Notes under the pieces: generated by a model
The model's database searches: none
Seen by the model: only the letters and a program-made list of their open reading frames with translations
What the model was told of the DNA's origin: nothing
Shown here: piece after piece, positions 1-36,816 of the stretch
How the letters are laid out: each line of letters starts with the position of its first letter
Numbering within the stretch: position 1 is the stretch's first letter
Position numbers and translations under genes: made by a program
Source: a virus
Lineage: Duplodnaviria; Heunggongvirae; Uroviricota; Caudoviricetes
DNA: 36,816 nucleotides
Virus record (IMG/VR): IMGVR_UViG_2563366829_000018
Coordinates: 1 to 36,816 of that record
Reading direction: 5' to 3' (one strand)

Positions 1-687
1 GCCGCCGAACTGCTCCGCATCCACCTGCAGCCCCACAATGGCCGTGTTCGGGTAGCACTGTTTCACATCGATGATTTCAGTGTATGACGACCACAGCGTC
101 TTATTCTGCAGCTGGTCCGTGGTGCTGTCCGCCGTCTCCCTGACCATCCGGATGTTAAAGGGCCGGGGAGGCAGATTATCCAGAATCACCGAGGCCAGGA
201 ACTGCGAGGTGGTCTTGCCGTTAATGGTGACGTCCTTTTCCGTCACCCAGCGGCCATTACGCTGTAACTGAATCAGAATCCGGACAGAGGAAGGATTACG
301 GTCGCCCTTTGACGTGGTCTGCACCAGTGACTGCACTCCGAAGGTAACCCGCAGGCGGTCAATGTTCGCGGACGTAATGGTGCGCGTCACCGGTTTTGCC
401 TTCGTCACTTCCACGCCCAGTCCGGTTTCAGCACCGGAGGACTCAAAGCCTTCCGGTGGTGTCTGCTCCTGCTCCCCGGCACGCCAGACCGCAGTCACAC
501 CGTGTATCACGGGATTACCGTCCGTGTCCGTCAGCGGGGTTTTGTTCACCAGGATACTCTGCAGTCCCTTCACCGGACCTTCTATCGGTCCCTCACCAAT
601 CGCATCAATCACACTCATCATCTGCGTGGATTTGAGATTATCCTTCGCCTCGCGCGGTGTGTGCGCCTTACCGCCACCTTTACCCAC
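1..687 (-). CDS. J: Tail tip / host-specificity protein J, N-terminal 229 codons; gene continues past the left edge of the window
   Basis: GTG start at 687-685 preceded by GGGGGAG; translation MGKGGGKAHTPREAKDNLKSTQMMSVIDAI matches the lambda gpJ N-terminus; frame checked by eye and open from 687 to position 1; not in the ORF track because it has no stop inside the window. Confidence 0.85.
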   Translation of the reverse strand, partial: MGKGGGKAHTPREAKDNLKSTQMMSVIDAIGEGPIEGPVKGLQSILVNKTPLTDTDGNPVIHGVTAVWRAGEQEQTPPEGFESSGAETGLGVEVTKAKPVTRTITSANIDRLRVTFGVQSLVQTTSKGDRNPSSVRILIQLQRNGRWVTEKDVTINGKTTSQFLASVILDNLPPRPFNIRMVRETADSTTDQLQNKTLWSSYTEIIDVKQCYPNTAIVGLQVDAEQFGG

Positions 688-730
688 TCGCTCCCCCTCT
701 CCTGTCTGATGTCTGAATCTGTTTATGCCC

Positions 731-760
731 AAAAAACAACAGGCACCCCGGAGGATGCCT
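731..760 (-). terminator. Intrinsic terminator upstream of J (8-bp stem with one G-U pair, tetraloop, then GTTGTTTTTT on the minus strand)
   Basis: Minus-strand sequence AGGCATCC-TCCG-GGGTGCCT followed by a T-run, read directly. Confidence 0.45.
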
Positions 761-799
761 GTATCATGACTGAATAAAAATTCTGAATATCTTCACATT

Positions 800-827
800 T
801 TCACAAACTGACTGTGGCGCGTATAAT
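800..827 (+). promoter_or_regulatory. Sigma70-like promoter on the plus strand (-35 TTCACA at 800-805, 16-bp spacer, -10 TATAAT at 822-827)
   Basis: Hexamers read directly; sits 65 bp upstream of a plus-strand terminator with no ORF in between. Confidence 0.4.
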
Positions 828-833
828 TTCTCT

Positions 834-930
834 GCGTTAATTTTTTTGTCGTGATATAAGAATAATTCCTTACACTTAATCTTCGTAACTCTCCCGCAGT
901 TCCTGTCCGCGATCACTGCGGGATTTTTTT
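834..930 (+). ncRNA. Candidate small non-coding RNA (~95 nt) in the I-J intergenic region, antisense to the tail operon
   Basis: Predicted +1 about 7 nt after the TATAAT; no ATG-initiated ORF; ends in an intrinsic terminator. Confidence 0.3.
892..930 (+). terminator. Intrinsic terminator on the plus strand (CCCGCAGT...ACTGCGGG stem followed by ATTTTTTT)
   Basis: 8-bp stem with a 14-nt loop and a 7-T run, read directly. Confidence 0.5.
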
Positions 931-937
931 ATTCTTT

Positions 938-1618
938 TTACCCCTGCCGCCCGATAACCACGACCTTTCCGCCCCCGCCTTCATCACGGGTGCTGATGTC
1001 CTGGGATATACGGCGGGAGCCAACCAGCATTTCCCCGTAAGGCACCGGCATCGGGTTCCCCTGGGCAATCATGTTATCCAGCGAGGAAAAGTACGTGTTC
1101 TGTCTGCCGTTATCCGTTGCGCGGTAATCCGGTGTTTTTGCCTTCGGGGCCAGCATCTGGGCCACACCGCCCAGTATCATGCTGGCCCCCAGTGAAAACA
1201 GCATCGTGGTGGCAGAAAAACCACCGGCACTCAGGGCTGTACCCCATAACGCCATCGAGGCACCGGCCGTGAAGAAAGAGCCCACGATGGCTGCCGCCCC
1301 CAGCACAATCTGCAGTCCACCCTTTCCGGCCCCGGCCAGTCGCGGCACAATGTGGATGACCGTTCCCTCACCCAGCTGTTCGTGAAGACGGGCGTACACC
1401 GCCTCCGGTGCCGTGTCATAACCGGCAATACGTATCTGGTACCAGCCTTCGTTCATCTGACGGCGAAAGCCCGGCATCTGCATCGACAGGGCGCGAATGG
1501 CTTCCGCTGCCGTGTTCACATACAGGCTGAGGCGGCGGCCAAATCGTTGTAAATCCCCGTGAAGGCAGATGCGTGCCAGTGGCGGTGACGCCAGACAGAA
1601 TGCGTTCGTCGTTGCCAT
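938..1618 (-). CDS. I: Tail assembly protein I
   Basis: 226 aa; ARICLHGDLQRFGRRLSLYVNTAAEAIRAL matches lambda gpI; correct position between K and J. Confidence 0.85.
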   Translation of the reverse strand: MATTNAFCLASPPLARICLHGDLQRFGRRLSLYVNTAAEAIRALSMQMPGFRRQMNEGWYQIRIAGYDTAPEAVYARLHEQLGEGTVIHIVPRLAGAGKGGLQIVLGAAAIVGSFFTAGASMALWGTALSAGGFSATTMLFSLGASMILGGVAQMLAPKAKTPDYRATDNGRQNTYFSSLDNMIAQGNPMPVPYGEMLVGSRRISQDISTRDEGGGGKVVVIGRQG

Positions 1619-2259
1619 TTTTTGGAATACCTCTCCCGTTTACTCAGTTGTTCAGGAATATGGTGCAGCAGCTCGCCGTCACCACAGTAAATGGCGGCAT
1701 GATTCGGCACCGATGAACCAAAACAGCACAGCAGCACATCGCCCGGCTGCGCCGCTGACAACGGCACCTGATACAGCCCTGTGGCCTCCAGATTATCCAG
1801 ATAGAGATTCTGACCGTGACGCCACCAGTCATCCTCGCGATGAAAATCCGGCATCTCAGTCCCCGCCAGATGATAAGCATCCCGGAACAGCGTGTAACAG
1901 TCCGTCACCCCGTGCTCAAAGCGCCGTCCTGTCAGATGTGGCACACAGCGGAATTTGTGAATGTCACCCCGGCAGACCAGCCACCAGGGCAGTGCGCTTT
2001 TTATCTGCAGCCGCCGGTCAGCCTCGCTCAGCCAGGGCAGCCCACCGGGATGACTGTGGACCAGTGCCACAATCTCCCCCTGCATCTCTGCCCGCAGCCA
2101 GTCTTCCGGTGCGATACGAAAATACGCCTCCGGCTCTGCGGAAATATTCACACAAGGGATATACCGCTCCCCCTCCGGCGTGCTTATCACGAAGCCGCAC
2201 GACTCCGCAGGCGCACACCGCCGGGCATGCGCCAGAATCGCTGATTCAGTCTGTGTCAT
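1516..2259 (-). CDS. K: Tail assembly protein K (JAB/MPN plus NlpC/P60 type)
   Basis: Starts at internal Met MTQTESAILAHARRCAPAESCGF (lambda gpK N-terminus); HSHPGG JAB motif; the 3' end overlaps the start of I by about 100 nt. Confidence 0.8.
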   Translation of the reverse strand: MTQTESAILAHARRCAPAESCGFVISTPEGERYIPCVNISAEPEAYFRIAPEDWLRAEMQGEIVALVHSHPGGLPWLSEADRRLQIKSALPWWLVCRGDIHKFRCVPHLTGRRFEHGVTDCYTLFRDAYHLAGTEMPDFHREDDWWRHGQNLYLDNLEATGLYQVPLSAAQPGDVLLCCFGSSVPNHAAIYCGDGELLHHIPEQLSKRERYSKKWQRRTHSVWRHRHWHASAFTGIYNDLAAASACM

Positions 2260-2269
2260 AAACCGGGAT

Positions 2270-2968
2270 TTACTGCGAAAGTTTATTAATGGAAAGGAAA
2301 CCGCCAAAATTGCCGACATTCCTGCGCAGTTCACACCCGCGCATGCACTTGCTGCATCTGTCCTTACGGATATCCGTGGTGGGGTTGTCGAACTCATCCG
2401 CCACAGCCCCGCCCGTGTAACCACACTCATCAGAGCGGTAGGTCCACATACAGGTGTTCGCCAGCATGATACGACCGGGAAACAGCGCCCCGTCCGTCTC
2501 GGTCGGTGTGGCCAGCACAAACGAGGCCGTCATGGCTGTCAGCTGCGACATCTGCTCCACCACCCAGCGGTCACTCAGCTCCTGCTCCGGGTCCGCCTCC
2601 GGATTGCCCGCAACGAAATTCACCGCATCCAGAAAACGGGCATACACCCGGCGGCGGACCACCGTGGCCCCCACCAGACTCTGCAGGTCCTCCGCCATCC
2701 CGGTGACAAGGCCAAACAGATTGGACACCGTCAGCGACGGGCGGGCACTGCTGCCCCGACCGTTCATCTCAAAGCCGCTGCCGTCAATCGGGTATGCCTC
2801 ATACTTACGCCCCTGCCAGGTGACCGGCTCCCCTTTTTCATTCAGCTCATTACAGAAAAAATACCGCTCACCGCCCTGTACCGTCAGGTCGATTTCCCAG
2901 AGTACCACGCTGGCAGACTGCTCCGCACGGGTGCATTCATTCAGTGTTTCCTGTCGGATATCCTGCAT
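2270..2968 (-). CDS. L: Minor tail protein L
   Basis: 232 aa, same length as lambda gpL and recognisably similar; Cys-rich C-terminus. Confidence 0.9.
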   Translation of the reverse strand: MQDIRQETLNECTRAEQSASVVLWEIDLTVQGGERYFFCNELNEKGEPVTWQGRKYEAYPIDGSGFEMNGRGSSARPSLTVSNLFGLVTGMAEDLQSLVGATVVRRRVYARFLDAVNFVAGNPEADPEQELSDRWVVEQMSQLTAMTASFVLATPTETDGALFPGRIMLANTCMWTYRSDECGYTGGAVADEFDNPTTDIRKDRCSKCMRGCELRRNVGNFGGFLSINKLSQ

Positions 2969-3297
2969 CAGTTCACCACCTGCTTAAACTCCGCGCTGAA
3001 CTCAACGCGCAACATCCCGACCCGCGCAGACCACCCGGCACAGGTCACCTTTATCTGCCGGTAGCCATAAGGCGGCGTCCACAGAAAGGCCTTCCAGCCC
3101 CCGTGCTCAGCCAGAAACGACTCCAGCGCCGTGGCCTCCTCACGGGAGACAGACAGCGTCACGCTGTACGTTTTCAGGTCAGCGTTCAGCCCGGCAGGCG
3201 CACGCTGGGAATAGCCATCACCAAAGCGCACCTCCCTGACGGAAGGAGCCGATGTCACATCCATCCCGGGTTTCACTTTCCAGCGGAAGGTTTTCAT
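2968..3297 (-). CDS. M: Minor tail protein M
   Basis: 109 aa, same length as lambda gpM and similar; 1-nt overlap with L. Confidence 0.9.
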   Translation of the reverse strand: MKTFRWKVKPGMDVTSAPSVREVRFGDGYSQRAPAGLNADLKTYSVTLSVSREEATALESFLAEHGGWKAFLWTPPYGYRQIKVTCAGWSARVGMLRVEFSAEFKQVVN

Positions 3298-6200
3298 CGT
3301 CCACCTCCGGAGAACAGACCACCATCACGGGACTGCTGTTGCATAAAGTCCGCTGCTGCTTTTTTCCCGAGATCATAAACCACCTTCAGGGCAGCCGGAC
3401 CTATCTGCCCGTTCGTGCCATCGTTATTGATCTCGATGTTGTACTGCGGGGCAAACATCGCCATACCTGAACCACCAATATCCGCCACAACCCCCAGCTT
3501 ACCGTCAGCACCACGACGCAGAGGCAGAATGGCTTCAGGCCCAGCTTCCCCCATCACACCTGCACCTTTTGCAAAAGCAAAAAACGTCGGACGATTAACC
3601 ACCGTGCCACTGTAGCGACTCAAATCAGCAGACTGATAAACACCACCATCAGCATTGGGCGTCACACTGGCAGTTGCTGCACTCCCCCAGCCAAACGCCG
3701 AACCAATCCCCTTAACTGCCTGCATCATGGACATCTGAGCCATGATTTTTGCCAGATCAGAAAGGAGCGAGGCGGTAAAAGATTTGAAGTTCAGTTTTCC
3801 GGTAGTACAGAACGTTGCCAGTGCATTACCTGCACTGTTAAATGCCGCTGTAAGCATCTGCTCAGCAGTGCCTGCCGCATTATCCGCATCTGCCGTGAAA
3901 TTCTGAAACGCCCGCATAGCACCGTTTTTCCAGTTACCCTGAGCAATTTCAAGCTGTTGCCAGTAACGGTGATTCTCATTCAGTTGTCGGTTCAGGCTCT
4001 CCGTCAGCGCCTGCTCGGCCTTTCTGTAGTCATCCGTGTTATATGTCCCTTTCTGCTCACTATCCCGCCTCAACTGCTCCAGCTGTTGCTGGTATTTCTG
4101 GCGAAGACTCAGTTGTACCTGATATCGCTGCCGCTGCTGATCACCCATACCCACCGTGGCGATATCCAGGTCATGTTGCTGACGCTGAGCGCGCTCTTCT
4201 TCAGCCAGTTGACTGGTCAGCTGAATTGTTTTTTTCTTCAGATCGTTGAGTGCCGTCTGTTTCTGAAGCTCCTGCTGTTTTACATCCAGCAGCGTCAGTG
4301 CCTGAATCAGTTCATCTTTACGGGCCAGCACACTCTTTTCATCTGCCGTCAGTTTTTTCCCGTCCAGATCGCTGATGCGCTGCTGCAGAGCCAGAAGCTG
4401 TTTATGCGCTTCTGTCATCCTGTCAGTGGCAATGCCTGCTGACTGTCTTGCAGCAGCAATCTGTCCTTCCACCTGTGCCTGTTGCTGGCTGTACTGCAGC
4501 AATAACCGGGTGGCCTCATCATTACGGGTTTCGCGTGTTTTTTTCTTACCGGATGCCAGGGCTTTCTCGTAACGTTCATTTTCACGTTGTATCGCAGCAT
4601 CCCTGACAGCCTGATCGGCGTACTGCATGGCATTAATACGCGCAATTTCACGCTGATGTCGTGCAGCTTCCGTTTCATTCATCCGGTTCAGTGCAGCATT
4701 TTCAGCATTACGGCGTTTCTGTTGCTCCTGATAATTCCGCTCTGCCTGCTCTTTTGCATCCTGCAAATCCTTCTGGCGTTTTTTCTCCTGAAGATCGTTA
4801 AGACGCTGCTGATCGTATTCAACCTGAGAAGATGATGCCGTCCAGGGGAGTCTTTTCGCCCGCGACACTTTCTCCTGCAAAGTGGCAATCTGCGCATCCA
4901 GCGAATCTTCACGACCAATATTCATGGCCGCATCCCAGAACTGCTTCCACCAGTCAGACAAAGTTTGCAGCGTACTGCCCAGCGCATTGAGGTTATTATC
5001 AATATCCGCAGTACGCCGACCGGTTTCCTCTGCCAGTGCAGACATGGCTATCCGTGCCGCATCACTGGACCGCCCCTGCTCTCCAAGGACGCGTATCTGC
5101 TCAAGCTGAGTGGCAGTAAGAAAATGCAGCTCATTGTCCAGAGACTTCGCGGCATTTACAGGATCATCCTTCAGCCGCTTAAACTGATTTATGGTATCGC
5201 TGACCGACTGGCCAACCGATCGCTCCATCTGTGCGGCAGCTCTCGCCACCATACCGATATCGTTTCCACGAAATGCACCACTCCCCACCACCTGAGCCAG
5301 CGCACCGGCTGCAGCATGTTGCGTGATACCATTCCCGGAAATAGCACGACTGAGCGTCCACAGCTGCCCGGCAGTGACTCCGGCATAATGCCCCGTCAGC
5401 GACAGCTGGCGGTTAAATTCTTCCCCCTCCTTCTGACCGTCATACCAGGCTTTACCCAGGCCATAGACAGCCGCGGCAATACCGCCAATAACCCCGCCAA
5501 GCATCATGCCTTTCGGTGACATCAATGTGTCTATCCACCCGGCACGGTTAGCCAGCGTTATTCCGGATCCCCTCAGCGCACCTAAATTTCCGCGGGCCAG
5601 TTCACCTATCAGAACGCCTATCTCCTGACGGGCCGCTGCACTTTTCAGCCCCAGCGAATGCGTGGCTTTTCCTGCCTGCTCCATTTTGCGGATATACACT
5701 TCTGCAGCACTGCTTACCCCCAGCTGGGCAGCCTTAGCACGAAGCAACTCAGAAGAAGAAAGATTCTGGCGGGTTGCCTGCTCTTTAAGCTGACGGATAA
5801 ACGCCACTTTCTGTCGGGTAGCCTCTTCCTCAGCCTGTGTAAGAACACGGGTTTTCGCAGTAACCTCAGAAATCAGCGCCAGATAATCCTGCTGACCAAT
5901 CCCGCCACTGTTTCTGGCCTGTCGGATCTGCTGCTGAATACGCTGTAATTCCTGCAGCCCCGCACTGGCCTGTTTCACACTGTCAATCTGACGATAAAAC
6001 GCAGCAGCCGCTTTATCCTGAGCCTCCGCCAGAGCCATGGCCTGCGCCTGTTCCTCGCGCATTTTCTGGCTCAGTGCCTCCATGCGCTGGCGGGTTTTCT
6101 CCACCTCACGGGCCATGCGTTCATGAGCCTGTGCGTTCTTCTCCACCGTCTGCGCATGAACGGATGCGGCTGTTGCAGCCGAAGAAGCCGCCTGCGTTGT

Positions 6201-6368
6201 CTGCCGGGCGGCCTGAGTCTGACGCTCCATAAAACGCTGCATACGGGCAGAAGACCGTTCTGCATCGCTGGCTGCACCATTCAGAAGGTTTTTGATACGG
6301 GGAATTTCATTTTTAAACTCTGCCGCATCAATCCCCAAATCAATGACCAGGTTGGCTATCTGGTCCAT
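3294..6368 (-). CDS. H: Tail tape measure protein
   Basis: 1024 aa, Ala/Gln-rich coiled-coil; start set at MDQIANLV preceded by GGAGGT; position between T and M. Confidence 0.9.
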   Translation of the reverse strand: MDQIANLVIDLGIDAAEFKNEIPRIKNLLNGAASDAERSSARMQRFMERQTQAARQTTQAASSAATAASVHAQTVEKNAQAHERMAREVEKTRQRMEALSQKMREEQAQAMALAEAQDKAAAAFYRQIDSVKQASAGLQELQRIQQQIRQARNSGGIGQQDYLALISEVTAKTRVLTQAEEEATRQKVAFIRQLKEQATRQNLSSSELLRAKAAQLGVSSAAEVYIRKMEQAGKATHSLGLKSAAARQEIGVLIGELARGNLGALRGSGITLANRAGWIDTLMSPKGMMLGGVIGGIAAAVYGLGKAWYDGQKEGEEFNRQLSLTGHYAGVTAGQLWTLSRAISGNGITQHAAAGALAQVVGSGAFRGNDIGMVARAAAQMERSVGQSVSDTINQFKRLKDDPVNAAKSLDNELHFLTATQLEQIRVLGEQGRSSDAARIAMSALAEETGRRTADIDNNLNALGSTLQTLSDWWKQFWDAAMNIGREDSLDAQIATLQEKVSRAKRLPWTASSSQVEYDQQRLNDLQEKKRQKDLQDAKEQAERNYQEQQKRRNAENAALNRMNETEAARHQREIARINAMQYADQAVRDAAIQRENERYEKALASGKKKTRETRNDEATRLLLQYSQQQAQVEGQIAAARQSAGIATDRMTEAHKQLLALQQRISDLDGKKLTADEKSVLARKDELIQALTLLDVKQQELQKQTALNDLKKKTIQLTSQLAEEERAQRQQHDLDIATVGMGDQQRQRYQVQLSLRQKYQQQLEQLRRDSEQKGTYNTDDYRKAEQALTESLNRQLNENHRYWQQLEIAQGNWKNGAMRAFQNFTADADNAAGTAEQMLTAAFNSAGNALATFCTTGKLNFKSFTASLLSDLAKIMAQMSMMQAVKGIGSAFGWGSAATASVTPNADGGVYQSADLSRYSGTVVNRPTFFAFAKGAGVMGEAGPEAILPLRRGADGKLGVVADIGGSGMAMFAPQYNIEINNDGTNGQIGPAALKVVYDLGKKAAADFMQQQSRDGGLFSGGGR

Positions 6369-6669
6369 AACGCACACCTCCGGAAATACCTTCCCCAAGA
6401 TGCATCAGTTCTTCGTCCGTTCGCTCCGGTATCCCGTTCTCTTCCGGTAAAAGGCTGAAATCAGCCACCGCAGCATCACTGCTGCCGGACACCATTCTCA
6501 CGATCAATGCCTTCAGCGAGGCAAACTGCGCATCCATCCACACATCACTGAAGCTCTGCATCCGGAAATAATCGCCCCACTCACCAAGCTCAGTGGCCGA
6601 CATTTCCGACAGCATCCGCCGCCAGTCTGCCCGCCGGAACTCCCGGGCAAGCCGCATGACAAACTGCAT
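6340..6669 (-). CDS. T: T segment of the tail assembly chaperone, probably expressed as a G-T fusion by -1 frameshift
   Basis: ORF lies in the -1 frame relative to G and stays open upstream through the end of G (to about 6702); lambda G/GT organisation. Confidence 0.7.
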   Translation of the reverse strand: MQFVMRLAREFRRADWRRMLSEMSATELGEWGDYFRMQSFSDVWMDAQFASLKALIVRMVSGSSDAAVADFSLLPEENGIPERTDEELMHLGEGISGGVRYGPDSQPGH

Positions 6670-6677
6670 TTCCCGCG

Positions 6678-7064
6678 TCAGGACTTTTCCGGCGTCAGCG
6701 CCTCATGCTCATCATCCCCGGCATTATCAATGGCCCCCATACCGCTCAGCGACAGAACCATCTCCGCCCCCGCACCCAGGGCATCATACGACCATGTTGT
6801 AATAACGGATGCGCAAAGCGTCTCTACATCCTTAGACTGATCCGCATTCCACAGTGAGCGGGAAACCAGCCAGGCATTGATATCCATCCCCATCCGCAGA
6901 AAAGCAATCTGTCGTTCAGCCTCCGGCAGTTCTCCCTCACCGGCATCAAACTTTGCCGTTCGCTGCTGAACAAACGCCAGATATTCAATTCTCTGCAGCC
7001 CGGACAGCTCACTGAGCACCACGGACTGTTTTTCATAATTAAACGTGCCCTGTTTCAGAAACAT
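6678..7064 (-). CDS. G: Tail assembly chaperone G
   Basis: Starts MFLKQGTF like lambda gpG; GGTGGAG RBS; directly upstream of T. Confidence 0.8.
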   Translation of the reverse strand: MFLKQGTFNYEKQSVVLSELSGLQRIEYLAFVQQRTAKFDAGEGELPEAERQIAFLRMGMDINAWLVSRSLWNADQSKDVETLCASVITTWSYDALGAGAEMVLSLSGMGAIDNAGDDEHEALTPEKS

Positions 7065-7080
7065 CATGTTCTCCACCTGC

Positions 7081-7104
7081 AAAAAAGCCCCGGATAACCG
7101 GGGC
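7081..7104 (-). terminator. Stem-loop plus T-run between V and G (candidate partial terminator or attenuator)
   Basis: Minus-strand GCCCCGG-TTAT-CCGGGGC followed by TTTTTT. Confidence 0.4.
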
Positions 7105-7124
7105 AAATGATAAGTATCGTCCTG

Positions 7125-7868
7125 TTAACCTGCGGCGCTGACAGTCACCGCAGCCACAGCCACAAAATTCCCGTCAGCGGTCATGCCCACAATGCTGACA
7201 CTGCCCTGCTTCACGCCTTTCACCGTGGCTACAAGCCCGTTCAGGGTCACCGTGGCAGTCTGTGGATCTGACGAATGCACACTGATCGCTTTGTCACTGG
7301 CTCCGTCAGGTTTTACTGTAAAGGTCAGCGTGGTGGTTGCTCCCACTTTTACACTGGCAGATGCCGGTGCCACCGTCAGCCCGGTAACGCTCACTGTTTC
7401 AGTGCCTTCCTCTGCCAGATACGGACGCCCCACACCGCTGATTTTCACAGTGCGGGTCATCACGTCTTTTGAGGCAATGGTTTTACCCAGTGAACTCAGC
7501 CAGCCACGGAAAACATCAACAGTACCGTTGGGATATTTGATACGAAACGCGCAGACTTCACCGGAGTCGAACAACTGAACCAGTTTTTTCTGCCCGCTGT
7601 CACCCGGACGCCAGGCCAGCGTCGCCGAAGTATCACCGACTGATTTCTGCCCCTGGGTTGTCGTTTTCCAGTCTGCATCTTCATCATCGAGATAAGTATC
7701 ATCTTCTGCATCAGCGGTCATTTCGCCAGGTTGCAGATCCTTCACCATCGCAAGACGCAGCCAGTCAGTGTCCGACAAAGGGTTCGCAAATGCGTCGCCG
7801 TTGCCGGTATACATCCAGAACGTCGTCCCCGCACCTTTCGTCTTTGCCAGTGGATTTGGTGTGGTCAT
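7125..7868 (-). CDS. V: Major tail protein V with a C-terminal Ig-like domain
   Basis: Start MTTPNPLAKTKGAGTTFWMY preceded by AAGGAGG; repetitive Thr/Val/Ser beta-rich C-terminal region typical of Big_2-like tail decoration. Confidence 0.9.
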   Translation of the reverse strand: MTTPNPLAKTKGAGTTFWMYTGNGDAFANPLSDTDWLRLAMVKDLQPGEMTADAEDDTYLDDEDADWKTTTQGQKSVGDTSATLAWRPGDSGQKKLVQLFDSGEVCAFRIKYPNGTVDVFRGWLSSLGKTIASKDVMTRTVKISGVGRPYLAEEGTETVSVTGLTVAPASASVKVGATTTLTFTVKPDGASDKAISVHSSDPQTATVTLNGLVATVKGVKQGSVSIVGMTADGNFVAVAAVTVSAAG

Positions 7869-7878
7869 TGCCACCTCC

Positions 7879-8280
7879 TTAATTCGTGTACGTGATCTGG
7901 TACGTGATTTCCGCCATCGCCCAGGTGGCCATCTCATTATCACGTTGATAGTTAAAACCGAGTGGGATCAGGGTGTCGATGAGTCCGGAAAGTGCCGGTA
8001 CATCATTCAGGGCCGGGAAAATGGTGCTCTCCATCCACATATCCAGCTCTGAATCCGGTGCCTGTGCCCGGATGAAGACAGCAATATGCAGAACAGCCTG
8101 CCAGTCATCTTCATCCGTCATTTTTCCGGTGTACTGAGCATCACTCAGCCACACCGCCACGGCAGGCAGTTCCTGCGCATCAATAAATGCCGGAAGCCCG
8201 TCAAAAAACGTGGCGCTGTCTCCACACTGTTCCCGAAGGCGTGCCAGTACGACCTGGCGGATTTGTGTATGTCGGTTCAT
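7879..8280 (-). CDS. U: Tail terminator protein U
   Basis: Similar to lambda gpU (ATFFDG, PAVAV, PDSELD, ITY motifs); start overlaps the Z stop as ATGA. Confidence 0.85.
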   Translation of the reverse strand: MNRHTQIRQVVLARLREQCGDSATFFDGLPAFIDAQELPAVAVWLSDAQYTGKMTDEDDWQAVLHIAVFIRAQAPDSELDMWMESTIFPALNDVPALSGLIDTLIPLGFNYQRDNEMATWAMAEITYQITYTN

Positions 8281-8867
8281 CGGGTCAGCCATAATCTCAG
8301 TTGTTGTTTCAGTGCATACCCCAGCTGTTTCGGCATTTCCGCAGCAATGATGCGGTCGCGGGCATCTTCAAATGCCTGTGTCAGCGGTCCGGACAGCGGG
8401 ATTTTCACTACCTCCACAGGAAGACGATTTTTTCTTGGCCTGCCCTGATGGTCATGCCCTGTTGCAAAACGCGCTTCAGGAAGACGCCTCAGAACATGCC
8501 AGCGGCCATTCGCCAGTTGCTGAACAAATGCCCCCCGGAAAAAGTATTTTCCCACTCTCAGTCCTTCACCAGCACGCCGCCGTGTTGTGTTCAGTTTGAT
8601 GGCGGGCAGATTGCCCCGGTTAACGCGGATCCTGGCCGTCATTTTTCCTGACGGACTGGCTTTAAACACCCGGACACGCTGACGTACCAGTTTCAGGGGG
8701 ATCCCTTTCACCTGGTTATCTCCCGCAACGGTATTCCCGGCAACCTTCCGGGTGGCAACCGAGACCGCTTTCTGTGCCACACGGTTTATCGCCCATGCGC
8801 TGGCCTGTGGCACCATACGGGTATCAAGGCTGTTCAGATTGCGGATGGCATTCTCAAGCCCCTTCAT
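8277..8867 (-). CDS. Z: Tail completion protein Z
   Basis: 196 aa; position and size match lambda gpZ. Confidence 0.8.
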   Translation of the reverse strand: MKGLENAIRNLNSLDTRMVPQASAWAINRVAQKAVSVATRKVAGNTVAGDNQVKGIPLKLVRQRVRVFKASPSGKMTARIRVNRGNLPAIKLNTTRRRAGEGLRVGKYFFRGAFVQQLANGRWHVLRRLPEARFATGHDHQGRPRKNRLPVEVVKIPLSGPLTQAFEDARDRIIAAEMPKQLGYALKQQLRLWLTR

Positions 8868-8878
8868 CCCACACCTCT

Positions 8879-9154
8879 TTACTCAATAAAGATCATTGGT
8901 TTACCGTTAAAGCGTTCATGCCGTGTGACCGTCCATTGTTGTCCGTCATAAACAACGCGATCCCCGCGCCGTGGGCGGTATCCCGAAGAAAACACCACCA
9001 GAGAGACCGCAGGTCCGGACAGAGCATTCAGCTCTGCCAGTGTTTCTCCCGGGATCACAGTCATATCGACATCATTAATCGAGGCTGTCTTTCCCATCTT
9101 TCTGACCGTGATCGCATCCATACGCGCTGCCAGCCGGGAAAAGGGATCAGACAT
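8879..9154 (-). CDS. Head-tail joining protein, FII-like
   Basis: 91 aa; position between head and tail modules; loose similarity to gpFII. Confidence 0.55.
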   Translation of the reverse strand: MSDPFSRLAARMDAITVRKMGKTASINDVDMTVIPGETLAELNALSGPAVSLVVFSSGYRPRRGDRVVYDGQQWTVTRHERFNGKPMIFIE

Positions 9155-9470
9155 TGAGTTTTACCGGCACTTCTTCTGCACTGGTTCCGGCATCTGCCCA
9201 GACAACCCCGACCAGCGGATCAGAGCCGCTGTTAGTCAGCTGAACTTTTCCGGACTTCAGATAAACCTTCTTACCCGTTTTCATATCATCCGTTTTCAGC
9301 TTAGGCAGCATAAACACACCTTCGGTCATGCCGTCGCCTGTTTCACCCTGTGGAATATCGGTCAGCGCCACCGCAAAAACATCACCCACCTGCACCAGAT
9401 CTCCGCTGCTGATGGCTGCACTGGCAACAATCGCCACCGTTTTTCCTTCTTCTACAAAATTCTTTGCCAT
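9147..9470 (-). CDS. DUF2190-like phage head protein (putative decoration or assembly protein)
   Basis: Start MAKNFVEEGKTVAIVA preceded by GGAG; immediately downstream of the capsid gene. Confidence 0.55.
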   Translation of the reverse strand: MAKNFVEEGKTVAIVASAAISSGDLVQVGDVFAVALTDIPQGETGDGMTEGVFMLPKLKTDDMKTGKKVYLKSGKVQLTNSGSDPLVGVVWADAGTSAEEVPVKLNV

Positions 9471-9556
9471 AACTGTCTCCGCACAGCCCCGTTCAGGGGC
9501 TGATTTCAGGTACAAAAAAAGCCCTTACGGGCCATCAGAGTTGTTATCTGCGACGT

Positions 9557-11515
9557 TTACGCCGTACATTTCACCAGACCGCGGTGATCAACTGGCGCGA
9601 CACCGGCGTCAATACGCACTTTCGTTGTCACGCCATCCACACTGAAGCCCTCCATCTGATCAATATATGGCGTATCCACACCGTTGAGATAAGCCACTTC
9701 AATCGTATCGGAGCCTTTTGACGCAGCCAGGTAGAAGGTGGTCTGGCTGTTATCATCAAGACGAGGCTCTGCAATAACGGTCGCAAAATCTTTCACCGGG
9801 TTAATAATACCGGCGTTAATGTCAGCCCCCTTGACACTTGAGGAGCGAATGACCTGGTTAGCAACAGACTCCATCGCCGTCGGTACCAGTACGAACGCAG
9901 GACGAATATTCAGATGACGCTCCCCCTCTTTCTGAACGCGCATCAACTGGCGGGCTTTATCCAGCGATGCCACGTCCATTGCAGCGCTCTCCAGTACGTT
10001 TGCATGTTTCGCTTTATCGAACAGACTTACATTATCTGTGGAGATTTTCGGGTTAGACGTCAGAATGGCATAAACCAGATCGGCAATAGTGGATTTCGCC
10101 GCACGGCCCAGTTTCATCGGGACATCGGTCAGCATATTCAGATCATCATTGATAATGGCCTGACGGGTGATACTGAACAGCTCGCCATAGGTCGCCAGTG
10201 CAATAGTGGCCTGTTTATCTCCGGTGGTGACGTATTTATATTCCGCCCCTTCACGCACCTGACGCAGAGCACTGAAGCCCCCCATACCCACACGATGGGC
10301 AATTTTAAAATCAGACAACTGACCTTTCCGCGTCCACTGTTCATAGGTTTCAGGAGCATCTTCCCAGCCCTGCAGAATGGCTTTGTTCGCAACATCCAGC
10401 AGAATATTACCGAAGTCAGACGTACTGTGTGTGAACGCCGCACCGACCATCTGCATCGGGTTATAACTGGAAACCCCAATACCCCGTTCAGTCAGTGACA
10501 TACGGGCATATTCACGCAGGGTCATCCCGTTGTAGACATTATCACGTTCGGTTTTTTCAAATCCGGCACGCGCCATCAGCGCCTGGCGGATCCCGTCCCC
10601 CACAAAATTACCGTTACCGGCATAAATATGAGCCGGTGTATTTTTATTGGATGGCGTGGACTCGCGCCCCATCTCGTTCAACAGCTTTTCGCGGGCCTGC
10701 TCCAGCGAACATTCAGGATCGGCAAGACACTGAGCCTGCAGCGTCTGATAACGCCCGCCAAACATGGCAAACAGATCATTAATACCGTTTACACGCGCTT
10801 TTTGCTCTGCCAGTACCTGCGCACGGATACTGTTTTCATCCACCACGGGTGCTGCTGCCTGCACTGGCGTCCGGGAGGCTGCAGGTTCATCATCCTGTAC
10901 GCGTGGAGCACTGTTGCGTGGCGGAGTAATCATGTTTCGAATGGATTCCGGCATCTTTTTAAATTCCTCTGTACGTTTTGACTGAATACATGCCATTGCC
11001 TTAACGGCTGGCGTCACCTGATCAGCAAATCCATGTGCCAGACATTCGGCACCGGACATCCAGGTCTCATCCGCCAGCATGGCAGCAATTTCATCGGTGG
11101 TTTTCCCGGTTTTCTGTGCATAAGCGGGTAACAGAACCGCCTCAACCTTATCGAGCATGTCGGCATAGGTGCGCATGTCCTCCGCATCACCGCCCGTAAA
11201 GCCAAATGGTTTATGAATCATCATGAAGGTGTTTTCCGGCATAATGACCGGGTTTCCCACCATCGCAATGACCGACGCCATTGACGCCGCCACACCGTCG
11301 ACATAAACGGTAATGGACGCACCATGTGTTTTCAGCGCATTAAAAATGGCTATGCCTTCAAAGACATCGCCACCCGGTGAATTGATATGGAGATTAATGT
11401 GGGTGATATCGCCCAGTGCATTCAGATCACTGATAAACTGCTTCGCTGTAACACCCCAGAAACCAATCTCGTCATAAATATAAATATCCGCGTCACTCTG
11501 GTGACCAGCCTGCAT
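9557..11515 (-). CDS. Fused prohead protease (ClpP/S14 family) and major capsid protein (HK97 fold)
   Basis: N-terminal ClpP-like segment (INSPGGDVFEGIAIFNALK, AASMASVIAM), middle Ala/Gln-rich region, C-terminal capsid-like domain; start MQAGHQ overlaps the portal stop. Confidence 0.8.
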   Translation of the reverse strand: MQAGHQSDADIYIYDEIGFWGVTAKQFISDLNALGDITHINLHINSPGGDVFEGIAIFNALKTHGASITVYVDGVAASMASVIAMVGNPVIMPENTFMMIHKPFGFTGGDAEDMRTYADMLDKVEAVLLPAYAQKTGKTTDEIAAMLADETWMSGAECLAHGFADQVTPAVKAMACIQSKRTEEFKKMPESIRNMITPPRNSAPRVQDDEPAASRTPVQAAAPVVDENSIRAQVLAEQKARVNGINDLFAMFGGRYQTLQAQCLADPECSLEQAREKLLNEMGRESTPSNKNTPAHIYAGNGNFVGDGIRQALMARAGFEKTERDNVYNGMTLREYARMSLTERGIGVSSYNPMQMVGAAFTHSTSDFGNILLDVANKAILQGWEDAPETYEQWTRKGQLSDFKIAHRVGMGGFSALRQVREGAEYKYVTTGDKQATIALATYGELFSITRQAIINDDLNMLTDVPMKLGRAAKSTIADLVYAILTSNPKISTDNVSLFDKAKHANVLESAAMDVASLDKARQLMRVQKEGERHLNIRPAFVLVPTAMESVANQVIRSSSVKGADINAGIINPVKDFATVIAEPRLDDNSQTTFYLAASKGSDTIEVAYLNGVDTPYIDQMEGFSVDGVTTKVRIDAGVAPVDHRGLVKCTA

Positions 11516-11528
11516 CCTGAACCAGGAA

Positions 11529-13037
11529 TTATTCTTCGGACTGGTCGTCGGTGTGCTGCGGCTCCTGTCGTTTCGTTGCGGCACTGCTGCCTCCTTTATC
11601 ACTGGCCGGATCGGTATCAAATACCAGATCCAGCTTGCGGTTTTCATCAATTTCGGCCTTGCGCCGACGTTTGACATCATCCGGATTACGACCACCAGCA
11701 CGTACCCAATCTGATTCTGTCGCCGCTCCACCACGAATCTGGATTTTCCAGGCCTCAGCCTCCTTAACAGGGTCAATCCACGGCATCACTGGTCCGGAAT
11801 ACACCGCGGTATACAGTGAAGAACGGTCAAGATCGCGGGGTAGCCTGATAACACCGGATGCCACAGCCTGTTTCAGCCAGGCACGATACATCGGGCGGGT
11901 GACGGCACCAATAAACCAGTCCTGCAGGATCAGGTAGCCATCAGTAGATTCAACCAGCTCCTGACGCTGGGCGCTGTAAGTGCCGTTATAGTTGCGCGCT
12001 GTACTGGAAAAACTCAGACGACTGCCCGCCGCCACGGCACGCAACTGACCATTACGAAAAGTTTCAAGGTTAGAATTGGGGCGATCCGACTTCACCATTC
12101 CGATTTCTTCGCCGGGTTTCAGATCGTCGTAAATAATGCCTGGCTGAATGGTAAGCTCGCGTTCCTTATCCTTGCTGCCATTACCATCCGGTTCATAGCT
12201 CTGCCCGTCGCCTTTGCGGATGTACATCCCCAGAGCAGCGGCGATCCTTGCTGCAGTCAGCTCAGAATCTTCATACTCTTTCAGGGCACTGAGGCGGATC
12301 AGCACACCGGACAATAAAGACGTCCCGCGCATCTGGTGCAGACGGCGAACAAATTTAAGATGCAGCATTCGCTCTGCATCCACTTCTTTGGTTTCCATCT
12401 GCCGTCCGGATACAGGACGACTTTTATACACCAGATATTTTTCGGGACGCCCCCAGTCATCAACAAACACGCCCTGATTCAGCCTGTTGCTCTCATCACT
12501 GGTCATGGGAATAAAGTCTGGCTCGAGCGCCTCCAGCCAGAAATGAACACCGGCAGAAGGCGTCAGGCTGTTTATGCGCCCGGAAACCATCTGGGCAAAC
12601 ACCTCACCATCGCGCAGCCAGGTACGCAGCATCAGACGTTCCAGCATCGGACGGGTAAACTGCCCGGTGACTTCCGGGCTGACAGACCATTCACTCCATC
12701 GGGTGCGAATCTCCGCTGCCAGATCACGGGCAATGGCCCCATTGCGTAATACCGGATGTGGCTCGACAATAATCCCGTTTTTCCCCACCACCCGTTCTTC
12801 CAGCTTGTCAAATACACCAATAACCAGATCGTGGTTGTTATCAAGGTAACGGGCCTGCTCACGTAACGACACGGCCCCGTACTGGCTTAACTGGTCGGCA
12901 GTTCGGTTCTCCCGCCGGGCTTTGTGTGTCCGCGTCGTTTTTACGGCCTCATAAGCCTGGATCACCGCACGGGAACGCAGCCTTGCCGCTTTCCATCCTG
13001 GTGAAAAAACGCCAATCACATCATCAAGAATTGCCAT
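11529..13037 (-). CDS. Portal protein
   Basis: 502 aa; position between W and the protease/capsid gene; start overlaps the W stop. Confidence 0.85.
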   Translation of the reverse strand: MAILDDVIGVFSPGWKAARLRSRAVIQAYEAVKTTRTHKARRENRTADQLSQYGAVSLREQARYLDNNHDLVIGVFDKLEERVVGKNGIIVEPHPVLRNGAIARDLAAEIRTRWSEWSVSPEVTGQFTRPMLERLMLRTWLRDGEVFAQMVSGRINSLTPSAGVHFWLEALEPDFIPMTSDESNRLNQGVFVDDWGRPEKYLVYKSRPVSGRQMETKEVDAERMLHLKFVRRLHQMRGTSLLSGVLIRLSALKEYEDSELTAARIAAALGMYIRKGDGQSYEPDGNGSKDKERELTIQPGIIYDDLKPGEEIGMVKSDRPNSNLETFRNGQLRAVAAGSRLSFSSTARNYNGTYSAQRQELVESTDGYLILQDWFIGAVTRPMYRAWLKQAVASGVIRLPRDLDRSSLYTAVYSGPVMPWIDPVKEAEAWKIQIRGGAATESDWVRAGGRNPDDVKRRRKAEIDENRKLDLVFDTDPASDKGGSSAATKRQEPQHTDDQSEE

Positions 13038-13255
13038 CAGAACCTCGCCAGCCGGTACCCGGGATGCCCCCGTCGTCGTGTAATCAGAGCCGCAAGGCGG
13101 CGCTCCCACTCCTGCCGTCCCTGCCGGATCTCAGATAAGTTTTCCATGGTCATCTGCTGACCATTAAAGGTGACGGATTTTCCGTCCAGCACCGCCATTT
13201 CAGCTTCCGTATAACGCTGAATCATGGCTTCGATATCATTCTGGTTCATAACCAT
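13037..13255 (-). CDS. W: Head completion / head-tail joining protein W
   Basis: 72 aa; similar to lambda gpW (C-terminal RRRG.PGY); located between terminase and portal. Confidence 0.7.
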   Translation of the reverse strand: MVMNQNDIEAMIQRYTEAEMAVLDGKSVTFNGQQMTMENLSEIRQGRQEWERRLAALITRRRGHPGYRLARF

Positions 13256-15345
13256 CCTCCGGAAGTCAGCCAGGGGTTAACATCGTCAGTTACTGTTTTC
13301 TTCCGTTTTTGTTTTTTAACAGGCGTGGATACCGGTTCCGGTGAGGGTGACGGTTCGGTACTGTCTGGGACACACTCCAGCCAGGTTTCCCGGCTCGCCC
13401 ACTCCGGTGCATCCGGCCAGCGGATCTTTTCGTATCCATGCAGAATGACCAGCGCCTCGGCATACACCATCAGGTCAAAAGCTTCGTTGGCACCGCGACC
13501 CGGCTTACTCCATTTCCCGTCACTGCTCCGCTCTTCATACGTCAGTTCGTCGTAAAACCAGCTCCCCAGCCAGTCAGGGAAATGCACATAGCCTGGACCT
13601 GGCGAGTCACGCCATAACGCGTTATTCACCCGGTCTTTCAGGGCATCCGTCTGAAGAAGCCAGAGCGGCACATCACCTGCGGCCTGCGCCCGGCGGCCCG
13701 TTCGTCCGGTGTTATCAGGGAATGTACGGCTGATCAGTTTTGCGCGCCGGATGCTGTCGCCCTTAAACAGGTAAATACGTTTACCAAGGCCATCACGACG
13801 GCAACGACGCCAGAATTTATAGGCATTATCAGTGACCCCGTCTTCACCGCCGGAGTCCACCGCCATTGCCATCAGTCGCATTTGTTGAGAAGGATCGGAG
13901 GCCAGCGGCCAGCTTTTATGAAAAACATCCGTCAGCAGGACATCCCAGTCTTCCGGATAGCTGGCCGGATCAATTCGCTGGCTCTCCCCGTCGCAGTCAC
14001 TGCGCAATGACTGCGTGATGTTGTAACGATCAATAATCCAGCGTTCGCCACGGCTGCCATAGCCCGTTACCTGAACCACAAAACGGCGATGACGTCCCGC
14101 CTGCACATCCACTGTCGCCACAAGGAAATTAACGCCATCCGGAACACTGCGGGAAGGAACTGGCTCTGCCCGCTGCTCAAGCAGTTCACTTTTTCGTTGC
14201 TCCATGCTGGCACGAGGAAGATAAGGCAATCCCCAGTCGGTGTTGATAACCGCCCTGAGTGTTTCTTCGCTTCCTGTCGCTTCATACTCCTGTTCTGCAG
14301 TCAGTAATTTGTAAACCAGTTGCGCCCAGGTCTGATACGCAGCAGCTGGCCCTTCCATCCAGAAACTGGCGATACGGGAGCGGCGCGGTTCACCGGAAAC
14401 GTTGCCGTTACGATCAATGACCTGACCTTCACGCAACCAGACTCCTGCACTATTGAGCTCACGCTTTTTCTCCGCAGTGATAATGCCGCTGCAGTGCGGG
14501 CAAAGTAGATACGCCGCCTCACTAGCTTTAAAGGGATCCGGTTCATTACGGTAGCCGGTCATGGCATCCATAGCTGGCTGAAAATATTCACCGCAGTGCG
14601 GACATGGCCAGTACCAGCGGCGGCGGTCACCACGATTGTAAAGGGAAAGAATACCAGTCGTCGGTGGCGCTTCATGAGGCGACTTACGTCGCCATTTGCT
14701 GTCGCAGATGTCACGTCCCGGCGAGCTCTCCACCAGAGTCATCCCGGCGGACATAAATGTGGTGGTACGTTTTGAGGCCAGGGAAAAACCATCACCCTCG
14801 CTGTCGATATTCTCCGGAAAACGGTCGTAATCGGTTAAGGCGACAAACCGGTAATCCGACGACGACATAATGTTGACCGAGGGCCAACCAATTTTAAGGA
14901 ACGAGCCATCCCTGAACGTCTTATCATGGACATTATTGTCGTTACGACGTGGACTCATTCTTTTCTTTACCGCCGCACTGCTTCTGAACGTTCTGTCGAG
15001 GCGCTTTTTAGAATGCTCGCGGGCCTTATCTTCGGTCATCTGCACAACGAGCATGTCCGAAGGATCGCAAACGATGGTATAGACAATCCATCCATCGATC
15101 AGACCAATGGTCTTCCCTGTTCGCGCAGGACCAACAAAAATCACCGCATCGTATTCACGCGATGCCAGGCAGTTCATGGGCTCAATGATGTAGGGTGTCA
15201 GTTCAGGATCCCATGGCACCGAGTTACCAGCCCCCTTGGGAACACGCATGAATTTTTTAACAGCCTCCGAAATCGGCATGCGACGTGGTGGGGAAAATCC
15301 TGCCGATATGTCCCTTCCCAAATTTCGGGCTGATGAAAAACCCAT
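13246..15345 (-). CDS. Terminase large subunit (lambda gpA-like)
   Basis: 699 aa; Walker A VGPARTGKT; AGGAGG RBS 5 nt upstream of the ATG. Confidence 0.9.
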   Translation of the reverse strand: MGFSSARNLGRDISAGFSPPRRMPISEAVKKFMRVPKGAGNSVPWDPELTPYIIEPMNCLASREYDAVIFVGPARTGKTIGLIDGWIVYTIVCDPSDMLVVQMTEDKAREHSKKRLDRTFRSSAAVKKRMSPRRNDNNVHDKTFRDGSFLKIGWPSVNIMSSSDYRFVALTDYDRFPENIDSEGDGFSLASKRTTTFMSAGMTLVESSPGRDICDSKWRRKSPHEAPPTTGILSLYNRGDRRRWYWPCPHCGEYFQPAMDAMTGYRNEPDPFKASEAAYLLCPHCSGIITAEKKRELNSAGVWLREGQVIDRNGNVSGEPRRSRIASFWMEGPAAAYQTWAQLVYKLLTAEQEYEATGSEETLRAVINTDWGLPYLPRASMEQRKSELLEQRAEPVPSRSVPDGVNFLVATVDVQAGRHRRFVVQVTGYGSRGERWIIDRYNITQSLRSDCDGESQRIDPASYPEDWDVLLTDVFHKSWPLASDPSQQMRLMAMAVDSGGEDGVTDNAYKFWRRCRRDGLGKRIYLFKGDSIRRAKLISRTFPDNTGRTGRRAQAAGDVPLWLLQTDALKDRVNNALWRDSPGPGYVHFPDWLGSWFYDELTYEERSSDGKWSKPGRGANEAFDLMVYAEALVILHGYEKIRWPDAPEWASRETWLECVPDSTEPSPSPEPVSTPVKKQKRKKTVTDDVNPWLTSGGWL

Positions 15346-15353
15346 TATTCCTC

Positions 15354-15881
15354 CTAGAGACTCTCTCCTTCCTCATCAGGAATTAATTCAGCAGCACAAG
15401 CCTCGTAGGATTTTTCCTGAAGAGTGTATCGCAGGTCATCAATGGCCTGCTGTACAACGCCGACGGCCTGAGGAGTCAGGGCGCAATCGCGTTCAAGAAC
15501 ATCCGGAATTGTCTCCAGAACCTGGACGACAGCCTTTCTCATGGACGAATAGACGATGACTACTTCATCAACTGGGATGAGTTTTCGCTGCTCCTTTTCC
15601 AGCTTGATCCTTTCATTTTCAGACTGGTACCAGTCCTTTCTCTCTTTCGGCTCCATACGGGATGGATCATGAACAGAGTCTGCTGCCTCATGCTTCACAC
15701 TAAACAGGGCGGGCCCGACATGCTGCAGGGCGTAAACGGGGTTCCCCCTGACAGTCGCAGCCACAGGAGTGTTGGCCGCGAGGAGCCGTTTTTTTACTGT
15801 GTCCCGGTGAAGCCCAAAGGCCTCGGCGATTTTAAAAACACTCCAGTAATAAGCATCACCGATCCCGCTCACATTTGACAT
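15354..15881 (-). CDS. Terminase small subunit (Nu1-like)
   Basis: N-terminal HTH, acidic C-terminus; immediately upstream of the large subunit; start could instead be 15893. Confidence 0.75.
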   Translation of the reverse strand: MSNVSGIGDAYYWSVFKIAEAFGLHRDTVKKRLLAANTPVAATVRGNPVYALQHVGPALFSVKHEAADSVHDPSRMEPKERKDWYQSENERIKLEKEQRKLIPVDEVVIVYSSMRKAVVQVLETIPDVLERDCALTPQAVGVVQQAIDDLRYTLQEKSYEACAAELIPDEEGESL

Positions 15882-16039
15882 AAGCAACTCCATCTGGCAG
15901 GTGAAAATAAAGTTTATTTATATATTTCAATTAATTGCAAACTGATCTAATGACAGGGAGAAAAAAATATTGTACAGGTGAAAAGAGAAATAACTTTTAA
16001 TTATCAATAAATTACCAAACATGCTGCCGCCGCCATGGA

Positions 16040-16090
16040 AATGCAAAAACTAGTCTTTTTCCGCGACGCTCCCGCCCCGTGGCAGGCCAC
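16040..16090. other. Candidate cos site (cosN-like)
   Basis: Minus-strand ACGGGGCGGGAGCGTCGCGG closely resembles lambda cosN (ACGGGGCGGCGACCTCGCGGG); about 180 bp upstream of the terminase small subunit, as in lambda. Confidence 0.45.
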
Positions 16091-16401
16091 CCCACCGGGA
16101 GGACCCGTCAGCCTGACAGCTCTGACGAACGTCTGATACAACGCCTTGCATGAATGGCATCGGGATAATCCAGAAAGGCATAGCATCGTGCCCACAAGAA
16201 TCTGTGTAAGTGTCCTGTTTCTTCCACCCCCGCACAGGACTGGCGAGCATGAGAGACAAACCCGCGAACCATAAACGCGGTAAAAACCCGGTGTGCATCG
16301 TTTTTGATTATTCCCGCACACTCGCGCAGAGGAGTCTCCCTGTCGGGCTGCGGTCTCTGTTAATGCAGGAATACGGCGACAATACCGCGCATCAGCAAAA
16401 C

Positions 16402-16869
16402 TTATTTCAGGCACTGAGTGCGGATATATTCCTGCGCCACTTCCAGCTGCTTCTGCATCAGCATCAACCGCTCTCTGAGAGTGAAATAATCCCGTTCAGC
16501 GGTGTCTGCCAGTCGGGGGCCGGTTGCATTATCCACGCCGGAGGTGCCGGTGGCTTCACGCACGGTACCGGAGCAGGTGGCGTTGATCCGCAGGCGCTTA
16601 CGACCAGCGGCAACATCAGCACGCAGAGTTTCATTTTCAGCTCTCGCATCGGCTAATTCCCTCGAGTATTTTGCATCGAGCGCAGCAACATCACGCTGAC
16701 GCTGCTGCATGTCAGCGATGGTGGCGTTCGCCTGCTTCAGCTCACTGACTTTTTTATCACGCTGTTCTTTGTAGGCAATGGCGTTATCACGGTAATGATT
16801 GACCGCCCACGACAGGCAGACGATGGTGCAGATAACCAGAGCATAAATAATCGCGGCGACTCTGCTCAC
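16402..16869 (-). CDS. Rz: Spanin inner-membrane subunit Rz
   Basis: GTG start gives [34 protein letters not shown], near-identical to lambda Rz; GTGA overlap with the endolysin stop. Confidence 0.9.
16464..16649 (-). CDS. Rz1: Spanin outer-membrane lipoprotein Rz1, embedded in the +1 frame of Rz
   Basis: [10 protein letters not shown] lipobox and proline-rich [27 protein letters not shown] match lambda Rz1. Confidence 0.85.
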
Positions 16870-17399
16870 TGCTCTATCCCCCAACAGGCTAATGCGCTTT
16901 CCTGGTCACGACGAATAACTTGCCCATAGCAGTTATTTGAACGTATGCGGCAATCGCGCCCACCATCCTTAATCCACCAGCGAATCGCTTCGCATGCCCC
17001 CTTACGATCACCGGCATTCAGCCGCTTATAAAACGTCGACGGGAAACACTTACCGGGGCCAATGTTGTACGGACAGAATGACGCGATCCCCGCTTTCTGG
17101 GGTTCGGTCAGCGGCACTCTGATGTTTTTCTCCACCCACGCCAGCGCTTTATCACGCTCAATGGCGTTAACCTGGTCGCATTTTTCCTTCGACAACTTCA
17201 TGCCCGGAACGACAGGTTTGCCATCCACCATGATGGCACCACGGCAGATGGTCCAGATGCCGGAACCATCGCGGTATGCCGTTGTGTGGTTACCTTCTTT
17301 TTCATCCAGAAACTGGTCGAGAATATCAGGCGCGGGCGCACCGACGGCAATCAGTGCCAGAACGGCAGCCGACAGGCCGTATCTGATTTTTGCGTTCAT
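16866..17399 (-). CDS. R: Endolysin, T4-lysozyme-like (GH24) with an N-terminal signal-arrest-release segment
   Basis: Weakly hydrophobic Gly/Ala-rich N-terminus followed by a lysozyme-like domain; pairs with the S21-type pinholin. Confidence 0.85.
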
Positions 17400-17462
17400 G
17401 GATATTTATCAGGATTTATCGGTTTCTGCCCACGGACAGGTTTATCTGTTCTGGTCAGTGAC

Positions 17463-17813
17463 TTAAGGTTGTGATTCCGGAGGAGTCTTCAGAGAACCAG
17501 TAATTCTTCCTGGTAGCTTTCCTTTGTAGGTTATCCACACATTCTGCGCCTCTAAAATTACGGGGCGCTTTTCCGGCGACTGCTCATCCCCTTCACATAA
17601 CCCGGCAGCAACATCCAGGAAGACCTGTCTGATGCTCCTTCTGGCTGCTGCCTCATAAAACCCCAGCGCGGCACCTTCAACACGGTCCAGCGAGATGTCC
17701 AGGTCAAAAATTTCACCGTCAAAGCGTTTTTTGTCCCGTAACGCTAAAGTTACCGTAACTTTATTCTCAAAATTGCGGATCCCTTTCACAATCAGTTCAT
17801 AGTTTTGAATCAT
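17463..17813 (-). CDS. DUF1327-like protein (YdfR-like) encoded between holin and endolysin
   Basis: 116 aa; same position as ydfR in the Qin prophage lysis cassette; no recognisable catalytic motif. Confidence 0.5.
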   Translation of the reverse strand: MIQNYELIVKGIRNFENKVTVTLALRDKKRFDGEIFDLDISLDRVEGAALGFYEAAARRSIRQVFLDVAAGLCEGDEQSPEKRPVILEAQNVWITYKGKLPGRITGSLKTPPESQP

Positions 17814-17817
17814 TGAA

Positions 17818-18033
17818 TTACTCTCCCCGCGCAGCCTTACGACGGTCCTCTCTGATTTTGAAATACAGGTTAGTCAGATATGTCAGGAAGCCCAGAACCA
17901 GACTCCCCAGTACACCAATCGCAGCCCACTGTGACGGACTGACCTGATCAAGCCACTGTAAAAACCAGTAGCCAGCACTGCCTGCGGAGGTGCCGTAGGC
18001 AATGCCCGTTGAAATTTTATCCATGGATTTCAT
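17818..18033 (-). CDS. S: Pinholin, S21 family, with dual-start motif MKSMDK
   Basis: [71 protein letters not shown] matches phage 21 S; GGAGGTGAGG RBS. Confidence 0.85.
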
Positions 18034-18170
18034 AGCCTCACCTCCGCAGCGAACGGATGGCGTAGTTATAAGGGGAGCGAAAAAGAAAGAATGCGCGATT
18101 GCGCAATATGGTAACGTCAGGGTATTATCCACTGGCTGAATAGATCACTTCACGTTTTTTGTTCCTTGCC

Positions 18171-18198
18171 GCCCGTATCCATATGCGGGCTTTTTTTT
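18171..18198 (+). terminator. Plus-strand-oriented hairpin with an 8-T run (GCCCGTAT..ATGCGGGC TTTTTTTT)
   Basis: Read directly; lies back-to-back with a minus-strand terminator. Confidence 0.4.
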
Positions 18199-18203
18199 GC
18201 ATG

Positions 18204-18235
18204 TAAAAAGGCCCCAACACATGTGCGTGGGGCCT
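18204..18235 (-). terminator. Intrinsic terminator upstream of the lysis cassette (7-bp GGCCCCA stem, then TTTTT on the minus strand)
   Basis: Read directly. Confidence 0.45.
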
Positions 18236-18434
18236 GAGAGTATACATGGTTTCAGTCAACTGCATGGTGCCGTGTGCCTCCCGGTGAATTCAGTACCAGC
18301 ACCTGAATCCGCGATTATCCCATATACCTACTCGCTGATTGCCCCTCCGCACAGGGGGATTCACCATGCCAGTTTCTTTTGACAAACTCCCCGCAAAACA
18401 GACAACTGTCAACCGTCTGAATTGTGAGACATTT

Positions 18435-18459
18435 AAAAAAAGGCCCGCAAAAGCGAGCC
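18435..18459 (-). terminator. Intrinsic terminator just downstream of the tRNA cluster (GGCUCGC-UUUU-GCGGGCC followed by UUUUUUU)
   Basis: Read directly on the minus strand. Confidence 0.5.
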
Positions 18460-18473
18460 GGGAAAAATAAGTC

Positions 18474-18550
18474 TGGCGCGTTGTACTGGATTCGAACCAG
18501 TGACCGATTGCTTAGAAGGCAATTGCTCTGTCCGGTTGAGCTAACAACGC
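18474..18550 (-). tRNA. tRNA-Arg, anticodon UCU
   Basis: 77-nt cloverleaf folded by hand: GCGTTGT acceptor, anticodon loop CTTCTAA, TTCGAAT T-loop, encoded CCA. Confidence 0.85.
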
Positions 18551-18563
18551 AGGGTACAGATAA

Positions 18564-18640
18564 TGGACCACCATCGAGGACTCGAACCCCGCGCAACCAG
18601 CTTCGAAGGCTGGTGCTCTATCCTGATGAGCTAATGGCGG
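18564..18640 (-). tRNA. tRNA-Arg, anticodon UCG
   Basis: 77-nt cloverleaf folded by hand: anticodon loop CTTCGAA, TTCGAGT T-loop, encoded CCA. Confidence 0.8.
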
Positions 18641-18647
18641 TATGTGA

Positions 18648-18723
18648 TGGTGGCCCTTGCTGGATTTGAACCAGCGACCTGGCGATTATGAGTCGCTCGC
18701 TCTCACCACTGAGCTAAAGGGCC
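18648..18723 (-). tRNA. tRNA with CAU anticodon, ileX-like (Ile2 via lysidine, or Met)
   Basis: GGCCCTTTAGCTCAGTGGTGAGAGCGAGCGACTCATAATCGCC...CCA closely resembles E. coli ileX. Confidence 0.85.
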
Positions 18724-18751
18724 GAGCCAAAAAATAATAATCAGATGAAAA

Positions 18752-19465
18752 TCAATAATCAAGCCCTTGCCTGGATACATATCTGTCTGGCGGGAAGCCA
18801 TAATAGCGGTGAAATACAGAAATAAAGTAGGACCTGCTTGAATAACCGCATTTTTCTGCTATAGCCTGTCCATATCCATGCCGGGAACATAACATATTTA
18901 CAGCAACACGCATCCGCTCTTCCAGCAACAAGCGACTGAACATGCCCCCTTCATTTTTCAGTTTTGTCTTTAACAAACTCTCACTCATATGCAACTGTAG
19001 AGCAATCGCACCAAGCGTCCAGCTTGCTGATATATCTGTCTGAATTATCGCCCTGACTTTGGCACTTATGCTGGATAAACATCCACTTAAAAACAATGAC
19101 ATCCGTTCATCTGTTTCAAACAGAGACAGGCAGGCCATCATAAGAAACATATCCGTGGCCTCTCCGGAAAATCCCTGGCTGGTAATTAAAGCCGCAGCCA
19201 ACGCAGGATTGTTGGGTTCCAGCAACAGGTAAAGCGGAATGTCAGTCAGACGAGTCCTCGTCAGCTTATGCTGACTTTCCAGATATTGACTTACGACGGA
19301 TTCGCTTATATCGACAATTTTAACTTTGCCATAATGCATAAGGAAAAGCTCCCTGATGCATTTGGTGGCCAGAACAACTGAGCCTGGCTTAAGTGACAAC
19401 GTATCCTTTTCAAGAAAAATATTAATTGGGGAGCAAACCATGATAACTGAACAGACAACAGCCAT
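18752..19465 (-). CDS. AraC-family transcriptional regulator (prophage cargo, PatE-like)
   Basis: C-terminal AraC-type HTH (SESLLKTKLKNEGGMFSRLLLEERMRVAVNML ... GYSSRSYFISVFHRYYGFPP); AT-rich gene; start may be the internal Met at 19441. Confidence 0.75.
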   Translation of the reverse strand: MAVVCSVIMVCSPINIFLEKDTLSLKPGSVVLATKCIRELFLMHYGKVKIVDISESVVSQYLESQHKLTRTRLTDIPLYLLLEPNNPALAAALITSQGFSGEATDMFLMMACLSLFETDERMSLFLSGCLSSISAKVRAIIQTDISASWTLGAIALQLHMSESLLKTKLKNEGGMFSRLLLEERMRVAVNMLCSRHGYGQAIAEKCGYSSRSYFISVFHRYYGFPPDRYVSRQGLDY

Positions 19466-19587
19466 TATAATTTTACTTTCATTAGCAATTGGTTAGCTCA
19501 ATTATAGCCCCAAAAGGTAAATTATCATCAACACATAAGCAAAGGACTGACAGGTGTCGCCCCCCCACCAGCCGCCCATTCACCACA

Positions 19588-19613
19588 AATAAAAAGCCTT
19601 CAGGACTGAAGGC
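19588..19613 (-). terminator. Intrinsic terminator overlapping the 3' end of the 65-aa ORF
   Basis: Palindrome GCCTTCAGGACTGAAGGC followed by TTTTTATTT on the minus strand. Confidence 0.4.
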
Positions 19614-19797
19614 GTCTGTAACAACCGCACTGATAGTCTGCCAGACCCGCCATAACAAGCTGGGTCAGTATTAACTGGCAGCGTTCGCGTGAAAGGTAAG
19701 TATTCTGCGCAATCTCCCCGACTGTCGCCGGTTCGGTAACGCTTAATTCATCAAACACAACTCTGGCGGTTTCTGTCATATCCTGCTGTTTCAGCAT
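19600..19797 (-). CDS. Hypothetical small protein (65 aa), possible HTH
   Basis: ORF only; lies between two terminator-like hairpins. Confidence 0.35.
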   Translation of the reverse strand: MLKQQDMTETARVVFDELSVTEPATVGEIAQNTYLSRERCQLILTQLVMAGLADYQCGCYRRLQS

Positions 19798-19920
19798 GTC
19801 TTTTTACCCTTTCCGGTTAACGTGACATACCAATAACTCTTGTCTAAAAAGCCAGCAAGATAAAAAGCCAGTATTCACGACCACCAGCGTGTTTACTGTA
19901 CTGCACCAAGTTTACAGGTA

Positions 19921-19943
19921 CAAAAAACCCGCTCAGTGGCGGG
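19921..19943 (-). terminator. Intrinsic terminator downstream of the 205-aa cargo gene (AAACCCGC-CACUGA-GCGGGUUUUUUU)
   Basis: Read directly on the minus strand. Confidence 0.5.
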
Positions 19944-20075
19944 TTTAAGTTGTGTGGCGAAGTAACCACTCTTAACACACTAATAGCATTTTTGTTATAA
20001 CACAAGTAGCTCATTCAGTATTTTTAGAATCTTGACTTTCTTAAGCACGGCGAACTCTGAATACCAAACATAAAA

Positions 20076-20693
20076 TCAATTATCTTCCAGGCCGGATGCT
20101 ATCAACGAAAGCCTCTCAAAAAACGCTGTAGCAGCCTTGTCCAAAGTTGAATAAGTACTGTATTCTCCGTGTTCGGGACCAACCACTACCCATGGTCGTC
20201 TTTTTGGGATTCGGGACTTCTCAGAAATCACTGTTCCAGATATACCAATATCAATTGTTACACCTGTTATTATTTTCTCTTCATCTCTTTCCCTGAACTC
20301 AATTGCCATAAATGCCGTTTTTTTTCGTTTCCCGTTTTTAAAAAAATCAAATAAAGCAAAGCGATGCTCATTAAAATCAACACCCCATCGTCCTTCAGGA
20401 TAAAGGGCATGAAAGTTGTCATTTACGCTCTGCATCGTCTCATAAGCTTTAACTTCTAAATCTCCATAGTGCATAGATACCGCGCAGGAGTCACTGGGTA
20501 ACTGTATTTTCCCAAGATTGAAAACCTTTACTGCTCCAGAACTATGGCATCTTGCCCGCAATTTATCCCCATTTATACTAATCGGAGAAATATTCCTTAA
20601 TGTTCCGGGCTGGCTCCCTCCTAAGTAAACGACTGTTAAAGATTGCTTATTTTCAATTGCATCAACTAATACATGCTCTACATTTTTATCCAT
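20076..20693 (-). CDS. Hypothetical protein (205 aa), AT-rich cargo gene immediately downstream of Q
   Basis: Strong RBS GGGAGG 6 nt upstream of ATG (MDKNVEHV); no domain recognisable by eye. Confidence 0.6.
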   Translation of the reverse strand: MDKNVEHVLVDAIENKQSLTVVYLGGSQPGTLRNISPISINGDKLRARCHSSGAVKVFNLGKIQLPSDSCAVSMHYGDLEVKAYETMQSVNDNFHALYPEGRWGVDFNEHRFALFDFFKNGKRKKTAFMAIEFRERDEEKIITGVTIDIGISGTVISEKSRIPKRRPWVVVGPEHGEYSTYSTLDKAATAFFERLSLIASGLEDN

Positions 20694-20768
20694 AATAACC
20701 TCCCAATGAACAGGTATCATCAGGAGGTTATAATAAAATATGATTATTTACTTTGATTGAATTTATTA

Positions 20769-21140
20769 CTATATGTAACAATCAATTTCTAAAGATACCC
20801 CCAACATTGCCAGACAACCGTCAATAAACCCTTCAGCTTTCTGCAGTCTGATAACAACCTGATTAAGTGATATCCCCAGTTTTACCCCCAACACCCGTAA
20901 TGTAACCCCATACACATAATACATTTCCAGTAATTCGTATTGATACGGTTCCTTTTTCTTAAGAACTGTCATCGCAGAGCTAATGATCAGGCCATCGTCA
21001 TCGCTACATTGCGGGCGGGATTTTACTTTCGAAGGAATTAATCCCTTAAAACCTGCAGCAACAGATGACCATTCCACATCCTCGTGATTATTTGCCACCC
21101 ATGCCCCCCAACGTTCAAGAACCATTTGAATATCACGCAT
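20769..21140 (-). CDS. Q: Late-gene antiterminator Q (QuuD/phage-82 type)
   Basis: MRDIQMVLERWGAWVANNHEDVEWSSVAAGFKGL matches the QuuD-family N-terminus as I recall it; GGAG RBS; position upstream of the lysis module. Confidence 0.75.
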   Translation of the reverse strand: MRDIQMVLERWGAWVANNHEDVEWSSVAAGFKGLIPSKVKSRPQCSDDDGLIISSAMTVLKKKEPYQYELLEMYYVYGVTLRVLGVKLGISLNQVVIRLQKAEGFIDGCLAMLGVSLEIDCYI

Positions 21141-21157
21141 CAACTTTCTCCACAAAA

Positions 21158-22153
21158 TCAGGCCAGCACGCCTATTGCCAGCGCACGATCGATAAAACGA
21201 AATATCAGCTCCAGCTGGGAGCCATACTTCTCTTCAAATGCCACGGTATCCGCATGCAGCTCGTCGTGATGCTTTCTGCACAAAGGCAGCACGAAGAGGT
21301 CATGCGCTTTTGTACCCATTCCCCCCTGACCGTGGCCTATCAGGTGGTGGGGATCATCAGCAGGCTTTCCACAACATGCACACGGCTGCGTCTTAACCCA
21401 GCGCGTGTACTTTTCATTAACCCAGCGGCGACGTTTGGGGCGTAACATAAAAGACTCCGGCGACTCCGGATCCACTTTCAGCGCCAGCACCTTTTTCGCT
21501 TTATCCTGGATGATGCTGGTGGCAGGAACCGAAGGCACAAGGTCACTTTCCCGGGTGACAGACGGCACAACAGGCTTCGGTAATCTCAGTGCCTTACGGG
21601 CTGCACTTTCCGGTAAGGCATCCGCCAGGTCATTACGAATCAGCCACCAGCACAGTTCCGGCATTGTCACAACGTGACTGTCATCAAAACCGAGATCCCG
21701 ACGCACAACAGACAACACCCAGCGGGCACAGTTATCCGTTGCCATTGATTCCAGCCGTTCCGTGAACTGATCGCGCAGCTGGTTATCGCAGTGCCAGCAC
21801 AGACGGATTGCACCCGGAGCGTGTCGCATTGTGGTCATGTTCTCGCTGTGCCATCCGGAATGAGGCCACTGGCAGCCTTTTTCACGAAGTAACCAGCTTT
21901 CAAGACATTCCACGCCACCAGCACGACGGATCACTGCCTCATGGCGGAACACGGCCCGAACGGCAGGATCATCCGCCAGCGGTTGTGATGCCGCCGGAAC
22001 GGCACCACTGGCGAAAGATGAATAACGCTCCGGCTCAGGCTCCAGCAGGACACGCCCCTGCATAAACAGGGGCATCAGCTCTGAACCTGGCCTGAACAAT
22101 ACGATCCCCATACGCGGGGCAATTTCAGGGGTCAGTAGTGCTCTCACAGTCAC
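21158..22153 (-). CDS. DUF968-family protein (YdfU-like) with a C-terminal Cys/His cluster
   Basis: CACCGKPADDPHHLIGHGQGGMGTKAHDLFVLPLCRKHHDELH; sits immediately upstream of Q as ydfU does in Qin. Confidence 0.75.
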   Translation of the reverse strand: MTVRALLTPEIAPRMGIVLFRPGSELMPLFMQGRVLLEPEPERYSSFASGAVPAASQPLADDPAVRAVFRHEAVIRRAGGVECLESWLLREKGCQWPHSGWHSENMTTMRHAPGAIRLCWHCDNQLRDQFTERLESMATDNCARWVLSVVRRDLGFDDSHVVTMPELCWWLIRNDLADALPESAARKALRLPKPVVPSVTRESDLVPSVPATSIIQDKAKKVLALKVDPESPESFMLRPKRRRWVNEKYTRWVKTQPCACCGKPADDPHHLIGHGQGGMGTKAHDLFVLPLCRKHHDELHADTVAFEEKYGSQLELIFRFIDRALAIGVLA

Positions 22154-22154
22154 C

Positions 22155-22970
22155 TCAATGAACGGTATCGAGCAGCTTTAACAGCTCAGGAAATCGGGAT
22201 TCGAAGAAATGCGGCTGCGTCTCGCGCGGATTTGCAGGACTGGTGATGTTCTTGCCGAACATGCAGCCTTTCGCGGTCAGCGACCAGAATTTTTTGATGT
22301 TGTTAATCGCGGTACGGCTGTATCGTTCGCGTTGTTCAACGATCCCCAGCTTCGCCATCTGGTGATATGCCTGATTAGCCGTCAGGCGGATACCATACTG
22401 CTTCAGCAGTGCACTCAGCGACAGCGTAGGGCGGCTTGAACCATCTGGCGCATCAGCAGGTGCATCAATGGCATAGATCGGCATAAGTTCAGGAAGACCA
22501 GCTACCTTTGATAATTTCTGGTATGCACCAAGTTTCGAGGAGTTTGACAGATTTAGAGTCTTTGCTGCTGATTCAAGCAGAATGACCCCGGATTTAATTT
22601 TGTCGGATGTGGTTTCTTCTGGTGATGAATTATGAAGCGCATCAAAAGTACGTATCACTTTTAAGCTGAATGCCGGGCTGATCCACATTGCATATGCATA
22701 GACCAGCTCTTTACAGACATACGTCCCACCATTGCGCCCCTGAATGGTGATGACAGGAATACTACGGGAATCTCCCGTAGTTTCTTCTTCCAATAATTCC
22801 ACAAGAGCCTTCGTTTCAGGACGACGCATAAACTCGTGAACTTCCAGCGAACGGGAGGAGCGATTCTCACCAGCGGCAAGAAGAGCAGCTTTCTGAAGGT
22901 CGTTAAGACAGTAGTTAGATTCGAAGTACTGGCGCACAGAAACGCCATCAATTACAAGCAACTGATTCAT
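22155..22970 (-). CDS. KilA-N domain protein (antirepressor-like)
   Basis: N-terminal KilA-N-like segment; start MNQLLVIDG preceded by GGAG. Confidence 0.6.
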   Translation of the reverse strand: MNQLLVIDGVSVRQYFESNYCLNDLQKAALLAAGENRSSRSLEVHEFMRRPETKALVELLEEETTGDSRSIPVITIQGRNGGTYVCKELVYAYAMWISPAFSLKVIRTFDALHNSSPEETTSDKIKSGVILLESAAKTLNLSNSSKLGAYQKLSKVAGLPELMPIYAIDAPADAPDGSSRPTLSLSALLKQYGIRLTANQAYHQMAKLGIVEQRERYSRTAINNIKKFWSLTAKGCMFGKNITSPANPRETQPHFFESRFPELLKLLDTVH

Positions 22971-23132
22971 TGGTTTCTCCACAAATTTTTATCCACGAGC
23001 GGGACTGCACTCCCTTTTCGTTGATGCAGGATGAACTTACTGCGATTTTTAATAGTTATCAAGGATACACTGTTCATAAATACAGTATCTTTAACGAGGT
23101 AATACCCAAATTTAGGGTGTTGCTCAATTCCG

Positions 23133-23528
23133 TTACCGAGTTGCTAATTTGCAACTCGCTTTTTCGTACTTACTGATAGTGATCTCGACCTTCCCCTCCG
23201 GGATAACCGGTCCCCACTCCACCAGCATTCTTTTCACCTGACTGTCGTCTTCCCACACACCCGCGTGGGTCAGGGCGTCAAACAGCGCCTTGTTATAGTT
23301 GTCCAGATCGCGGATCCGGTTATCCGGAGGAAACAACACGATCTCCACTGAAGCAGGTGCCGACGTTGGTTTCGGCAGACGACGTAACTGCTCAACTATT
23401 GCTGCACACGCCGCGCTCTGGAATTTTCGCCCCGCCGCGCTTATCAGGCTCTTACCAGCAAACGCCCCTTTGTTGGGGTGTCGCCAGTACGTGTTCACGC
23501 TGGGCGGAAAAGGCAGTATTAGCTTCAT
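23133..23528 (-). CDS. rusA: Holliday junction resolvase RusA
   Basis: RDLDNYNKALFDALTHAGVWEDDSQV matches the RusA catalytic core (RRRDLDN...FDAL). Confidence 0.85.
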   Translation of the reverse strand: MKLILPFPPSVNTYWRHPNKGAFAGKSLISAAGRKFQSAACAAIVEQLRRLPKPTSAPASVEIVLFPPDNRIRDLDNYNKALFDALTHAGVWEDDSQVKRMLVEWGPVIPEGKVEITISKYEKASCKLATR

Positions 23529-23851
23529 ACTTTCAGGCCCCTCTCATGTAACCAGTGGGTTGCACGCAGCCTTGCGTTTTCCTCACCGGCAAGCAGTGCG
23601 CGGATAATCCCGACCGCCTCGCTGTCGTCGTCCTTCATCGCAGTATGAAGCGTTATCCCCCGGGCCACGCCACGCTTTATCGTGATGACGCCTTTTTTCT
23701 CCAGTGCGCGAAGATGCTCCACCGCTGCATTCACCGAACGGTATCCCAGCATGGTTGCCACCTCCTGATTGGTTGGCGGGAAGCCACGTTCTTTCTGATA
23801 AGAAATCAGCATATCCAGCACCTGCTGCTGGCATTGAGTTAACGTCGTCAT
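23525..23851 (-). CDS. LexA N-terminal DNA-binding-domain protein without a peptidase domain
   Basis: LTQCQQQVLDMLISYQKERGFPPTNQEVATMLGYRSVNAAVEHLRALEKKGVI parallels the LexA winged-HTH; only 108 aa. Confidence 0.65.
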   Translation of the reverse strand: MTTLTQCQQQVLDMLISYQKERGFPPTNQEVATMLGYRSVNAAVEHLRALEKKGVITIKRGVARGITLHTAMKDDDSEAVGIIRALLAGEENARLRATHWLHERGLKV

Positions 23852-24501
23852 GCCGCCATCTCCCTGACCAGTTTTTCCGCCTGCTGGCGAACCTGCGCCA
23901 GAAACGCCTCACCACATGCCTCAAGTTCATCGCGCCCTATGTAGCTGATTGCCGGTCCCTTCCAGGTCTTGTCGAAAACAGCAATAGCACCAGCGAAGAA
24001 AGCACCTGTTGGCACCTGCTTTTCGTCTTTCGGGATAAACCAGGCAGGCAGTTCAAAACCAATACGCCCGCGAATAAAAGCAATATGATCTGCATCTTCC
24101 GGCCACCACACTTCGCTGGTGGCAGCTTTGATCAGGAAAACATAGCGCCCGCCTTTATCACGCATGGCACTGGCATGTTTCATGATGTAACGCATGCCGG
24201 TGATGTATTGCCCCTCATGCTGACTGGCGCGGCTGTACGGGGGATTACCAAAGGCAGCACCTTTAAGCTCCGCAAGACGTTCAGACCAGTCATGCGCCAG
24301 CGCGTTGTCTTCCGCAGTGTAATACGCAGCACATTTGGCGTTATCACCGTCAGTGAACAGATCCAGAACAAACGGGCCAAACAGGGTGTTAATTCCCCAG
24401 AAAATGTTGTCCGGCGTGCGCCACTGATCGCCCACTTCCTTCAGTTCATGGGCTGGTTTGTTCCGCAGTTCCACCAGCGCCTGGCAATATTTATTACTCA
24501 T
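23848..24501 (-). CDS. Phage DNA N6-adenine methyltransferase (Dam-like), orphan
   Basis: NPPY catalytic motif (FGNPPYSRAS); no adjacent restriction gene; start set at MSNKYCQ. Confidence 0.8.
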   Translation of the reverse strand: MSNKYCQALVELRNKPAHELKEVGDQWRTPDNIFWGINTLFGPFVLDLFTDGDNAKCAAYYTAEDNALAHDWSERLAELKGAAFGNPPYSRASQHEGQYITGMRYIMKHASAMRDKGGRYVFLIKAATSEVWWPEDADHIAFIRGRIGFELPAWFIPKDEKQVPTGAFFAGAIAVFDKTWKGPAISYIGRDELEACGEAFLAQVRQQAEKLVREMAA

Positions 24502-24995
24502 TAAGCCCCCACGAAATTCCCTGACAGATACCACTCTTCACCCGATGCAGCGCGCTTGCTGCTTTTCCGTAAGCACCGCTCACGACGTGCCAGAAAATTG
24601 TTTCGTTCTGGCTGGGAGTGGCTTTCACGGAATGCCGCCATCCACACCGTTGCAGCACGACGGTATAAGCCCCTGGACTCCAGTTCTTCAGCCTGGCGGG
24701 TCAGGCACAAAATCACACGGGGATCGTTAGTGCCGACATAGAAATTGCGCACAGGTCTGGTTTCACGAACTGGTTGTGGTTCCGGATCCTGCGCTCTCTC
24801 AGTCAGGCGTGGGAAATGTCTGCGTGTATCTCCTTCACAACGGTGAGCCACACGCCCACTCTGACGTAACTTGCTTGCTGACTGCAGAACGCGCTGCCGT
24901 GAGTAACCAGCAAAAGCATCCGCAATGTCTCCGGAAGTACAGCCCGGATGGGCTTCAATGAATTTCTGAACTTCATTCAAAAGACTCATGATCAC
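24501..24995 (-). CDS. Hypothetical protein with a PerC-like C-terminal region
   Basis: LESRGLYRRAATVWMAAF resembles the PerC/Pch signature (GLWRRAA..W); ATGA coupling with the upstream gene. Confidence 0.45.
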   Translation of the reverse strand: MIMSLLNEVQKFIEAHPGCTSGDIADAFAGYSRQRVLQSASKLRQSGRVAHRCEGDTRRHFPRLTERAQDPEPQPVRETRPVRNFYVGTNDPRVILCLTRQAEELESRGLYRRAATVWMAAFRESHSQPERNNFLARRERCLRKSSKRAASGEEWYLSGNFVGA

Positions 24996-25810
24996 CCCCT
25001 GAATCCTTCCGGGATCTGGCTGTAGTCCACGTTGTCGTAACTGGCTTTGAAGTACGGGTCCTCGCGTCTGACTGCAGATACCGCAGGAACTTCCCAGGAT
25101 TCTTCGAAATGACGATCCGGGCCAAAGAACGTGACAGCCTGTTTCACAAATTGTGTGCCGCTGTTACCCATCGCAGATACCCAGCCCGCGTAGCGTTTCA
25201 CACCTTCCAGCATGGTTTCGGGGTTTACCCCCTCATTCAAACGGGCTTTCCAGGCTTTGAAGGCTGCAGATTTTGAATTGCCACCAGCACGTTTTGGATA
25301 GGCCAGCCATGCCTGCTCAAACTCCGGAGAGTATTCCGGTCGGTTTGAACGAACTCGCACAGACTCATCAGCAGATGCACCAACAGCTATTGGTTCATTG
25401 ACTGGTTCTTTGACTGGTTCAAAAGAGTGACTGGTTCTGGGTGAATCTCCTGCACTACCCCCTGGTGCAACTCCTGCACTACCTGGTGAATTTGCTGCAC
25501 CAGATAGTGAATTATTTGCACTACCCCCTAGTGAATCTCCTGCACCATCAAGATGAAGGAGATAGATATTACTTGAGTTACCTTTTTCACCTTTCCGGGT
25601 GACTTTTTTTACCAGCCCGGACTCACAAAGGGCCGCAATATGATTCATCACAGAACGTTTGCTAATCTCGCACTGGTCAGCAATATGCTGGTAGCTGGGC
25701 CAGCACTCACCCTGATCGCTGGCATTATCAGCCAGCTTAATCAGAACCAGTTTTCGCAATGGATTTCCCACTCGAATTTTCATCGCTTTAACCATCAACT
25801 CCATACTCAT
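24992..25810 (-). CDS. Replication initiator (O-like, N-terminal winged HTH) with a repetitive linker encoded by iterons
   Basis: N-terminal HTH (SYQHIADQCEISKRSVMNHIAALCESGLV); Gly/Ser/Ala-rich repeat region coinciding with DNA direct repeats. Confidence 0.6.
   Translation of the reverse strand: MSMELMVKAMKIRVGNPLRKLVLIKLADNASDQGECWPSYQHIADQCEISKRSVMNHIAALCESGLVKKVTRKGEKGNSSNIYLLHLDGAGDSLGGSANNSLSGAANSPGSAGVAPGGSAGDSPRTSHSFEPVKEPVNEPIAVGASADESVRVRSNRPEYSPEFEQAWLAYPKRAGGNSKSAAFKAWKARLNEGVNPETMLEGVKRYAGWVSAMGNSGTQFVKQAVTFFGPDRHFEESWEVPAVSAVRREDPYFKASYDNVDYSQIPEGFRG
25390..25550. repeat. Candidate replication origin iterons inside the O-like gene
   Basis: Three copies of TGACTGGTTC (25399-25438), two exact copies of GTGAATCTCCTGCAC (25441 and 25531), repeated TGCACTACC units. 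Confidence 0.55.
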
Positions 25811-26031
25811 GCAGCACCTCCGAGATGCTTCATGTTTTTTCCGGAGCGAAAGGCTATAAGCGGCATACTGACGCGGTAATTACGGCCCAGCGGTTCACAA
25901 ATCACCTTCTGACATTCACGGTCAACCAGGCTAACACGTAGAACATGCCCTGCAGGCGTGGTGTACCACTGACCCGGACGAGGACAACGGAAAGTATGAT
26001 TGGTAAACCGTTTGAAAATATTCCGGATCAT
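25807..26031 (-). CDS. Hypothetical small protein (74 aa)
   Basis: ORF translationally coupled to the O-like gene; no recognisable domain. Confidence 0.3.
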   Translation of the reverse strand: MIRNIFKRFTNHTFRCPRPGQWYTTPAGHVLRVSLVDRECQKVICEPLGRNYRVSMPLIAFRSGKNMKHLGGAA

Positions 26032-27188
26032 TTACGCCCCCTTACCTCTGAAGGGTTCAGCGACAAATTTATGAGACTGGCCAGTAGCGCCGCGTCGTTG
26101 ATGCGGTCATACAGACTTACAGCCAGCGGGGATTCGGCTTTTGCCAACATGGGATAAAGCTGCTGCAGCCAGACCTTGTGGATTACCGACAGGTGGGAGT
26201 AAAGCACGCTGGCGTTATCTGCGGCATCGCTCAGCGTGGATGGCTTTGAAAGCAGTTTTTCCATCTGGTTAAAGGCATTGATGTATGCCTCTTTGAACCG
26301 GGCAGCACGTTTACCCGTGAAACCCATAGCAAGAAACGCAAAACCGTCTCGTGTGATTTGATAGCAAAGGAGCTTGCGTGTACCACCGTTCGGTTGATTT
26401 ACCGAAATCGATGTCTCCGCAAAATTGCGGGCACAAAACTCAGGGGAACAATCCAGAGTGCGGATCTTTTTCAGCACATCGTCGTGACGCTTGGAGAAGA
26501 AGTTGGCAACAGCCAAAGAAGTGGTAACGGCCTGGCCGTTGTCAATGGTGATTTCAGGTTGAGTGAGGGCTGGGATCGTAGCCATGATGGCAGCCTCCGT
26601 TGACAGTGAAAAACTTCCACCACCGGAAACGCCAATTTCACTGGTGGTGAACTGGACGGGGTTGGCGTAACCGGCGTCAACGGAGACCGGCGCACCTTTC
26701 GGTGCCCCCGCCCAGCCCACCATAATCTGGATGTGAGCAAATGCGGACGATAAAAAAGACGCTGGCGCGTCATACATCGCCGTTGACAATTTCAGGACGC
26801 CAATCCCGGCACCCGCTTTATAAGGTGCCTGAACAGTGTAACGTCCCGGAATTGCAGAATCAATATGCTGGTGGTCCTTCACACTCAACAAAATCACGCC
26901 TGAATTTCCACAAAGGACTAAAGCACTCATGCGGGTAGTCTTTGCGAAGATAGATAACGCGCTGTGTTTCTGGCTCCCAACGAATAACATGGACATAAAG
27001 CCCTCTTCCGTCACGAAACCAGCGGTTAAGTTCCTGCACAACTCGCCCCCCACAGTCAGGTAAAGTTCTCTGTGGTTACTTACAGCCAGGTGATTTGGTA
27101 ATCTGCATTCATGCCGTAACAACAGGTGTTCAGCGACGCTGACCACCAGCTGTTGCGACAAACGGTTATTTGCCGTTAAACTATTCAT
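26028..27188 (-). CDS. Rha-family phage regulatory protein with a ~200-aa N-terminal extension
   Basis: Rha-like core (ITIDNGQAVTTSLAVANFFSKRHDDVLKKIRTL) at residues ~210-300; ATGA coupling with the CII-like gene supports the long form; an alternative start at 26585 has a GGAGG RBS. Confidence 0.55.
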   Translation of the reverse strand: MNSLTANNRLSQQLVVSVAEHLLLRHECRLPNHLAVSNHRELYLTVGGELCRNLTAGFVTEEGFMSMLFVGSQKHSALSIFAKTTRMSALVLCGNSGVILLSVKDHQHIDSAIPGRYTVQAPYKAGAGIGVLKLSTAMYDAPASFLSSAFAHIQIMVGWAGAPKGAPVSVDAGYANPVQFTTSEIGVSGGGSFSLSTEAAIMATIPALTQPEITIDNGQAVTTSLAVANFFSKRHDDVLKKIRTLDCSPEFCARNFAETSISVNQPNGGTRKLLCYQITRDGFAFLAMGFTGKRAARFKEAYINAFNQMEKLLSKPSTLSDAADNASVLYSHLSVIHKVWLQQLYPMLAKAESPLAVSLYDRINDAALLASLINLSLNPSEVRGRK

Positions 27189-27742
27189 GCGTTAGTTTCT
27201 CCACAACCAGAAGCAATCGACGCCACGACGCCCGGAGCTGCACACTCGCGGGCGTTACTCTTTTCTGGAGCGCAGAAGATTTTGTAGACCAGTGCTGCAT
27301 GCTCCTGGAGCTTCGAAATTGAAAGATACAGTTCGTCGTTAATTGCTGTCTTCTCATGCGGTTCCACTACACCGTCTTCGATTGCTGAACGAATCTGTCT
27401 GGAATAACTGCCGATCTGTTCAATGACTTCCAGCAGGCGCTGGTTTATATCGGCGTTCTCTACTGCCTCAATTTCAGGAAGCGATACGAACACCCCACCA
27501 GCAGACTGTGCGACAGCATCCGCAATGTAGTGAGTGCCAGCCGCACGCTGTAAAACCATTGCCCATCCCAGCGGGAAAATCTGATCGCCATCTGCACGAA
27601 GGCGGTTGAATAATGCGTTCTCTGTTACATCCAGCCACTCAGCAGCTTCAGCGTAACCCCCCGGCAACGCCGCGATAGTTTTTCTGACAGCTTTCACGTA
27701 CCACTCAGGCTGTTTTTCCACTTTCCAGTGATGATTACCCAC
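27185..27742 (-). CDS. Putative CII-like regulatory protein
   Basis: Position immediately downstream of cro; assignment is by position and weak resemblance only. Confidence 0.4.
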   Translation of the reverse strand: MGNHHWKVEKQPEWYVKAVRKTIAALPGGYAEAAEWLDVTENALFNRLRADGDQIFPLGWAMVLQRAAGTHYIADAVAQSAGGVFVSLPEIEAVENADINQRLLEVIEQIGSYSRQIRSAIEDGVVEPHEKTAINDELYLSISKLQEHAALVYKIFCAPEKSNARECAAPGVVASIASGCGETNA

Positions 27743-27995
27743 GGCTTACCTCCTGTTCCTGTGGTTTAAACCCATTCTGGTTTTGGCTAGATTGAAAACG
27801 TGCCGGATAAAGAATCTGCATTTCGCTGATTTCACCCTTAAAAAAATTGGCCAGACGTTCTGCAAGATCGATAGATGGAATTTGTTCCAGTCTTTCAATA
27901 CGACTCAGCGTCGCTGGATTGACCTGAACGCCCGCAGCAACATGCTGCAAAGTAAATCCGTGCGCCTTACGCACATTCCGTAATGGTGATTGCAT
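27735..27995 (-). CDS. cro: Cro-like repressor (XRE-family HTH)
   Basis: HTH (HGFTLQHVAAGVQVNPATLSRIE); divergent from cI; GGAGG RBS. Confidence 0.8.
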   Translation of the reverse strand: MQSPLRNVRKAHGFTLQHVAAGVQVNPATLSRIERLEQIPSIDLAERLANFFKGEISEMQILYPARFQSSQNQNGFKPQEQEVSRG

Positions 27996-28092
27996 ATAAC
28001 CTCCACATATTGCGTGATGAGCATATTATTTCACGCAAATATTTTGCGCAAGTTGATTTGCTTAACGCGCAATAAAGAAATGTAATAAACGC
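27996..28092. promoter_or_regulatory. Right operator / divergent promoter region between cro and cI
   Basis: Repeated palindromic half-sites (TTGCGTGA...TCACGCAA, CGCAAATATTTTGCG, TTGCGCAA) in the 97-bp cI-cro intergenic region. Confidence 0.6.
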
Positions 28093-28785
28093 ATGAACAT
28101 AGGAAACCGAGTCAGACAACTTCGCCAGGCGAAGAACATGAAAATCGCCGATCTCGCTGAAGCAATAGGAGTGGATGCGGCGAATATCTCACGCCTGGAA
28201 ACAGGTAAGCAGAAACAATTCACTGAACAAGCCCTGAGTAATATTGCCAGGAGCTTAGGTGTTGATATCGCTGATCTCTTTACCTCAGACGTCAAAAGTA
28301 ATACTGTATGTAAAAACAGTATTGGTGAGGATGTTGCGCAGGTGAAGGATGTATTCCGTATTGAAATGCTGGATGTCAGTGCCAGTGCGGGAAATGGCCT
28401 TATCCAGGGCGGTGATGTCATTGATGTGATTCATGCCATTGAATACAGAACTGATAATGCTGTATCGATGTTTGGCGGACGGCCAGCCAATCACATTAAA
28501 GTTATCAACGTTCGTGGGGACAGTATGTGTCCAACCATTGAGCCAGGAGATCTCATCTTCGTTGATATCAGTATCAATCAGTTTGATGGGGATGGTATAT
28601 ATGTATTTGGTTTTGATGATAAAATTTACGTCAAACGACTGCAAATGATACCTGATAAACTGCTGGTAATTTCTGATAATCAGATTTACCGCGAATGGGG
28701 AATTACCAGCGAAAACGAACATCGGTTTATGGTCTTTGGAAAGGTCTTAATCAGTCAGTCACAAACCCTTAAGCGACACAATTAA
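28093..28785 (+). CDS. cI: CI-type prophage repressor (XRE HTH plus S24 LexA-like autopeptidase domain)
   Basis: N-terminal HTH; C-terminal S24-like domain (VRGDSMCPTIEPGDLIFVD ... KIYVKRL); no Shine-Dalgarno sequence upstream of the ATG. Confidence 0.9.
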   Translation: MNIGNRVRQLRQAKNMKIADLAEAIGVDAANISRLETGKQKQFTEQALSNIARSLGVDIADLFTSDVKSNTVCKNSIGEDVAQVKDVFRIEMLDVSASAGNGLIQGGDVIDVIHAIEYRTDNAVSMFGGRPANHIKVINVRGDSMCPTIEPGDLIFVDISINQFDGDGIYVFGFDDKIYVKRLQMIPDKLLVISDNQIYREWGITSENEHRFMVFGKVLISQSQTLKRHN

Positions 28786-28805
28786 CCCCTACCTCAACAT
28801 CAATT

Positions 28806-28830
28806 AGCCACCAGAAGGTGGCTTTTCATT
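28806..28830 (+). terminator. Intrinsic terminator downstream of cI (AGCCACC-AGAA-GGTGGCT followed by TTTTCATT)
   Basis: Read directly. Confidence 0.5.
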
Positions 28831-28839
28831 ACCCACCAA

Positions 28840-28900
28840 ATTGCATATCTCGCAATAAAAACACTTGCATAATGCGCAACTTCATTTTATCTTTCTTTCC
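28840..28900 (+). promoter_or_regulatory. Candidate left operator / pL region
   Basis: Operator-like repeats TTGCATATCTCGCAA and TTGCATAATGCGCAA resembling the half-sites of the right operator. Confidence 0.35.
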
Positions 28901-29487
28901 AGACATACAAACAAGGTACTAACAAAATTTGGTTGTAACACGGCGTATGGCACATGCGTCGTTAGCGGTCTGGTGACGTTAAAGGGGACAATCCACTCCT
29001 TGCTCGGGCAAACAAACCAGGTAGCCGGAATGTGCAAGTCAATGATGATGCTGATAAGACGCCTAACCAGCGTGGCGATCCGGTTTGACGCCTGGGAAGA
29101 GACCAGGGTGCAACGATGAGGGCATTTATGGAACCGCGACAAAGTGTGGTGCCGTAACTGGCTAAGTGCTCTCAGCGTTGTGGTAATCCGCGAAATGGCG
29201 CGGCGGTAAGTATGGCGGGGTTACTCTTTCCCCGTTGAGGACACCGGATTGTCAGGTTGACCATACGCCTGAGTGACAACCCCACCACAACAGCCACTGC
29301 TTTGGCGGTACCAGTTTGTACCCTTGCTTCCGGCTGGTACCGCTCTTTTTACAAAACAGAGAAGAGCATCACCGGACGACGGGCTCATAACCCAATCCAT
29401 CCGGGCGGCTGTCACCGCAGGTGTTCTTCTCTGTTTTGTGGAGAAACCAACCGACCTTGCAGGGTCGGTATGATGAGGAGCAGCAAA

Positions 29488-29850
29488 ATGGCTAGCGTAC
29501 GCAGTACTGATGTGCAGGTATTTATCGTAGAACTGGACGGCGGCGTATTTGAAACCAAACTCGGCGCAGTTCTCAGTGAAGTCGCTTCCGGTGTGATGAA
29601 CACGAAAAACAAAGGTAAAGTCTCGGTCAATCTGGACATCGAACCGTTTGATGAGAACCGTGTGAAAATCAAACACAAACTCTCATATGTTCGCCCGACT
29701 AACCGCGGGAAAATCTCCGAAGAAGACACCACCGAAACGCCGATGTATGTCAATCGAGGTGGTCGCCTGACTATTCTGCAGGAAGACCAGGGACAATTAC
29801 TGACTCTTGCCGGTGAACCTGACGGAAAACTCCGCGCAGCAGGTCGTTAA
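29488..29850 (+). CDS. YfdP-like hypothetical protein (120 aa)
   Basis: GAGGAG RBS; size and position match the yfdP-yfdQ-yfdR-yfdS module of prophage CPS-53. Confidence 0.55.
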   Translation: MASVRSTDVQVFIVELDGGVFETKLGAVLSEVASGVMNTKNKGKVSVNLDIEPFDENRVKIKHKLSYVRPTNRGKISEEDTTETPMYVNRGGRLTILQEDQGQLLTLAGEPDGKLRAAGR

Positions 29851-29915
29851 TATCGTTCGTAATAAACTGATTATTTATCTCATCACTGAATATCTTTATA
29901 TAGTGAGGACTTATT

Positions 29916-30740
29916 ATGTCTCAGAACTTAGACGCAACCGCAATTAATCAAATCCATGCCCTTATTTCTGCTCAGGGTGTTAATGAAATTATCAGTAAGA
30001 TTGGTGCCGATGCTGTGGCATTGCCTGAGAATTTCCGCATTCATGATCTGGAAAAATTTAATTTAAATCGCTTCCGTTTCCGTGGTGCACTTTCCACTGC
30101 CAGCATCGATGATTTTACCCGTTATTCTAAAGATCTTGCAGATGAAGGCACCCGCTGCTTTATCGATGCCGATAATATGCGTGCCGTCAGTGTGCTTAAC
30201 CTGGGTACTATTGATGAGCCAGGTCACGCAGATAACACTGCCACTCTCAAACTGAAAAAGACAGCACCGTTCTCTGCTCTGTTGTCTGTTAACGGCGAGC
30301 GTAACTCCCAGAAGTCACTGGCAGAATGGATCGAAGACTGGGCCGACTACCTTGTGGGCTTTGATGCTAATGGTGACGCTATTCAGGCAACAAAAGCGGC
30401 TGCGGCAGTCCGTAAAATCACGATTGAAGCAAACCAGACCGCTGATTTTGAAGATAATTACTTCAGCGGCAAACGCTCCCTGATGGAGTCTGTCGAAGCG
30501 AAGACCAAAGACATTATGCCAGTGGCATTTGAATTTAAATGCGTTCCGTTTGAAGGTCTGAAAGAACGTCCGTTTAAATTACGCCTCAGCATTATCACTG
30601 GCGATCGTCCTGTACTGGTTCTGCGCATTATTCAGCTGGAAGCGGTGCAGGAAGAAATGGCTAACGAATTTCGTGATCTGCTTGTTGAGAAATTCAAAGA
30701 CAGCAAAGTAGAAACCTTTATTGGTACTTTCACCGCCTGA
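29916..30740 (+). CDS. YfdQ-like DUF2303 protein (274 aa)
   Basis: Length and gene order match yfdQ. Confidence 0.65.
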
Positions 30741-30867
30741 TTTCATTACTGCAAATGCCCCTGCGGGGGCATTTATGGAAACGTAATTAACTCAATAATC
30801 ACCGGATGGTGAGGGCTTCCTTTTACCAGAATTCAGCGCGGTGCAGTGCATATACGTGGAGAACAAA

Positions 30868-31404
30868 ATGTCATTTATTAAAACTTTTTCCGGGAAGCAT
30901 TTTTATTATGACAAGATAAATAAAGACGACATCGATATTAACGATATCGCGGTTTCCCTTTCAAATATCTGTCGCTTTGCCGGTCATCTTTCGCACTTCT
31001 ACAGCGTCGCCCAACATGCGGTTCTTTGCAGCCAGCTGGTGCCGCAGGAATTTGCTTTTGAAGCGTTAATGCATGATGCAACAGAAGCGTATTGCCAGGA
31101 CATTCCCGCACCACTGAAACGCCTTCTTCCTGACTATAAACGGATGGAAGAAAAAATAGACGCCGTAATCCGTGAGAAATACGGGTTACCCCCAGTTATG
31201 AGTACACCCGTGAAATATGCCGATCTCATCATGCTGGCAACCGAACGCCGCGATCTCGGGCTTGATGATGGCTCTTTCTGGCCTGTACTGGAAGGCATCC
31301 CGGCAACAGAGATGTTCAACGTGATTCCACTGGCACCGGGTCATGCCTACGGGATGTTTATGGAACGTTTTAACGATTTATCGGAGTTACGCAAATGCGC
31401 ATGA
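30868..31404 (+). CDS. HD-domain phosphohydrolase (YfdR-like 5'-deoxynucleotidase, 178 aa)
   Basis: HD motif context (SVAQHAVLCSQL ... ALMHDATEAYCQDIPAPLK). Confidence 0.7.
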   Translation: MSFIKTFSGKHFYYDKINKDDIDINDIAVSLSNICRFAGHLSHFYSVAQHAVLCSQLVPQEFAFEALMHDATEAYCQDIPAPLKRLLPDYKRMEEKIDAVIREKYGLPPVMSTPVKYADLIMLATERRDLGLDDGSFWPVLEGIPATEMFNVIPLAPGHAYGMFMERFNDLSELRKCA

Positions 31405-31757
31405 ATGTTTTCGAAATGGAAGGGTTTCTTCGCGGGAAATGTGTACCGCGAGATCTGAAAGTGAATGAAACAAATGCTGAGTACCTGTTACGTAAATTCG
31501 ACGCGCTTGAAGCTAAATGTGCGGCACTGGAAAACAAAATAATACCAGTGTCAGCTGAACTGCCACCAGCAAATGAAAGTGTTCTGTTATTTGATGCTAA
31601 CGGAGAAGGCTGGCTAATTGGCTGGCGTTCTCTCTGGTACACCTGGGGACAAAAAGAAACCGGAGAATGGCTGTGGACATTTCAGGTCGGGGACCTTGAA
31701 AACGTCAATATCACTCACTGGGCAGTAATGCCGAAAGCACCGAAGAATAAAAAATGA
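31395..31757 (+). CDS. DUF551-like protein (YfdS-like, 120 aa)
   Basis: ELPPANESVLLFDANGEGWLIGW motif; size and order match yfdS. Confidence 0.6.
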   Translation: MRMNVFEMEGFLRGKCVPRDLKVNETNAEYLLRKFDALEAKCAALENKIIPVSAELPPANESVLLFDANGEGWLIGWRSLWYTWGQKETGEWLWTFQVGDLENVNITHWAVMPKAPKNKK

Positions 31758-31957
31758 GCGTGATAAAAACTCATACAGGAATTGTTATCACCCGAGACGG
31801 TCCGCAGGTAAAAAAACTGCACCAGACAAAGCGGATGTGGGTCGTCGGAAAAAACGAGTTTTACCACAAAGAAACCGGACGCCGCCACTTTGCAGAAAAT
31901 ACTCGCCGCCGACTGCTGATCGATACCATCAAGCCTATCGAGGTGAAGCATGTTTAA
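31754..31957 (+). CDS. Hypothetical small protein (67 aa)
   Basis: ORF with overlapping stop/start in the operon. Confidence 0.35.
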   Translation: MSVIKTHTGIVITRDGPQVKKLHQTKRMWVVGKNEFYHKETGRRHFAENTRRRLLIDTIKPIEVKHV

Positions 31958-32189
31958 ACAGAACGAAAAATCTATCGCTCAAATTGCTGAGTATATCCCG
32001 CGTGCGTGCCGGGATATGCAGTTGCAGGAAGCCAAAGCACGCCTGGAGAAAAAAATTGCGCTCTATATCGATGACGGCTGTGATGCCGCCGTTCTTAACG
32101 CGGCGTTCGCGCCAGCTCTTAACAGTCATACGCGAAAGTCTTTTTTTTCGTGCATCGCAGCGCAGATCCGTAAAGGAGGCAACCAGTGA
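31950..32189 (+). CDS. Hypothetical small protein (79 aa)
   Basis: ORF with overlapping stop/start in the operon. Confidence 0.35.
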   Translation: MFKQNEKSIAQIAEYIPRACRDMQLQEAKARLEKKIALYIDDGCDAAVLNAAFAPALNSHTRKSFFSCIAAQIRKGGNQ

Positions 32190-32785
32190 GCAACATTAAC
32201 TATCAGGTACTGCGTGAAAAGGCAGAGAAAGCAACTAAAGGAAGCTACATCGTAGGGCATACATCTGTTAACCAACACGGCAATTTAACAGGAGTTTTTG
32301 TTTGTCAAAAATGGAAAGGAGAACCCGGTGGCGTAATTGCAGAATGTCACGTTAACTGCCTGGTTGAAACAGATGCTCAGGCTTATGCAAACGCTGAATT
32401 CATAGCAGAGGCTAACCCGGCTACCGTGCTGGCACTGCTGGATGAACAGGAAAGAAACCAGCAATACATCAAACGCCGCGACCAGGAGAACGAGGATATT
32501 GCGCTAACGGTAGGGAAGCTGCGCGTTGAGCTTGAGGAGACAAAATCAAAACTCAACGAGCAGCGCGAGTATTATGAGGGAGTTATCTCTGATGGGTGCA
32601 AGCGTATTGCTGAACTGGAAGCGCGGGAAGTTCAATTACCGACTCGCTACGACCTTCGATATGGACACCCCATAAATGCAGATGAGCGACAAGTCATGAT
32701 ACCTAAAGAAAATGGCAGTTGGCTTTACCTGATTGACCTAGAACACGCATTACGCGTCGCTGACATTCGCATCAAAGGAGAGTGA
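32186..32785 (+). CDS. Ead/Ea22-like protein
   Basis: N-terminus MSNINYQVLREKAEKATKG and central coiled-coil typical of Ea22-like early-left proteins. Confidence 0.6.
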   Translation: MSNINYQVLREKAEKATKGSYIVGHTSVNQHGNLTGVFVCQKWKGEPGGVIAECHVNCLVETDAQAYANAEFIAEANPATVLALLDEQERNQQYIKRRDQENEDIALTVGKLRVELEETKSKLNEQREYYEGVISDGCKRIAELEAREVQLPTRYDLRYGHPINADERQVMIPKENGSWLYLIDLEHALRVADIRIKGE

Positions 32786-32786
32786 T

Positions 32787-33302
32787 ATGGCGTTAACACA
32801 CCACGAACTCTGTCAGATTGCGTACAAGTTCCTTAAGCGCAACGGGTTCAAGGTTTGCTTTCATGACCGCTTTGTTGCTGTAACCAGTACCGGAGAACAG
32901 CCAGATGCTATGGGATTCAGAAATTCAGCATCATGCCTGATAGAGGCGAAGTGTTCTCGTGCTGACTTGTTGGCAGATAGAAAAAAGCGTTTCCGTAAAA
33001 ATCCCTCACTTGGCATGGGCGACTGGCGATTCTTTATTAGTGAGCCGGAAATTATTTCAGTTGAGGATTTACCTCCCGGCTGGGGATTACTTCACGTTGT
33101 TAACGGAAGAGTACGGAAAGTACATGGATGGCCCAGGGGTAATTGCTGTTGGGGTAATCCTGACGATAAGCCATTTACCGGGAATAAGCAGGTTGAATGC
33201 GATTACATGTTATCTGCATTAAGGCGCATGGAGTTGAGAGGGCACCTTAATGAAATATATGACGGTGTAATTGTTAATAAGAAAGAAGGAAACGCGGCAT
33301 GA
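32787..33302 (+). CDS. Putative PD-(D/E)xK-type nuclease (171 aa)
   Basis: Candidate catalytic triad in EQPDAMGF ... CLIEAKCS. Confidence 0.45.
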   Translation: MALTHHELCQIAYKFLKRNGFKVCFHDRFVAVTSTGEQPDAMGFRNSASCLIEAKCSRADLLADRKKRFRKNPSLGMGDWRFFISEPEIISVEDLPPGWGLLHVVNGRVRKVHGWPRGNCCWGNPDDKPFTGNKQVECDYMLSALRRMELRGHLNEIYDGVIVNKKEGNAA

Positions 33303-33817
33303 TCACTATTACCAAAGAGCGACTGCTGACAATCAAGCAGTGGCGCGAAACATACGGACCGGGTAGCAACGTTGTACTGCCAGCAGAAGAAGCGGAAGAA
33401 CTGGCACGAATTGCTCTGGCATCGCTGGAAGCAGAGCCGATAGGTTTCCGTTGCAGGCGCAATGATAACCTTGGTGATTGGAGTTACGTATATCATCGAG
33501 AGCCAGATGATTTTGAGCGCAAACATTTAGTGATAGAGGGCATTTACGCCGCCCCTCCAGCGCCGGTAGTGCCGGAAGAAATGTATTGGCAGGATGCGCC
33601 AGTTGAAGGCAGCAGCAAAGCGGCTGCATACGCTACAGGCTGGAACGATTGCCGCGAAGCCATGCTTCAGTCCGGAAACTTTCGGGAAAATAAAGATTCG
33701 TCAACCAATAATTTTCGGAAAATCCCGGAAGCGTCAACCAGCTCTCCGGTAACTCCGGATGGTTGGATAAGCTGTAGTGAGCGAATGCCGGACGACAGGC
33801 AGGAGGTGAATCAATGA
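33299..33817 (+). CDS. Hypothetical protein (172 aa) with a DUF551-like C-terminal motif
   Basis: C-terminal DGWISCSERMPDD resembles the DUF551 core. Confidence 0.45.
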   Translation: MITITKERLLTIKQWRETYGPGSNVVLPAEEAEELARIALASLEAEPIGFRCRRNDNLGDWSYVYHREPDDFERKHLVIEGIYAAPPAPVVPEEMYWQDAPVEGSSKAAAYATGWNDCREAMLQSGNFRENKDSSTNNFRKIPEASTSSPVTPDGWISCSERMPDDRQEVNQ

Positions 33818-33897
33818 GCTGGCCTGATGCAATCGTAACTCTGGGGGTGGTATTCGCAGCAGCGTTTGTTGTGTTCTCGATTTGTCGATGGGGATAA
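33814..33897 (+). CDS. Candidate small hydrophobic peptide (27 aa, single transmembrane helix)
   Basis: AGGAGG 7 nt upstream; ATGA overlap with the preceding stop; MSWPDAIVTLGVVFAAAFVVFSICRWG. Confidence 0.3.
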   Translation: MSWPDAIVTLGVVFAAAFVVFSICRWG

Positions 33898-33901
33898 CCA
33901 C

Positions 33902-34144
33902 ATGTTCGCTTTGATTCAACGCGGTCAGATATACACGGACAGAGCTGGATACCCCGTGGTGATTACTCGCATCACTGAGCACTCAGTGTTCTTTCGACGG
34001 ATGGACGGACGATCCGGGCGGGTACGCATTGGTGAGTTAAACTGCCTGTTCGAACATATTGACCACCAGGAGTACCGCAAAATTCTCGCGGACACTGAGC
34101 AGGAAAAGCACCTGAAAAAATTACGAGCCATAAAAAGGAAGTAA
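33902..34144 (+). CDS. Hypothetical protein (80 aa)
   Basis: ORF upstream of xis; start taken at the internal Met. Confidence 0.4.
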   Translation: MFALIQRGQIYTDRAGYPVVITRITEHSVFFRRMDGRSGRVRIGELNCLFEHIDHQEYRKILADTEQEKHLKKLRAIKRK

Positions 34145-34146
34145 AG

Positions 34147-34293
34147 AATGAATAAAGCATTTGAACGATGGGTCCACCAGCGTTACTGCAATCGCTATGA
34201 CCTGACGCGAGATGTTGACGGCTTCTACTGTCGTGAAGTTGTGAAGCGAATGTTTGAAGTGTGGTGCCACTGCCGTGGGCTGAGTGTTGTGTG
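34147..34293 (+). CDS. Hypothetical Cys-rich small protein (48 aa)
   Basis: GGAAG RBS; tightly packed between neighbouring ORFs. Confidence 0.3.
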
Positions 34294-34302
34294 AGGTAAT
34301 AC

Positions 34303-34539
34303 ATGGGCAATGTGATTCAACTGGCTCCCAATGAATGGGTTTGTGAAAGCGTTCTTATCGCAATTACCGGGCTCAAACCAGGCACAATTCTTCGGGCCCG
34401 GAAAGAATGCTGGATGGTTGGAAGAGAGTATATTCACGTATCACCAGACGGTAATCCAAAGCCTTCCAGTGAATGTATGTATAACAGAAAAGCAATAGAT
34501 GCCTGGGTCGCCTCAATGAAAAACAAACAACCCAGGTGA
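34303..34539 (+). CDS. xis: Excisionase
   Basis: 78 aa, immediately upstream of int; resembles e14/DLP12-type excisionases. Confidence 0.65.
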   Translation: MGNVIQLAPNEWVCESVLIAITGLKPGTILRARKECWMVGREYIHVSPDGNPKPSSECMYNRKAIDAWVASMKNKQPR

Positions 34540-34594
34540 TTTAATATCATGAAATATGTAAGCTCGTATCGCTCTTGGGCGTCTGGAGGTATCG

Positions 34595-35908
34595 ATGGAT
34601 AAAGTCAAATATCCAACAGGCGTCGAAAACCACGGCGGCACATTACGCATCTGGTTTAATTTTAAAGGTAAACGTGTCAGGGAAAATCTTGGTGTCCCTG
34701 ACACTGCCAAGAACAGGAAGATCGCCGGGGAACTGCGGACATCAGTATGTTTTGCCATCCGCACAGGAAGCTTTGATTATGCTGCACAGTTCCCTGACTC
34801 CCCCAACCTTCAGGCTTTTGGGGTAAGTAAAAAAGAAATTACGGTGAAGGAACTTGAAGAAAAGTGGCTGGATCTGAAACGAATGGAAATCTCTGCAAAT
34901 GCATTCAATCGCTATGAATCCGTTGCAAGAACGATGGTTCCGAAAATTGGAGGCAGTAGACTGGTGTCATCGGTAACCAAAGAGGAATTGCTGTATATCA
35001 GGAAAGATTTGCTGACCGGGTATCAGAATTCAACGAAAAACAAAGCAGCAGCAAAAGGACGGAGCGTCGTTACTGTAAATTATTACATGACGACAATCGC
35101 TGGAATGTTTCAGTTTGCTGCAGATCACGGTTACTTAGAAGCAAATCCCTTCCAGGGAATTAAGCCTCTTAAAAGAGCCAGGGCAGAGCCAGATCCGCTA
35201 ACTCGTGACGAATTTATTCGCCTGATAGATGCTTGCCGACATCAGCAGACGAAAAACCTGTGGTCATTGGCTGTGTACACAGGAATGCGTCACGGTGAAC
35301 TGGTCTCCCTGGCCTGGGAAGATATCGATCTGAAGGCAGGAACAATTACCATCAGGCGCAATTATACGAAACTTGGTGAGTTCACTCTACCGAAAACTGA
35401 AGCAAGCACAAACAGGGTTGTGCACCTTATCCAGCCCGCTATCAGTGTCCTGAAAAATCAGGCTGAAATGACAAGACTGGGTAAGCAGTACAACATCAAG
35501 GTGCAACTACGTGAATATGGACGTTCAGTGAACCATGAATGTACTTTCGTGTTTAACCCTCAAGTGGTTAGAAAAAGCGAACAGGTAGGTTTTGTCTACA
35601 AAGTCGATTCTGTAGGTGACTCATGGGAAACAGCCATTAAGCGTGCAGGGATCAGGCATCGAAAGGCATACCAGTCACGACACACTTATGCGTGCTGGTC
35701 ATTATCTGCCGGAGCAAACCCAAGCTTCATTGCCAGCCAGATGGGCCATGCAAGTGCCCAGATGGTATTCAATGTATACGGAGCATGGATGACTGACAGC
35801 AATGCAGAACAGATCGCAATGCTGAATCAGAAGCTGACAGATTATGTCCCAATGATGCCCCATAGTCACCAAAGTGACACCAGAGGCTTATTAAAATCAG
35901 TAAGTTAA
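34595..35908 (+). CDS. int: Tyrosine-type site-specific integrase
   Basis: C-terminal catalytic motifs (R...HxxR...Y: MRHGELVSL, YQSRHTYACW, VFNVYG); GGAGG RBS; at the prophage end. Confidence 0.9.
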   Translation: MDKVKYPTGVENHGGTLRIWFNFKGKRVRENLGVPDTAKNRKIAGELRTSVCFAIRTGSFDYAAQFPDSPNLQAFGVSKKEITVKELEEKWLDLKRMEISANAFNRYESVARTMVPKIGGSRLVSSVTKEELLYIRKDLLTGYQNSTKNKAAAKGRSVVTVNYYMTTIAGMFQFAADHGYLEANPFQGIKPLKRARAEPDPLTRDEFIRLIDACRHQQTKNLWSLAVYTGMRHGELVSLAWEDIDLKAGTITIRRNYTKLGEFTLPKTEASTNRVVHLIQPAISVLKNQAEMTRLGKQYNIKVQLREYGRSVNHECTFVFNPQVVRKSEQVGFVYKVDSVGDSWETAIKRAGIRHRKAYQSRHTYACWSLSAGANPSFIASQMGHASAQMVFNVYGAWMTDSNAEQIAMLNQKLTDYVPMMPHSHQSDTRGLLKSVS

Positions 35909-35934
35909 TCCTTAATACCCGTCATGTTAACTGC

Positions 35935-36438
35935 GTGGAGGGCAACACCACGCTTTACGCCCTGCCGAAACCCGAGGTTGTCCTGCGCTGGCGTGAGCAG
36001 ACCACAGATGACTTCCGCTTCTGTTTTAAGTTTCCGGCGACCATTTCGCATCAGGCAGCATTACGGCATTGCGATGATTTAGTGACTGAATTTTTGACCC
36101 GCATGTCACCGTTGGCTCCGCGCATTGGGCAATACTGGCTGCAACTGCCTGCCACATTCGGCCCACGGGAGCTGCCTGCGCTTTGGCATTTTCTCGATTC
36201 TCTTCCTGGCGAATTTAATTATGGCGTGGAAGTCCGCCATCCACAGTTTTTCGCCAAAGGAGAAGAGGAACAAACGCTTAATCGCGGTTTACATCAGCGC
36301 GGCGTTAATCGGGTGATTTTAGACAGCCGCCCGGTTCATGCAGCACGTCCACACAGTGAAGCTATTCGCGACGCTCAACGAAAAAAACCTAAAGTTCCGG
36401 TACATGCTGTACTGACGGCGACAAATCCGCTGATCTGA
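35935..36438 (+). pseudogene. Truncated host gene fragment (possibly yecE, DUF72 family), cut at the 5' end by the prophage junction and at the 3' end by the IS element
   Basis: Reading frame is open upstream into int; stop codon is supplied by the first bases (TGA) of the IS inverted repeat. Confidence 0.45.
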
Positions 36439-36816
36439 ACCGCCCCGGGAATCCTGGAGACTAAACTTCCTGAGAAAGAGGTAAACAGGATGACTAAAAA
36501 TACTCGTTTTTCCCCCGAAGTCCGTCAACGGGCAGTCCGTATGGTTCTGGAAAGTCAGGGCGAATATGACTCACAATGGGCGACAATTTGTTCCATTGCT
36601 CCAAAGATTGGCTGTACGCCGGAGACTCTGCGTGTCTGGGTTCGCCAGCATGAGCGGGATACCGGGGGCGGTGATGGAGGGCTCACCACCGCTGAACGTC
36701 AGCGTCTGAAAGAGCTGGAACGTGAAAATCGTGAACTGCGCCGCAGTAACGATATCCTTCGCCAGGCTTCCGCTTATTTTGCGAAGGCGGAGTTCGACCG
36801 CCTCTGGAAAAAATGA
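36436..36816 (+). mobile_element. IS3-family insertion sequence (IS629/IS1203-like), left end and orfA; continues past the window
   Basis: Terminal repeat TGAACCGCCCCGGGAATCCTGGAGACT followed by orfA. Confidence 0.8.
36490..36816 (+). CDS. IS3-family transposase OrfA (HTH and leucine zipper)
   Basis: [41 protein letters not shown] matches IS629/IS1203 OrfA as I recall it. Confidence 0.85.

Follow-up and report, generated by a model that had tools for sequence, protein, structure and literature searches.

The I-J junction and its features

The window, by which we mean the whole 36,816-nt stretch of viral DNA analyzed here, carries near its left end the adjoining tail genes I and J, both read from the minus strand (Table 1). 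The J product begins MGKGGGKAHTPREAK and matches the Pfam family FNIII-A_GpJ (E = 7e-42), and its RefSeq homologues carry the gpJ annotation. The earlier note had described a gap of about 250 bp between the two genes, and this is what we find (688-937), with tail gene I on one side and J on the other. Only 60 nt separate I and J in lambda, so its comparison with that phage stands. In some phages, the same gap also holds a sodC moron. In the window, it holds a predicted small RNA (sRNA) gene on the plus strand, which is convergent with the late operon, lies entirely within the spacer, and has a terminator that ends 8 nt short of the gene I stop codon.

Table 1. Genes, signals, and predicted RNA segments at the I-J junction of the window
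Feature	Position	Strand	Details
Tail tip gene J, 5' part	1-687	−	GTG start at 687; continues past the left window edge
J Shine-Dalgarno region	691-702	−	GGAGAGGGGGAG; read from the sequence; 3-14 nt upstream of GTG 687
Hairpin plus U-run, resembling an intrinsic terminator	729-762	−	10-pair stem 762-739, then TGTTTTTTGG; just upstream of the J ribosome-binding site
Conserved upstream promoter element	774-800	+	A/T tract GAATAAAAATT plus CRP-like TCTGA-N6-TCACA (782-797)
σ70 promoter P1	800-827	+	−35 TTCACA (800-805), 16-nt spacer, −10 TATAAT (822-827); 11/12 matches
Predicted primary sRNA, allele of the PasB/EcOnc22-24 family	834-930	+	~97 nt; covariance-model match 834-931, 97 bits
TAATTT	838-843	+	TAnnnT common to all alleles; T5, A6, and T10 invariant in the allele alignment
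U7 run, then variable A-rich stretch	841-866	+	U7 841-847; A-R-N repeats AAGAATAAT, 858-866
Single-stranded segment equivalent to the PasB seed	867-891	+	TCCTTACACTTAATCTTCGTAACTC; contains the invariant core AATCTTC (878-884)
Rho-independent sRNA terminator	892-930	+	Stem 892-923 (core CCCGCAGT/ACTGCGGG), U7 924-930
Tail assembly gene I, 226 aa	938-1618	−	Stop codon 938-940; Pfam Lambda_tail_I, E = 6e-17

The near-consensus plus-strand promoter that the earlier note had reported is present as described. P1 is the best of three promoter-like sites in the first 3 kb, a region for which shuffled sequences gave 1.8 such sites; consensus scans by themselves are weak evidence for promoters or terminators. 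Across alleles, the −10 box reads TATAAT, AATAAT, GATAAT, or TATCAT, with A2 and T6 always kept, and the −35 box is absent from the Sakai and BP-4795 types. Upstream of P1, 39 of the 41 distinct spacers keep the two CRP-like half-sites unchanged and at a constant distance from the transcript 5' end, and the half-sites are likewise invariant in seven diverse phages; their pattern occurs once in the window (0.26 in shuffles). This element may be an activator site or an UP element. Measured from the start predicted from the promoter, its CRP-like center (789.5) falls at −44.5, where a canonical class II site would not lie; measured from a start near 850, it falls at about −61, as a class I site would. 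Because CRP, FNR-like, and UP elements are not separable by this geometry, we call it only the conserved upstream element.

Judged by the promoter, the transcript would begin at 834; the published 5' end of PasB, a homologue discussed below, aligns to ~849, which would leave an RNA of ~81 nt. The TAATTT motif could be a candidate second −10 box, placing a 5' end near 850. The earlier note's self-contained noncoding transcript holds up, in that homologues yield discrete Hfq-dependent RNAs, but its length of about 95 nt is less secure, as the mature form may be ~81 nt.

The strong plus-strand terminator claimed at the distal end is borne out by a hairpin followed by seven T residues. A consensus stem of seven pairs and the U-tail hardly vary among 16 alleles, and the terminator hairpin is the only structure that RNAalifold finds common to them, the 5' 60 nt being unstructured. 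No covariation was found in the terminator stem among these 16 alleles, in which the stem never varies; covariation thus neither supports nor refutes conservation of the structure. The window also contains the sequence prerequisites of an Hfq-dependent sRNA: a hairpin with a U7 tail (at least six are called for), U-rich sequence on the 5' side of that hairpin, and consecutive A-R-N triplets. Every allele has three to seven consecutive A-R-N triplets despite changes in sequence (three in the window allele, AAGAAUAAU), and this stretch is a possible contact for the Hfq distal face. A run of such triplets before the seed is a mark of class II Hfq sRNAs, which bind both the proximal and the distal face; with only three, the window allele is at the low end of the range.

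The tail strand has a hairpin of its own before the J ribosome-binding site, which the earlier note had described as a separate terminator. The hairpin is there, and its stem is retained in other alleles, with changes near the loop. It does not belong to the cassette: the lambda, Shigella, and Citrobacter junctions, which have no cassette, carry in the same place a hairpin and U-run unrelated to those of the window. By this comparison, the tail-strand hairpin belongs to the ancestral I-J junction and lies outside the sRNA insert.

Conservation, distribution, and coding potential

The promoter region, core, and terminator are conserved in 41 distinct I-J spacers drawn from 80 phage contigs and in six further phages or prophages; outside these invariant parts, alleles differ by 26-31%. 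A covariance-model search, which the earlier note had proposed, was carried out with a family model built from the 16 alleles: it matches the window once, on the plus strand (Table 1), and matches E2348/69, Sakai, BP-4795, Stx2_499, 1720a-02, and PhiR12_1 with about 85-95 bits. The comparison with junctions lacking the insert, also proposed there, gave the converse result, with spacers of 54-65 nt and no covariance-model match in lambda, Shigella, and Citrobacter. A scan for the J N-terminus with one genome per species returned mostly lambda DNA in nonenteric assemblies, apparently contamination, plus Shigella and Citrobacter; we used it only as a source of cassette-free junctions and not as a measure of species distribution.

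The window allele occurs at ≥99% identity in 613 complete Escherichia coli genome records (~11% of complete E. coli genomes), which argues that it is maintained. Its carriers include ExPEC, STEC, and environmental isolates, and none of the matches listed has a RefSeq annotation beneath it. E. coli genomes with the region often have several copies (median 2, up to 11 places). Rfam 15, searched with the whole window and, permissively (E ≤ 10), with positions 600-1050, gave no family at its gathering threshold; the best-scoring families in 600-1050 were PK-repZ, with 18 bits against a threshold of 44, and MicX, with 15.8 bits against 75, and both owe their scores to the terminator.

As the earlier note had stated, the transcribed segment is free of open reading frames (ORFs): none of ≥15 aa lies on the plus strand over these ~60 nt. 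That note had also named a conserved small protein-coding frame as a finding that would speak against a noncoding RNA, and none was found across the distinct spacers. The spacer might still encode a small protein, either from a 50-aa minus-strand ORF (916-764) that appears in the ORF list or from one of the hypothetical proteins annotated beneath the match in some GenBank phage records; we give this almost no credence. ORF 916-764 starts with GTG and has no Shine-Dalgarno sequence, lies on the late strand inside the terminator complement, and varies in length and sequence; its frame is broken, shifted, or truncated in distinct spacers by indels that are not multiples of three, leaving no ORF common to them, and the transcribed plus strand has none at all. 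We therefore rejected the small-protein hypothesis, no frame being conserved among alleles.

Relation to PasB and EcOnc22-24

The earlier note could assign the transcript to no named family; here it was mistaken, because homologues have names, PasB in EPEC and EcOnc22, EcOnc23, and EcOnc24 in EHEC. PasB (pathogenicity-associated sRNA B) comes from prophage PP6 of EPEC O127:H6 strain E2348/69 (Pearl Mizrahi et al. 2021, Sci Adv, PMC8550237). It is 83 nt long, validated by Northern blotting, and Hfq dependent (log2 change in the hfq mutant, −6.8 and −2.4); it has 37 RIL-seq interactions, is the second RNA in 99-100% of its chimeras, and ranks 15 in the EPEC Hfq interactome, with partners that include ler, bfp/per, tolC, and ftsZ (PMC8550237). 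We found that its locus (NC_011601.1, 1466343-1466261) lies between the genes for tail assembly protein I and gpJ, on the strand opposite to theirs, and that the PasB Northern probe is complementary to the terminator hairpin. PasB and the window copy share site and strand, identical −35 and −10 boxes, a similar length, the GCGTTA/U-run 5' end, the AATCTTC core, and an identical 3' terminator arm with its U7. The I-J spacers of E2348/69 and the window are 85% identical, but the transcripts only 74%: the A-rich stretch and the seed-equivalent segment differ (PasB, UCCUUCACAUUGAUCUUCAUUUG; window, UCCUUACACUUAAUCUUCGUAAC), and the terminator loops are unequal in length.

EcOnc22, EcOnc23, and EcOnc24 are encoded in the EHEC O157:H7 Sakai prophages Sp15 (Stx1), Sp14, and Sp11 (Tree et al. 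2014, Mol Cell, PMC4104026; review, PMC7873438). They are ~85 nt by Northern blotting, bound by Hfq (Hfq-CRAC), and destabilized without it (PMC4104026; PMC7873438). An exact 23-nt match to their Northern probe occurs at the corresponding position of the Sakai Sp15 I-J spacer. EcOnc22 resembles the window copy in its I-J spacer location, its strand relative to the tail genes, its core, and its terminator (covariance model, 84.6 bits), and differs in that transcript identity is 74% and the Sakai A-rich stretch is shorter. The Sakai allele also lacks a second TTCACA −35 box, and its −10 box is AATAAT, compared with TATAAT in the window.

From these correspondences, we consider it likely that positions 834-930 are an sRNA gene of the PasB/EcOnc22-24 family, carried as a moron between I and J. 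Expression and Hfq dependence of the window allele are inferred from its homologues. The contrary view is that the segment has no RNA function and is a recombination scar or insulating spacer, whose signals are fortuitous or serve only to block transcription in both directions. Lambda works without the insert, and consensus scans alone would be weak evidence against such a view; nevertheless, we find it highly implausible, given that two other alleles produce discrete, abundant, Hfq-bound RNAs, that the promoter, core, and terminator are invariant amid the divergence elsewhere, and that the cassette is kept in the inducible phages BP-4795, 1720a-02, and PhiR12.

We found no literature equating PasB with EcOnc22-24, and a full-text search for the allele sequence or for descriptions of an I-J sRNA returned no papers. 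The table describing PasB gives no EHEC homologue (PMC8550237), a 2026 survey of PasB does not mention EcOnc (10.64898/2026.05.13.724894), and a 2021 review gives the targets of EcOnc22 as "unknown" (PMC7873438). According to that survey, variants of PasB are only a few nucleotides apart (Zhu, Shabalina and Storz 2026, bioRxiv 10.64898/2026.05.13.724894); it defined them by blastn with the 83-nt E2348/69 query, a word size of 28, and query coverage above 75%. Local blastn by this definition (word size 28) gave no match to the window copy, and at word size 11 only PasB nt 59-83 align (25/83 nt; 30% coverage). The window homologue thus falls outside the catalogued set of PasB variants and, by its sequence, is a divergent, unannotated allele of a known sRNA family.

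Predicted action, alternatives, and comparison with known systems

The conservation pattern (invariant promoter, core, and terminator; the terminator as sole shared structure; no conserved ORF) is typical of a base-pairing sRNA. We chose eight PasB RIL-seq targets among the partners given in the portion of the published list used here, and searched them for ungapped helices of ≥8 Watson-Crick pairs, with shuffles as control. For E2348/69 PasB, seven of these eight have such a helix, compared with 4.1 ± 1.35 for shuffles; the significance of the test is modest, as 8 of 200 shuffles reach seven. PasB nt 37-66, the counterpart of window positions 867-891, holds the best helix for six of the eight selected targets, among them fabR (11 bp), tolC (11 bp over the AUG), ydbJ (10 bp near the ribosome-binding site), and ler (9 bp). 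The survey of Zhu et al. 2026 places the PasB seed at the same position (10.64898/2026.05.13.724894). Against the same eight targets, the window allele scores 3/8, which is chance level, and the PasB pairings are lost. Unrestricted RNAduplex runs on RIL-seq targets produced long, loop-ridden pseudoduplexes over the whole sRNA and were uninformative; we set them aside for the ungapped-helix test. Inside the prophage, the search for targets gave no signal, the best duplex being −24 kcal/mol compared with shuffled-query minima of −26 to −32.

In a lysogen, host RNA polymerase would initiate at P1, possibly aided by the conserved upstream element, and transcription would end at the hairpin-U7 to give an RNA of ~97 nt, or ~81 nt if the start or a processing site lies near 850. 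Hfq would bind and stabilize this RNA via the 3' U-tail and probably also via the A-R-N stretch. Pairing in trans with host and accessory-genome mRNAs, in some cases at start codons or ribosome-binding sites, would then fall to the unstructured segment (~867-891) that immediately precedes the terminator. The window allele differs from PasB and EcOnc22 in this very segment and thus most likely has a target set of its own; that is, it probably regulates a different set of host messages.

The RNA could instead, or as well, act in cis: it would pair with the I-J spacer of the polycistronic late mRNA, to which it is perfectly complementary, from its own phage or from a coresident or superinfecting lambdoid phage, and pairing would lead to RNase III cleavage or decay, tuning the output of J and the tail genes or damping leaky late expression. 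Such a role would be compatible with action in trans. The convergent placement of the gene wholly inside the spacer agrees with it, as does the strict conservation of this position in every allele; several copies per genome make cross-pairing between phages possible, and the abundant late mRNA of lytic growth would also titrate the sRNA. As the main function, however, we judge a cis role unlikely. The complementary stretch (929-834) leaves >130 nt between its end and the J ribosome-binding site and stays clear of the I coding sequence, which makes direct translational control improbable. Fully complementary antisense pairs are usually Hfq independent, whereas the strong Hfq dependence of PasB and its 37 RIL-seq partners in trans are the signature of a trans-acting sRNA. 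A purely cis role would leave the body of the RNA, its most divergent part, unconstrained, but would not explain the invariant AATCTTC core.

Returning to action in trans, we suggest, tentatively and as something that may well prove wrong, that the I-J locus is an allelic seed-swap cassette, in which pairing segments are exchanged or diversified on a constant scaffold and each allele rewires different host genes. The scaffold would comprise the CRP-like/UP upstream element and −10 box together with the GCGTTA/U-run, AATCTTC core, and terminator. The window allele would represent an uncatalogued specificity class; cAMP-CRP may induce it when nutrients are poor or growth is stationary, and late mRNA may titrate it upon prophage induction.

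That phages should carry Hfq-dependent RNAs is unsurprising, as Hfq-dependent morons are well established in lambdoid phages. The window allele matters because prophage sRNAs rewire core regulation in pathogenic E. coli, and PasB is among the more highly connected accessory-genome sRNAs of EPEC. It also marks an annotation gap: an allele present in several hundred sequenced strains was missed by the only published survey and has no Rfam model. Treating EcOnc22-24 and PasB as one family joins two bodies of work; the covariance model allows systematic annotation, and the allelic series offers natural seed variants for tests of target specificity.

Close analogues outside the family include AgvB (RF02702) and AsxR (RF02703), which are likewise Hfq-binding lambdoid prophage morons of pathogenic E. 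coli with a conserved 3' part and a variable 5' part bearing A-R-N motifs. We rejected membership in either family: positions 600-1050 have no sequence or covariance-model similarity to them, the locus is another one, and AgvB and AsxR are shorter. Independently of descent, the window RNA might work as they do, as a sponge whose A-rich 5' part mimics an mRNA target and so ties up an sRNA of the core genome on Hfq. In the E2348/69-type allele, a C/A-rich AACAAAAACAAC may resemble GcvB target sites, and one partner of PasB in chimeras maps to the pasA region. The architecture, too, resembles that of the anti-sRNAs in its variable 5' region, conserved 3' region, and A-R-N motif (Tree et al. 2014, PMC4104026). 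Several observations make us think a sponge quite improbable: the best target complementarity adjoins the terminator, outside the A-rich part; the A-rich stretch of the window is A/U-rich rather than C/A-rich; and the Rfam search matched neither AgvB nor AsxR, whose genomic site and length differ. The anti-sRNAs, 51-60 nt long, are found downstream of PR', close to the lysis and stx genes (Tree et al. 2014, PMC4104026). AgvB and AsxR, moreover, sequester GcvB or FnrS, whereas PasB partners, among the matches listed in the portion of the RIL-seq data consulted, are overwhelmingly mRNA segments (CDS or 5'UTR).

Lambdoid-phage morons in general are autonomous promoter-gene-terminator units inserted between conserved genes of the phage (Juhala et al. 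2000, as cited in Tree et al. 2014). The window cassette has the same layout, with a promoter and a terminator of its own and a site between two genes that adjoin each other in relatives; it differs in that its cargo is a predicted noncoding RNA and is oriented against the late operon.

The I-J spacer cassette and its conservation

The spacer between tail genes I and J holds what an earlier note had described as a small-RNA cassette: a promoter, an ORF-free stretch, and terminators on both strands. Its coordinates and description proved accurate on re-inspection, and the interpretation as an sRNA cassette is supported. The sRNA promoter ranks best among three promoter-like sites in a consensus scan of the first 3 kb; it predicts a start at G834 and an RNA of ~97 nt, with no ORF between G834 and the U-tail. 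The sRNA terminator ends 8 nt from the gene I stop codon.

Features of the I-J spacer and of other RNA genes in the window
Feature	Position	Strand	Description
I-J spacer	688-937		Between two minus-strand tail genes
Gene I	938-1618	minus	Pfam Lambda_tail_I match
Gene J	GTG start at 687	minus	Pfam FNIII-A_GpJ match
sRNA promoter	TTCACA 800-805, 16 nt, TATAAT 822-827	plus	Consensus scan, 11/12 matches
sRNA intrinsic terminator	Stem 892-923; T7 924-930	plus	Core CCCGCAGT/ACTGCGGG
Tail-strand hairpin	762-739	minus	10 pairs, then TGTTTTTTGG; upstream of J Shine-Dalgarno
J Shine-Dalgarno	702-691	minus	
22-aa ATG ORF	709-777	plus	MSESVYAQKTTGTPEDACIMTE
STnc100	18199-18398	minus	Full-length Rfam match, 128.9 bits, E = 3e-28
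tRNA genes	18474-18723	minus	Three in tandem: Met(cat), Arg(tcg), Arg(tct)
C4 antisense RNA and isrK Hfq-binding RNA	26640-26828	minus	Adjoining matches, 81.4 and 62.2 bits

We extracted all I-J spacers from 80 IMG/VR contigs, selected for a J N-terminus with ≥95% identity to that of the window. Each of the 41 distinct spacers is at least 234 nt long and carries the cassette. Invariant or nearly so are an upstream block (TCATGAC.GAATAAAA.TTCTGAA..TCTTCACATTT); the −10 box, which always keeps A2 and T6 (TATAAT, AATAAT, GATAAT, or TATCAT); GC(G/A)TTA followed by a U-run; an A-rich stretch, always containing 3 to 7 consecutive A-R-N triplets, whose sequence varies by allele; the core AATCTTC; and CCCGCAG...CTGCGGGATTTTTTT. 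Four more phages (BP-4795, Stx2_499, 1720a-02, and PhiR12_1) show the same pattern. According to RNAalifold, the terminator is the only structure common to the alleles, and because it never varies, covariation is uninformative; the 5′ 60 nt of the sRNA fold weakly and differently in each allele. A covariance-model search, which the earlier note had proposed for 834-930, matched the window once (834-931, 97 bits) with a model built from 16 alleles; all tested homologues scored 85 to 105 bits. A conserved small protein frame, named in that note as evidence against a noncoding transcript, was found on neither strand across alleles, and we rejected a coding role for the cassette on this basis.

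The 22-aa ORF, on the same strand as the sRNA and upstream of the sRNA promoter, is retained in several spacer classes (for example, as MSESVYAPKTTGTPEGACVMTE) and has no visible promoter; its conservation probably reflects its overlap with the complement of the J ribosome-binding site and hairpin.

Relation to PasB and EcOnc22-24

No Rfam family matched the spacer, at gathering thresholds or at E ≤ 10. The earlier note could assign no named family, which holds for Rfam, but names for this sRNA do exist. Hfq RIL-seq in EPEC E2348/69 identified five prophage sRNAs, PasB among them (Pearl Mizrahi et al. 2021, PMC8550237). In table S6 of that study, PasB maps to the minus strand of NC_011601.1 (1466343-1466261; 83 nt; prophage PP6; Northern probe AATCCCGCAGTGATCGCGGAGCT). 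The genes flanking this interval in the RefSeq record are "tail assembly protein," which ends at 1466255, and "gpJ," which begins at 1466496; PasB is antisense to the two. The PasB spacer aligns to that of the window with 85% identity, and the two loci have the same −35 box, −10 box, terminator 3′ arm, and U7 tail.

EcOnc22 is an Hfq-CRAC peak in EHEC Sakai (2902714-2902774, plus strand, Stx1 prophage Sp15), with a Northern band of ~85 nt that is "destabilised" without Hfq and with EcOnc23 (Sp14) and EcOnc24 (Sp11) given as homologues (Tree et al. 2014, PMC4104026). In Sp15 (NC_002695.2), the minus-strand genes J and I have their facing boundaries at 2902690 (end of J) and 2902931 (start of I), which places the EcOnc22 peak inside the I-J spacer and on the opposite strand to both. 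When reverse complemented, the EcOnc22/23/24 probe contains a 23-nt stretch (GTTAATCTTCATCGTTCTCTCCC) identical to the Sp15 spacer immediately 5′ of the terminator stem. By shared site and strand, together with this match, PasB and EcOnc22-24 are one sRNA family at one phage site. We found no paper that states this equivalence: the PasB table gives no EHEC homologue (PMC8550237), EcOnc is absent from the text of the 2026 PasB survey (Zhu, Shabalina, and Storz, bioRxiv 10.64898/2026.05.13.724894), and a 2021 review enters the EcOnc22 targets as unknown (PMC7873438). The window cassette thus belongs to a known, experimentally validated family (EcOnc22-24 = PasB) that lacks an Rfam model. That the spacer is nonfunctional was rejected, given its conservation and the published Northern blots of homologues.

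The PasB 5′ end, published "according to RNA coverage" (PMC8550237), aligns to window position ~849 and gives an RNA of ~81 nt. An invariant TAnnnT at 838-843 could serve as another −10 box, or the RNA might instead be processed at the U-run. The upstream block holds TCTGA-N6-TCACA (782-797), which shares 9 of 10 positions with the CRP core TGTGA-N6-TCACA and occurs once in the window (0.26 expected from shuffles). In 39 of 41 spacers the half-sites are unchanged, though the sequence between them varies; the center of the motif is at −44.5 relative to 834 and ~−61 relative to 850. Spot 42 is repressed by CRP. PasB shows the opposite expression pattern to Spot 42 in the same data set (PMC8550237), which would fit CRP activation of the sRNA promoter, though the two growth conditions differ in much else. 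We offer CRP activation only as a hypothesis, as we do the possibility that this A/T-rich block could instead be an UP element.

Between the predicted start and the U-tail, the window RNA shares 74% identity with both E2348/69 PasB and the Sakai type and 69% with the BP-4795 type. The 2026 survey used an 83-nt PasB BLAST query with word size 28 and coverage above 75%. At these settings, a local BLAST gave no match to the window, so that the survey was unable to detect its allele; at word size 11, the alignment was limited to the last 25 nt of the query. Yet 613 complete E. coli genome records contain the 97-nt window segment at ≥99% identity, and 800 of 5,426 genomes have some match to it, with no annotated feature beneath it among the matches listed; a full-text search found no paper with its sequence. 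With all alleles included, the whole spacer matches 1,801 of the 5,426 genomes (median 2 and maximum 11 places per genome) and 149 phage records, mainly of Stx-converting phages.

The ancestral junction and exchange of modules

The I-J gap is 60 nt in lambda and 54 to 65 nt in the cassette-free junctions (lambda-type, Shigella flexneri, and Citrobacter werkmanii). This comparison with relatives lacking the insert, suggested in the earlier note, bore out the insertion: the covariance model has no match in these junctions. All those examined have a tail-strand hairpin and U-run directly before the J ribosome-binding site (AAACCGCCTGCGGGCGGTTTTGTC in lambda). The separate tail-strand terminator described previously is thus present before J but is not part of the insert: the window terminator at 762-729 is the positional equivalent of the lambda hairpin, and the inserted unit is therefore ~763-937.

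Every lambdoid junction examined (window 729-762; loci L083 and L089-L091) has such a late-strand element, with unrelated sequences (lambda, AAACCGCCTGCGGGCGGTTTT; window, ACAGGCATCC..GGGTGCCTGTTGTTTTTT). It looks like an attenuator or mRNA-end element within the late operon, conserved in position; to our knowledge, it has no named function. Lambda-identical junctions also occur in assemblies labeled Aquabacterium, Neobacillus, Kitasatospora, Chromatiales, Chromatium, and Leeuwenhoekiella (L084-L088 and L092), most likely through contamination with phage lambda DNA.

In the 343-nt spacer class, the J-adjacent segment is replaced by unrelated sequence with another hairpin, and the sRNA is identical to that of the window; the cassette therefore recombines as a module. 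In L008, L007, and ~30 other loci (spacers of 338 to 344 nt), the segment lost includes the tail-strand hairpin; the sequence in its place is ~140 nt long, and its hairpin (AAACCCCGGTATC..GATACCGGGGTTT) is different and apparently bidirectional. The I-J gap can also hold other cargo. In L009 (spacer of 1599 nt), the sRNA promoter is separated from J by an IS3-family element (~1100-2400) whose two transposase ORFs (115 and 248 aa) overlap. In L033 and L060 (spacer of 851 nt, ~1650-2500), sodC, encoding a Cu/Zn superoxide dismutase (Pfam Sod_Cu, E = 3.9e-32), lies upstream of the sRNA body on the same strand with its own terminator; the sRNA promoter and CRP-like block are replaced, and the breakpoint (...tgaGTTAATG) is the predicted sRNA 5′ end.

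Elsewhere in the window, the three tRNA genes lie directly upstream of the STnc100 match on the same strand, an arrangement typical of the late-region moron site of Stx-like lambdoid phages. STnc100 has been argued to be related to the prophage sRNA PasD (Zhu et al. 2026); counted with the I-J cassette, this brings the sRNA genes from Hfq-associated families in this prophage to at least two. The C4 and isrK matches are further regulatory RNAs, in its early/immunity part.

Hfq, partners, and the pairing segment

PasB has a 7-U tract, is strongly Hfq dependent (log2 fold changes of −6.8 and −2.4 in an hfq mutant), reaches higher levels in overnight static LB than in exponential DMEM, and has 37 interactions, being the second RNA in 99 to 100% of its own chimeras (PMC8550237). 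Partners in the portion of table S3 considered here include bfpB, bfpI, perB, ler, espC, ftsZ, rplX, galE, glk, gshA, fabR, ygeV, and yhhX (odds ratio 80, p = 4e-76), as well as the 5′ UTRs of tolC, ydbJ, and raiA (PMC8550237). We searched eight RIL-seq target segments from this portion for ungapped helices with E2348/69 PasB, using shuffled targets as controls.

Predicted helices between PasB and RIL-seq targets
Target	Length	Sequence	PasB nt	Position on target
fabR	11 bp	AAUGUGAAGGA	37-47	
ler	9 bp	UGUGAAGGA	37-45	
tolC	11 bp	GCAAAUGAAGA	50-60	Over the tolC AUG
ydbJ	10 bp	UGAAGAUCAG	46-55	12-21 nt upstream of start codon
gshA	10 bp	GGAGGUCAAU	45-54	
ftsZ	10 bp	GGACAGACGA	57-66	

A helix of 8 or more Watson-Crick pairs is present in seven of the eight targets (shuffled, 4.1 ± 1.35; 7 reached in 8 of 200 shuffles), and most sites lie within or adjoin the RIL-seq read interval. 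For 6 of 8, the best helix falls in PasB nt 37-66, just 5′ of the terminator, consistent with the seed that Zhu et al. (2026) proposed from conservation alone. The window allele is altered at many positions of the equivalent segment: on the same targets it reaches 3 of 8, which is chance level (reached by 154 of 200 shuffles), and it retains just a 7-nt core match on ler.

The sRNA, antisense to the late I-J message, may act on that message in cis, possibly alongside a role in trans. Yet >130 nt separate the complementary stretch from the J ribosome-binding site, and the Hfq and RIL-seq profile of the homologues is of the type seen for trans-acting RNAs. Complementarity of the sRNA to the rest of the prophage did not exceed that of shuffled controls. 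A sponge role, as for AgvB and AsxR, is less likely, since the PasB partners in that portion of table S3 are mostly mRNAs and pairing is located in the terminator-adjacent segment. From the homologue data and the chance-level result, we infer that the window sRNA would act in trans, depend on Hfq, and have a target set unlike that of PasB; the expression, Hfq binding, and targets of this allele are predicted. The window allele is a common but uncatalogued member of the PasB/EcOnc22-24 family with a different predicted seed.

What the first reader, a model, noticed from the sequence alone, without database searches (positions are those of the whole stretch)
9557..11515. Single gene encoding fused ClpP-like protease and major capsid protein
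Lambda has separate protease (C), scaffold (Nu3) and capsid (E) genes. Here one 652-aa ORF combines a ClpP-family protease domain, a linker and an HK97-fold capsid domain, implying autoproteolytic maturation.
Basis: partly seen in the sequence, partly recalled or inferred. Interest (0 to 1): 0.45.

Follow-up and report, generated by a model that had tools for sequence, protein, structure and literature searches.

The report
Known fused protease–scaffold–capsid phage gene
This is a real single gene in an E. coli lambda-like prophage that joins a ClpP-like head protease, a scaffold segment and the major capsid protein, but it is a close relative of the already studied Salmonella phage Gifsy-2 capsid gene and is routinely annotated, so it is ordinary.

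Summary
The minus strand carries one uninterrupted ORF ending at 9557. It has an N-terminal ClpP-like (S14) protease domain, a variable linker, a helical scaffold-like segment and a C-terminal Mu-gpT/HK97-type capsid domain.

It matches the curated NCBIfam model NF045540, [quoted passage not shown], end to end (984 bits, cut-off 475). It is ≥98% identical in DNA to the same gene in 16 records of E. coli phages (mEp460, cdtI, Tritos, Ayreon and others). It occurs in 2125 of 5426 complete E. coli genomes. It is 69% identical over its full length to the phage Gifsy-2 gene product, whose "tripartite capsid gene" was described by Effantin et al. in 2010. More than 100 clusters at 50% identity share the fused architecture.

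One correction: the start is most likely the GTG at 11584 (675 aa), not the ATG at 11515 (652 aa). The GTG has a strong AAGGAGG ribosome-binding site. Residues upstream of the ATG are conserved. That Met is Ile in Gifsy-2 and in half of the distant homologues.

The catalytic Ser101 and His124 are invariant in 40 of 40 homologues. Self-processing is therefore the best-supported mechanism, by homology rather than by any test here.

Verdict: already known, low interest.

The parts
9557..11584 (-). Complete CDS of the ClpP-like prohead protease / scaffold / major capsid protein fusion: 675 aa from GTG 11584, stop codon 9557-9559.
   Evidence: ORF list and start scan. NF045540 984 bits against cut-off 475. 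PGAP annotates the 675-aa form in near-identical genomes. 69% identity to Gifsy-2 STM1034.3n.
11590..11596 (-). Shine-Dalgarno sequence AAGGAGG, 5 nt upstream of the GTG start. It lies inside the 3' end of the portal gene.
   Evidence: Anti-SD duplex -11.6 kcal/mol against -2.2 for ATG 11515. Coordinates checked. Conserved in mEp213, and GGAGG plus ATG in Pseudomonas phage CF165a.
11516..11584 (-). Bases 11529-11584 overlap the portal gene in another frame.
   Evidence: All 15 close homologues start in the same alignment column, and K17, S20, W21, F22, R23 are invariant. W21 is kept in 26/40 and Y/F22 in 29/40 distant homologues. Position 24 is Met in only 9/40.
11012..11449 (-). ClpP-like (MEROPS S14-type) serine protease domain, aa 46-191 of the 675-aa protein. 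Catalytic Ser101 is codon 11282-11284 and His124 is codon 11213-11215. Glu173 (codon 11066-11068) sits at the position of the ClpP catalytic Asp.
   Evidence: Pfam CLP_protease E 3.3e-36. NF045542 'head maturation protease, ClpP-related' 216 bits against cut-off 120. Alignments to solved ClpP chains. Ser and His invariant in 40/40, Glu in 34/40. Codons checked.
10919..10999 (-). Segment after the protease domain, conserved among the enterobacterial homologues, aa 196-222 (AMACIQSKRTEEFKKMPESIRNMITPP). It includes Met211.
   Evidence: Invariant in 15 enterobacterial homologues. Pro212 is kept in 36/40 distant homologues but Met211 in only 3/40. The SD-like GAGGA upstream of Met211 gives -6.0 kcal/mol.
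10838..10918 (-). Hypervariable Ala/Pro/Val-rich hinge, aa 223-249.
   Evidence: Indel-rich and unconserved even among homologues of 75-96% identity. Length ranges from 5 to 56 aa in distant homologues. Composition.
10463..10837 (-). Helical scaffold-like segment, aa 250-374, functionally comparable to the HK97 delta domain or lambda Nu3. The maturation cleavage site is probably within or just after it; its position is not determined.
   Evidence: Length is conserved (aa 252-320 spans 64-79 aa in 40 homologues). It is the only part of the AlphaFold model above pLDDT 65 (aa 250-300) and is predicted helical. It lies outside both Pfam domains. The scaffold role is inferred from Gifsy-2 and MD8 gp5.
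9569..10462 (-). Major capsid protein domain, Mu gpT / HK97-fold type, aa 375-672.
   Evidence: Pfam Phage_capsid_4 E 7.4e-55 and Mu-like_gpT E 3.7e-08. A profile of the C-terminal part hits solved capsid chains 8rkc/8rkx 'Bacteriophage Mu GpT domain-containing protein' at E 3e-11 and 9jod 'Major capsid protein' at 2e-08.
9510..9533 (-). Terminator-like hairpin (GGCCC-GTAA-GGGCT) followed by T7, 24 nt after the stop codon.
   Evidence: Terminator scan, RNA fold, sequence. The mEp213 record annotates a rho-independent terminator at the same position. Function not tested.
9147..9470 (-). Next gene downstream: 107-aa capsid cement/decoration protein. It replaces lambda gpD in this head module.
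   Evidence: Pfam Phage_cement_2 PF09956 E 1.4e-20. 61% identical to the Gifsy-2 gene that follows its capsid gene.
11529..13109 (-). Upstream gene: lambda-family portal protein. The PGAP-type start at 13037 gives 502 aa. Its 3' end overlaps the fusion gene by 56 nt.
   Evidence: Pfam Phage_portal_2 E 4.2e-82. Annotation of the near-identical genome. The same 56-nt overlap occurs in mEp213.

Best explanation
[quoted passage not shown] It lies in the head module of a lambda-like prophage, between the portal gene and the cement-protein gene.

Shown here: one 675-aa (73.6 kDa) polypeptide carries four parts in order.
- A ClpP-like serine protease domain with Ser101 and His124 intact.
- A short hypervariable hinge.
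- A helical scaffold-like segment of about 125 aa.
- A Mu-gpT/HK97-type coat domain of about 300 aa.

Inferred from Gifsy-2, HK97 and lambda: the full-length protein assembles into a T=7 procapsid around the portal, with the protease and scaffold parts pointing inward. Once concentrated inside the shell, the protease domains cut the chains between scaffold and coat and digest the N-terminal roughly 40 kDa. The fragments leave, and the shell of coat domains (about 32 kDa or somewhat larger) expands during DNA packaging. The shell is then stabilised by trimers of the downstream cement protein rather than by HK97-type crosslinks. The fusion fixes protease, scaffold and coat at 1:1:1 and removes the need for separate targeting of the protease.
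For: - Domains.
- ClpP alignments and invariant Ser/His.
- Capsid domain matches solved Mu-GpT-type capsid chains.
- 69% identity over aa 18-674 to the Gifsy-2 protein and 61% for the next gene.
- Same gene order as Gifsy-2 (terminase, small protein, portal, fusion, cement, Z, U, V).
- The gene is found at >=98% identity in records of phages whose listed hosts are laboratory strains, such as Ayreon on E. coli K12, phi458 on MC1061 and PhiR55_1 on E. coli C, so it supports virion production.
- More than 100 distinct 50%-identity clusters keep the full fused length.
Against: - No direct evidence of cleavage, its position or its kinetics for this protein. The primary Gifsy-2 paper could not be read, so its details rest on citing papers and on my memory of its abstract.
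- The third triad residue is Glu rather than the canonical ClpP Asp.
- The AlphaFold model was unusable (mean pLDDT 35.9), so fold and domain boundaries rest on sequence profiles.
- By my own arithmetic from the masses, 415 copies of a 41-kDa internal part make about 17 MDa, roughly half the interior of a T=7 procapsid. That is crowded. Not every subunit may be full length.
Confidence: 0.87

Rival explanations
1. In addition to the full-length protein, an internal start at Met211 (ATG 10952-10954) makes a protease-free scaffold-coat protein, as lambda makes Nu3 inside gene C and Mu makes Z inside gene I. Most shell subunits would then lack the protease.
For: Met211 sits just after the protease domain. 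It is invariant in 15 enterobacterial homologues and has a moderate SD-like GAGGA about 10 nt upstream, at -6.0 kcal/mol. It would relieve the crowding of about 17 MDa of internal protein (inference).
Against: Met at this position is kept in only 3 of 40 distant full-length homologues, whereas the neighbouring Pro212 is kept in 36 of 40, so the conservation looks like protein constraint. The SD match is much weaker than that of the main start, and similar scores occur elsewhere in the ORF. No data on translation were available.
Confidence: 0.08
2. The fusion is an artefact, or a decayed prophage gene, in which a frameshift or lost stop codon joined separate protease and capsid genes.
Against: The same continuous ORF is present in 16 phage records at >=98% identity, each with a single CDS under the match, and in 2017 complete E. 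coli genomes. It is also present in Gifsy-2 at 69% identity, in Pseudomonas phages at 56% and in more than 100 clusters of 36-60% identity with lengths of 640-750 aa. A curated NCBIfam model exists for the fused form.
Confidence: 0.01
3. The ClpP-like domain is catalytically dead and acts only as extra scaffold mass. Removal of the N-terminal part would then be done by a host protease.
For: The canonical Asp of the ClpP triad is replaced by Glu. The protein scores far below the cut-offs of the cellular ClpP equivalog models, for example TIGR00493 at 60.5 bits against 308.6.
Against: Ser101 and His124 are invariant in 40 of 40 homologues, and the surrounding GxAASMAS and MIHxP motifs are kept. 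Glu is itself conserved in 34 of 40 and is an acceptable acidic third residue. The dedicated model NF045542, 'head maturation protease, ClpP-related', is passed at 216 bits against 120.
Confidence: 0.03

Closest known systems
Salmonella phage Gifsy-2 tripartite capsid gene (STM1034.3n, 696 aa; Effantin et al. 2010, Virology 402:355)
   Same: 69% identical over aa 18-674, with the same order of ClpP-like protease, hinge, scaffold-like segment and coat domain. It has the same neighbours: a lambda-type portal upstream with an overlapping start, a 107-aa cement protein downstream at 61% identity, then Z, U, V. Both are lambdoid temperate phages of enterobacteria.
   Different: The hinge sequence and length differ. 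There is an 8-aa indel just before the coat domain, and the N-terminal leader differs. Nothing functional distinguishes them in this analysis.
E. coli phages mEp460, cdtI, Tritos, Ayreon, PhiR55_1, phi458, HannyBb (gene named protease/scaffold protein, head maturation protease or major capsid protein)
   Same: 98.4-99.9% DNA identity over the whole gene, so this is effectively the same gene. PGAP names it 'ClpP-like prohead protease/major capsid protein fusion protein' in E. coli genomes.
   Different: Only the annotation differs, both in the names and in the start codon chosen. The rest of the prophage is mosaic relative to these phages: the best records cover 78% of window bases 1-25000 at about 94% identity.
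Pseudomonas phage MD8 gp5 and relatives (PMC8508860)
   Same: A 693-aa protein described as capsid maturation protease, scaffold and MCP encoded by one gene, in a lambdoid genome. A Pseudomonas phage homologue, vB_Pae_CF165a, is 56% identical over the whole length of the window protein.
   Different: Different host genus and lower identity. MD8 gp5 itself was not compared directly here.
Lambda C / Nu3 / D / E
   Same: Same position in an otherwise lambda-like late operon, with gpA-type terminase, lambda-family portal and Z/U/V/G/T/H tail genes. The logic is the same: protease plus scaffold removed by proteolysis, and the shell stabilised by a trimeric decoration protein.
   Different: Lambda's protease belongs to the SppA/S49 type. 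The SppA models are far below cut-off here (TIGR00706 at 22 bits against 155). In lambda, protease and scaffold are nested in one gene and the coat protein E is a separate gene. The cement protein here is PF09956 rather than gpD.
HK97 gp4 (protease) and gp5 (delta domain + coat)
   Same: The scaffold function is fused to the N-terminus of an HK97-fold coat protein and removed by a phage protease inside the procapsid (established knowledge; summarised in PMC8508860).
   Different: The HK97 protease is a separate gene of a different family (herpesvirus-assemblin-like, from my own knowledge), and HK97 stabilises its shell by covalent crosslinks rather than a cement protein. Here the protease is part of the same chain.
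NF045541 scaf_prot_MCP2, 'prohead protease/major capsid protein fusion protein'
   Same: The scaffold-plus-coat part of the window protein (aa 197-649 of the 652-aa form) aligns to positions 176-630 of this second fusion family at E 1.9e-119. Fusion of a protease to this coat type is therefore recorded in two curated models.
   Different: The N-terminal protease part does not align, and the score of 400 bits is below that model's cut-off of 525. The window protein is not a member.

Membership tests
NF045540 ClpP-like prohead protease / major capsid protein fusion (Gifsy-2 type) | Full-length match to the curated family model above its cut-off | tested here: met
   984 bits against a cut-off of 475, covering profile positions 2-651 of 652. 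PHROG 133 covers aa 1-652.
NF045540 ClpP-like prohead protease / major capsid protein fusion (Gifsy-2 type) | Protease, scaffold-like and coat parts in one uninterrupted reading frame | tested here: met
   Single ORF 9557-11584 with no stop. The same holds in 16 phage records and 2017 genomes.
NF045540 ClpP-like prohead protease / major capsid protein fusion (Gifsy-2 type) | Close homology to the experimentally studied member (Gifsy-2) | tested here: met
   69% identity and 83% positives over 668 aligned residues.
NF045540 ClpP-like prohead protease / major capsid protein fusion (Gifsy-2 type) | Location in a head module between the portal gene and a cement/decoration gene | tested here: met
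   Phage_portal_2 upstream and Phage_cement_2 downstream. Same order in Gifsy-2.
NF045540 ClpP-like prohead protease / major capsid protein fusion (Gifsy-2 type) | Proteolytic removal of the N-terminal protease and scaffold parts, so that only the coat fragment is in the virion | not testable with these tools
   Needs SDS-PAGE, mass spectrometry or Edman sequencing of procapsids and virions.
ClpP / peptidase S14 fold proteases | Ser-His-Asp catalytic triad at the conserved positions | tested here: inconclusive
   Ser101 and His124 are present and invariant in 40/40. The Asp position is Glu173, which is Glu in 34/40 and Asp in 2/40. An acidic residue is kept, but it is not the canonical Asp.
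ClpP / peptidase S14 fold proteases | Being a cellular ATP-dependent ClpP subunit (equivalog-level match) | tested here: not met
   TIGR00493 clpP scores 60.5 bits against a cut-off of 308.6, and the other ClpP equivalogs are similarly below cut-off. The domain is ClpP-related but is not a cellular ClpP. The phage-specific model NF045542 is passed at 216 bits against 120.
HK97-fold major capsid proteins (Mu gpT subgroup) | Sequence-profile membership in a capsid family | tested here: met
   PF25209 Phage_capsid_4 at 187.5 bits against a cut-off of 27, and PF10124 Mu-like_gpT at 33.5 bits against 20.1.
HK97-fold major capsid proteins (Mu gpT subgroup) | Relationship to a capsid protein with a solved structure | tested here: met
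   A profile of 14 C-terminal parts hits PDB 8rkc/8rkx (Mu GpT domain capsid protein) at E 3e-11 and 9jod (major capsid protein) at E 2e-08. The single sequence gives E 2.6e-04.
HK97-fold major capsid proteins (Mu gpT subgroup) | Predicted three-dimensional fold with A-domain, P-domain, E-loop and N-arm | tested here: inconclusive
   AlphaFold2 on a shallow alignment of 15 sequences gave mean pLDDT 35.9 and pTM 0.22, so no fold search was run.
Lambda gpC-type (SppA/S49) prohead proteases | Match to SppA/S49 family models | tested here: not met
   TIGR00706 SppA_dom scores 22.4 bits against a cut-off of 155, and TIGR00705 scores 13.5 against 311. Only the distant shared ClpP/crotonase-like fold signal is seen.

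The most novel reading that the evidence does not exclude
In the enterobacterial branch of this family, the invariant Met211 with its weak GAGGA site may serve as a second, internal translation start. It would yield a protease-free scaffold-coat protein alongside the full-length chain. The 56-nt overlap with the portal gene would couple translation of the full-length form to portal synthesis. The protease dose per procapsid would then be tuned, as in lambda C/Nu3, rather than fixed at 1:1.
Probability: 0.08. Interest if true: 0.3.

Novelty: already known. Interest (0 to 1): 0.1.

Why it matters
It matters little beyond correct annotation. The arrangement is a textbook-level curiosity of phage head assembly, in which protease, scaffold and coat are delivered as one polyprotein. 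It was described for Gifsy-2 in 2010, has its own NCBIfam model, and is present in about 40% of complete E. coli genomes.

Two practical points follow:
- Public phage records name this gene inconsistently: Nu3, protease C, head maturation protease, major capsid protein.
- The 652-aa gene model is probably 23 codons too short.

Neither the position of the maturation cleavage nor the way about 41 kDa of internal protein per subunit is accommodated could be addressed here, and the primary Gifsy-2 paper could not be consulted.

Tried and rejected
- AlphaFold2 on a 15-sequence alignment (75-96% identity) gave pLDDT 35.9, which is unusable, so no fold search was run. The diverse homologues from the representative search could not be fed to the predictor under the tool rules. 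I judged a second 13-CPU-hour homologue search not worth it, because the verdict would not change.
- The primary paper (Effantin et al. 2010) is not held under its PubMed id or DOI. I relied on citing papers.
- A full-text search for 'ClpP-like' + 'major capsid' + 'fused' + 'prophage' found nothing. One search was malformed.
- PDB search with the full-length profile listed only ClpP chains among the 60 rows shown. The capsid relatives appeared only when the C-terminal part was searched alone.
- Internal initiation at Met211 was considered and largely rejected, because Met is kept in only 3/40 distant homologues.
- ATG 11515 as the start was rejected.
- PADLOC scans of several small ORFs elsewhere in the window found nothing except a type II methyltransferase.

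Full report
**What is in the sequence**

The window is a lambda-like E. coli prophage whose late genes run on the minus strand. An open frame extends from 11776 down to a TAA stop at 9557-9559.

- Pfam places a CLP_protease domain at aa 23-168 (E 3.3e-36).
- Pfam places a Phage_capsid_4 domain at aa 352-649 (E 7.4e-55), with a secondary Mu-like_gpT match.
- NCBIfam NF045540, named [quoted passage not shown], matches end to end at 984 bits against a cut-off of 475.
- PHROG 133 covers the entire protein.

**Is the fusion real?**

Independent sequences answer it.

- Megablast finds the gene at ≥98% identity in 16 phage records, each with a single CDS under the match. They include mEp460, cdtI, Tritos, Ayreon, phi458, PhiR55_1 and HannyBb.
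- It is present in 2125 of 5426 complete E. coli genomes, and 2017 of them hold at least 80% of it. PGAP names it the fusion protein.
- A search of 1.84 billion cluster representatives returns more than 100 distinct clusters. They are 36-60% identical, 640-750 aa long and match the query from about residue 5-10 to about residue 649.

The fused architecture is old, widespread and under selection.

**Start codon**

The evidence:

- The only in-frame start between the portal stop region and the ATG is the GTG at 11584.
- AAGGAGG precedes the GTG with a 5-nt spacer. Its anti-SD duplex energy is -11.6 kcal/mol, against -2.2 for the ATG.
- mEp213 (74% protein identity) has the same GATAAAGGAGGC…GTG.
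- In 40 diverse full-length homologues that position is Ile in 20 and Met in only 9. Trp21 and Tyr/Phe22 upstream of it are conserved. Gifsy-2 reads NSWYSIRAA where the window reads NSWFRMQAG.
- PGAP uses the 675-aa form.

The gene is therefore 9557-11584. It overlaps the portal gene by 56 nt.

**Anatomy (675-aa numbering)**

- aa 46-191 form the ClpP-like domain. Alignment to solved ClpP chains puts the catalytic Ser at Ser101, in GVAASMAS, and the His at His124, in MIHKP. The ClpP Asp aligns with Glu173. Ser and His are invariant in 40 of 40 homologues of 33-52% identity. Glu is kept in 34 of 40.
- aa 196-222 form a segment that is invariant among the enterobacterial homologues.
- aa 223-249 form an Ala/Pro/Val-rich hinge. 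It is unconserved and full of indels even among close relatives, and it ranges from 5 to 56 aa in distant ones.
- aa 250-374 are conserved in length. This segment contains the only region (aa 250-300) that AlphaFold predicted with some confidence, as helices. By position and by analogy it is the scaffold part.
- aa 375-672 form the coat domain. A profile of 14 C-terminal parts hits solved capsid protein chains 8rkc/8rkx ("Bacteriophage Mu GpT domain-containing protein", E 3e-11) and 9jod ("Major capsid protein", E 2e-08).

The AlphaFold model as a whole failed (mean pLDDT 35.9). The HK97-type fold therefore rests on sequence profiles and not on a predicted structure.

**Context**

The upstream genes are a small terminase-like gene, a gpA-type large terminase, a 72-aa protein and a lambda-family portal. 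The downstream genes are a 107-aa Phage_cement_2 protein, a Gifsy-2-family head-tail protein, and then homologues of lambda Z, U, V, G, T, H, M, L, K, I and J. Lambda's C/Nu3/D/E block is thus replaced by the fusion gene plus a cement protein, inside an otherwise lambda-like operon.

**Comparison with what is known**

The Gifsy-2 genome record has the same gene order. Its 696-aa "Clp protease involved in capsid processing" is 69% identical to the window protein over aa 18-674, and the following 107-aa proteins are 61% identical.

- The Gifsy-2 gene is the subject of Effantin et al. [quoted passage not shown] - I could not read the paper itself. My recollection of its abstract, marked here as my own knowledge, is a ClpP-like N-terminus, a central domain of about 200 residues with a possible scaffolding role, and a C-terminal coat protein modelled with HK97 gp5 and lambda gpD.
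- The same architecture is described for Pseudomonas phage MD8 gp5 (PMC8508860).
- A second curated fusion family, NF045541, shares the scaffold and coat parts but not the protease. The window protein scores below its cut-off, at 400 bits against 525.

**Mechanism**

Shown here: an intact, conserved serine-protease active site, a scaffold-like helical segment and a coat domain lie in one chain. The gene is present in records of phages whose listed hosts include laboratory E. coli strains.

Inferred from Gifsy-2, HK97 and lambda: the steps are as follows.

1. Full-length chains co-assemble on the portal into a T=7 procapsid, with the N-terminal parts inside.
2. The protease domains, concentrated inside the shell, cleave between scaffold and coat and degrade the N-terminal roughly 41 kDa.
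3. The fragments leave the shell.
4. The shell expands on DNA packaging.
5. The cement protein binds and stabilises it.

The cleavage site is unknown. The hydrophilic, indel-bearing stretch around aa 305-320, just before the coat domain, is a plausible place, but this is only an inference.

One open quantitative point comes from my arithmetic on the masses. With 415 copies, the internal parts total about 17 MDa, roughly half the procapsid interior. I therefore checked for a lambda-Nu3-like internal start.

- Met211 has a weak SD (-6.0 kcal/mol) and is invariant in enterobacterial homologues.
- It is Met in only 3 of 40 distant ones.

I rate that idea at about 8%.

**Verdict**

The feature is already known, curated and extremely common. 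Interest is low.

Noticed in passing
window 9510-9533, minus strand: A terminator-like hairpin (GGCCC GTAA GGGCT) followed by seven T lies 24 nt after the stop of the fusion gene and before the cement-protein gene. The mEp213 record annotates a rho-independent terminator at the same place. It may lower expression of downstream genes relative to the coat gene, or be read through under Q antitermination.
   Followed up: partly
window 11529-11584: The portal gene and the fusion gene overlap by 56 nt in different frames, and the fusion gene's Shine-Dalgarno sequence lies inside the portal coding sequence. mEp213 has the same 56-nt overlap. The Gifsy-2 record has an 86-nt overlap and Pseudomonas phage CF165a a 29-nt overlap. 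This suggests translational coupling.
   Followed up: partly
window 18474-18723, minus strand: A cluster of three tRNA genes lies upstream of the lysis genes: Arg(tct), Arg(tcg) and one with a CAT anticodon. ARAGORN calls the CAT one Met, but PGAP calls it tRNA-Ile in a related genome. Such clusters are typical of Stx-type and other lambdoid phages.
   Followed up: no
window 20076-20720, minus strand: A 214-aa ORF sits in the lowest-GC part of the window (38% against about 52%). It has no Pfam or PADLOC match. It lies between the Q antiterminator gene (20769-21155) and an AraC-type regulator gene (18752-19465), which looks like a moron or cargo position. In a related genome the equivalent region carries DUF262 and HEPN-like nuclease genes.
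   Followed up: partly
window 23848-24534, minus strand: The ORF matches a type II DNA methyltransferase (PADLOC MTase_II, E 1e-158) within the early/nin region. No restriction partner was looked for.
   Followed up: no
window 28093-28785 (+) and 34595-35908 (+): A CI-like repressor with HTH and Peptidase_S24 domains and a tyrosine integrase with an Arm DNA-binding domain are present. The window therefore spans nearly a whole, apparently intact lambdoid prophage, from the tail gene J region to the integrase. No single complete E. coli genome in the collection holds 80% or more of window bases 12000-36816 in one place, so the prophage is a mosaic.
   Followed up: partly
public phage records PV340571.1, PV340560.1, ON470578.1, OV696610.1 and others: The same gene is named 'head-tail preconnector protein Nu3', 'head-tail preconnector protease C', 'head maturation protease', 'putative protease' or 'Major Capsid Protein' in different records. 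None of these names reflects the fused nature of the protein. This is an annotation inconsistency, not biology.
   Followed up: yes

Follow-up and report, generated by a model that had tools for sequence, protein, structure and literature searches.

A predicted lambda-type cos site and a widespread non-coding element with covarying hairpins at the lysis/packaging junction of a lambdoid Escherichia coli prophage

Natural variants of lambda cos in lambda-like phages are those of 21, N15 and Gifsy-1 (Feiss laboratory). The 7-bp cosQ is highly conserved among lambda-like phages (Feiss laboratory, PMC4669245), and base pairs 7–12 of their cohesive ends vary naturally while base pairs 1–6 and the flanking CG are conserved (PMC4669245). 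An example of such variation is Gifsy-1, whose cohesive end differs from that of lambda at positions 8, 9 and 11 (PMC4669245).

In lambda, the stretch at 46866–47043 occupies the interval bounded by the bor start and the lambdap78 stop. To our knowledge this stretch, which keeps a fixed position in the late operon, has no assigned role, even in lambda, and a literature search on the bor/ybcV intergenic region returned nothing relevant.

Here we describe the same junction in a lambdoid E. coli prophage, which constitutes the window, i.e., the whole stretch of DNA analysed (36,816 nt). Its late genes all lie on the minus strand and their order, according to the ORF list and Pfam matches, is the one given in a preliminary description made from the sequence alone: Rz, a gap and then the terminase genes. 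The interval is the lysis-gene/packaging-gene junction of the prophage and consists of three parts, a module, a linker and cos. The first two are listed here with the flanking genes:

18132–17818, minus strand: holin, first of these genes in order of late transcription
Between holin and lysozyme, minus strand: DUF1327 gene
17399–16866, minus strand: lysozyme, upstream of Rz
16884–16402, minus strand: Rz (i-spanin; Pfam Phage_lysis, E=2.5e-49), whose TAA stop (16404–16402) is the upstream boundary of the spacer
16649–16464, minus strand: Rz1, embedded in Rz (Pfam Rz1, E=3.5e-21)
16401–15894, minus strand: gap between Rz and terS, 508 nt
16392–16212, minus strand (late-gene strand reading): conserved non-coding module, about 180 nt, with shared sharp borders
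16211–16107, minus strand: linker between module and cosQ, about 105 nt
15893–15354, minus strand: terS, terminase small subunit (Pfam DUF1441, E=1.7e-44; PHROG 141)
15345–13246, minus strand: terL, terminase large subunit of the lambda gpA family (Pfam GpA_ATPase, E=4.9e-81; GpA_nuclease, E=1.8e-86)

In an identical terS gene, PGAP places the start at the second ATG (15881). The 508-nt gap is present with 100% identity in eight complete E. coli genomes, all of them free of RefSeq annotation inside it; an identical locus is that of E. coli SCU-387 (NZ_CP051688, 2799795–2800302). It had been called GC-rich, which holds for cosN and cosQ (81%) but not for the module (55.8%), the linker (49.5%), cosB (30%) or the gap as a whole (48.2%, against 51.2% for the window). 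Taking all parts together, the anatomy of the gap is probably that of a cos site plus a conserved non-coding hairpin module.

The cos site and its terminases

The elements assigned to cos are the following:

16106–16100, minus strand: cosQ heptamer GGGTCCT, an exact match to lambda cosQ, collinear with cosN
16083–16060, minus strand: cosN, matching lambda at 16 of 20 aligned positions, with predicted nicks that would leave a 12-nt 5′ cohesive end
16077–16066, minus strand: predicted 12-nt 5′ cohesive end GGGCGGGAGCGT, with nicks placed as in lambda
16059–15894, minus strand: cosB-like AT-rich region, 30% GC
16045–16058: palindrome AAAAAGACTAGTTTTT (late-strand reading) adjoining cosN, reported by the repeat scan with overlapping arms
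16002–16014, plus strand: IHF consensus TATCAATAAATTA, found by pattern match
15898–15907 and 15975–15984: direct repeats CAGGTGAAAA (plus strand; TTTTCACCTG in cosB), candidate TerS sites 77 bp apart

A segment resembling lambda cosN had been noticed about 180 bp upstream of terS, and alignment with lambda cos bears this out. The minus-strand sequence ACGGGGCGGGAGCGTCGCGG (16080–16061) is identical to lambda cosN ACGGGGCGGCGACCTCGCGG at 16 of 20 positions, and ACGGGTCC-TCCCGGTG, which keeps the collinear order, agrees with the lambda cosQ region in 15 of 17; the whole late-strand segment GACGGGTCCTCCCGGTGGGGTGGCCTGCCACGGGGCGGGAGCGTCGCGG (16108–16061) aligns collinearly with the right-end/left-end junction of lambda. 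The composite motif GGGTCCT-N15-25-ACGGGGCGG occurs a single time in the 36.8-kb window (16106–16072, minus strand) and in 0 of 100 shuffles. Spacing is also close to that of lambda: cosQ is 22 nt upstream of the predicted top-strand nick (23 nt in lambda) and the predicted left end, 16077, is 184 nt upstream of the terS ATG (190 nt in lambda).

Read on the minus strand at 16082–16061, cosN is CCACG/GGGCGGGAGCGT/CGCGG (slashes mark the predicted nicks), with CG before each predicted nick. The predicted cohesive end and that of lambda, GGGCGGCGACCT, are the same at 8 of 12 positions and differ at positions 7, 8, 9 and 11; its left half, GGGCGG, is conserved, as in the lambda-like cos sites of PMC4669245. 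With CG kept and cosQ invariant, these differences follow the pattern described in that work for natural lambda-like cos variants. Judged by order and spacing, which are those of lambda, the gap very probably holds a complete lambda-type cos with cosQ, cosN and a putative cosB.

The independent database records of phages cdtI (NC_009514/AB285204) and Tritos have as their first base the counterpart of window position 16077, i.e., they begin at the predicted cohesive end, and their cosN-to-terS stretch is 96–97% identical to that of the window. TerS is 100% identical to cdtI orf1 and to HannyBb TerS, and about 40% identical to the TerS of Gifsy-2, Fels-1 and mEp460. Because terS is identical to that of cdtI and the cdtI record starts at 16077, this cos was already known: it is the cos of phage cdtI and adds nothing new. 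Gifsy-2 was considered as a close cos relative and rejected, since its cos region is far more diverged and lacks the module.

The AT-rich stretch looks like cosB, with predicted binding of TerS and IHF. Over the full length of the window, this IHF pattern matches at just 2 places. A third R site was not found in the cosB-like region and the R-site assignment rests on the two repeats. Likewise, tblastn with lambda Nu1 found no match in the window; TerS being a DUF1441 protein and not Nu1, the sequence of cosB and the packaging specificity must differ from those of lambda. The site would accordingly be expected to work like lambda cos but within the Gifsy/Fels/cdtI group of cosB/TerS specificity. 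By analogy with lambda, TerS bound at cosB, helped by IHF bending, would position the gpA-family TerL, the enzyme expected to nick cosN, and cosQ would serve to end packaging once the next cos is reached.

Cryptic prophages are numerous in E. coli, and this cos could in principle be a dead relic. Against that, cos and both terminase genes are intact and the same, or almost the same, as in cdtI, HannyBb and Tritos, phages isolated as plaque-forming or inducible. Together with the single-stranded DNA reading of the hairpins taken up below, we regard a relic as highly improbable.

Extent, spread and coding potential of the module

The spacer had been suspected to be either a deletion remnant or a non-coding element, with a comparison to bor-region sequences proposed as a check. 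Searches with nhmmer returned full-length copies of the module in lambda (46866–47043), DLP12, 933W, Salmonella phage SPN3UB, E. albertii and Intestinirhabdus alba, and blastn aligned it to lambda 46885–46974 with 83% identity over 92 nt. The DLP12 copy (a K-12 prophage) occupies the borD–ybcV gap and that of 933W the bor–terS gap. No match to bor, lambdap78 (DUF1398) or YlcI (DUF3950) was found by tblastn of the window; with bor absent, it is the module that borders the lysis cassette on its 3′ side. We therefore hold with high confidence that this non-coding conserved module is homologous to the region upstream of lambda bor. The suspicion was right in substance, the core of about 180 nt having its homolog in the bor/lambdap78 stretch of lambda while the window itself carries no bor, and the idea of a bor-region remnant is in this respect essentially correct.

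BLAST searches show that the module is common to hundreds of phages and thousands of genomes, whatever the flanks. It is present in 4632 of 5426 complete E. coli genomes (85%), with a median of 2 copies and up to 11, most of them 80–95% identical. In a border survey of 120 viral contigs retrieved by a conserved 27-mer, the homologous stretch has the same two end points throughout, amid unrelated flanks; in the window it starts about 10 nt past the Rz stop codon. Across loci the module always sits between the lysis cassette and terS, beside at least four unrelated TerS families. Any genes on the opposite strand (DUF1398, DUF3950) have their stop codons directly at its right end. The direct Rz–module junction recurs in VT1-Sakai (an Stx1 phage), in Sakai Sp10 and in about one quarter of the surveyed loci, and it is therefore not a private deletion scar of this prophage. 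The linker, in turn, is conserved only in phages of the same cos type (mEp460, PhiR40_1 and HannyBb in our alignments), and VT1-Sakai has an unrelated 33-nt stretch at its position. The module is a discrete mosaic module with conserved hairpins and not random leftover DNA. Neither the spacer nor five homologous loci gave an Rfam covariance-model match at E≤1, and a consensus scan of 15700–16700 on both strands returned 0 sigma-70 promoters and 0 intrinsic terminators.

It had also been stated that the spacer has no credible ORF. Mechanical ORFs do exist, of 82 and 136 aa on the minus strand, both running across cosN, and of 148 aa on the plus strand, antisense into Rz, and some database records annotate such ORFs; the statement stands in that none of them is conserved as a reading frame. 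The two minus-strand ORFs were rejected as genes, given that they span cosN, vary in sequence with the flank and match PHROG groups that are families of automatically called ORFs. Also rejected were a 10-codon mini-ORF at the left edge of the module (ATG at 16392), whose start varies between ATG, GTG, CTG, ATA and ATT and which lacks a Shine-Dalgarno sequence, and a plus-strand DUF3950 (YlcI/YnfO) remnant, which has neither a Pfam match nor a tblastn hit.

A further candidate is a small plus-strand protein starting MRDKPANHKRGKNPVCIVFDYSRTL from 16249, present as a 58–60-aa hypothetical in some phage and RefSeq records. PGAP or the submitters annotated it in WP_001205130.1, PhiR40_1 and Lambda_4C10, 37 of 38 unique variants keep its core frame open, and one variant carries an in-frame 9-nt deletion. 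Nevertheless, the start codon is missing in many contexts and neither terminus stays the same from one flank to another; in the window the stop is lost and the frame runs 135 codons antisense into Rz, and in lambda, DLP12, 933W and VT1-Sakai it is cut short by frameshifts or stops. Its pN/pS of 0.62 is no better than those of the other five frames (0.51–1.36). A search of 5.8 billion proteins returned 73 homologs of 35–91 aa, all at least 66% identical to the query and, wherever a source is named, from Escherichia or Shigella, and the conserved part matches no Pfam, NCBIfam or PHROG family. A coding function for this frame is very unlikely. By start, stop, frame and purifying selection, the module contains no conserved ORF, and several database "hypothetical proteins", along with PHROG families 17397 and 17757, are probably spurious ORFs on the module region.

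Hairpins, strand and possible role

The structure of the module was refined by hand from an RNAalifold prediction on an alignment of 39 sequences (A1). Its elements in the window, all on the minus strand, are:

16385–16379/16301–16295: helix A of the bipartite long hairpin, 7 bp
16373–16363/16319–16309: helix B of the bipartite long hairpin, 11 bp
16352–16348/16329–16325: helix C, apical
16347–16345/16340–16338: helix D, apical
16277–16275/16265–16263: hairpin E, small and variable
16240–16234/16218–16212: hairpin F, terminal, with loop motif GGAAGAAA

To these are added the nearly invariant, A-rich 3′ arm of the long hairpin, ...GGGAATAATCAAAAACGATGCAC, and a conserved single-stranded segment, CTCTCATGCTCGCC in the window and CCCTCAT(A/G)GTCGCC in most copies. 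In A1 the 37-nt 3′ arm (...GAGTGTGCGGGRATAATCAAAAACGATRCACACCGGG) remains nearly invariant, even in its unpaired parts, while the flanks turn over completely, which suggests sequence-specific recognition.

With the refined structure, 97.1% of the cells in A1 are paired. Changes on both sides with pairing kept are found at 13 of 39 pairs, against 3.3±1.4 in column shuffles (0/500) and 2–5 in slid controls, counts to be read with the structure partly hand-tuned on the same sequences and with many of the double changes coming from a few divergent lineages. In SPN3UB and Intestinirhabdus, for instance, 4 of the 7 pairs of hairpin F are changed on both sides. Similarly, Salmonella-type clades carry a perfectly paired helix B, UAUCUCCACAU/GUGUGGAGAUA, in place of UAUUCCUGCAU/GUGCGGGAAUA in the window; one of their members, L154, differs at 5 positions of helix B, all 11 bp of which are nevertheless paired, and further compensatory pair types occur in these clades. 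Helices A and B are recovered when the copies from the window, lambda, SPN3UB and Intestinirhabdus are folded for minimum energy. Thermodynamic stability as such is unexceptional, both for the whole module (z = −0.62) and for the long hairpin in six copies (z = −0.45, −2.42, −0.72, +0.83, −0.23 and +0.86). On the covariation, we consider it likely that the hairpin structure is under selection.

These data also bear on the view that the module has no function of its own and is a hitch-hiking recombination linker or deletion scar, recently spread with the lambdoid lysis and packaging modules. The 80–95% identity of most copies, the unexceptional folding energies and the lack of an Rfam family or of a detected promoter or terminator signal would agree with it, and the two copies of hairpin F that flank lambdap78–lambdap79 in lambda fit a mere recombination junction. 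The compensatory double changes, on the other hand, keep helices B and F in lineages of about 76% identity (SPN3UB, Intestinirhabdus and the L150/L154 clade), the 37-nt arm hardly changes amid complete flank turnover, and the sharp borders are identical in many unrelated contexts. We judge this view to be unlikely. The core of the spacer is a non-coding element that is very widespread, has discrete borders and covarying hairpins, and is described in no database.

The polymorphisms within helices carry information about strand, since a transition that leaves G·U on one strand leaves A·C on the other. Read on the late strand, A1 has G·U at 22 paired positions (187 cells) and A·C at 7 (12 cells); its unpaired columns show no bias between C↔T and A↔G (26 vs. 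30 columns). Once the Salmonella-type copies are included and the alifold-derived helices left out, the figures are 16 positions (156 cells) for G·U and 7 (17 cells) for A·C, a weaker asymmetry with a one-sided sign test of about 0.05. This is suggestive, not decisive, and modestly favours a structured RNA on the late-gene strand. As G·T wobble is tolerated in single-stranded DNA too, the asymmetry does not tell late-strand RNA from late-strand single-stranded DNA, and it agrees equally with hairpins that act as DNA, e.g., as a priming or recombination signal in rolling-circle replication. We know of no primosome-site or origin features at the position of the module, and this reading shares the very low probability given above to a relic cos.

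In other phages, hairpin F directly adjoins the stop codons of genes on the opposite strand, which would also fit a role on that strand. The module could then work on the bor-sense strand, as the bor upstream region or as a terminator or 3′UTR of the DUF1398/DUF3950 genes, the window copy being a remnant orphaned by gene loss. In lambda, HK629, 933W and DLP12 it lies 110–180 nt upstream of bor and on the side of bor; hairpin F immediately follows the stop codons of lambdap78/ybcV and of the ylcI-like gene; the promoter predicted by the HK629 submitters overlaps the module edge, and some A·C cells of the Salmonella-type copies are G·U on the bor-sense strand. However, neither strand of 15700–16700 contains promoter- or terminator-like sites, hairpin F has no U-tract on the bor-sense strand, and the module is intact in many phages that lack bor-sense genes on both sides (VT1-Sakai, Sp10 and the window among them). 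Moreover, the high-frequency wobble polymorphisms give G·U when read on the late strand, but A·C mismatches when read on the bor-sense strand. On balance, we find a bor-sense role quite unlikely.

Reported small RNAs were also considered. The Hfq-CRAC peak of EcOnc11 is given at Sakai 1946819–1946867, minus strand (Table S2, Tree et al. 2014). It was rejected as a module sRNA: in NC_002695.2 these coordinates fall in the Sp10 module copy, an artefact of the shift between genome versions, which calibration with AgvB places at +128 to +139 nt. With this shift allowed for, the peak corresponds to the intrinsic terminator of a neighbouring gene, ECs_1967; this terminator is not part of the module and does not occur in the window. 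Similarly, EcOnc52 in Sp4 is unrelated to the module, and AgvB/AsxR and the Pas sRNAs map to the pR′ moron site or its vicinity, ahead of the lysis genes and not in the Rz–terS interval, although PasB has a different context.

We return to the late strand, of whose transcript the spacer core most probably makes up a structured segment, placed at the boundary of the lysis and packaging genes. There, the module may act as RNA within the Q-antiterminated late transcript, a proposal drawn from comparative data for which we see roughly even chances. Somewhat less assured, though a serious candidate, is the wider reading of an undescribed structured-RNA family of lambdoid late transcripts that would tune lysis- and head-gene expression, either as a processing or stability signal or in trans through its A-rich arm. 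Among specific roles, that of a processing/stability element at this boundary (an RNase III-type hairpin or a 3′-end protector) would be the most likely, and we advance it tentatively, as itself a doubtful assignment.

The module is among the most widespread unannotated conserved non-coding elements of E. coli prophages, Shiga-toxin phages and lambda included. Should its role lie in RNA processing or stability, it would account for the differing amounts of lysis and morphogenesis proteins made from a single, very long late transcript, and it would offer a handle on lysis timing or on the release of Stx phages.

Comparison with known systems

Compared with lambda cos, the window has the same cosQ, a gpA-family TerL and an AT-rich putative cosB with an IHF consensus between cosN and terS. 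It differs in its putative R sites, which are two direct TTTTCACCTG repeats instead of the R3/R2/R1 arrangement of lambda. Phages mEp460 and PhiR40_1 share the module, linker, cosQ and cosN with the window and differ in cosB and terS; in the mEp460 group, Rz is also followed by an additional small gene and a terminator before the module is reached, whereas in the window the module directly follows Rz.

As for the module, lambda and DLP12 present the same order of elements (long hairpin, linker, hairpin F) at the same place between the lysis cassette and cos. In lambda, bor is found to its left and lambdap78, lambdap79 and an unannotated ylcI-like gene to its right, whereas the window has none of these. 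The lambda copy is about 83% identical to that of the window over the core only and carries a compensatory C-G to G-C swap in helix B.

The RNase III hairpins of phages, such as the T7 R sites and the sib and N-leader hairpins of lambda, offer a functional analogy only, that of an intercistronic hairpin in a long phage transcript. Like them, the module has two helical segments (7 and 11 bp) split by an internal loop; unlike them, its apical part is larger and variable. There is no sequence relation between the two, and cleavage of the module would be expected by analogy only.

The late region around the spacer and the holin gene

Directly upstream of the holin gene, the window carries an sRNA and tRNA stretch, followed by an ORF that adjoins the tRNA cluster:

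18199-18398 and 18477-18723, minus strand: STnc100 sRNA and three tRNA genes (Rfam; STnc100 at 128.9 bits)
18752-19465, minus strand: 237-aa ORF

The three tRNAs are Ile, Arg and Arg according to the annotation of a genome identical to ours over the 508-nt spacer between Rz and terS, and the whole stretch is the pR'/moron region typically found in Stx-like lambdoid phages. The C-terminal part of the 237-aa product looks like an AraC-type regulator, and the gene is a possible regulatory moron of the late region.

Two further ORFs, one crossing cosN and the other antisense to Rz, gave strong PHROG matches:

16050-16298, minus strand, and 16210-16656, plus strand: ORFs matching PHROG 17397 and PHROG 17757

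Both PHROGs look as if they were made up of spurious ORFs called automatically. For terS, the longest ORF begins with the ATG at 15893; PGAP, annotating an identical gene, chooses the second ATG at 15881, preceded by GGAG at a distance of 7 nt. Either ATG may be the true start.

cosN and DNA ends in related phages

In phage Ayreon (MF807953), an insertion of ~145 nt (~1826-1970 of locus L002) interrupts the cosN sequence immediately after ACGGGG; the ORF it carries, whose product has CxxCxGxG zinc-finger motifs, bears the annotation 'putative late gene regulator'. Should cosN be split at this point, Ayreon would have to cut elsewhere or tolerate the insertion. The last ~40 nt of the Lambda_4C10 record (LR595861.1) read ...GGTTACGGGGC and then CTGTCTCTTATACACATCTGACGCTGCCGACGA; CTGTCTCTTATACACATCTGACGCTGCCGACGA is the Nextera transposase adapter, so that at the physical end of the DNA this record appears to be contaminated with adapter sequence.

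Surroundings of the module in lambda and Sakai

The motif of hairpin F (...GGAAGAA...), the terminal hairpin of the conserved non-coding module, occurs twice in lambda, at ~47015-47043 and 48079-48106, one copy being intact and the other degenerate. These copies flank lambdap78-lambdap79 on both sides, as if this segment had been inserted via recombination at hairpin F. The lambda reference record (NC_001416) also holds an ORF that it leaves unannotated:

48112-48303, minus strand: ORF 100% identical to K-12 YlcI (DUF3950)

In their Table S2, Tree et al. 2014 gave the EcOnc coordinates on an older version of the Sakai genome, and in NC_002695.2 these positions are off by ~128-139 nt; the place concerned is 2147-2195 of locus L137 (Sakai Sp10, NC_002695.2). 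EcOnc11, an abundant Hfq peak, maps to the intrinsic terminator of ECs_1967, directly beside the module. EcOnc10 and EcOnc12, with near-identical sizes and peak areas, could be copies.

The sequence upstream of bor

Outside the module, HK629 and 933W share TGTTTAGGGTTTGTTTA at ~1425-1441 (minus strand) of loci L134 and L135, ~60 nt upstream of bor, a sequence missing from the window. TGTTTAGGGTTTGTTTA matches the PhoP-box consensus (T/G)GTTTA-N5-(T/G)GTTTA, in agreement with the reported control of borD by Mg2+/PhoP.

Follow-up and report, generated by a model that had tools for sequence, protein, structure and literature searches.

What is the small protein encoded between the holin and the lysozyme of an Escherichia coli lambdoid prophage, and does it take part in lysis at all? 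The locus that raises this question lies in a 36,816-nucleotide stretch of tailed-phage DNA, referred to here as the window, where positions 17463-18033 run from the holin start through the final base of the stop codon of a 116-aa ORF. The original prediction held that an S21-type pinholin and a signal-arrest-release (SAR) endolysin are separated here by a DUF1327-like gene, as by ydfR in the Qin prophage of E. coli K-12, and that this gene may modulate lysis timing. The arrangement is already known, annotation of the ydfR insertion going back to the K-12 genome. A literature search for "DUF1327" returned a passing mention in a single paper, and the only experimental lead on its function comes from a recent study of RNase E partners (PMC13232886). 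We analyzed the cassette, the YdfR protein, its position and its distribution.

Composition of the lysis cassette

The lysis block occupies the minus strand of the window and is part of an E. coli lambdoid prophage. Several human E. coli chromosomes match a stretch of about 2 kb around holin and ydfR at 100% identity; for one of these chromosomes, RefSeq lists head, tail, terminase, lysis and Q-region genes. From upstream to downstream, the features of the region are as follows.

20769-21155, minus strand: Q antiterminator gene, upstream of the lysis genes
20076-20720, minus strand: 214-aa ORF, 49 nt downstream of the Q antiterminator gene
18752-19465, minus strand: AraC-family regulator, 237 aa (PF00165/PF12833)
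18474-18723, minus strand: three tRNA genes, Met(CAT), Arg(TCG) and Arg(TCT) by ARAGORN
17818-18033, minus strand: pinholin/antipinholin gene S21, 71 aa (PF04971 and identity to phage 21 S21-71)
17463-17813, minus strand: ydfR-family gene (DUF1327), 116 aa (PF07041, phrog_406, identity to K-12 YdfR)
17592-17813, minus strand: YdfR N-terminal domain, residues 1-74 (AlphaFold2 model, invariant residues, alignment with K-12 YdfR)
17466-17591, minus strand: YdfR variable C-terminal tail, residues 75-116 (low pLDDT, differing tails in alignments)
17400-17462, minus strand: 63-nt untranslated spacer from ydfR to the lysozyme gene (sequence inspection)
16866-17399, minus strand: predicted SAR-type endolysin of the RrrQ/933W-R type, 177 aa (PF00959, N-terminal composition)
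17328-17381, minus strand: putative SAR segment of the lysozyme, approximately residues 7-24 (N-terminal composition)
16402-16869, minus strand: Rz i-spanin (PF03245, E 2.5e-49)
16464-16649, minus strand: Rz1 o-spanin lipoprotein, inside Rz in another reading frame (PF06085, E 3.5e-21)

The block is a late-operon lysis cassette composed of the pinholin S21, a SAR-type lysozyme and the two-component spanin Rz/Rz1, with ydfR as an accessory gene, and the identities of these parts are near certain. Rz likely starts at a GTG at 16869, which gives a 4-nt overlap with the lysozyme stop, although a mechanical ORF listing starts it at a TTG at 16884; a 155-aa Rz with the identical overlap is found in related loci L098-L104. 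The counterpart of Rz1 in the identical RefSeq locus is named "Rz1 family lipoprotein".

Holin and lysozyme

The 71-aa holin, with the N-terminus MKSMDK, matched PF04971 ("Bacteriophage P21 holin S") with an E value of 8.6e-36 over 63/64 profile positions and is identical at 71/71 residues to S21-71 of Escherichia phage 21 (OL657228), a record in which the dual-start gene is annotated as S21-71 antipinholin and S21-68 pinholin. The pinholin assignment, proposed originally from the dual-start MKSMDK motif, is right because of this full identity to the phage 21 protein and not because of the motif alone. In the window, S21-71 starts from Met1 at 18033 and S21-68 from Met4 at 18024, Lys2 belongs to the antiholin form, and a GGAGG Shine-Dalgarno sequence lies at approximately 18041-18045. 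Gly, Ala and Ser are abundant in the TMD1 region (residues 8-27), which is weakly hydrophobic (about 0.2-0.3 on the Kyte-Doolittle scale), and TMD2 (residues 36-54) is strongly hydrophobic (Kyte-Doolittle mean 1.72). Formation of small pinholes by S21 is well established and, given its identity with S21, the window holin would be expected to form such membrane-depolarising pinholes as well.

Many holins of the S21 family start with MDQME or MYQME, not with MKSMD (L022, L044, L098, L103, and 933W at L113 4831-5046). The Met1/Met4 dual start is kept in these proteins, and Lys2 of the antiholin form is replaced by Asp or Tyr.

The 177-aa lysozyme matched PF00959 (E 8.8e-24) and aligned to the R21 structures 3HDE/3HDF at E 2e-15, with the E35/D44/T50 triad in register and the Glu-8x-Asp-5x-Thr spacing of the catalytic residues present. 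Its identity is 92% to Qin RrrQ, 90% to the R protein of 933W and 30% overall to R21. At the N-terminus, K4 and R6 are followed by a 17-residue segment in which 9/17 residues are Gly, Ala or Ser and the Kyte-Doolittle mean is 1.3-1.9, i.e., weakly hydrophobic. A Pro follows the sole small-x-small motif, so the segment would probably escape cleavage by signal peptidase. The lysozyme thus bears the sequence signature of a SAR segment and is a predicted SAR endolysin; at the level of these sequence features (basic residues, a weakly hydrophobic Gly/Ala/Ser-rich segment and the R21 triad), the endolysin half of the original prediction agrees with what we found. In a survey of 279 Stx phages, members of this lysozyme family were predicted to be SAR endolysins that pair with pinholins in 99% of the phages; Stx phages and their lambdoid relatives usually lyse by means of a pinholin combined with a SAR endolysin (PMC8136144).

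Fold and conservation of YdfR

The middle ORF is a DUF1327 protein, as had been supposed: the profile search matched PF07041 at 139.6 bits versus a cut-off of 25 (E 3.9e-41). RefSeq names it "YdfR family protein", and over residues 1-74 it is identical to K-12 Qin YdfR at 58/74 positions (78%). The best PHROG is phrog_406, of unknown function, and only function-unknown PHROGs match. The NCBIfam search gave no model for either YdfR or the holin, the YdfR sequence had no match among all PDB chains even at E 10, and a Foldseek search of the YdfR model against viral predicted structures returned nothing at E 0.001 or better. The protein has a net charge of 0 and lacks a membrane segment, with a top 19-residue Kyte-Doolittle mean of 0.69.

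A first AlphaFold2 model, calculated for full-length YdfR, was confident only for residues 5-74. The second model, restricted to residues 1-76 and based on a more diverse alignment, reached a mean pLDDT of 91.4 and a pTM of 0.78 and consists of three antiparallel strands (5-14, 18-27 and 34-43) followed by one long helix (50-71), giving the order beta-beta-beta-alpha. Residues E6, L7, G47, Y53, E54, A57, A69 and L72 are invariant in the conserved N-terminal domain. The ORF is intact in all related loci examined, where its pairwise dN/dS is 0.33-0.37 and the holin and lysozyme genes have values of 0.11 and 0.07, respectively; ydfR is under purifying selection. From these dN/dS values and the pLDDT over residues 1-76, we conclude that YdfR is a real folded protein.

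The remainder of the protein is of a different kind. Residues 74-116 have a pLDDT below 50, and the tail (residues 75-116) is predicted to be disordered. The C-terminus is modular, as at least four unrelated tails follow the same N-terminal domain in the alignments and loci (P0020, P0044, P0128); among relatives, these include the short ends ESQP, KW and EF, a 60-70-residue helical extension, the K-12 type and others. The K-12 YdfR tail, EKLSEKVESYLQHQYSFKIENPANKHERPHHKYL, is unrelated to the tail of the window protein, GLCEGDEQSPEKRPVILEAQNVWITYKGKLPGRITGSLKTPPESQP. A middle segment of YdfR, PEKRPIILEAQNVWITYKGKLPGRITGSLKTPP (PEKRP...SLKTPP), also forms the C-terminal end of P0143, whose N-terminus differs from that of YdfR and is coiled-coil-like.

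Position and expression of ydfR

The ATG of ydfR lies 4 nt past the holin stop, and its Shine-Dalgarno sequence, GGGGAGAG (17821-17828), falls within the final holin codons. The order holin-ydfR-lysozyme was found in all 107 Escherichia-type related loci examined, which are close relatives, 80 of them having been picked as best matches; the 4-nt holin-ydfR junction is constant throughout this set, and within Escherichia ydfR was found solely between holin and lysozyme. Because this order is repeated in every one of these loci and the ydfR ORF is under purifying selection, the arrangement is far beyond chance. Qin, the parallel drawn originally, has ydfR in the matching place, with an S21-type holin upstream and a 177-aa lysozyme downstream (essQ, 4 nt, ydfR, rrrQ, rzpQ/rzoQ). 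An internal promoter or terminator was rejected, as none was found on the minus strand within 16866-18033. With its ribosome-binding site in the 3' end of the holin gene and no such internal signal, we conclude that ydfR is expressed late, on the Q-dependent transcript that also encodes the lysis proteins, and in the loci examined ydfR-family genes always lie within Q-dependent late operons.

The junction with the lysozyme gene is far less uniform. In K-12, the ydfR stop overlaps the rrrQ start, whereas in the window ydfR is followed by the 63-nt spacer, in which sequence inspection found no recognisable Shine-Dalgarno sequence for the lysozyme ATG. In other prophages the gap between ydfR and lysozyme is 320-870 nt, in some cases with antisense ORFs of 86-90 aa (L090, L098). 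A motif before the lysozyme ATG, ATAAATATC(C/T)ATGAAC, is common to the window and Qin, where it codes for the end of ydfR, and its presence at both junctions suggests a history of recombination or deletion at this boundary. RNA structure in the spacer was considered and rejected, as the fold was no better than that of shuffled sequences (z -0.34).

These observations bear on whether the insertion might act in cis rather than through its product, by taking the holin-proximal ribosome-binding site and lowering or uncoupling translation of the endolysin relative to the holin. In 933W the lysozyme ATG uses GGGGAGAG-TAA-4 nt-ATG, the very site used by ydfR in the window, and the window lysozyme starts behind its spacer without a recognisable Shine-Dalgarno sequence; the overlapping junction of Qin fits the idea insofar as arrangements vary among prophages. 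However, purifying selection and a confident fold indicate that the YdfR protein itself is maintained, the spacer has no significant structure, and its length varies widely among loci in which the cassette is kept. AU-rich leaders, moreover, can still be translated. We consider such a cis effect improbable.

Neighbouring genes

Several genes around the cassette deserve a brief description. The 214-aa ORF at 20076-20720 matched no family in the Pfam search and had a weak WYL-domain match in PADLOC (E 1.2e-3). The AraC-family regulator at 18752-19465 is nearest to YdeO and GadX, far below their cut-offs, and sits between Q and the tRNA/lysis genes, the slot in which Stx phages carry stx; a 243-aa counterpart occupies the same slot in L090-L097. 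The gene recalls the prophage-encoded AraC-like regulators of EHEC. In the early region, a 164-aa ORF (24501-24995, minus strand) has a PerC transcriptional-activator domain (PF06069, E 7.9e-9) and adjoins genes for a Dam methylase, a protein with a LexA DNA-binding domain and RusA. The first tRNA of the trio is Met(CAT) by ARAGORN and Ile in RefSeq; Ile would make it a lysidine-type tRNA. The 933W trio has the same layout, ileZ-argN-argO. A terminator-like hairpin (18442-18459) follows the trio on the same strand.

Distribution of ydfR and DUF1327

A search with the 351-base gene detected ydfR in 4104/5426 complete E. coli genomes (76%), with up to 8 copies each, and a protein search found YdfR in 101 phage records, all of them Escherichia or Stx-converting phages. 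Carriers include Stx1a and Stx2c converting phages as well as cryptic prophages such as Qin. The family as a whole is small: an exhaustive HMMER search among 1.84 billion representative proteins yielded 64 DUF1327 representatives at E 0.001 or better, and a scan of one genome per species found the domain in Escherichia, Shigella and two metagenome bins only. The two bins (L006 and L008), labelled Veillonella parvula and Bacillota bacterium, contain an E. coli-type cassette with holins 83-92% and lysozymes 91-92% identical to those of the window, and most likely represent binning contamination.

Three distant homologues place the domain elsewhere. Tail genes I and J flank one of them (L106 4001-4285, 36% identity), and tail genes M and L another (L107 449-667, 30% identity); both are on single metagenomic contigs. 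The tail protein L of L107 (75% identical) marks it as a phi80-like siphophage, and a megablast search of L106 against phages gave no match. The third (L108 503-718, 50% identity) directly follows Rz. In the wider family, the DUF1327 domain is thus a movable late-operon gene.

Carriage by three quarters of the complete E. coli genomes, in up to 8 copies and also in the cryptic Qin, could be taken to mean that ydfR serves lysogenic conversion or defence, the resident prophage expressing it to its host's advantage and without any link to the lytic cycle. Expression databases reportedly show the Qin cluster to be induced by cold stress, which points in the same direction (PMC13232886). On the other hand, we found no promoter belonging to ydfR itself, no PADLOC defence model matched YdfR at E up to 0.01, the gene always lies inside Q-dependent late operons, and in K-12 under standard growth ydfR has almost no RNA-seq reads (PMC13232886). 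A host-benefit function is accordingly a rather distant prospect in our judgement.

Relation of ydfR to the lysis mechanism

Whether ydfR belongs to the lysis mechanism can be judged from phages that do without it. In phage 21, S21 is the same protein as the window holin at every residue and its gene directly abuts R21, with no ydfR between them. The two cassettes are otherwise alike, sharing a Met1/Met4 dual-start holin, an endolysin with the E35/D44/T50 triad and an N-terminal SAR-type segment, and a spanin pair that follows; the window lysozyme is 12 residues longer than its distant R21 relative. In 933W, which also lacks ydfR, 4 nt separate the holin stop from the start of the lysozyme gene, which thus occupies the place where ydfR starts in the window. 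The 933W holin is 78% and the lysozyme 90% identical to the window proteins, the 4-nt spacer is the same and the tRNA trio lies upstream in both, the differences being ant between R and Rz and stx upstream in 933W. The essD-rrrD pair of DLP12 is likewise without ydfR, and the direct, ydfR-less holin-lysozyme junction of 933W is contiguous in 237 phage records, compared with the 101 that have ydfR, and in up to 995 genomes.

The direct junctions in 933W and in these 237 records make ydfR a presence/absence polymorphism: viable phages with homologous cassettes may have the gene or not. That phages found in nature lack ydfR while having the same lysis genes shows that it is not required for lysis. 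Conservation across related prophages, on which the original prediction had staked its case, therefore held within the Escherichia-type loci, all of which keep the gene, but not among homologous cassettes at large. The lysis cassettes of these phages are, besides, known landing sites for unrelated genes, for example ant, inserted between R and Rz in 933W, and bor, which follows Rz.

A gene that is dispensable for lysis might still tune it. YdfR could be a cytoplasmic regulator of lysis timing that delays or sharpens triggering by binding either the conserved C-terminus of the pinholin, which is cytoplasmic, or the SAR endolysin while it is tethered. Such a role would fit the fixed site of ydfR 4 nt past the holin stop in the Escherichia-type loci, and the homologue with 50% identity is still part of a lysis cassette, right after Rz. 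The relation between ydfR and holin alleles speaks less clearly. Near-identical ydfR alleles adjoin holin alleles whose identity is 79, 86 or 99-100% and which start with MKSMD, MDQME or MYQME, and the occurrence of the same ydfR beside such diverse holins gives no sign of co-evolution. As these include both Lys2 and Asp2/Tyr2 holins, YdfR does not appear to compensate for a missing antiholin charge. Yet the cytoplasmic C-terminal tail of the holin, YFKI(R/K)ED(R/K)RKAARGE, is almost invariant among the alleles that accompany ydfR, so the absence of co-variation does not preclude binding at this site.

By analogy, a precedent may be seen in the soluble antiholins LydB of P1 and RIII of T4, which, like YdfR, are small non-membrane proteins encoded beside a holin gene. 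In P1, lydB follows lydA and antagonises LydA. YdfR differs from both in that it matched none of the lysis-category profiles, whether PHROG or Pfam. LydB is termed an antiholin in a published article (PMC9025707).

In two supplementary hit lists of a screen for leaky envelopes, the Keio ydfR deletion is CPRG-positive and thus scored as leaky (Paradis-Bleau 2014), which could mean that YdfR restrains lysis. We rejected this entry in the lists as proof of lysis restraint because it is ambiguous: the promoter of the kanamycin cassette would read into rrrQ, and read-through of this kind would explain the phenotype equally well. Overproduction of YdfR in K-12, which carries essQ and rrrQ, was without effect on growth (PMC13232886).

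Overall, we found no support for the proposal that the middle ORF modulates lysis timing. The ydfR-less junctions of phage 21, where an identical S21 works, and of 933W and the other phage records argue against it, as do the absence of a membrane segment in YdfR and the occurrence of distant homologues within tail clusters. We regard a timing regulator as unlikely, though a better candidate than either the cis effect or the host-benefit gene.

RNase E as a candidate partner of YdfR

Experiments on this family come solely from the study of RNase E partners published in 2026, in which a two-hybrid screen picked up residues 1-72 of K-12 YdfR on three occasions (PMC13232886). Full-length K-12 YdfR also gave a signal with Rne 1-597, and FLAG-tagged Rne 1-598 co-eluted with Strep-YdfR (PMC13232886). 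DNase-resistant nucleic acid co-purified with K-12 YdfR, although a contaminant as the carrier of the RNA was not excluded by the authors, and overproduction of the protein changed few transcripts and did not slow growth (PMC13232886). The part of K-12 YdfR that interacts with RNase E corresponds to the domain that is 78% identical in the window protein, and on this basis a host factor, with RNase E as the leading candidate, can be proposed for window YdfR as well.

According to the mechanism that we propose, YdfR would be a small soluble cytoplasmic protein in which a compact beta-beta-beta-alpha domain (residues 1-74) does the binding and is followed by a disordered tail that can be exchanged. 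It would stand outside the working pinholin/SAR-endolysin pathway, behaving like a moron in the late operon, and would bind a host cytoplasmic factor late in infection. The sole target with experimental indications is RNase E, which YdfR would contact in its catalytic N-terminal half, perhaps along with RNA, and through this binding the phage may adjust RNA decay late in infection. Should the K-12 result carry over, YdfR would join T4 Srd, phiKZ Dip and T7 gp0.7 as a phage-borne protein acting on or binding RNase E, and it would resemble the host adaptor RapZ, which binds the same catalytic half of the enzyme.

Of the explanations considered, we tentatively prefer that of an accessory protein, cytoplasmic, made late and dispensable, that uses its folded domain to bind a host factor, RNase E being the leading candidate, and we place it somewhat short of an even chance. 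The RNase E result concerns the K-12 orthologue and not the window protein, and its basis is a screen plus one co-purification; the small number of altered transcripts and the contaminant that may have carried the RNA also weigh against it (PMC13232886). As for the accessory character of the protein, the restriction of Escherichia ydfR to the holin-lysozyme slot fits a lysis role as well as it fits simple descent, the homologues in tail clusters come from single metagenomic contigs, and the supplementary lists with the envelope-leaky Keio deletion (Paradis-Bleau 2014) count on the other side.

A stronger version of these ideas would make YdfR an unrecognised kind of phage late protein. It would either dock onto RNase E, perhaps with RNA held by a dsRBD-like sheet-and-helix surface, and reshape late RNA decay, or act as a soluble regulator of the pinholin/SAR-endolysin system unrelated to known antiholins. 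A dsRBD has an alpha-beta-beta-beta-alpha fold in which helix 1 contacts RNA and a KKxAK motif stands at the start of helix 2. We think it doubtful that YdfR represents such a new kind of protein.

The lysis block itself teaches nothing new. DUF1327, in contrast, is a tiny family confined to Escherichia and Shigella that is nevertheless found in 76% of complete E. coli genomes and in the late operons of many inducible phages. If either form of the late-protein reading is true, a gene of three quarters of E. coli genomes gains a function, and any effect of YdfR on RNA decay or on the timing of lysis could extend to the phage burst and, where Stx phages are concerned, to toxin release.

Follow-up and report, generated by a model that had tools for sequence, protein, structure and literature searches.

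Convergent small RNAs occupy the moron site downstream of pR' in the Sakai prophages Sp3, Sp4, Sp5, Sp9, Sp10, Sp11, Sp15 and Sp17 (Tree et al. 2014, Mol Cell, PMC4104026), and a later review likewise speaks of sRNA dyads in at least eight Sakai prophages (Sy & Tree 2021, PMC7873438). Examples of such pairs are EcOnc27/AsxR in Sp5, EcOnc06/AgvB2 in Sp17 and EcOnc05/EcOnc08 in Sp4. The partner on the late strand belongs to the STnc100 family. In Stx2 phages the STnc100 gene follows stx2B at a distance of 75 nt (PMC12370729). STnc100 is the Hfq-bound EcOnc27 of Sakai and the sRNA103 of EDL933 (PMC12711010), is also called EcOnc06 where it accompanies AgvB2 in Sp17, and is related to PasD (bioRxiv 10.64898/2026.05.13.724894); an effect of its overexpression on fimZ and espA is reported through a citation in PMC12711010. 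Action in trans via Hfq has been shown for AsxR, which sponges FnrS, for AgvB, which sponges GcvB, and also for EcOnc27/sRNA103.

The window considered here, a stretch of 36,816 nt that makes up positions 1 to 36,816 of IMG/VR virus record IMGVR_UViG_2563366829_000018, is a lambdoid (pro)phage with its late genes on the minus strand. Its segment 18090-18460 is very probably a further copy of the sRNA dyad found in lambdoid prophages after the late promoter and before the lysis genes; here a tRNA operon terminator stands ahead of it. Along the minus strand, a DUF968 protein (22153-21158, Pfam) is followed by the antiterminator Q (21155-20769; PF06530, E = 1.5e-47), a 214-aa ORF with no Pfam match (20720-20076), a 65-aa ORF (19797-19600), an AraC-like regulator of the AraC family (19465-18752, Pfam) and three tRNA genes found by ARAGORN (18723-18474), for Met/Ile2 (CAT), Arg (TCG) and Arg (TCT). 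The interval under study (18460-18034) separates these tRNA genes from holin S, a 71-aa protein of the P21 type (18033-17818; PF04971, E = 8.6e-36) with an MKSM dual start whose ATGs lie at 18033 and 18024; the lysis genes begin, after the dyad, with this holin gene. DUF1327/YdfR (17813-17463), a lysozyme (17399-16866) and Rz (16884-16402), all assigned by Pfam, and then the terminase continue the same strand. Among deposited phages, PhiR49_2 (99.4% identity) and vB_EcoS-611R1 come closest to this stretch. Comparison extended to 80 holin-anchored loci, most of which have other upstream modules and are uninformative on the dyad.

The earlier note had placed three intrinsic terminators upstream of S, two on the minus strand and one on the plus strand, and all three are present. 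RNA folding gives them −14.0, −19.1 and −12.8 kcal/mol, so their predicted stabilities are not too low. The hairpin on the tRNA side, read on the minus strand, has a stem-loop at 18459-18442 followed by seven Ts at 18441-18435 (−14.0 kcal/mol, z = −3.75), and none of 200 shuffles folds equally well. The second minus-strand hairpin has its stem at 18235-18210 (or to 18209) and five Ts at 18209-18205 (−19.1 kcal/mol, z = −3.67). The plus-strand hairpin consists of a stem-loop at 18171-18190 and eight Ts at 18191-18198 (−12.8 kcal/mol, z = −2.67); its minus-strand counterpart folds at shuffle level (z = −0.9) and has no T-run, so that the hairpin is a terminator for the plus strand only.

The tRNA-side hairpin is the terminator of the tRNA operon. 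It begins 15 nt past tRNA-Arg(TCT), and both folding and synteny identify it (18459-18435, minus strand) as the intrinsic terminator of a phage tRNA operon of the ileZ/argN/argO type: the same hairpin stands directly 3' of argO in Sakai Sp4, phi296 and PhiR49_2, and in VT2-Sakai it sits between argO and stx2A.

The second minus-strand hairpin ends an STnc100-family sRNA gene of the EcOnc05/EcOnc27/sRNA103 type (18430-18199, minus strand). The Rfam model RF02076 matches 18398-18199 of the minus strand over all of its 206 positions (1-206/206) with 128.9 bits and E = 5e-29, the gathering threshold being 47 bits, and the intrinsic terminator at 18235-18205 is the 3' hairpin of that model. EcOnc05 is the Sakai Sp4 copy of this sRNA and has Hfq-CRAC support in Sakai; its published northern probe is identical at 35 of 35 positions to plus-strand 18306-18340. 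The block homologous with Stx phages begins near 18427-18431, and the RNA probably starts there as well: TCACAATTCAG at 18427 and the last T of the run at 18205 enclose 223 nt, and EcOnc05 measures ~222 nt on northern blots. The 5' two-thirds of the gene are nearly identical to Sp4 EcOnc05, whereas the 3' third, after ...CACCATGCA, carries a different, Sp5-like version of the terminator, making the window gene a mosaic. Its place on the late strand, after Q and before the lysis genes, is that of STnc100 in Sp4, Sp5, Sp15 and phi296.

Facing this gene is a predicted plus-strand sRNA. Its putative sigma-70 promoter (18099-18128, plus strand) comprises a −35 hexamer TTGCGC (18099-18104), an 18-nt spacer and a −10 hexamer TATTAT (18123-18128); it agrees with the consensus at 8 of 12 positions and was missed by a promoter scan of the surroundings. 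The layout TTGC(G/A)(C/A)-18 nt-TA(T/A)(T/A)AT aligns without gaps in seven divergent units (the window, phi296, Sp4, Sp15, an IMG/VR type designated L061, Sp5 with AsxR and Sp17 with AgvB2) whose spacer sequences vary, and this conservation of the hexamers across variable spacers favours a working promoter at 18099-18128. In the genes for AsxR and AgvB2 the layout is TTGCGC-18-TAAAAT, 6 nt before the published 5' ends of the RNAs. Scanned with the shared core, viral contigs gave 119 copies, which fall into 38 distinct variants. Both hexamers and their spacing are kept in 36 of the 38, the exceptions being one variant with GATTAT at the −10 (L162) and one that has lost the GCGC palindrome arm upstream of the −35 (L179), and every one of the 38 faces an STnc100-type terminator. 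That arm is part of a short GC palindrome, TGCGCGATTGCGCA (18092-18105), which contains the −35 hexamer, is followed on the late strand by a T-rich run and is conserved in all units; in L061 both arms change together, from GCGC...GCGC to TGCA...TGCA.

From this promoter the window RNA would start at G18134 and end at 18198, a predicted product of about 65 nt (18134-18198, plus strand) that folds as a whole with −22.7 kcal/mol (z = −4.87). Its 3' end and that of the minus-strand gene at 18205 leave 6 nt between the two sRNA genes. The terminator stem varies among units yet stays paired, with U.G, C-G or A-U at position 6 and A-U or G-C at position 7. The plus-strand terminator had been taken in the earlier note as a sign of antisense transcription entering from the lysis side. 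One part of this holds, in that a related antisense RNA exists in Sakai. In the window, however, the hairpin ends a short predicted gene whose conserved promoter lies between S and the hairpin and points away from S, and it need not stop transcription from the lysis side.

Against O157:H7 genomes the plus-strand unit aligns with 75.2% identity over query positions 4-108 (E = 9e-8), and the related units, at 75%, lie in the Stx1 prophage, in Sp4/Sp15 and in Sp4/Sp17-like prophages. By sequence, the plus-strand RNA appears to belong to the EcOnc08/21/42 group, as a window-type variant, and not to the AsxR or AgvB families of Rfam. The AgvB model scores a non-significant 11.9 bits against a threshold of 56 on plus-strand 18137-18197 (E = 8.2), and AsxR (RF02703) gives no match at E <= 10 in a 221-nt search (18040-18260). 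The ~42-nt 3' block common to AgvB, AsxR and EcOnc03 (AGTATCTCATGC..TTGCCCGAACCCA.TCGGGC) is absent from the plus-strand RNA, which has only TTGCC and the GCCCG...CGGGC stem in common with those three. In Sakai, the limits of the Hfq-CRAC peak EcOnc08 (minus strand, 1179938-1180010) coincide with the terminator and the −10 of the Sp4 unit, and the EcOnc21/42 peaks lie just upstream of it; this mapping sets the coordinates of Table S2 of Tree et al. against the current RefSeq record, the offset appearing to be nil at Sp4, where the EcOnc05 probe target (1179803-1179837) overlaps the EcOnc05 peak, and +139 at Sp5.

The core CUUCACGUUU is invariant in 38 of 38 variants. Ninety-seven complete E. 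coli genome records contain a copy with at least 99% identity to the window type, always unannotated, and ~670 contain the Sp4 type; among the viral-contig copies the window type is a minority (6 of 119). In a scan of species-representative genomes, the only match to the window-type core was an unrelated one in a Pirellulaceae MAG. In the plus-strand RNA no complement to a known seed was identified. Within the window, a single complement of the RNA core with two mismatches (33085-33100), antisense to a plus-strand ORF, was considered as a target and judged to be due to chance.

A perfect TTGACA had also been pointed out between the terminators, and it is found on the plus strand at 18379-18384; a second perfect copy lies on the minus strand at 18412-18407. 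The hexamer is not enriched in the window, with 13 occurrences against 23.8 expected. The plus-strand copy is a SNP private to the window, relatives reading TTAACA or TTTACA and those at least 99% identical TTAACA, and the minus-strand copy is followed by a poor −10 (GAGTTT), so a role as promoter element is unsupported for both. The two hexamers make up the two sides of a stem predicted in the 5' part of the STnc100-type RNA (18412-18379, minus strand), in which the minus-strand TTGACA at 18412-18407 pairs with UGUCAA at 18384-18379; the stem is 92% paired across 8 variants with zero compensatory changes, and the structure is therefore not proven. As a −35 for STnc100 itself the minus-strand hexamer is unlikely, given the poor −10 and its position inside both the conserved block and the ~222-nt size of the RNA.

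Taken together, the order along the minus strand would be the tRNA operon terminator (18459-18435), a ~220-nt Hfq-type sRNA of the STnc100 family ending at its own terminator (18235-18205) and, six bases further on, the T8 terminator of the plus-strand gene, which would be transcribed towards STnc100 from TTGCGC-18-TATTAT to give a product of ~65 nt. By the paradigm of λ and the Stx phages and the cited work on relatives, transcription from pR' would stop near Q in a lysogen, and the two sRNAs would be produced independently, acting in trans via Hfq on the RNA networks of the host. Expression of the window copies, their binding to Hfq and their start sites are likewise inferred. On induction, RNA polymerase modified by Q would proceed from pR' near Q through the late-strand terminators to S, passing at least four of them (19888-19867, 19613-19596, 18459-18435 and 18235-18205), and would probably meet the plus-strand promoter head-on.

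The presence of two intrinsic terminators on the late strand upstream of S means that late transcription must read through them, and that this read-through depends on Q can be inferred. Expression of stx2 depends on Q and pR', and the tRNA terminator stands between argO and stx2A in VT2-Sakai; from these two facts together it follows that this hairpin is probably read through. Other late-strand terminators lie nearer Q, at 19888-19867 and 19613-19596. A search for pR' and tR' next to Q found only a weak promoter-like site (20720-20692) and no terminator before the 214-aa ORF, and comparison was uninformative on this point, few phages in the collection sharing this 3' end of Q.

Terminator-like matches are common, with 8.7 ± 3.1 expected per 9 kb and 22 found in the 9-kb surroundings, which is the one point in favour of a chance cluster without function. 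Two of the three hairpins are, however, the two top-ranked sites among those 22, the z-scores run from −2.7 to −3.8, the Rfam match to STnc100 has the E-value given above (5e-29), and all three hairpins keep their positions across phages that are ~68-75% identical, with stem changes that maintain pairing. This conservation already effectively refutes a chance origin, the probability of which appears negligible. The earlier note had raised the possibility of a tR'-like region requiring Q-dependent read-through; on this view the late-strand hairpins would serve mainly to hold back late transcription before Q acts, with TTGACA as a promoter in their midst. There are indeed two good late-strand terminators upstream of S, any transcript from pR' must pass both, and Sp5 retains the minus-strand TTGACA, as Sp4 nearly does. 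But some 2.3 kb, holding three ORFs and three tRNA genes, separate the end of Q (20769) from the region, and every hairpin can be assigned to a known gene as its 3' end, those on the late strand to the tRNA operon and to the STnc100 gene. The same module is found downstream of stx1, of stx2 or of tRNAs, and upstream of nanS-p or of S, and such varied contexts show that it is not tied to Q or pR'. With the poor −10 after the minus-strand TTGACA and the private SNP behind the plus-strand one, a tR'-like attenuator is very improbable.

Two further alternatives concern the individual members of the dyad. STnc100 may not be a transcription unit of its own and may be cut, as a 3'-trailer sRNA, from transcripts that read through from the tRNA operon or the late operon, which would be compatible with the dyad. 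No convincing promoter was found upstream of ~18430, where the tRNA terminator lies, the conserved block starts right after an AU-rich UUUAAAU behind that terminator, and Stx phages carry the same RNA in the 3'-UTR position of stx. On the other hand, a strong terminator (−14 kcal/mol, T7) stands immediately upstream, a weak −10-like T(T/G)(A/T)AAT keeps a fixed distance from the block in 6 variants, and binding of sigma factor at Salmonella copies of STnc100 has been reported from ChIP-exo (PMC10794520); a trailer origin is a tentative possibility, less probable than not. For the plus strand, the terminator could belong to a longer antisense RNA with its start within S or the S leader, in which case the 65-nt RNA would not be the main product. 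The northern size of EcOnc08/21/42 is ~271 nt, which implies that the Sakai RNA starts inside the downstream esterase gene and that a longer form also exists, or is the main one, there; a second Hfq peak, EcOnc21/42, is moreover seen in Sp4 and Sp15 on the upstream side of the predicted promoter. The DNA under that peak, the nanS-p leader, is nevertheless absent from the window, no promoter-like site was found on the plus strand at 17830-18099, and TTGCGC and TATTAT are conserved while the spacers vary. A long antisense RNA is accordingly unlikely in the window, and the convergent pair of a ~220-nt and a ~65-nt RNA is the reading preferred here.

A different origin can be imagined for the plus-strand RNA and for EcOnc08/21/42, which may, instead of sponges, be phage-borne partial copies of the host RNA Spot 42. 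In the Sp4/phi296 type, UUACUUCACGU matches Spot 42 nt 40-50, where single-stranded region III begins, the segment common to both in the same sense being TTACTTCACGT. The window type carries ACUUCACGU together with GGCUGAAUA, of which the latter matches Spot 42 nt 61-69; GGCTGAATA and ACTTCACGT are common to the window type and Spot 42, again in the same sense. Spot 42 nt ~40-60 form region III, a known base-pairing region (PMC5991649). Shuffled sequences reach the 11-mer in 1-2 of 2000 cases and the 9-mer in 30 of 2000, in a comparison made post hoc and against Spot 42 alone, with the sequence checked against K-12 spf. The idea is improbable. If it were true, such an RNA might regulate the targets of Spot 42 or vie with Spot 42 for its partners, and would do so free of CRP control.

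Already published elements explain the region, which is an ordinary example of a published module, and little is at stake in its interpretation as known elements account for it. New is the sequence variant, which is undescribed, with an unannotated plus-strand member of the EcOnc08/21/42 group; its gene is unannotated in every record examined. Annotation pipelines put spurious ORFs over the dyad, such as XSB43084.1 in PhiR49_2 and three "hypothetical proteins" in phi296.

The short terminated RNAs of λ (pR'-6S RNA-tR') and of Stx phages (StxS) resemble the window unit in lying upstream of the lysis genes and in requiring read-through for late expression. Transcription of the 6S and StxS units begins at pR', immediately behind Q, and both have a qut site. 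The window unit, in contrast, lies 2.3 kb from Q, downstream of morons and tRNAs, and in Sp5 StxS coexists with a dyad at a separate place. PasA and PasC, according to the preprint, are located between the esterase and the holin, an interval that does not exist in the window.

The resemblance to AsxR (RF02703) and AgvB (RF02702) is one of position and architecture. In VT2-Sakai (locus L001) STnc100 scores 207.7 bits at 2534-2739 on the plus strand and abuts AsxR, with 88.1 bits at 2741-2793 on the minus strand, and alignment puts the plus-strand hairpin of the window at the position of AsxR. The orientation to STnc100, the TTGCGC-18-TAxxAT promoter and a short RNA with a GCCCG...CGGGC terminator are likewise the same. 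The body of the RNA differs: it falls below the Rfam thresholds, its 5' part is predicted to be structured and not single-stranded, and it has neither the CACAACA motif (GcvB-target) nor a complement to the FnrS loop. Primary transcripts of AsxR, AgvB and EcOnc03 are 51-60 nt long, compared with a predicted 65 nt in the window and ~271 nt, by northern, for its nearest relatives. Those relatives, EcOnc08/21/42 of Sakai Sp4 and Sp15, have ~75% identity with it over 105 nt, the same promoter, and the core CUUCACGUUU...UUCCUUGCC with the hairpin, but differ at the 5' end, which is GGCUGAAUAGAUCA in the window and GCUGAAAUAUUA in Sakai, and in the top and loop of the hairpin.

As a whole, the locus shares with the dyads of Tree et al. 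its site between Q/pR' and the lysis genes, the convergent genes, the back-to-back terminators and the family of the late-strand sRNA. The closest layout is that of Sakai Sp4, where an AraC-like gene and ileZ-argN-argO likewise precede the dyad. The window differs from the published dyads in that a P21-type holin, not the nanS-p esterase, directly follows, and in that neither stx nor any other moron stands between the tRNAs and the dyad. The presence of the dyad between tRNAs and a P21-type holin, with neither toxin nor esterase, makes it a stable module of the late region and not an accessory of stx.

The predicted promoter of the plus-strand sRNA carries a GC palindrome, TGCGCGATTGCGCA, at window positions 18092-18105, where it overlaps the -35 element. 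The palindrome is kept in all the aligned units of opposite-strand sRNA genes. In the L061 type, found among IMG/VR loci, both arms are altered jointly, from GCGC...GCGC to TGCA...TGCA. Because the two arms change together, the palindrome hints at a selected hairpin or protein-binding site, beyond a mere -35 element.

Neither sRNA of the dyad is annotated in any record examined. Deposited phage records have "hypothetical proteins" called across it: PhiR49_2 has XSB43084.1 there, and phi296 has three such ORFs. The stretches concerned are 18125-18265 (minus strand) in the window, 4326-4466 in comparison locus L003 and 2510-2940 in L002. These ORFs are most likely spurious, laid over non-coding RNA genes. 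Among IMG/VR loci upstream of related holins, L058 and L065-L083 have, in positions 1-300, an STnc100 sequence that matches the window at 98% identity but comprises just the 5' two-thirds of the gene. After ...CACCATGCA this part passes into unrelated DNA that has no terminator, and a lipoprotein-like ORF (MGFRSASILMLIISGIIIGC...) comes next. Insertion of a moron into the sRNA gene may account for this, or the arrangement may be of the PasD type.

EcOnc08-type RNAs have same-sense words in common with Spot 42, in a post hoc comparison for which Spot 42 was the only sRNA used: TTACTTCACGT corresponds to nt 40-50 of Spot 42, in region III, and GGCTGAATA to its nt 61-69. The RNAs concerned are represented by 18134-18160 (plus strand) in the window and by the Sakai Sp4 unit, which lies at ∼1437-1541 on the minus strand of locus L090. 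The core of the plus-strand RNA is complementary at 14 of 16 positions to 33085-33100 (minus strand); this site is antisense to a plus-strand ORF, and is therefore probably a chance match.

The EcOnc coordinates in Table S2 of Tree et al. 2014 (PMC4104026) were compared with the current Sakai RefSeq record, NC_002695.2. They are offset by +139 at Sp5, as measured from AsxR, but appear to have no offset at Sp4, as inferred from the overlap of the EcOnc05 probe target with the listed EcOnc05 peak. This difference is relevant to the mapping of the EcOnc peaks of that study.

Between Q and the tRNAs, the minus strand (within 20720-18752) encodes a 214-aa ORF without a Pfam match, a 65-aa ORF and an AraC-family regulator. 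In O157 the counterpart of the 65-aa ORF bears a TrmB-family annotation. Both Sakai Sp4 and O157 strain E32511 show the AraC-tRNA arrangement again. Terminator-like hairpins on the late (minus) strand follow the 214-aa ORF (19888-19867) and the 65-aa ORF (19613-19596), and transcription of the late genes must get past four or more terminators ahead of S. On the opposite strand, 19832-19954 (plus) matches the Rfam family STnc130 below its threshold, at 28.3 bits against 55 (E = 0.37). A DUF1327/YdfR ORF lies between S and R. The holin itself begins with an MKSM dual-start motif (18033-18022, minus strand), with ATG codons at 18033 and 18024, and the S protein of phage 21 likewise has the MKSM dual start.

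Follow-up and report, generated by a model that had tools for sequence, protein, structure and literature searches.

We asked why three tRNA genes stand between the late-control genes and the lysis genes of a prophage, and whether they mark the late region of an Stx phage that carries no stx genes. The DNA analysed was the viral record IMGVR_UViG_2563366829_000018 at its full length of 36,816 nucleotides, hereafter called the window; all positions are counted from its first letter. The window is a mosaic lambdoid E. coli prophage, with head and tail genes that are lambda-, cdtI-, mEp460- and Tritos-like (siphovirus) and not 933W-like.

Identity of the three tRNA genes

ARAGORN called three tRNA genes and no more in the 36.8 kb of the window. 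All lie on the minus strand, and each was also matched by the Rfam tRNA model:

18648-18723, minus strand: tRNA-Ile2, anticodon CAU, ileZ homologue (ARAGORN; Rfam 72.5 bits)
18564-18640, minus strand: tRNA-Arg, anticodon UCG, argN homologue (ARAGORN; Rfam 53.9 bits)
18474-18550, minus strand: tRNA-Arg, anticodon UCU, argO homologue (ARAGORN; Rfam 70.1 bits)

The gathering score of the Rfam model is 29 and the three genes reach E values of 8e-10 or lower, scores that are far above chance. Both methods thus accepted the folds, and ARAGORN returned, at 18474-18723, the three tRNAs with the anticodons CAU, UCG and UCU that the original prediction had read there. Its coordinates, anticodons and spacing can be kept; it had left the strand unstated, and we add that the trio is transcribed in the order CAU, UCG, UCU on the strand of the late genes. 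The proposed likeness to the ileZ-argN-argO cluster in order and identity was borne out by comparison with phage 933W, where ileZ is identical to the CAU tRNA at 76/76 bases, argN to the UCG tRNA at 72/77 and argO to the UCU tRNA at 75/77. These gene names, like those of the putative promoter pT and of the terminators used below, are taken from the 933W GenBank record (NC_000924).

By sequence, the CAU gene is a tRNA-Ile2 of the ileX type, since it is far closer to K-12 ileX (68/76 bases identical) than to metT/metU (only 52/77) and its acceptor stem has the pairs C4:G69 and C5:G68, as in ileX. These two pairs, compared with U4:A69 and A5:U68 of tRNA-Met, are the discriminators for TilS, and the tRNA would be expected to read AUA once lysidinylated. 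The likeness to ileX ruled out the tRNA-Met label that ARAGORN and some PGAP runs give to the CAU gene; PGAP labels of identical copies are mixed, some being tRNA-Ile and others tRNA-Met. The host genes ileX and argU of E. coli K-12 have the same anticodons and the same predicted decoding as the CAU and UCU tRNAs of the window, but in sequence the identity is limited to the 68/76 bases given above for ileX and to 55/77 for argU. For argN we know of no K-12 equivalent, the K-12 chromosome having, to our knowledge, no tRNA-Arg(UCG) gene. Over the tRNAs, Rfam also gave Y RNA-like and Plastid-ycf2 matches; these did not reach threshold and were set aside as cross-matches to tRNA or chance hits.

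The argN gene of the window carries one private change. At base 18570 a C70>U substitution turns the G3-C70 pair of the acceptor stem into G3·U70, and across 5426 complete E. coli genomes the copy closest to the 250-bp cluster of the window differs from it at this base only. A 25-mer of argN with U70 had 0 matches in IMG/VR, compared with at least 120 for the same 25-mer with C70, and 17/17 distinct viral clusters of the same length differ from the window at 18570. Alanyl-tRNA synthetase (AlaRS) recognises its tRNAs mainly by a G3·U70 pair. If AlaRS charged the U70 argN, some alanine would be placed at CGA/CGG codons in cells carrying the prophage, and the gene would be a natural mistranslating phage tRNA. 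We regard this as highly improbable; the other alanine determinants (A73, G2:C71, G4:C69) are missing from the argN of the window, which has U73, C2:G71 and C4:G69. More probably, the base was misread in sequencing or the wobble pair is neutral.

The late-control region and the lysis genes

On the minus strand the elements of the locus follow one another from Q to pT, continue with Ile2(CAU), Arg(UCG), Arg(UCU) and the terminator after argO, and end with the empty cargo site, the sRNA gene and the lysis genes:

20769-21155, minus strand: antiterminator Q, 128 aa (Pfam PF06530 Phage_antitermQ, E 1.5e-47, full-length; PHROG 79, Q-like)
20076-20720, minus strand: WYL-like cargo gene, 214 aa (PHROG 8498, E 3e-126, unknown function)
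about 19920-20010, minus strand: late promoter PR', qut and first terminator tR' (homology to the 933W-annotated pR', qut and rho-independent terminator)
19867-19888, minus strand: second terminator-like hairpin of the late leader (terminator scan)
19600-19797, minus strand: small winged-helix (wHTH, TrmB-like) protein, 65 aa (PHROG 331, E 6e-37; weak Pfam TrmB match)
19596-19613, minus strand: terminator-like hairpin after the 65-aa gene, GCCTTCAGTCCTGAAGGC then TTTTTATTTG (terminator scan)
18752-19465, minus strand: AraC/XylS-family regulator, 237 aa, prophage cargo (Pfam HTH_AraC, E 2.4e-13, and HTH_18; PHROG 1450)
18734-18762, minus strand: putative sigma-70 tRNA promoter pT, TTGATT-17-TATTAT (promoter scan; alignment with 933W)
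18442-18459, minus strand: rho-independent terminator after argO, GGCTCGCTTTTGCGGGCC then a T run (terminator scan)
18432-18435, no strand: empty stx cargo site, as placed by alignments to Stx phages
18199-18398, minus strand: STnc100/PasD-family prophage sRNA gene (Rfam RF02076, 128.9 bits)
17818-18033, minus strand: class II holin S, 71 aa, MKSMDK start (Pfam PF04971 P21 holin S, E 8.6e-36)
17463-17813, minus strand: YdfR/DUF1327 protein (Pfam PF07041, E 3.9e-41)
16866-17399, minus strand: endolysin R (lysozyme) (Pfam PF00959, E 8.8e-24)
16402-16884, minus strand: spanin Rz (Pfam PF03245, E 2.5e-49)

The Pfam matches of Q, S, R and Rz support the placing of the tRNAs between Q and the lysis genes, as originally read. 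The tRNAs are not adjacent to Q, however, as ∼2 kb and three protein genes intervene. In the prophage of E. coli S88, where the sequence is 99.6% identical to the window, Q itself has the annotation antiterminator Q family protein. The first of the intervening genes, the WYL-like gene, sits between Q and the PR' homologue (its start in the S88 annotation corresponds to window 20693), has a GC content of 0.40 and gives a weak Pfam WYL match of 16.3 bits that is under the cut-off. The phages Stx2a_14040 and PhiR49_2 are without this gene and have the PR' segment immediately after Q. With this insertion separating PR' from Q, it is PR' and not Q that should serve as the landmark of the late operon in prophages of this type.

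The PR' segment was recognised by alignment with 933W, with which it shares a conserved block, TAAGAGTGGTTAC...GCCAC...CCCGC-loop-GCGGGTTTTTT, the tR' hairpin of which is predicted by folding. By this likeness, PR', qut and tR' would give a short, StxS-like leader RNA. It should be noted that the homology by which both PR' and pT were assigned is to features labelled 'putative' in the 933W record. An Rfam match to STnc130 at 19832-19954 was below threshold (28 bits, gathering score 55, E 0.37) and was dismissed as chance. The scan for terminators found 12 in all, compared with 3.6 expected in shuffled sequences.

The 65-aa gene is ∼91% identical in the Stx2a_14040 and Stx2k phages; the records of the Stx2k phage and of phiP27 call its product a TrmB family regulator. 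The AraC-family gene is likewise found upstream of the tRNAs in both S88 and the Stx2k phage. Wherever a homologue of its protein has a stated organism, this is E. coli or Shigella; the homologues bear only generic names, and those clustered at 98% and 91% identity count O157 members among them. As Psr homologues have been reported in NMEC isolates (review, PMC10877973), the gene may be a candidate member of the Psr/PatE prophage regulators of EHEC (PsrA Z1789, PsrB Z2104, PatE Z0321). A reading of the cargo genes as a defence system was rejected, PADLOC having given only sub-threshold WYL and SWIM matches.

The putative promoter pT aligns with the 933W record feature 'pT; putative tRNA promoter'. 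In an alignment of six phages the -35 TTG and the -10 TTATTAT of pT are invariant, while the remaining upstream DNA has diverged. At the other end of the trio, the hairpin of the terminator after argO is likewise invariant in the six phages, and this terminator is the counterpart of the one annotated in 933W as 'upstream of the stx genes'.

Read from the sequence, the distance from the 3' end of argO (18474) to the ATG start codon of holin S (18033) is exactly 440 bp. The original prediction had given this interval as about 440 bp holding terminators, which was right in length and incomplete in content, as a full STnc100-family sRNA gene is also found there. The match covers model positions 1-206 of 206 (gathering score 47), and the gene ends with its own GC-rich hairpin and U-run. 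In Stx2 phages an STnc100 element likewise lies just downstream of stx2B, and STnc100 has been placed 75 nt downstream of the stx2 operon (PMC12370729); it has also been related to PasD prophage sRNAs, which lie upstream of esterase-holin-lysozyme genes (bioRxiv 10.64898/2026.05.13.724894). Compared with these STnc100 (RF02076)/PasD sRNAs, the one in the window matches over its full length and has the position that it has in Stx2 phages, after the stx slot and before the lysis genes. A 46-aa ORF at 18125-18265, 'hypothetical' in some records, overlaps the 3' end and the terminator of the sRNA gene and is most likely spurious. Within Rz is embedded a 61-aa ORF (16464-16649) that is a candidate Rz1 by its position.

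Codon demand and the proposed role of the tRNAs

Could the trio serve the codon usage of the prophage? We compared 40 genes of the window with 42 annotated core genes of K-12 (from 100-150 kb). Per 1000 codons, the window genes contain 7.4 AUA, 6.5 AGA and 6.5 CGA, compared with 2.4, 1.2 and 2.6 in the K-12 core genes (odds ratios 3.1, 5.4 and 2.5, respectively; p ≤ 9e-6). AGG is 8-fold and CGG 3-fold enriched over the K-12 core, and the rare codons AUA, AGA/AGG and CGA/CGG are 2.5-10-fold enriched in prophage genes. The cargo genes between Q and the tRNAs reach 25 AUA per 1000 codons. AUA, AGA and CGA together have their window maximum in the WYL-like gene (65 per 1000); the corresponding value for stx2A is 72 per 1000.

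The trio is the lambdoid ileZ-argN-argO operon, with its stx slot empty, and we consider it quite probable that it supplies tRNAs for rare codons. The expression, modification and benefit of the tRNAs would then be as follows. In the lysogen, the sigma-70 promoter pT would transcribe the tRNAs independently of Q, so that they would already be made there, and transcripts from PR' would end at tR' unless Q modified RNA polymerase. After induction, Q-modified polymerase starting at PR' would traverse the 65-aa gene, the AraC gene, the tRNAs and the sRNA and run into S-R-Rz; this antiterminated transcript would have to pass at least five terminators before S. The order of the elements and the number of terminators are what makes the standard lambdoid scheme fit. 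Host RNase P and 3' processing enzymes would release the tRNAs, and the CAU tRNA would have its C34 modified to lysidine by TilS, allowing AUA to be read as Ile. The two Arg tRNAs with U34 would be expected to read AGA and CGA, and by wobble also AGG and CGG, respectively. In this way the rarest codons of E. coli would be better provided with decoding tRNAs, and the codons served would be those that prophage genes over-use, most of all the AT-rich cargo near the tRNAs (the WYL-like and AraC-like genes; stx2A in Stx phages).

The codon demand supports this explanation as a correlation and is not proof of it, because enrichment in rare codons is typical of acquired AT-rich DNA. Nor is the fit of supply to demand specific, given that the enrichment of AGG and CGG equals or exceeds that of the cognate codons. 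Two further counterpoints are that many lambdoid phages manage without tRNAs and that the argN of the window carries the C70>U change.

Some other phages encode tRNAs that escape defences aimed at tRNAs, and we asked whether the trio could act in this way, by replacing Arg and Ile tRNAs that are cleaved or depleted by anticodon nucleases or toxins, or by escaping such nucleases itself. The anticodon loops and stems of argO and argN do differ from those of the host argU (55/77), as counter-defence would have it. The window, however, offers no sign of a tRNA-targeting system or of a means to escape one. The anticodons are exactly those that decode the rarest codons, which is predicted by codon supply and not by counter-defence, and the module is retained in thousands of resident prophages. 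We consider such a role quite unlikely.

The stx slot and the relatives of the locus

Finally, we asked where the stx genes would lie in this locus and how the locus relates to Stx phages. In the alignment to the Stx2a phage LC567818, the tRNA side covers window 18436-18724, and window 18341-18431 aligns to LC567818 DNA that begins 47 nt after the stx2B stop codon; in LC567818, 1335 bp containing stx2AB separate the two aligned segments. Homology to 933W, to the Stx2k phage (OQ243220) and to Stx2a phages also halts right after the T-tract of the terminator (window 18436). Because homology halts at 18436 and resumes at 18431 past stx2B, the alignments place the stx slot in the 4-bp gap 18432-18435, which is empty. 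The insertion point of stx is thereby fixed to 4 bp, with the argO terminator on one side and the STnc100-family sRNA on the other. The original prediction had expected such an alignment with Stx phage late regions to show where stxAB would sit, and had stated that toxin genes were absent; in keeping with this, a tblastn search of the whole window with Stx2A and Stx2B detected no homologue (best E 0.36). The window thus does not have the arrangement that marks an Stx-converting phage, in which the two toxin genes stxA and stxB follow the tRNAs/PR' and precede the lysis genes.

In 933W (Stx2 phage, NC_000924, features 21120-21371) the tRNAs have the same anticodons, the same order and the same strand relative to the late genes as in the window, and the -35 and -10 of pT, the downstream terminator and the position of the tRNAs between PR' and S also agree. 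While in 933W the terminator is followed by stx2AB and then by nanS-p and other genes before S, in the window it is followed by the empty slot, and S is reached after 440 bp. The tRNAs of 933W lie ∼0.4 kb from Q/pR', whereas those of the window lie ∼1.2 kb downstream of PR'. The window, unlike 933W, has the 65-aa and AraC-family genes between PR' and the tRNAs and the WYL-like gene between Q and PR'. Moreover, 933W belongs to the short-tailed Sepvirinae, in contrast to the lambda-like head and tail genes of the window prophage. Upwards of 200 Stx-phage records match the late-control module in the stretches of the tRNAs, the 65-aa gene and Q. The description of the locus as an stx-less relative of an Stx-phage late region therefore applies to the late-control module only and not to the structural genes, which are lambda-like.

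Other relatives share different parts of the locus. The non-Stx phage PhiR49_2 (PV340570) is 99.2% identical over window 17401-18724, which contains the tRNAs, the terminator, the sRNA, the holin and YdfR. The cargo-free layout of tRNAs, STnc100 and holin is common to the window, PhiR49_2, vB_EcoS-611R1 and a prophage of strain MS8345, the last of which differs from the window by one base in the 250-bp cluster. In these three relatives a DNA methylase remnant directly follows Q, in place of the WYL-like, 65-aa and AraC genes of the window. The prophage of E. coli S88 (NC_011742; NMEC) has its 99.6% identity to the window from Q through the tRNAs (window 18334-21300), but it carries nanS-p esterase, DUF1378 and DUF826 genes between the tRNAs and the holin that the window is without. 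The Stx2k phage phiSTEC1575-Stx2k (OQ243220), with a 65-aa gene, AraC gene and tRNAs that are 92.6% identical to those of the window, carries stx2k in the slot that in the window is empty.

The tRNA cluster (counted as present at a coverage of ≥80%) occurs in 2578/5426 complete E. coli genomes, a single genome having as many as 13 copies, and the cargo-free junction of argO, STnc100 and holin in 97 complete E. coli genomes and also in sequenced non-Stx phages. We also sampled 120 IMG/VR contigs with the 3' end of argN, ∼52 loci of which had enough downstream DNA. Among these ∼52, argO was followed by Stx2A-Stx2B in 13, by STnc100, NanS-p and holin in that order in 8, and by STnc100 and then directly by holin in 7 (5 of the 7 with a spacing of ∼442 bp, as in the window); the remaining loci had other cargo. 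The tRNA module is not specific to Stx phages. As the genome, phage and IMG/VR counts show the cargo-free arrangement repeatedly, it is a frequent and known state of this cargo hot spot.

Could the window nevertheless be a former Stx phage from which stxAB was recently deleted (an 'stx-lost' EHEC-type element), the tRNAs being left over from the toxin module? The window is collinear with LC567818 on either side of stx2AB, and the junction is clean to ∼4 bp, as such a deletion would leave it. The flanks differ, however, in their identity to Stx2a phage, 93.8% on the tRNA side and only ∼81% on the right, and with a right flank of this low identity nothing suggests a recent loss of stx. Moreover, the closest relatives point elsewhere: the block from the tRNAs to the holin is nearly the same in the non-Stx PhiR49_2 and its junction recurs in the 97 complete genomes, the best matches of the block from Q to the tRNAs are ExPEC-type strains such as S88, and the structural genes are those of lambda-, cdtI- and mEp460-like phages. 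The tRNA module is also present in half of the E. coli genomes, far above the number of stx carriers. A recent loss of stx is very unlikely.

tRNA genes are common phage attachment sites, and tRNA matches near prophage sRNAs have been read as attachment-type remnants (preprint, bioRxiv 10.64898/2026.05.13.724894); by the same interpretation the trio would be inert, consisting of integration-site remnants or host tRNA fragments moved by prophage recombination and functionless. This is hardly credible for genes that are complete (54-72 bits), lie in the middle of the late operon and not at the prophage end, ∼16 kb away from the integrase (34595-35908), with promoter and terminator conserved, that are found as a trio in the packaged genomes of 933W, PhiR49_2 and the Stx2k phage, and whose three cloverleaves are all still called in 92/98 complete clusters of the IMG/VR sample. 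Nor would argN be a host gene of K-12 type that had been picked up, as the K-12 chromosome is not known to encode a tRNA-Arg(UCG).

Supply of tRNAs for rare codons from a lambdoid operon with an empty stx slot thus stands as the preferred explanation. The observation is real and its earlier reading holds with the refinements given above, but the biology is already known: annotation of ileZ-argN-argO beside the stx slot goes back to the 933W genome, the STnc100 element has also been described and the stx-free form is common, which leaves little discovery value. For annotation, the CAU tRNA is to be named tRNA-Ile2. The locus illustrates a lambdoid cargo hot spot, in which AT-rich genes rich in rare codons (stx, nanS-p, AraC-like regulators) come and go at a fixed scaffold of tRNAs, terminator and sRNA.

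Variants and names of the tRNA genes

The argN gene, which encodes tRNA-Arg(UCG), carries a private substitution at position 70 (C70>U; window 18570), which gives the acceptor stem a G3·U70 pair, the main identity element of AlaRS. We did not find the C70>U change in the best-matching copies from 5426 complete E. coli genomes, and in IMG/VR the U70 form had 0 exact matches, whereas the C70 form had at least 120. The CAU tRNA, an ileZ homologue, is labelled Met by ARAGORN, and the label of its near-identical copies varies among RefSeq genomes and phage records, some giving tRNA-Met and others tRNA-Ile; this inconsistency in the annotation of ileX-type tRNAs is systematic.

Small RNAs and a terminator-like hairpin

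RNA elements located outside the tRNA cluster include the following:

18171-18190, plus strand: strong terminator-like hairpin with an eight-T run, between the sRNA and the holin
18199-18398, minus strand: full-length prophage sRNA of the STnc100/PasD family (128.9 bits)
26640-26727, minus strand: C4 antisense RNA (Rfam, 81.4 bits)
26752-26828, minus strand: isrK Hfq-binding RNA (Rfam, 62.2 bits)

The STnc100/PasD-family gene lies between the holin and the empty stx slot, the site where Stx phages carry stxAB. It has a TTGACA motif directly upstream (∼18413-18408) and ends with its own terminator. The hairpin next to it has the opposite orientation and may block antisense transcription arriving from the lysis genes.

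The C4 and isrK matches are adjacent to each other in the early region, and both fall within a crude call of a 386-aa ORF (26028-27188). Their position side by side inside this ORF suggests an RNA-controlled antirepressor module of the P1/P7 or Gifsy kind, and also that the called start of the ORF is too early.

Genes and promoters upstream of the tRNAs

The genes upstream of the tRNAs include:

18752-19465, minus strand: AraC/XylS-family regulator, directly upstream of the tRNAs
20076-20720, minus strand: WYL-like gene, 214 aa (PHROG 8498)

While in related phages PR' directly follows Q, in this prophage the WYL-like gene, with a GC content of 0.40 and 65 of every 1000 codons rare, is an insertion that separates Q from the homologue of the late promoter segment PR'/qut/tR' (19920-20010, minus strand). 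The PR'-tR' segment would yield a short, StxS-like leader RNA.

The stretch from the -10 element of pT, the putative tRNA promoter, to the tRNA start differs between two upstream lineages. In the Stx phages 933W and Stx2a and the non-Stx phage PhiR49_2 it is GC-rich (CCTGCGCC; 1083-1120 of the 933W segment L005) and resembles a stringent-control discriminator, whereas in the window (18724-18762), the S88 prophage and Stx2k it is AT-rich (TTTTTGG). Therefore the regulation of pT may differ between the two lineages.

The AraC/XylS-family gene has its own promoter-like site (19528-19501), and it is also found ahead of the tRNAs of both the Stx2k phage and the NMEC strain S88. Wherever the source gives an organism, its homologues come from E. 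coli or Shigella. The protein may be a regulator of the Psr/PatE type (acid resistance, type III secretion).

Follow-up and report, generated by a model that had tools for sequence, protein, structure and literature searches.

Between its antiterminator gene Q and an array of tRNA genes, the phage genome analysed here (a stretch of 36,816 nucleotides, hereafter the window) carries a gene for an AraC-like regulator preceded by a small open reading frame. The locus raises the question of which regulator this is, what it would do in a lysogen, and whether the small gene belongs with it. The regulator gene occupies positions 18752-19465 on the minus strand and is listed as an intact open reading frame of 237 amino acids; the small gene (orf65, 65 amino acids in the same listing) lies just upstream at 19600-19797 (minus strand). 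The original prediction had proposed an AraC-type helix-turn-helix (HTH) regulator lying with the 65-aa ORF between Q and the tRNAs, in an AT-rich position typical of cargo. All of these elements are present at the coordinates given here, on the minus strand, and the base composition agrees with the proposal, since the regulator gene has a GC content of 43.8% against 51.2% for the whole window and 50.5% for orf65. The HTH region did align with the AraC family, exceeding the cut-offs of both Pfam AraC models: HTH_AraC (PF00165) matched in two stretches with 50.3 bits (cut-off 26.6, E 2.4e-13), and HTH_18 (PF12833) matched residues 155-230 with 39.8 bits (cut-off 33.6). [quoted passage not shown]

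Within this family, the highest-ranking NCBIfam model was YdeO, which aligned residues 1-229 of the regulator to profile positions 1-230 (E 4e-31). The models for GadX, HilD and others ranked behind it and matched only the HTH half of the protein. All NCBIfam equivalog cut-offs were missed, with 108.5 bits against a required 348 for YdeO and 87 against 500 for GadX, and by these profile scores the regulator is a relative of YdeO and GadX and an orthologue of neither. BLASTP gave full-length alignments, starting at residue 1, with GadW (35% identity), YdeO (31%) and AppY (29%), while GadX was 41% identical over the HTH half only. On these alignments the protein belongs to a GadW/YdeO/AppY-like subgroup, and its N-terminal domain is homologous over its full length to those of acid-resistance regulators; its closest relatives outside phages are indeed the acid-resistance regulators of the host. 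The GadW, YdeO and AppY alignments begin at residue 1, and for this reason we favour the 237-aa start over the 195-aa form annotated in Sakai, where the annotation of ECs_1087 is, judging from the aligned sequences, probably too short.

[quoted passage not shown] The window protein shares 234 of its 237 residues (98.7%) with WP_000301797.1, which is encoded in O157:H7 strains Xuzhou21 and EDL933. The EDL933 copy lies at 1,905,274-1,905,987 of CP008957, in the CP-933O region, in a prophage that also carries nleG7 and a PerC-family gene. Both proteins are 237 aa long, both genes have orf65 upstream and an ileZ-type tRNA downstream, and the window allele differs by three substitutions (A103V, H196Y and I202V), two of which fall at or next to the second HTH. 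The published PCR primers for Z2104, with a product of 158 bp (PMC4763077), match the window without mismatches at 19186-19205 (minus strand) and 19048-19067 (plus strand) and delimit an amplicon of 158 bp. They are equally exact in the EDL933 copy, again with 158 bp, and have one mismatch in the copy of Sakai prophage Sp4. That copy, ECs_1087, is psrA according to Tree's laboratory (PMC13502914), and once extended to the same start its product is 90.7% identical to the window protein. We used Sakai ecs1087 (Sp4) as the psrA reference; psrA was published as z1789 in O-island 50, and the CP-933N region of the re-sequenced EDL933 genome, its reported site, contains no AraC gene. Reviews (PMC10877973, PMC8565820) give 90% identity between PsrB (z2104, OI-57) and PsrA, and the two O157 copies that we compared are 91% identical to each other. 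Since the window protein shares 234 of 237 residues with the EDL933 protein, the Z2104 primers match exactly and the 91% identity of the O157 copies fits the published 90%, we consider it highly probable from the sequence that 18752-19465 (minus strand) is an intact allele of psrB (Z2104, EDL933 O-island 57), lying in an AT-rich cassette of about 835 bp.

Like other Psr regulators, the window gene is carried by a lambdoid prophage, in its late region close to the phage tRNAs. Its surroundings distinguish the window from both O157 loci. At the O157 psrB locus the Q protein is of the DUF1133 type and nothing lies in between, whereas in the window a Q of the Q21/Q933W type is followed by a WYL-domain gene; the window has three tRNA genes and the O157 psrB prophage two. 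The psrA locus of Sakai Sp4 shares with the window the order Q, one cargo gene, orf65, psr and ileZ-argN-argO, but the cargo gene after Q encodes a CAAX-protease-family protein in Sp4 and the WYL protein in the window, and orf65 is frameshifted in Sp4 and a 65-aa ORF in the window. From PsrA itself the window allele differs by 22 substitutions, mostly in the N-terminal domain. It had also been suggested that the gene would prove to be of the PatE/Psr type. The Psr half of that suggestion is borne out to the point of identity with psrB (98.7% with EDL933, 90.7% with Sp4), while the relation to PatE is distant. The protein that we presume to be PatE, because it is the AraC-like gene product of Sp1/CP-933H (Sakai ECs_0287, Z0321), is 37% identical to the window protein in a full-length alignment. 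Both are prophage-borne AraC-like proteins with the same domain plan, and PatE, according to reviews, is likewise an activator of acid-resistance genes; however, patE lies at the end of the degraded prophage Sp1, and the window gene between Q and the tRNAs. Orthology with PatE was rejected on the 37% identity and the different prophage position. The K-12 proteins GadW, YdeO, GadX and AppY are AraC/XylS regulators of the same gadE circuit, from which the window gene differs in being AT-rich phage cargo.

The limits of this cargo could be drawn by comparison with related prophages. Backbone homology to sibling prophages extends from about 19994/19946 to 19564/19534, and in those siblings orf65 is followed directly by a gene for an N6/N4 DNA methyltransferase, where the window has psr. 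Against L017, a prophage locus with a tRNA array, homology resumes at 18727, at the first tRNA. The break at about 19564/19534 and the resumption at 18727 delimit a psr cassette of about 835 bp (18728-19563, minus strand, boundaries approximate) with a GC content of 0.41-0.44 against 0.51 for the window. The three tRNA genes that follow (18474-18723, minus strand; ARAGORN and Rfam) have the anticodons CAT (ileZ-type), TCG (Arg) and TCT (Arg), and the corresponding array of Sakai Sp4 is annotated ileZ1-argN1-argO1. Rfam returned no match inside 18752-19797; downstream it found the tRNAs and STnc100, plus a sub-threshold STnc130. An intrinsic terminator (-14 kcal/mol, z -3.9) lies 3' of the array at 18442-18459 (minus strand). 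PADLOC, run on the regulator, orf65 and WYL proteins, gave nothing meaningful.

The cassette appears to bring its own transcription start. A sigma-70-like promoter candidate, ATGATA and TATAAT separated by 16 nucleotides, lies at 19501-19528 (minus strand), between the terminator of orf65 and the ATG of psr; it scores 10 of 12 and is joint best in a 3-kb scan in which promoter-like sites as a class were not above shuffled sequence (7 found against 5.1 +/- 2.1). The site is the same in psrA, psrB and the window and has one change in the allele of an Stx2k phage, but the region upstream of psr is 96% conserved overall, so that the conservation of the hexamers is weak evidence. Judging from this anatomy, psr would be transcribed in a lysogen from the site at 19528-19501. 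We found no strong terminator between psr and the tRNAs, and the psr transcript thus probably runs into the tRNAs and ends at the next terminator, 18459-18442.

Transcription may also reach the cassette from further upstream. The Q gene (20769-21155, minus strand) encodes a protein matching PF06530 (E 1.5e-47), the Q21/Q933W family (bioRxiv 10.1101/651190). Between Q and the late promoter proposed below lies, as further cargo, the gene of the 205-aa WYL-domain protein (20076-20693, minus strand; a longer ORF extends to 20720). This protein matches PHROG 8498 (E 3e-126), and its Pfam WYL match is below the cut-off (16.3 against 21.8 bits). In an AlphaFold (AF2) model with a pLDDT of 74.5, its N-terminal domain and the WYL domains of BrxR, CapW and DriD superpose with an rmsd of 1.1-1.4 Å over about 65 residues (probability 1.00), and on this model the product has a WYL fold. 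In BrxR, CapW and DriD a winged HTH precedes the WYL domain, while in the window protein the WYL domain begins at about residue 17 and stands alone, neither Pfam nor the model revealing an HTH. The original prediction did not mention this gene, nor the terminators at 19950-19925 and 18459-18442 (both minus strand). In Sakai Sp4 this post-Q slot holds the CAAX-protease-family gene; in other prophages of E. coli it holds an oppositely oriented pair of 'anti-phage' NA37 genes.

Upstream of orf65, the five loci that we aligned, from E. coli and Salmonella, have one feature in common. In all five a GC-rich hairpin followed by a U-run lies about 125 nt before the orf65 ATG. In the window this candidate tR' (19925-19950, minus strand) has the form CCCGCC-ACTGA-GCGGG plus a U-run, with -12 kcal/mol for the hairpin alone; our terminator scan missed it, probably because an A-U extension of the stem uses part of the T-run. 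The leader from the hairpin to orf65 (19798-19924, minus strand, about 125 nt) is nearly invariant in the five loci. The segment just upstream of the hairpin behaves differently: some 35 nt (GTTAAGAGTGGTTACTTCGCCACA...) are common only to the three loci with a PF06530-type Q (the window, Sp4 and L010, the Q proteins of the latter two being 59% and 43% identical to that of the window), and the segment is different in the two loci with a DUF1133-type Q. In loci L010 to L015, the genes between Q and the hairpin are on the opposite strand. A segment specific to the type of Q followed by a constant hairpin fits the arrangement of pR' and Q-loading site plus tR' described for Stx phages (PMC7547250). 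From these comparative alignments we infer that the late promoter of the window follows the WYL gene, about 0.75 kb beyond Q, with a candidate pR'/Q-loading region at approximately 19951-20010 (minus strand).

Since the cassette is downstream of this likely pR'-tR' (about 20010-19925), Q-modified polymerase would, after induction, also cross orf65, psrB and the tRNAs. Such late read-through can be likened to that of stx in Stx phages. Both stx and psr lie between Q/pR'-tR' and the lysis genes and adjoin the ileZ-argN-argO tRNAs, and in the phage of STEC719 a psr allele and stx2k share one interval. On the other hand, stx, the cargo classically associated with the Q-dependent late transcript, encodes a toxin, while psr encodes a regulator, lies upstream of the tRNAs and has a promoter-like site of its own, and its dependence on Q is putative. 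We propose, tentatively and with some doubt, that the post-Q region of these phages departs from the lambda map, with a displaced late promoter, a cargo slot before it and a single Q-dependent transcript that includes psrB. Under such an arrangement the gap between Q and the late promoter/terminator (about 20010-19925) may be a hotspot for defence-type cargo, and the stand-alone WYL protein, having no HTH, could be a sensor of single-stranded DNA or a decoy. Likewise, orf65, with its winged-HTH product, may be near-universal as the first late gene, and psrB and the tRNAs (with stx2k in Stx2k phages) may share one Q-dependent transcript. If this is true, the lysogen would make PsrB from the gene's own promoter, and induction would add a burst of it.

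We then consider how widely psr is distributed and how it has been kept. Of 5426 complete E. coli genomes searched by BLASTN, 830 contain a psr homologue, and in 797 the match covers at least 80% of the gene. Grouped by the identity of the best place in each record, 595 records reached at least 99%, 130 fell at 90-95% and 104 at 60-80%; two psr places are seen in many of the records listed, O157:H7 included, and alleles with identical nucleotides exist in RefSeq genomes. The whole arrangement of Q, WYL gene, orf65, psr and tRNAs was found in only 27 of the 5426 genomes. The module of orf65, psr and tRNAs occurs behind three types of Q: PF06530 (the window and Sp4), DUF1133 (O157 CP-933O) and a 221-aa Q (STEC719). 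In STEC719 the tRNAs and stx2k directly follow a psr allele of 92% identity, an allele type also present in the sequenced phage phiSTEC1575-Stx2k, and strain 2013C-3181 has a 59% identical paralogue located elsewhere, downstream of tRNAs. The psr family is under purifying selection, with an overall dN/dS of 0.21-0.43, and the ratio is lower in the HTH half (0.13-0.32) than in the N-terminal half (0.30-0.57). As to the window itself, the early region at 18334-34278 is 98.8% identical to a prophage adjoining mlrA in the urine isolate FDAARGOS_144, and 18334-26815 is 97% identical to a prophage of S88, an extraintestinal isolate. Coverage of the stretch 11000-35900 stayed below 80% in every complete genome of the collection. 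The window also encodes a PerC-domain protein at 24501-24995; in published work, the prophages of Psr regulators also carry type III secretion effector loci and regulators of the Pch/PerC type (PMC10877973).

What PsrB does in O157:H7 is described in three reviews (PMC10877973, PMC8565820, PMC10057817). There, PsrA and PsrB raise the expression of gadE and yhiF, with repression of LEE type III secretion as the consequence. PsrB itself binds two promoters, that of gadE and, between -132 and -45, that of hdeA, and it raises survival at pH 2.5-3.5 and during passage through the mouse stomach. Given the 234 identical residues out of 237 and the intact reading frame, PsrB-like activity is to be expected of the window allele. 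By analogy with EDL933, it would bind the gadE and hdeA promoters of its host and raise glutamate-dependent acid resistance, and in a LEE-positive host it would indirectly lower type III secretion. Alternatively, psr might not be expressed, H-NS silencing of AT-rich DNA being one possible cause, or might otherwise be inert in the host, its reading frame being intact only because it was acquired recently. The AT-richness of the cassette speaks for this, as does the dependence of Sakai psrA expression on counter-silencing inputs (PMC13502914), and deletion of psrB had little effect on secretion according to two reviews (PMC10877973, PMC8565820). However, the purifying selection on the family and its retention in 830 complete genomes, at 80% or more of its length in 797, are not what an inert gene leads one to expect, and induced PsrB improves acid survival according to a review. 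We consider a silent or inert psr unlikely.

An active PsrB might nevertheless serve the phage, by acting on late or lysis genes or on lysogeny, with its effects on acid resistance being incidental. Its place within a presumed Q-dependent late transcription unit would suit such a role, and other lambdoid phages carry AraC-like genes 36-39% identical to it. Against this, psr is dispensable and exchangeable, sibling phages having the methyltransferase gene in its place after orf65, its nearest non-phage relatives regulate host acid resistance, and direct binding to the host gadE and hdeA promoters, along with host phenotypes, is described in the reviews cited above (PMC10877973, PMC8565820, PMC10057817). 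A role in the phage's own cycle thus seems very unlikely to us, and regulation of host acid resistance is the function that we expect.

There remains the small gene upstream. Its product is a winged-helix-like phage protein that matches PHROG 331 over residues 1-64 (E 6e-37). We collected 300 clusters of homologues in Escherichia, Shigella, Salmonella, Klebsiella, Citrobacter and Buttiauxella, nearly all of 63-65 aa once over-long gene calls were set aside. Many E. coli prophages, and Salmonella too, have the gene behind Q and a variable insert and ahead of a methyltransferase gene and the holin, without any AraC gene. The protein is strongly conserved (dN/dS 0.07-0.19), and the gene's GC content of 0.505 is that of the backbone. 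Its AF2 model (pLDDT 76.8) has a three-helix HTH core, for which the best Foldseek matches were winged-helix domains (PcaR, PefI, Z-alpha, IscR and MarR), all with E > 0.1 and none below that value. The NCBI name 'TrmB family' for this protein was not demonstrated in our searches, Pfam PF01978 giving 17.8 bits against a gathering threshold of 25.6. The gene had been predicted to end in a terminator hairpin, and so it does: an intrinsic terminator (19596-19613, minus strand; -11.2 kcal/mol, z = -3.3) overlaps its stop codon, the last codons and the TGA lying inside the hairpin GCCTTCA-GTCC-TGAAGGC, which is followed by TTTTTATTTG (in RNA, GCCUUCA-GUCC-UGAAGGC followed by UUUUUAUUUG), with the stop in the 3' arm. 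The stem is kept in four alleles, and the loop is changed in STEC719.

The same prediction treated the small ORF as cargo carried with the regulator, and on this point it does not hold. The gene keeps the same post-Q place in phages that have no AraC gene, so it is not carried with the regulator; by its distribution orf65 is a conserved lambdoid backbone gene that should be annotated as such, and not as psr cargo or as a partner of psr. We considered an analogy with K-12, where ydeO is likewise preceded by a 65-aa gene, safA. SafA is a membrane protein. Its sequence has no detectable similarity to that of orf65, and the analogy was rejected. That orf65 and the AraC gene nevertheless form a two-gene module, carried jointly and with the winged-HTH protein as co-regulator or anti-activator of Psr, is hardly credible and is refuted by the distribution. 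In its favour, all psrA/psrB loci examined have the pair side by side in one orientation, and the predicted fold is of a DNA-binding type. However, orf65 extends well beyond Psr, to Salmonella, Klebsiella, Citrobacter and Buttiauxella, and keeps its post-Q place where a methyltransferase gene comes next and an AraC gene is lacking; in L017 a methyltransferase gene, tRNAs and other genes separate it from a Psr-like gene; and both a terminator and the break in backbone homology, along with the step in GC from 0.505 to 0.438, fall between it and psr. In addition, the orf65 homologue of Sakai Sp4 (ECs_1086) has a 1-nt deletion at codon 49 that shifts the frame, while the neighbouring psrA is reported to be functional in reviews of EDL933 work, so that Psr seemingly does not need orf65.

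The gene is best read as psrB alone, set in a phage backbone. Descriptions of the role of PsrB, for a protein 98.7% identical to that of the window, go back to 2011-2015, and the window thus adds no new biology of the regulator; it is a known and characterised one. A smaller point is that near-identical psrB alleles occur well outside O157, in prophages of S88 and of a urine isolate, and that a related allele precedes stx2k. The gene would be a textbook-style prophage 'moron', plugged into the gadE acid-resistance cascade of the host and, in EHEC, also touching type III secretion.

Between the Q antiterminator gene (20769-21155, minus strand) and the candidate late promoter, the prophage carries a gene for a 205-residue WYL-domain protein (20076-20693, minus strand, with a longer reading frame extending to 20720). 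The WYL domain lies at the N-terminus, where the modelled fold matches those of BrxR, CapW and DriD. The protein has no HTH, and its β-rich C-terminal domain found no match in the PDB. Among 1.8 billion representatives its family accounts for 490 clusters; the nine homologues retrieved by word search all lack a functional name. The slot that holds this gene is occupied differently elsewhere: by a CAAX-protease-family gene in Sakai Sp4 and, in further prophages, by an opposite-strand NA37 gene pair labelled "nucleoid-associated anti-phage".

Downstream of this gene, comparison of sequences indicates that positions 19925-20010 (minus strand) are likely to form a pR'-tR' cassette, which lies ~0.75 kb beyond the downstream end of Q instead of adjoining it. 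Such a cassette would yield a short constitutive RNA of ~50-60 nt, a counterpart of lambda 6S RNA and of StxS.

The neighbouring genes, orf65 (19600-19797, minus strand; a 65-residue winged-helix-like protein) and the AraC/XylS regulator gene psr (18752-19465, minus strand), have relatives in other loci. In Sakai Sp4, the orf65 homologue ECs_1086 (28344-28583 of that locus) has suffered a 1-nt deletion at codon 49, so that the 79-residue product annotated for it is frameshifted and its reading frame continues past the terminator. The location of psrA, the related O157 regulator gene, is given in two ways: reviews assign it (as z1789) to OI-50, and Tree's laboratory identifies it as Sakai ecs1087, in Sp4 (PMC13502914). 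In the CP-933N / OI-50 region of re-sequenced EDL933 (CP008957, 1,625,000-1,674,000) there is no AraC gene between the antiterminator and the TerB-like gene; nleL, espN and espK are present in this region. The placement in the literature may originate from the first EDL933 assembly.

Between the tRNA array (18474-18723, minus strand) and the holin gene there is a strong match to the STnc100 sRNA family (18199-18398, minus strand; Rfam 128.9 bits, gathering score 47), a stretch that is repeated several times in L017, a sibling locus that also has a tRNA array. At its end (36429-36816) the window shares 96% identity with the IS629 region of Sakai Sp4, and an IS element adjoins the integrase end of the prophage.

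In the early region, positions 24501-24995 (minus strand) encode a 164-residue protein whose C-terminal part is a PerC domain (PF06069, 36.1 bits); in EPEC and EHEC, regulators of the PerC/Pch type are activators of the LEE. A PerC-like regulator is thus present on this prophage alongside the Psr regulator. A psr allele with 92% identity lies immediately upstream of the tRNAs and stx2k in STEC719 and in phage phiSTEC1575-Stx2k, all within one late interval; thus, in some Stx2k phages, the Psr regulator and the toxin occur together.

Follow-up and report, generated by a model that had tools for sequence, protein, structure and literature searches.

A predicted WYL-domain gene in a hypervariable slot between Q and the putative late promoter of lambdoid Escherichia coli prophages, tentatively linked to prophage defence

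WYL domains are ssDNA-sensing switches on transcription factors controlling defence and DNA-damage regulons. The regulators DriD, CapW, BrxR and PafBC combine an N-terminal wHTH, the WYL domain and a C-terminal WCX domain. The product of the 205-aa ORF described here shares the DriD-type pocket motif, but has neither the N-terminal wHTH nor the C-terminal WCX. WYL1, which works with Cas13d, carries an added ribbon-helix-helix domain; no CRISPR context surrounds our ORF. Short phage proteins annotated as 'WYL domain-containing' differ in that they lack its 120-aa C-terminal domain. CapW and BrxR bind ssDNA through a serine in a loop and basic residues surrounding the WYL strand, and ssDNA releases the WYL repressors of BREX and CBASS (PMC11662680; PMC13622015).

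The genes stx1/stx2, bor and lom are, like our ORF, AT-rich accessory genes located in the Q-to-S region of lambdoid phages. However, stx is located downstream of PR'/tR' and needs Q read-through, whereas the ORF lies upstream of the putative PR', outside the late operon, and shares a terminator. The P2/P4 hotspots of temperate phages and satellites likewise keep constant flanks around a highly variable content, some of the cargo matching defence models, and lambda rexAB lies directly downstream of the repressor, as do distant homologues of the ORF. The slot described in this study differs from the P2/P4 hotspots, rexAB and sieB in its place, which is between Q and PR' of Q21-family lambdoid prophages. 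As kinds, neither prophage cargo nor WYL sensors are new. A WYL domain without HTH joined to a new output domain in one gene is not described in the libraries or literature searched. Nor is the Q-to-PR' slot defined there: our literature search found no paper describing this slot or the ORF protein, and none naming WP_000360285.

The window, i.e. the whole stretch of 36,816 nucleotides analysed here, contains the following features in the region of interest, listed in the direction of transcription.

20769 to 21140, minus strand: Q antiterminator gene, 123 aa, Q21 family (Pfam PF06530, E 1.5e-47; PDB 6JNX/6P18, E 5.6e-10)
20694 to 20768, minus strand: 75-nt gap between Q and the ORF, AT-rich (25% GC), with no convincing sigma-70 promoter on this strand
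20695 to 20731, minus strand: 15-bp RNA hairpin with GGAGG in its 3' arm (MFE -23.3 kcal/mol, z = -4.8)
20076 to 20693, minus strand: 205-aa ORF, with a predicted WYL domain (aa ~3-63), a linker and a predicted alpha/beta sandwich domain (aa ~87-204)
19977 to 20005, minus strand: putative late promoter PR', assigned by comparison, with -35 TTGTGT at 20005-20000 and -10 TAGTGT at 19982-19977
19994 to 19989, minus strand: conserved spacer element CAAAAA within the putative PR', a candidate Q-binding element
19956 to 19976, minus strand: conserved, putative initial transcribed region GTTAAGAGTGGTTACTTCGCC, with the predicted start site at about 19972-19970
19921 to 19946, minus strand: intrinsic terminator supported by RNA folding, best read as tR', leader RNA of about 50 nt
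19857 to 19888, minus strand: a further hairpin resembling a terminator, with a T-run, also in this leader
19600 to 19797, minus strand: 65-aa winged-helix ORF (phrog_331), first gene of the conserved post-tR' module

The original prediction named a 205-aa ORF about 75 bp after Q without giving its strand. Both values were borne out: the ORF runs on the minus strand from an ATG at 20693 to a stop codon ending at 20076, and the gap to the Q stop codon (20771-20769) is exactly 75 nt. A 214-aa reading from an in-frame ATG at 20720 was rejected, since the second E. coli allele, about 78% identical, starts at a GTG that corresponds to 20693 of the window, and the RefSeq protein has 205 aa. RefSeq labels the gene upstream of the ORF 'antiterminator Q family protein', and the PDB entries matched by this Q, 6JNX and 6P18, are phage 21 Q structures. 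The GC content of the ORF is 39.6% (GC3 32%) compared with 51.2% in the whole window, 42% in Q and 56% in the DUF968 gene adjoining Q. Hence, the ORF is compositionally foreign, in agreement with the predicted AT-richness relative to its flanks, and it shows the deviant base composition that marks morons, although Q is also low.

An own terminator had been predicted for the ORF as well. An intrinsic terminator is indeed present at 19946-19921, where AAACCCGC/GCGGGTTT with the following T-run folds into an 8-bp G+C-rich stem and a U-run, but it belongs to a late-leader module that is shared among prophages. Together with the preceding 50 nt it follows Q genes in thousands of prophages of E. coli, whether or not they carry the ORF. 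Homology with Q21-family prophages that have other or no cargo restarts at window position 19994 or 19977, about 30-50 nt before the terminator hairpin, and continues through the 65-aa winged-helix ORF, which is labelled 'TrmB family transcriptional regulator' in O157 genomes.

IMG/VR was scanned for GTTAAGAGTGGTTAYTWCGCC and the resulting sites were pooled with the loci already collected, yielding 142 sites with 49 distinct upstream 45-mers. TAnnnT directly abuts GTTAAGAG in 46 of these 49 upstream sequences, and neither the A at -5 nor the T at -1 ever varies. Positions -23 to -13 hold an element G-T/A-n-C-G-C/T-AAAAA, and the sequences farther upstream are unrelated. Judged by this conservation, the pattern is the signature of a promoter -10 plus spacer element. 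A Q21-family Q lies upstream on the same strand at 132 of the 142 sites, at a distance of 30 bp to 3 kb from the PR'-like motif. On the downstream side, the tR' hairpin is conserved with stem and loop variants across 62 distinct sequences. In a locus with a different Q type (L009), a lambda-like PR' of the form TTGATT-N16-TAAATT-tgctct-AACGATGGG is found immediately before the same terminator hairpin; the PR' of lambda reads TTGACT-N17-TAAATT-tgactc-AACGATGGG in its record. A blastn search of the L009 leader against the phage collection did not retrieve lambda, and Rfam contained no known RNA family over either the late leader or the hairpin preceding the ORF.

Q-binding elements have been reported at or next to PR', and the architecture of the Q21 cassette has been described by Yin et al. 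(10.1101/651190). By comparison, we infer that 20005-19977 represents PR', 19976-19956 the initial transcribed region and 19946-19921 tR', with the spacer element as a candidate for Q binding. The locus has the order of a Q21-family antiterminator cassette, namely a Q21-type Q followed by a promoter-like element, a candidate Q-binding element and a terminator. A location of PR' inside the 75-nt gap between Q and the ORF was also considered. It was rejected, since this gap holds no copy of the -10/A-tract/GTTAAGAG arrangement and prophages with an empty slot have the element 30-40 bp after Q.

Since the module at 20005-19921 is located downstream of the ORF stop codon at 20076, the ORF is placed between Q and the putative PR', outside the Q-antiterminated late operon. 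The original prediction had put it in the position of stx, which does not hold. In a Stx2a prophage carrying the ORF (L002), the order is Q, ORF, PR'/tR' module, 65-aa ORF, methyltransferase, tRNAs and stx2AB; the ORF precedes the module and stx2 lies past it. tR' would be the terminator that is read through by Q-modified RNA polymerase. As the window contains no terminator between the ORF and tR', the latter would still end the cargo transcript and stop RNA polymerase arriving from this gene. The corrected map, with the cargo upstream of PR' and the terminator read as tR', bears on the prediction of Q-activated accessory genes in Stx-type prophages.

That the ORF is accessory cargo, as had been proposed, was supported by sibling prophages in which the slot is empty or filled with unrelated genes. 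It contains nothing in one of them (L005), an opposite-strand 148-aa ORF in two (L006, L007), a CPBP protease gene in O157:H7 (L008), and the 205-aa ORF in the window and in three further loci (L002-L004). The ORF is an accessory gene of a lambdoid prophage, located in a hypervariable slot between Q and PR'. ORFs located between Q and the PR' motif were clustered across the IMG/VR loci. The commonest cargo was the WYL-sensor ORF family itself with 51 members, followed by dozens of other families, many of which are encoded on the opposite strand and many of which are membrane proteins. Four out of ten cargo representatives matched PADLOC defence or candidate-defence models. These were a PDC-S20/PifA-like KAP NTPase (E 3e-177), an NsnA/PD-T4-2_A DUF262 protein (E 6e-45), a HEC-04/OLD-like ATPase (E 2e-36), and PDC-M53A (E 1.5e-31). 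The remaining six had no match in PADLOC, and none was found for the CPBP protease. Several large cargo families match no known system. By eye, the gene beside the HEC-04/OLD-like ATPase looks like a cytosine-5 DNA methyltransferase. The flanks of the slot are easy to recognise, with Q on one side and the GTTAAGAGTGG motif plus tR' on the other, and provide a handle for mining defence genes of E. coli prophages, including Stx phages.

The region 19500-21200 of the window shows 100% identity both with a lambdoid prophage located at argU of E. coli S88 and with sequences of other E. coli isolates, mostly of human origin. The ORF product corresponds to WP_000360285, annotated as 'hypothetical' or as 'WYL domain-containing protein'. 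It is encoded in 74 of 5426 complete E. coli genomes (1.4%) as two alleles, one with at least 99% identity in 52 genomes and one with about 78% nucleotide identity in 22 genomes. In every context inspected, including the Stx2a prophage, the ORF directly follows a Q gene. Furthermore, the block comprising Q, ORF, PR' and the 65-aa ORF aligns between the alleles as a single segment of 79% identity, which indicates that the linkage of the ORF to its Q lineage and PR' variant (TTGTGTTATAACAAAAA) is old. Among 50,697 sequenced phage genomes, the ORF was found in no E. coli phage and the gene only in two unrelated marine/cyanobacterial phages.

The dN/dS ratio between the two E. coli alleles, which differ by 21% at the nucleotide level, is 0.23, indicating purifying selection. 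The ORF is a real, selected gene. It is therefore very improbable that it represents decaying or selfish filler without current function that hitch-hikes with Q. Such an explanation would fit the lack of an annotated function anywhere, the low frequency among complete E. coli genomes and the occurrence of some truncated or IS-interrupted copies (L056). Apart from the dN/dS ratio, it is contradicted by the confident fold prediction, by pocket residues that are invariant in 114 diverse homologues and by the size of the family, as set out in the following.

A gene of unknown function had been predicted, and profile and structure searches assigned no function in any library searched. The Pfam WYL model (PF13280) matches aa 8-64 below threshold, with 16.5 bits vs a gathering cut-off of 21.8 (E 0.0085). 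In PADLOC-DB v2 no defence-system model matches the protein, and generic WYL 'Cas-associated signalling' models gave weak matches (E 1.4e-3 and 6.6e-3). In PHROGs the protein matches phrog_8498, to which no function is assigned there. There was no match in NCBIfam, a PDB sequence search with the single protein gave nothing at E<=10, and Foldseek against the BFVD viral structures gave nothing at E<=1e-3. An exhaustive profile search resulted in 954 representative clusters when E<=1e-3 was required and in 191 with E<=1e-30, with lengths of 190-205 aa in nearly all cases. The family count of about 950 refers to clusters at 50% identity.

The AlphaFold2 model, based on 114 homologues, has a pLDDT of 86. 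It shows a short helix of 12 residues, then a barrel of five strands (aa 19-63) and, after a linker of low confidence, a C-terminal domain (aa 87-204), the latter consisting of a helix, three strands, a long loop, two strands and a long helix. The Sm/SH3-like barrel superposes on solved WYL domains. By sequence, the family profile matches DriD (E 1e-4), aligning the motif 'YhGGSqpGavReIaPi' with the nearly identical 'YEGGSTPGRTREVTPL', so that both share GGSxPGxxRE..P. The pocket residues typical of the WYL superfamily, a loop serine and basic residues flanking the WYL strand, are conserved. From the model and this motif, the predicted N-terminal barrel is a WYL domain.

Within the 114 sequences, Y23, G26, R33 and K56 never vary and S27, P29, G30, P37 and A47 reach a conservation of 90% or more; the invariance of R48 is limited to smaller alignments. 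The pocket motif of the DriD type is kept as Y23, G25-G26-S27, P29-G30, R33, P37, R48 and K56. Of the type of residues that bind ssDNA in CapW and BrxR, the family retains S27, R33, the K44-x-R46-x-R48 strand and K56, which would be equivalent to S144, R164, R168 and R184 of CapW.

In contrast to the barrel, the C-terminal part is an unfamiliar output domain and apparently non-catalytic. Its conserved motifs are G102-W103, F-K119-N-G121-K-x-x-K125 and R166-P167-W168. The resemblance of its model to PsiB and AcrIIA11, both small alpha/beta inhibitors, and to the frataxin/CyaY fold is one of fold class only, with scores in the twilight range, 5-14% identity and no shared motifs. No HTH family of Pfam or NCBIfam was detected, and only the single 12-residue helix precedes the barrel in the model. 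A WCX domain was not found at the C-terminus, nor was an effector domain recognised in the protein.

Additional information was derived from the neighbourhoods of distant homologues. In about half of the IMG/VR loci with a full-length match, the gene belongs to a lysogeny operon, where it follows a CI-type repressor gene in the same orientation, and in most of these the integrase comes next (L058, L064, L074, L076/77, L082/85). In one locus (L062) it is convergent with an S24 repressor, and in others it adjoins terminase or tail genes. Among 33 distant loci searched for a conserved partner gene, only integrases and terminases recurred and no dedicated partner was found; matches spanning only the first ~60 aa were counted as other WYL proteins outside the family. 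A scan of genome contigs for the family gave 7 loci only. A chromosomal island of a Leucothrix genome (L087) has the gene order FRG, GmrSD_N, RiboL-PSP HEPN, family gene, glyoxalase and NERD.

We tentatively favour a role of the ORF product as a stand-alone nucleic-acid sensor in prophage-encoded defence, a reading that we hold at somewhat less than even odds. It gains support because cargo of the same slot matches PADLOC models and because homologues occur in repressor-integrase operons and in the GmrSD-HEPN-NERD neighbourhood; the association with a hotspot is circumstantial evidence for such a role. The WYL domain most likely would bind short ssDNA or a related nucleic-acid ligand, derived from an infecting or replicating phage or from DNA damage. 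The non-enzymatic alpha/beta domain most likely would relay the signal through a binding partner, either a protein or a second nucleic acid. As the most likely outcome, the lysogen would be protected against other phages via superinfection exclusion or an abortive response. Several observations weigh against a defence function. These are the lack of a PADLOC system match, of a conserved partner or effector gene and of a recognisable effector domain, the sub-threshold Pfam WYL score, and the presence of genes without a defence match in the same slot. In addition, the ORF is co-directional with Q and no promoter was detected, so the protein may be made only in lytic growth. If so, a function in counter-defence or phage development would fit better.

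The expression signals of the ORF bear on this point. A strong ribosome-binding site had been predicted, and a Shine-Dalgarno sequence GGAGG is present at 20703-20699, 5 nt before the ATG. Its strength is qualified by its position in the 3' arm of the conserved 15-bp hairpin at 20695-20731, to which none of 200 shuffled sequences was equal in stability. A corresponding hairpin (-21.6 kcal/mol, z = -4.7) is found in the 78% allele of the Stx2a prophage. The hairpin probably restrains translation of the ORF and would keep it low; relief could come from RNase III processing or from melting by a ribosome upstream or by some factor. The coding strand of the 75-nt gap contains no convincing match to the sigma-70 consensus, and no terminator was found between Q and the ORF. 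Thus, an independent, moron-like expression of the ORF is only putative. Read-through from the early rightward operon would be the simplest source of its mRNA, and a weak promoter within the AT-rich gap is possible.

The main rival to a defence function is a counter-defence or host-takeover factor acting in lytic growth and co-transcribed with Q from the early rightward operon, which we consider unlikely, though it deserves more weight than the other two alternatives, a regulator of prophage development and non-functional filler. In this case, the WYL protein, lacking an HTH, would titrate or mask phage-generated ssDNA or bind a host sensor. In the manner of PsiB, it would block responses that ssDNA triggers, for example through WYL-repressed defence operons, RecA/SOS or other sensors. 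PsiB keeps incoming plasmid ssDNA from triggering SOS. The same-strand position of the ORF 75 nt downstream of Q, with neither a sigma-70 promoter in the gap nor a terminator in between, is in line with such a factor, and so is a sensor domain without an effector domain. A decoy is conceivable as ssDNA releases the WYL repressors of BREX and CBASS. However, the distant homologues in lysogenic repressor-integrase operons, the defence-type cargo that the slot otherwise carries, and the near absence of the gene from the 50,697 sequenced phage genomes argue against such a factor.

A further alternative is a regulator of the prophage's own development that senses ssDNA from damage or replication and modulates the repressor, Q loading or late transcription by protein contacts, providing a non-SOS input to the lysis-lysogeny decision. 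The old linkage of the ORF to its Q lineage and PR' variant and the location of the gene next to CI-type repressors in other phages are consistent with this, and the characterised WYL proteins that we found are regulators answering DNA damage or ssDNA. Nevertheless, the protein has no DNA-binding domain, and the family also occurs beside terminase and tail genes and in a chromosomal island. Prophage development can do without the gene, given that siblings sharing the PR' module and a closely related Q carry unrelated genes in the slot or nothing at all. As these prophages cope with an empty slot, own regulation is less likely than counter-defence, and we regard it as quite improbable.

Going beyond the defence role of the single protein, the ORF could represent a single-gene phage-conflict module, made up of a WYL ssDNA sensor and a so far unseen alpha/beta output, acting with neither an enzyme nor a DNA-binding domain, and serving prophage immunity or as a decoy against host immunity that ssDNA triggers. 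The Q-to-PR' gap could, in addition, be a defence hotspot new to the literature and shielded from late transcription. This combined proposal is doubtful at present. A widespread phage-borne family of about 950 clusters that has dispensed with the DNA-binding part and carries another output would show a WYL sensor driving a non-transcriptional response. Alternatively, it would show how the sensor can be turned against host sensing.

Some family members are fused to additional segments (P0068, P0090, P0127, P0143, P0144, P0150, P0079). These comprise zinc ribbons, transmembrane anchors and one BRCT domain, and no enzyme was found among them. N-terminal membrane anchors are present in P0127, P0143 and P0144, zinc ribbons plus a membrane segment in P0090, and an N-terminal BRCT domain in L082/85. 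Another fusion is phrog_31886, the N-terminal half of which is the WYL-sensor family of the ORF. In L064, where the family gene stands in a lysogeny operon, the upstream gene matches the C-terminal half of phrog_31886.

Late transcription in this prophage region does not meet tR', the intrinsic terminator of the late leader, as its only hairpin. Two further terminator-like hairpins lie downstream of it, so that several terminators stand in the path of late transcription, and the leader also carries a regulator gene and a tRNA cluster.

Features of the late leader, all on the minus strand
19857-19888, minus strand: terminator-like hairpin in the leader, downstream of tR'
19596-19613, minus strand: terminator-like hairpin after the 65-aa winged-helix ORF, downstream of tR'
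18752-19465, minus strand: AraC-family regulator of 237 aa, fitting the YdeO and GadX models best
18474-18723, minus strand: cluster of three tRNA genes (Arg-TCT, Arg-TCG, Met-CAT)

The AraC-family gene has the 65-aa ORF on one side and the tRNA cluster on the other, and its product is similar to regulators of acid resistance and virulence described from EHEC prophages. In Stx phages tRNA genes are located upstream of stx, and the cluster of the window occupies the same position. In a prophage with a quuQ-type Q (L009, 2419-2530), a PR' that is lambda-like in comparison with lambda itself (L211, 150-200) and includes the AACGATGGG pause element is fused directly to the same terminator hairpin that the window has. 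Because a lambda-like late promoter is joined here to a hairpin of the window's type, late-leader modules appear, from sequence comparison, to recombine at the tR' hairpin.

The variable site between Q and PR' was surveyed in the IMG/VR loci L094-L210 for ORFs between Q and the GTTAAGAGTGG motif. Many further cargo families were found (e.g. in L194, L177, L121, and L141), among which small membrane proteins encoded on the opposite strand were numerous. PADLOC gave no match for the large ORFs of 313, 308, 339, and 427 aa in this site. These other families are candidates for undescribed defence genes.

Opposite to the late strand, one promoter-like site is directed antisense into the 3'-end of Q.

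20707-20734, plus strand: near-consensus promoter-like site, TGAACA-N16-TATAAT, inside the ribosome-binding-site hairpin region

This site may act as an antisense promoter of the PaQ type, but the region has no more such sites than expected by chance. The second E. coli version of the 205-aa ORF (78% allele) retains it in part, as TGAACG-N16-TACTGT.

Distant homologues in the WYL-domain family include fusions. A fusion of the family with a BRCT domain was found in repressor-integrase operons (L082 and L085 5635-6594). L064 (5272-5961) shows a split/fused pair: phrog_31886 has the WYL family as its N-terminal half, and its C-terminal half is matched by the upstream gene of L064.

Rfam matches in the window, counted above gathering score, were the following.

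18199-18398, minus strand: STnc100 sRNA, on the late strand just upstream of the holin gene
26640-26727 and 26752-26828, minus strand: a pair of C4 antisense RNA and isrK, close to the Rha/antirepressor genes of the early region
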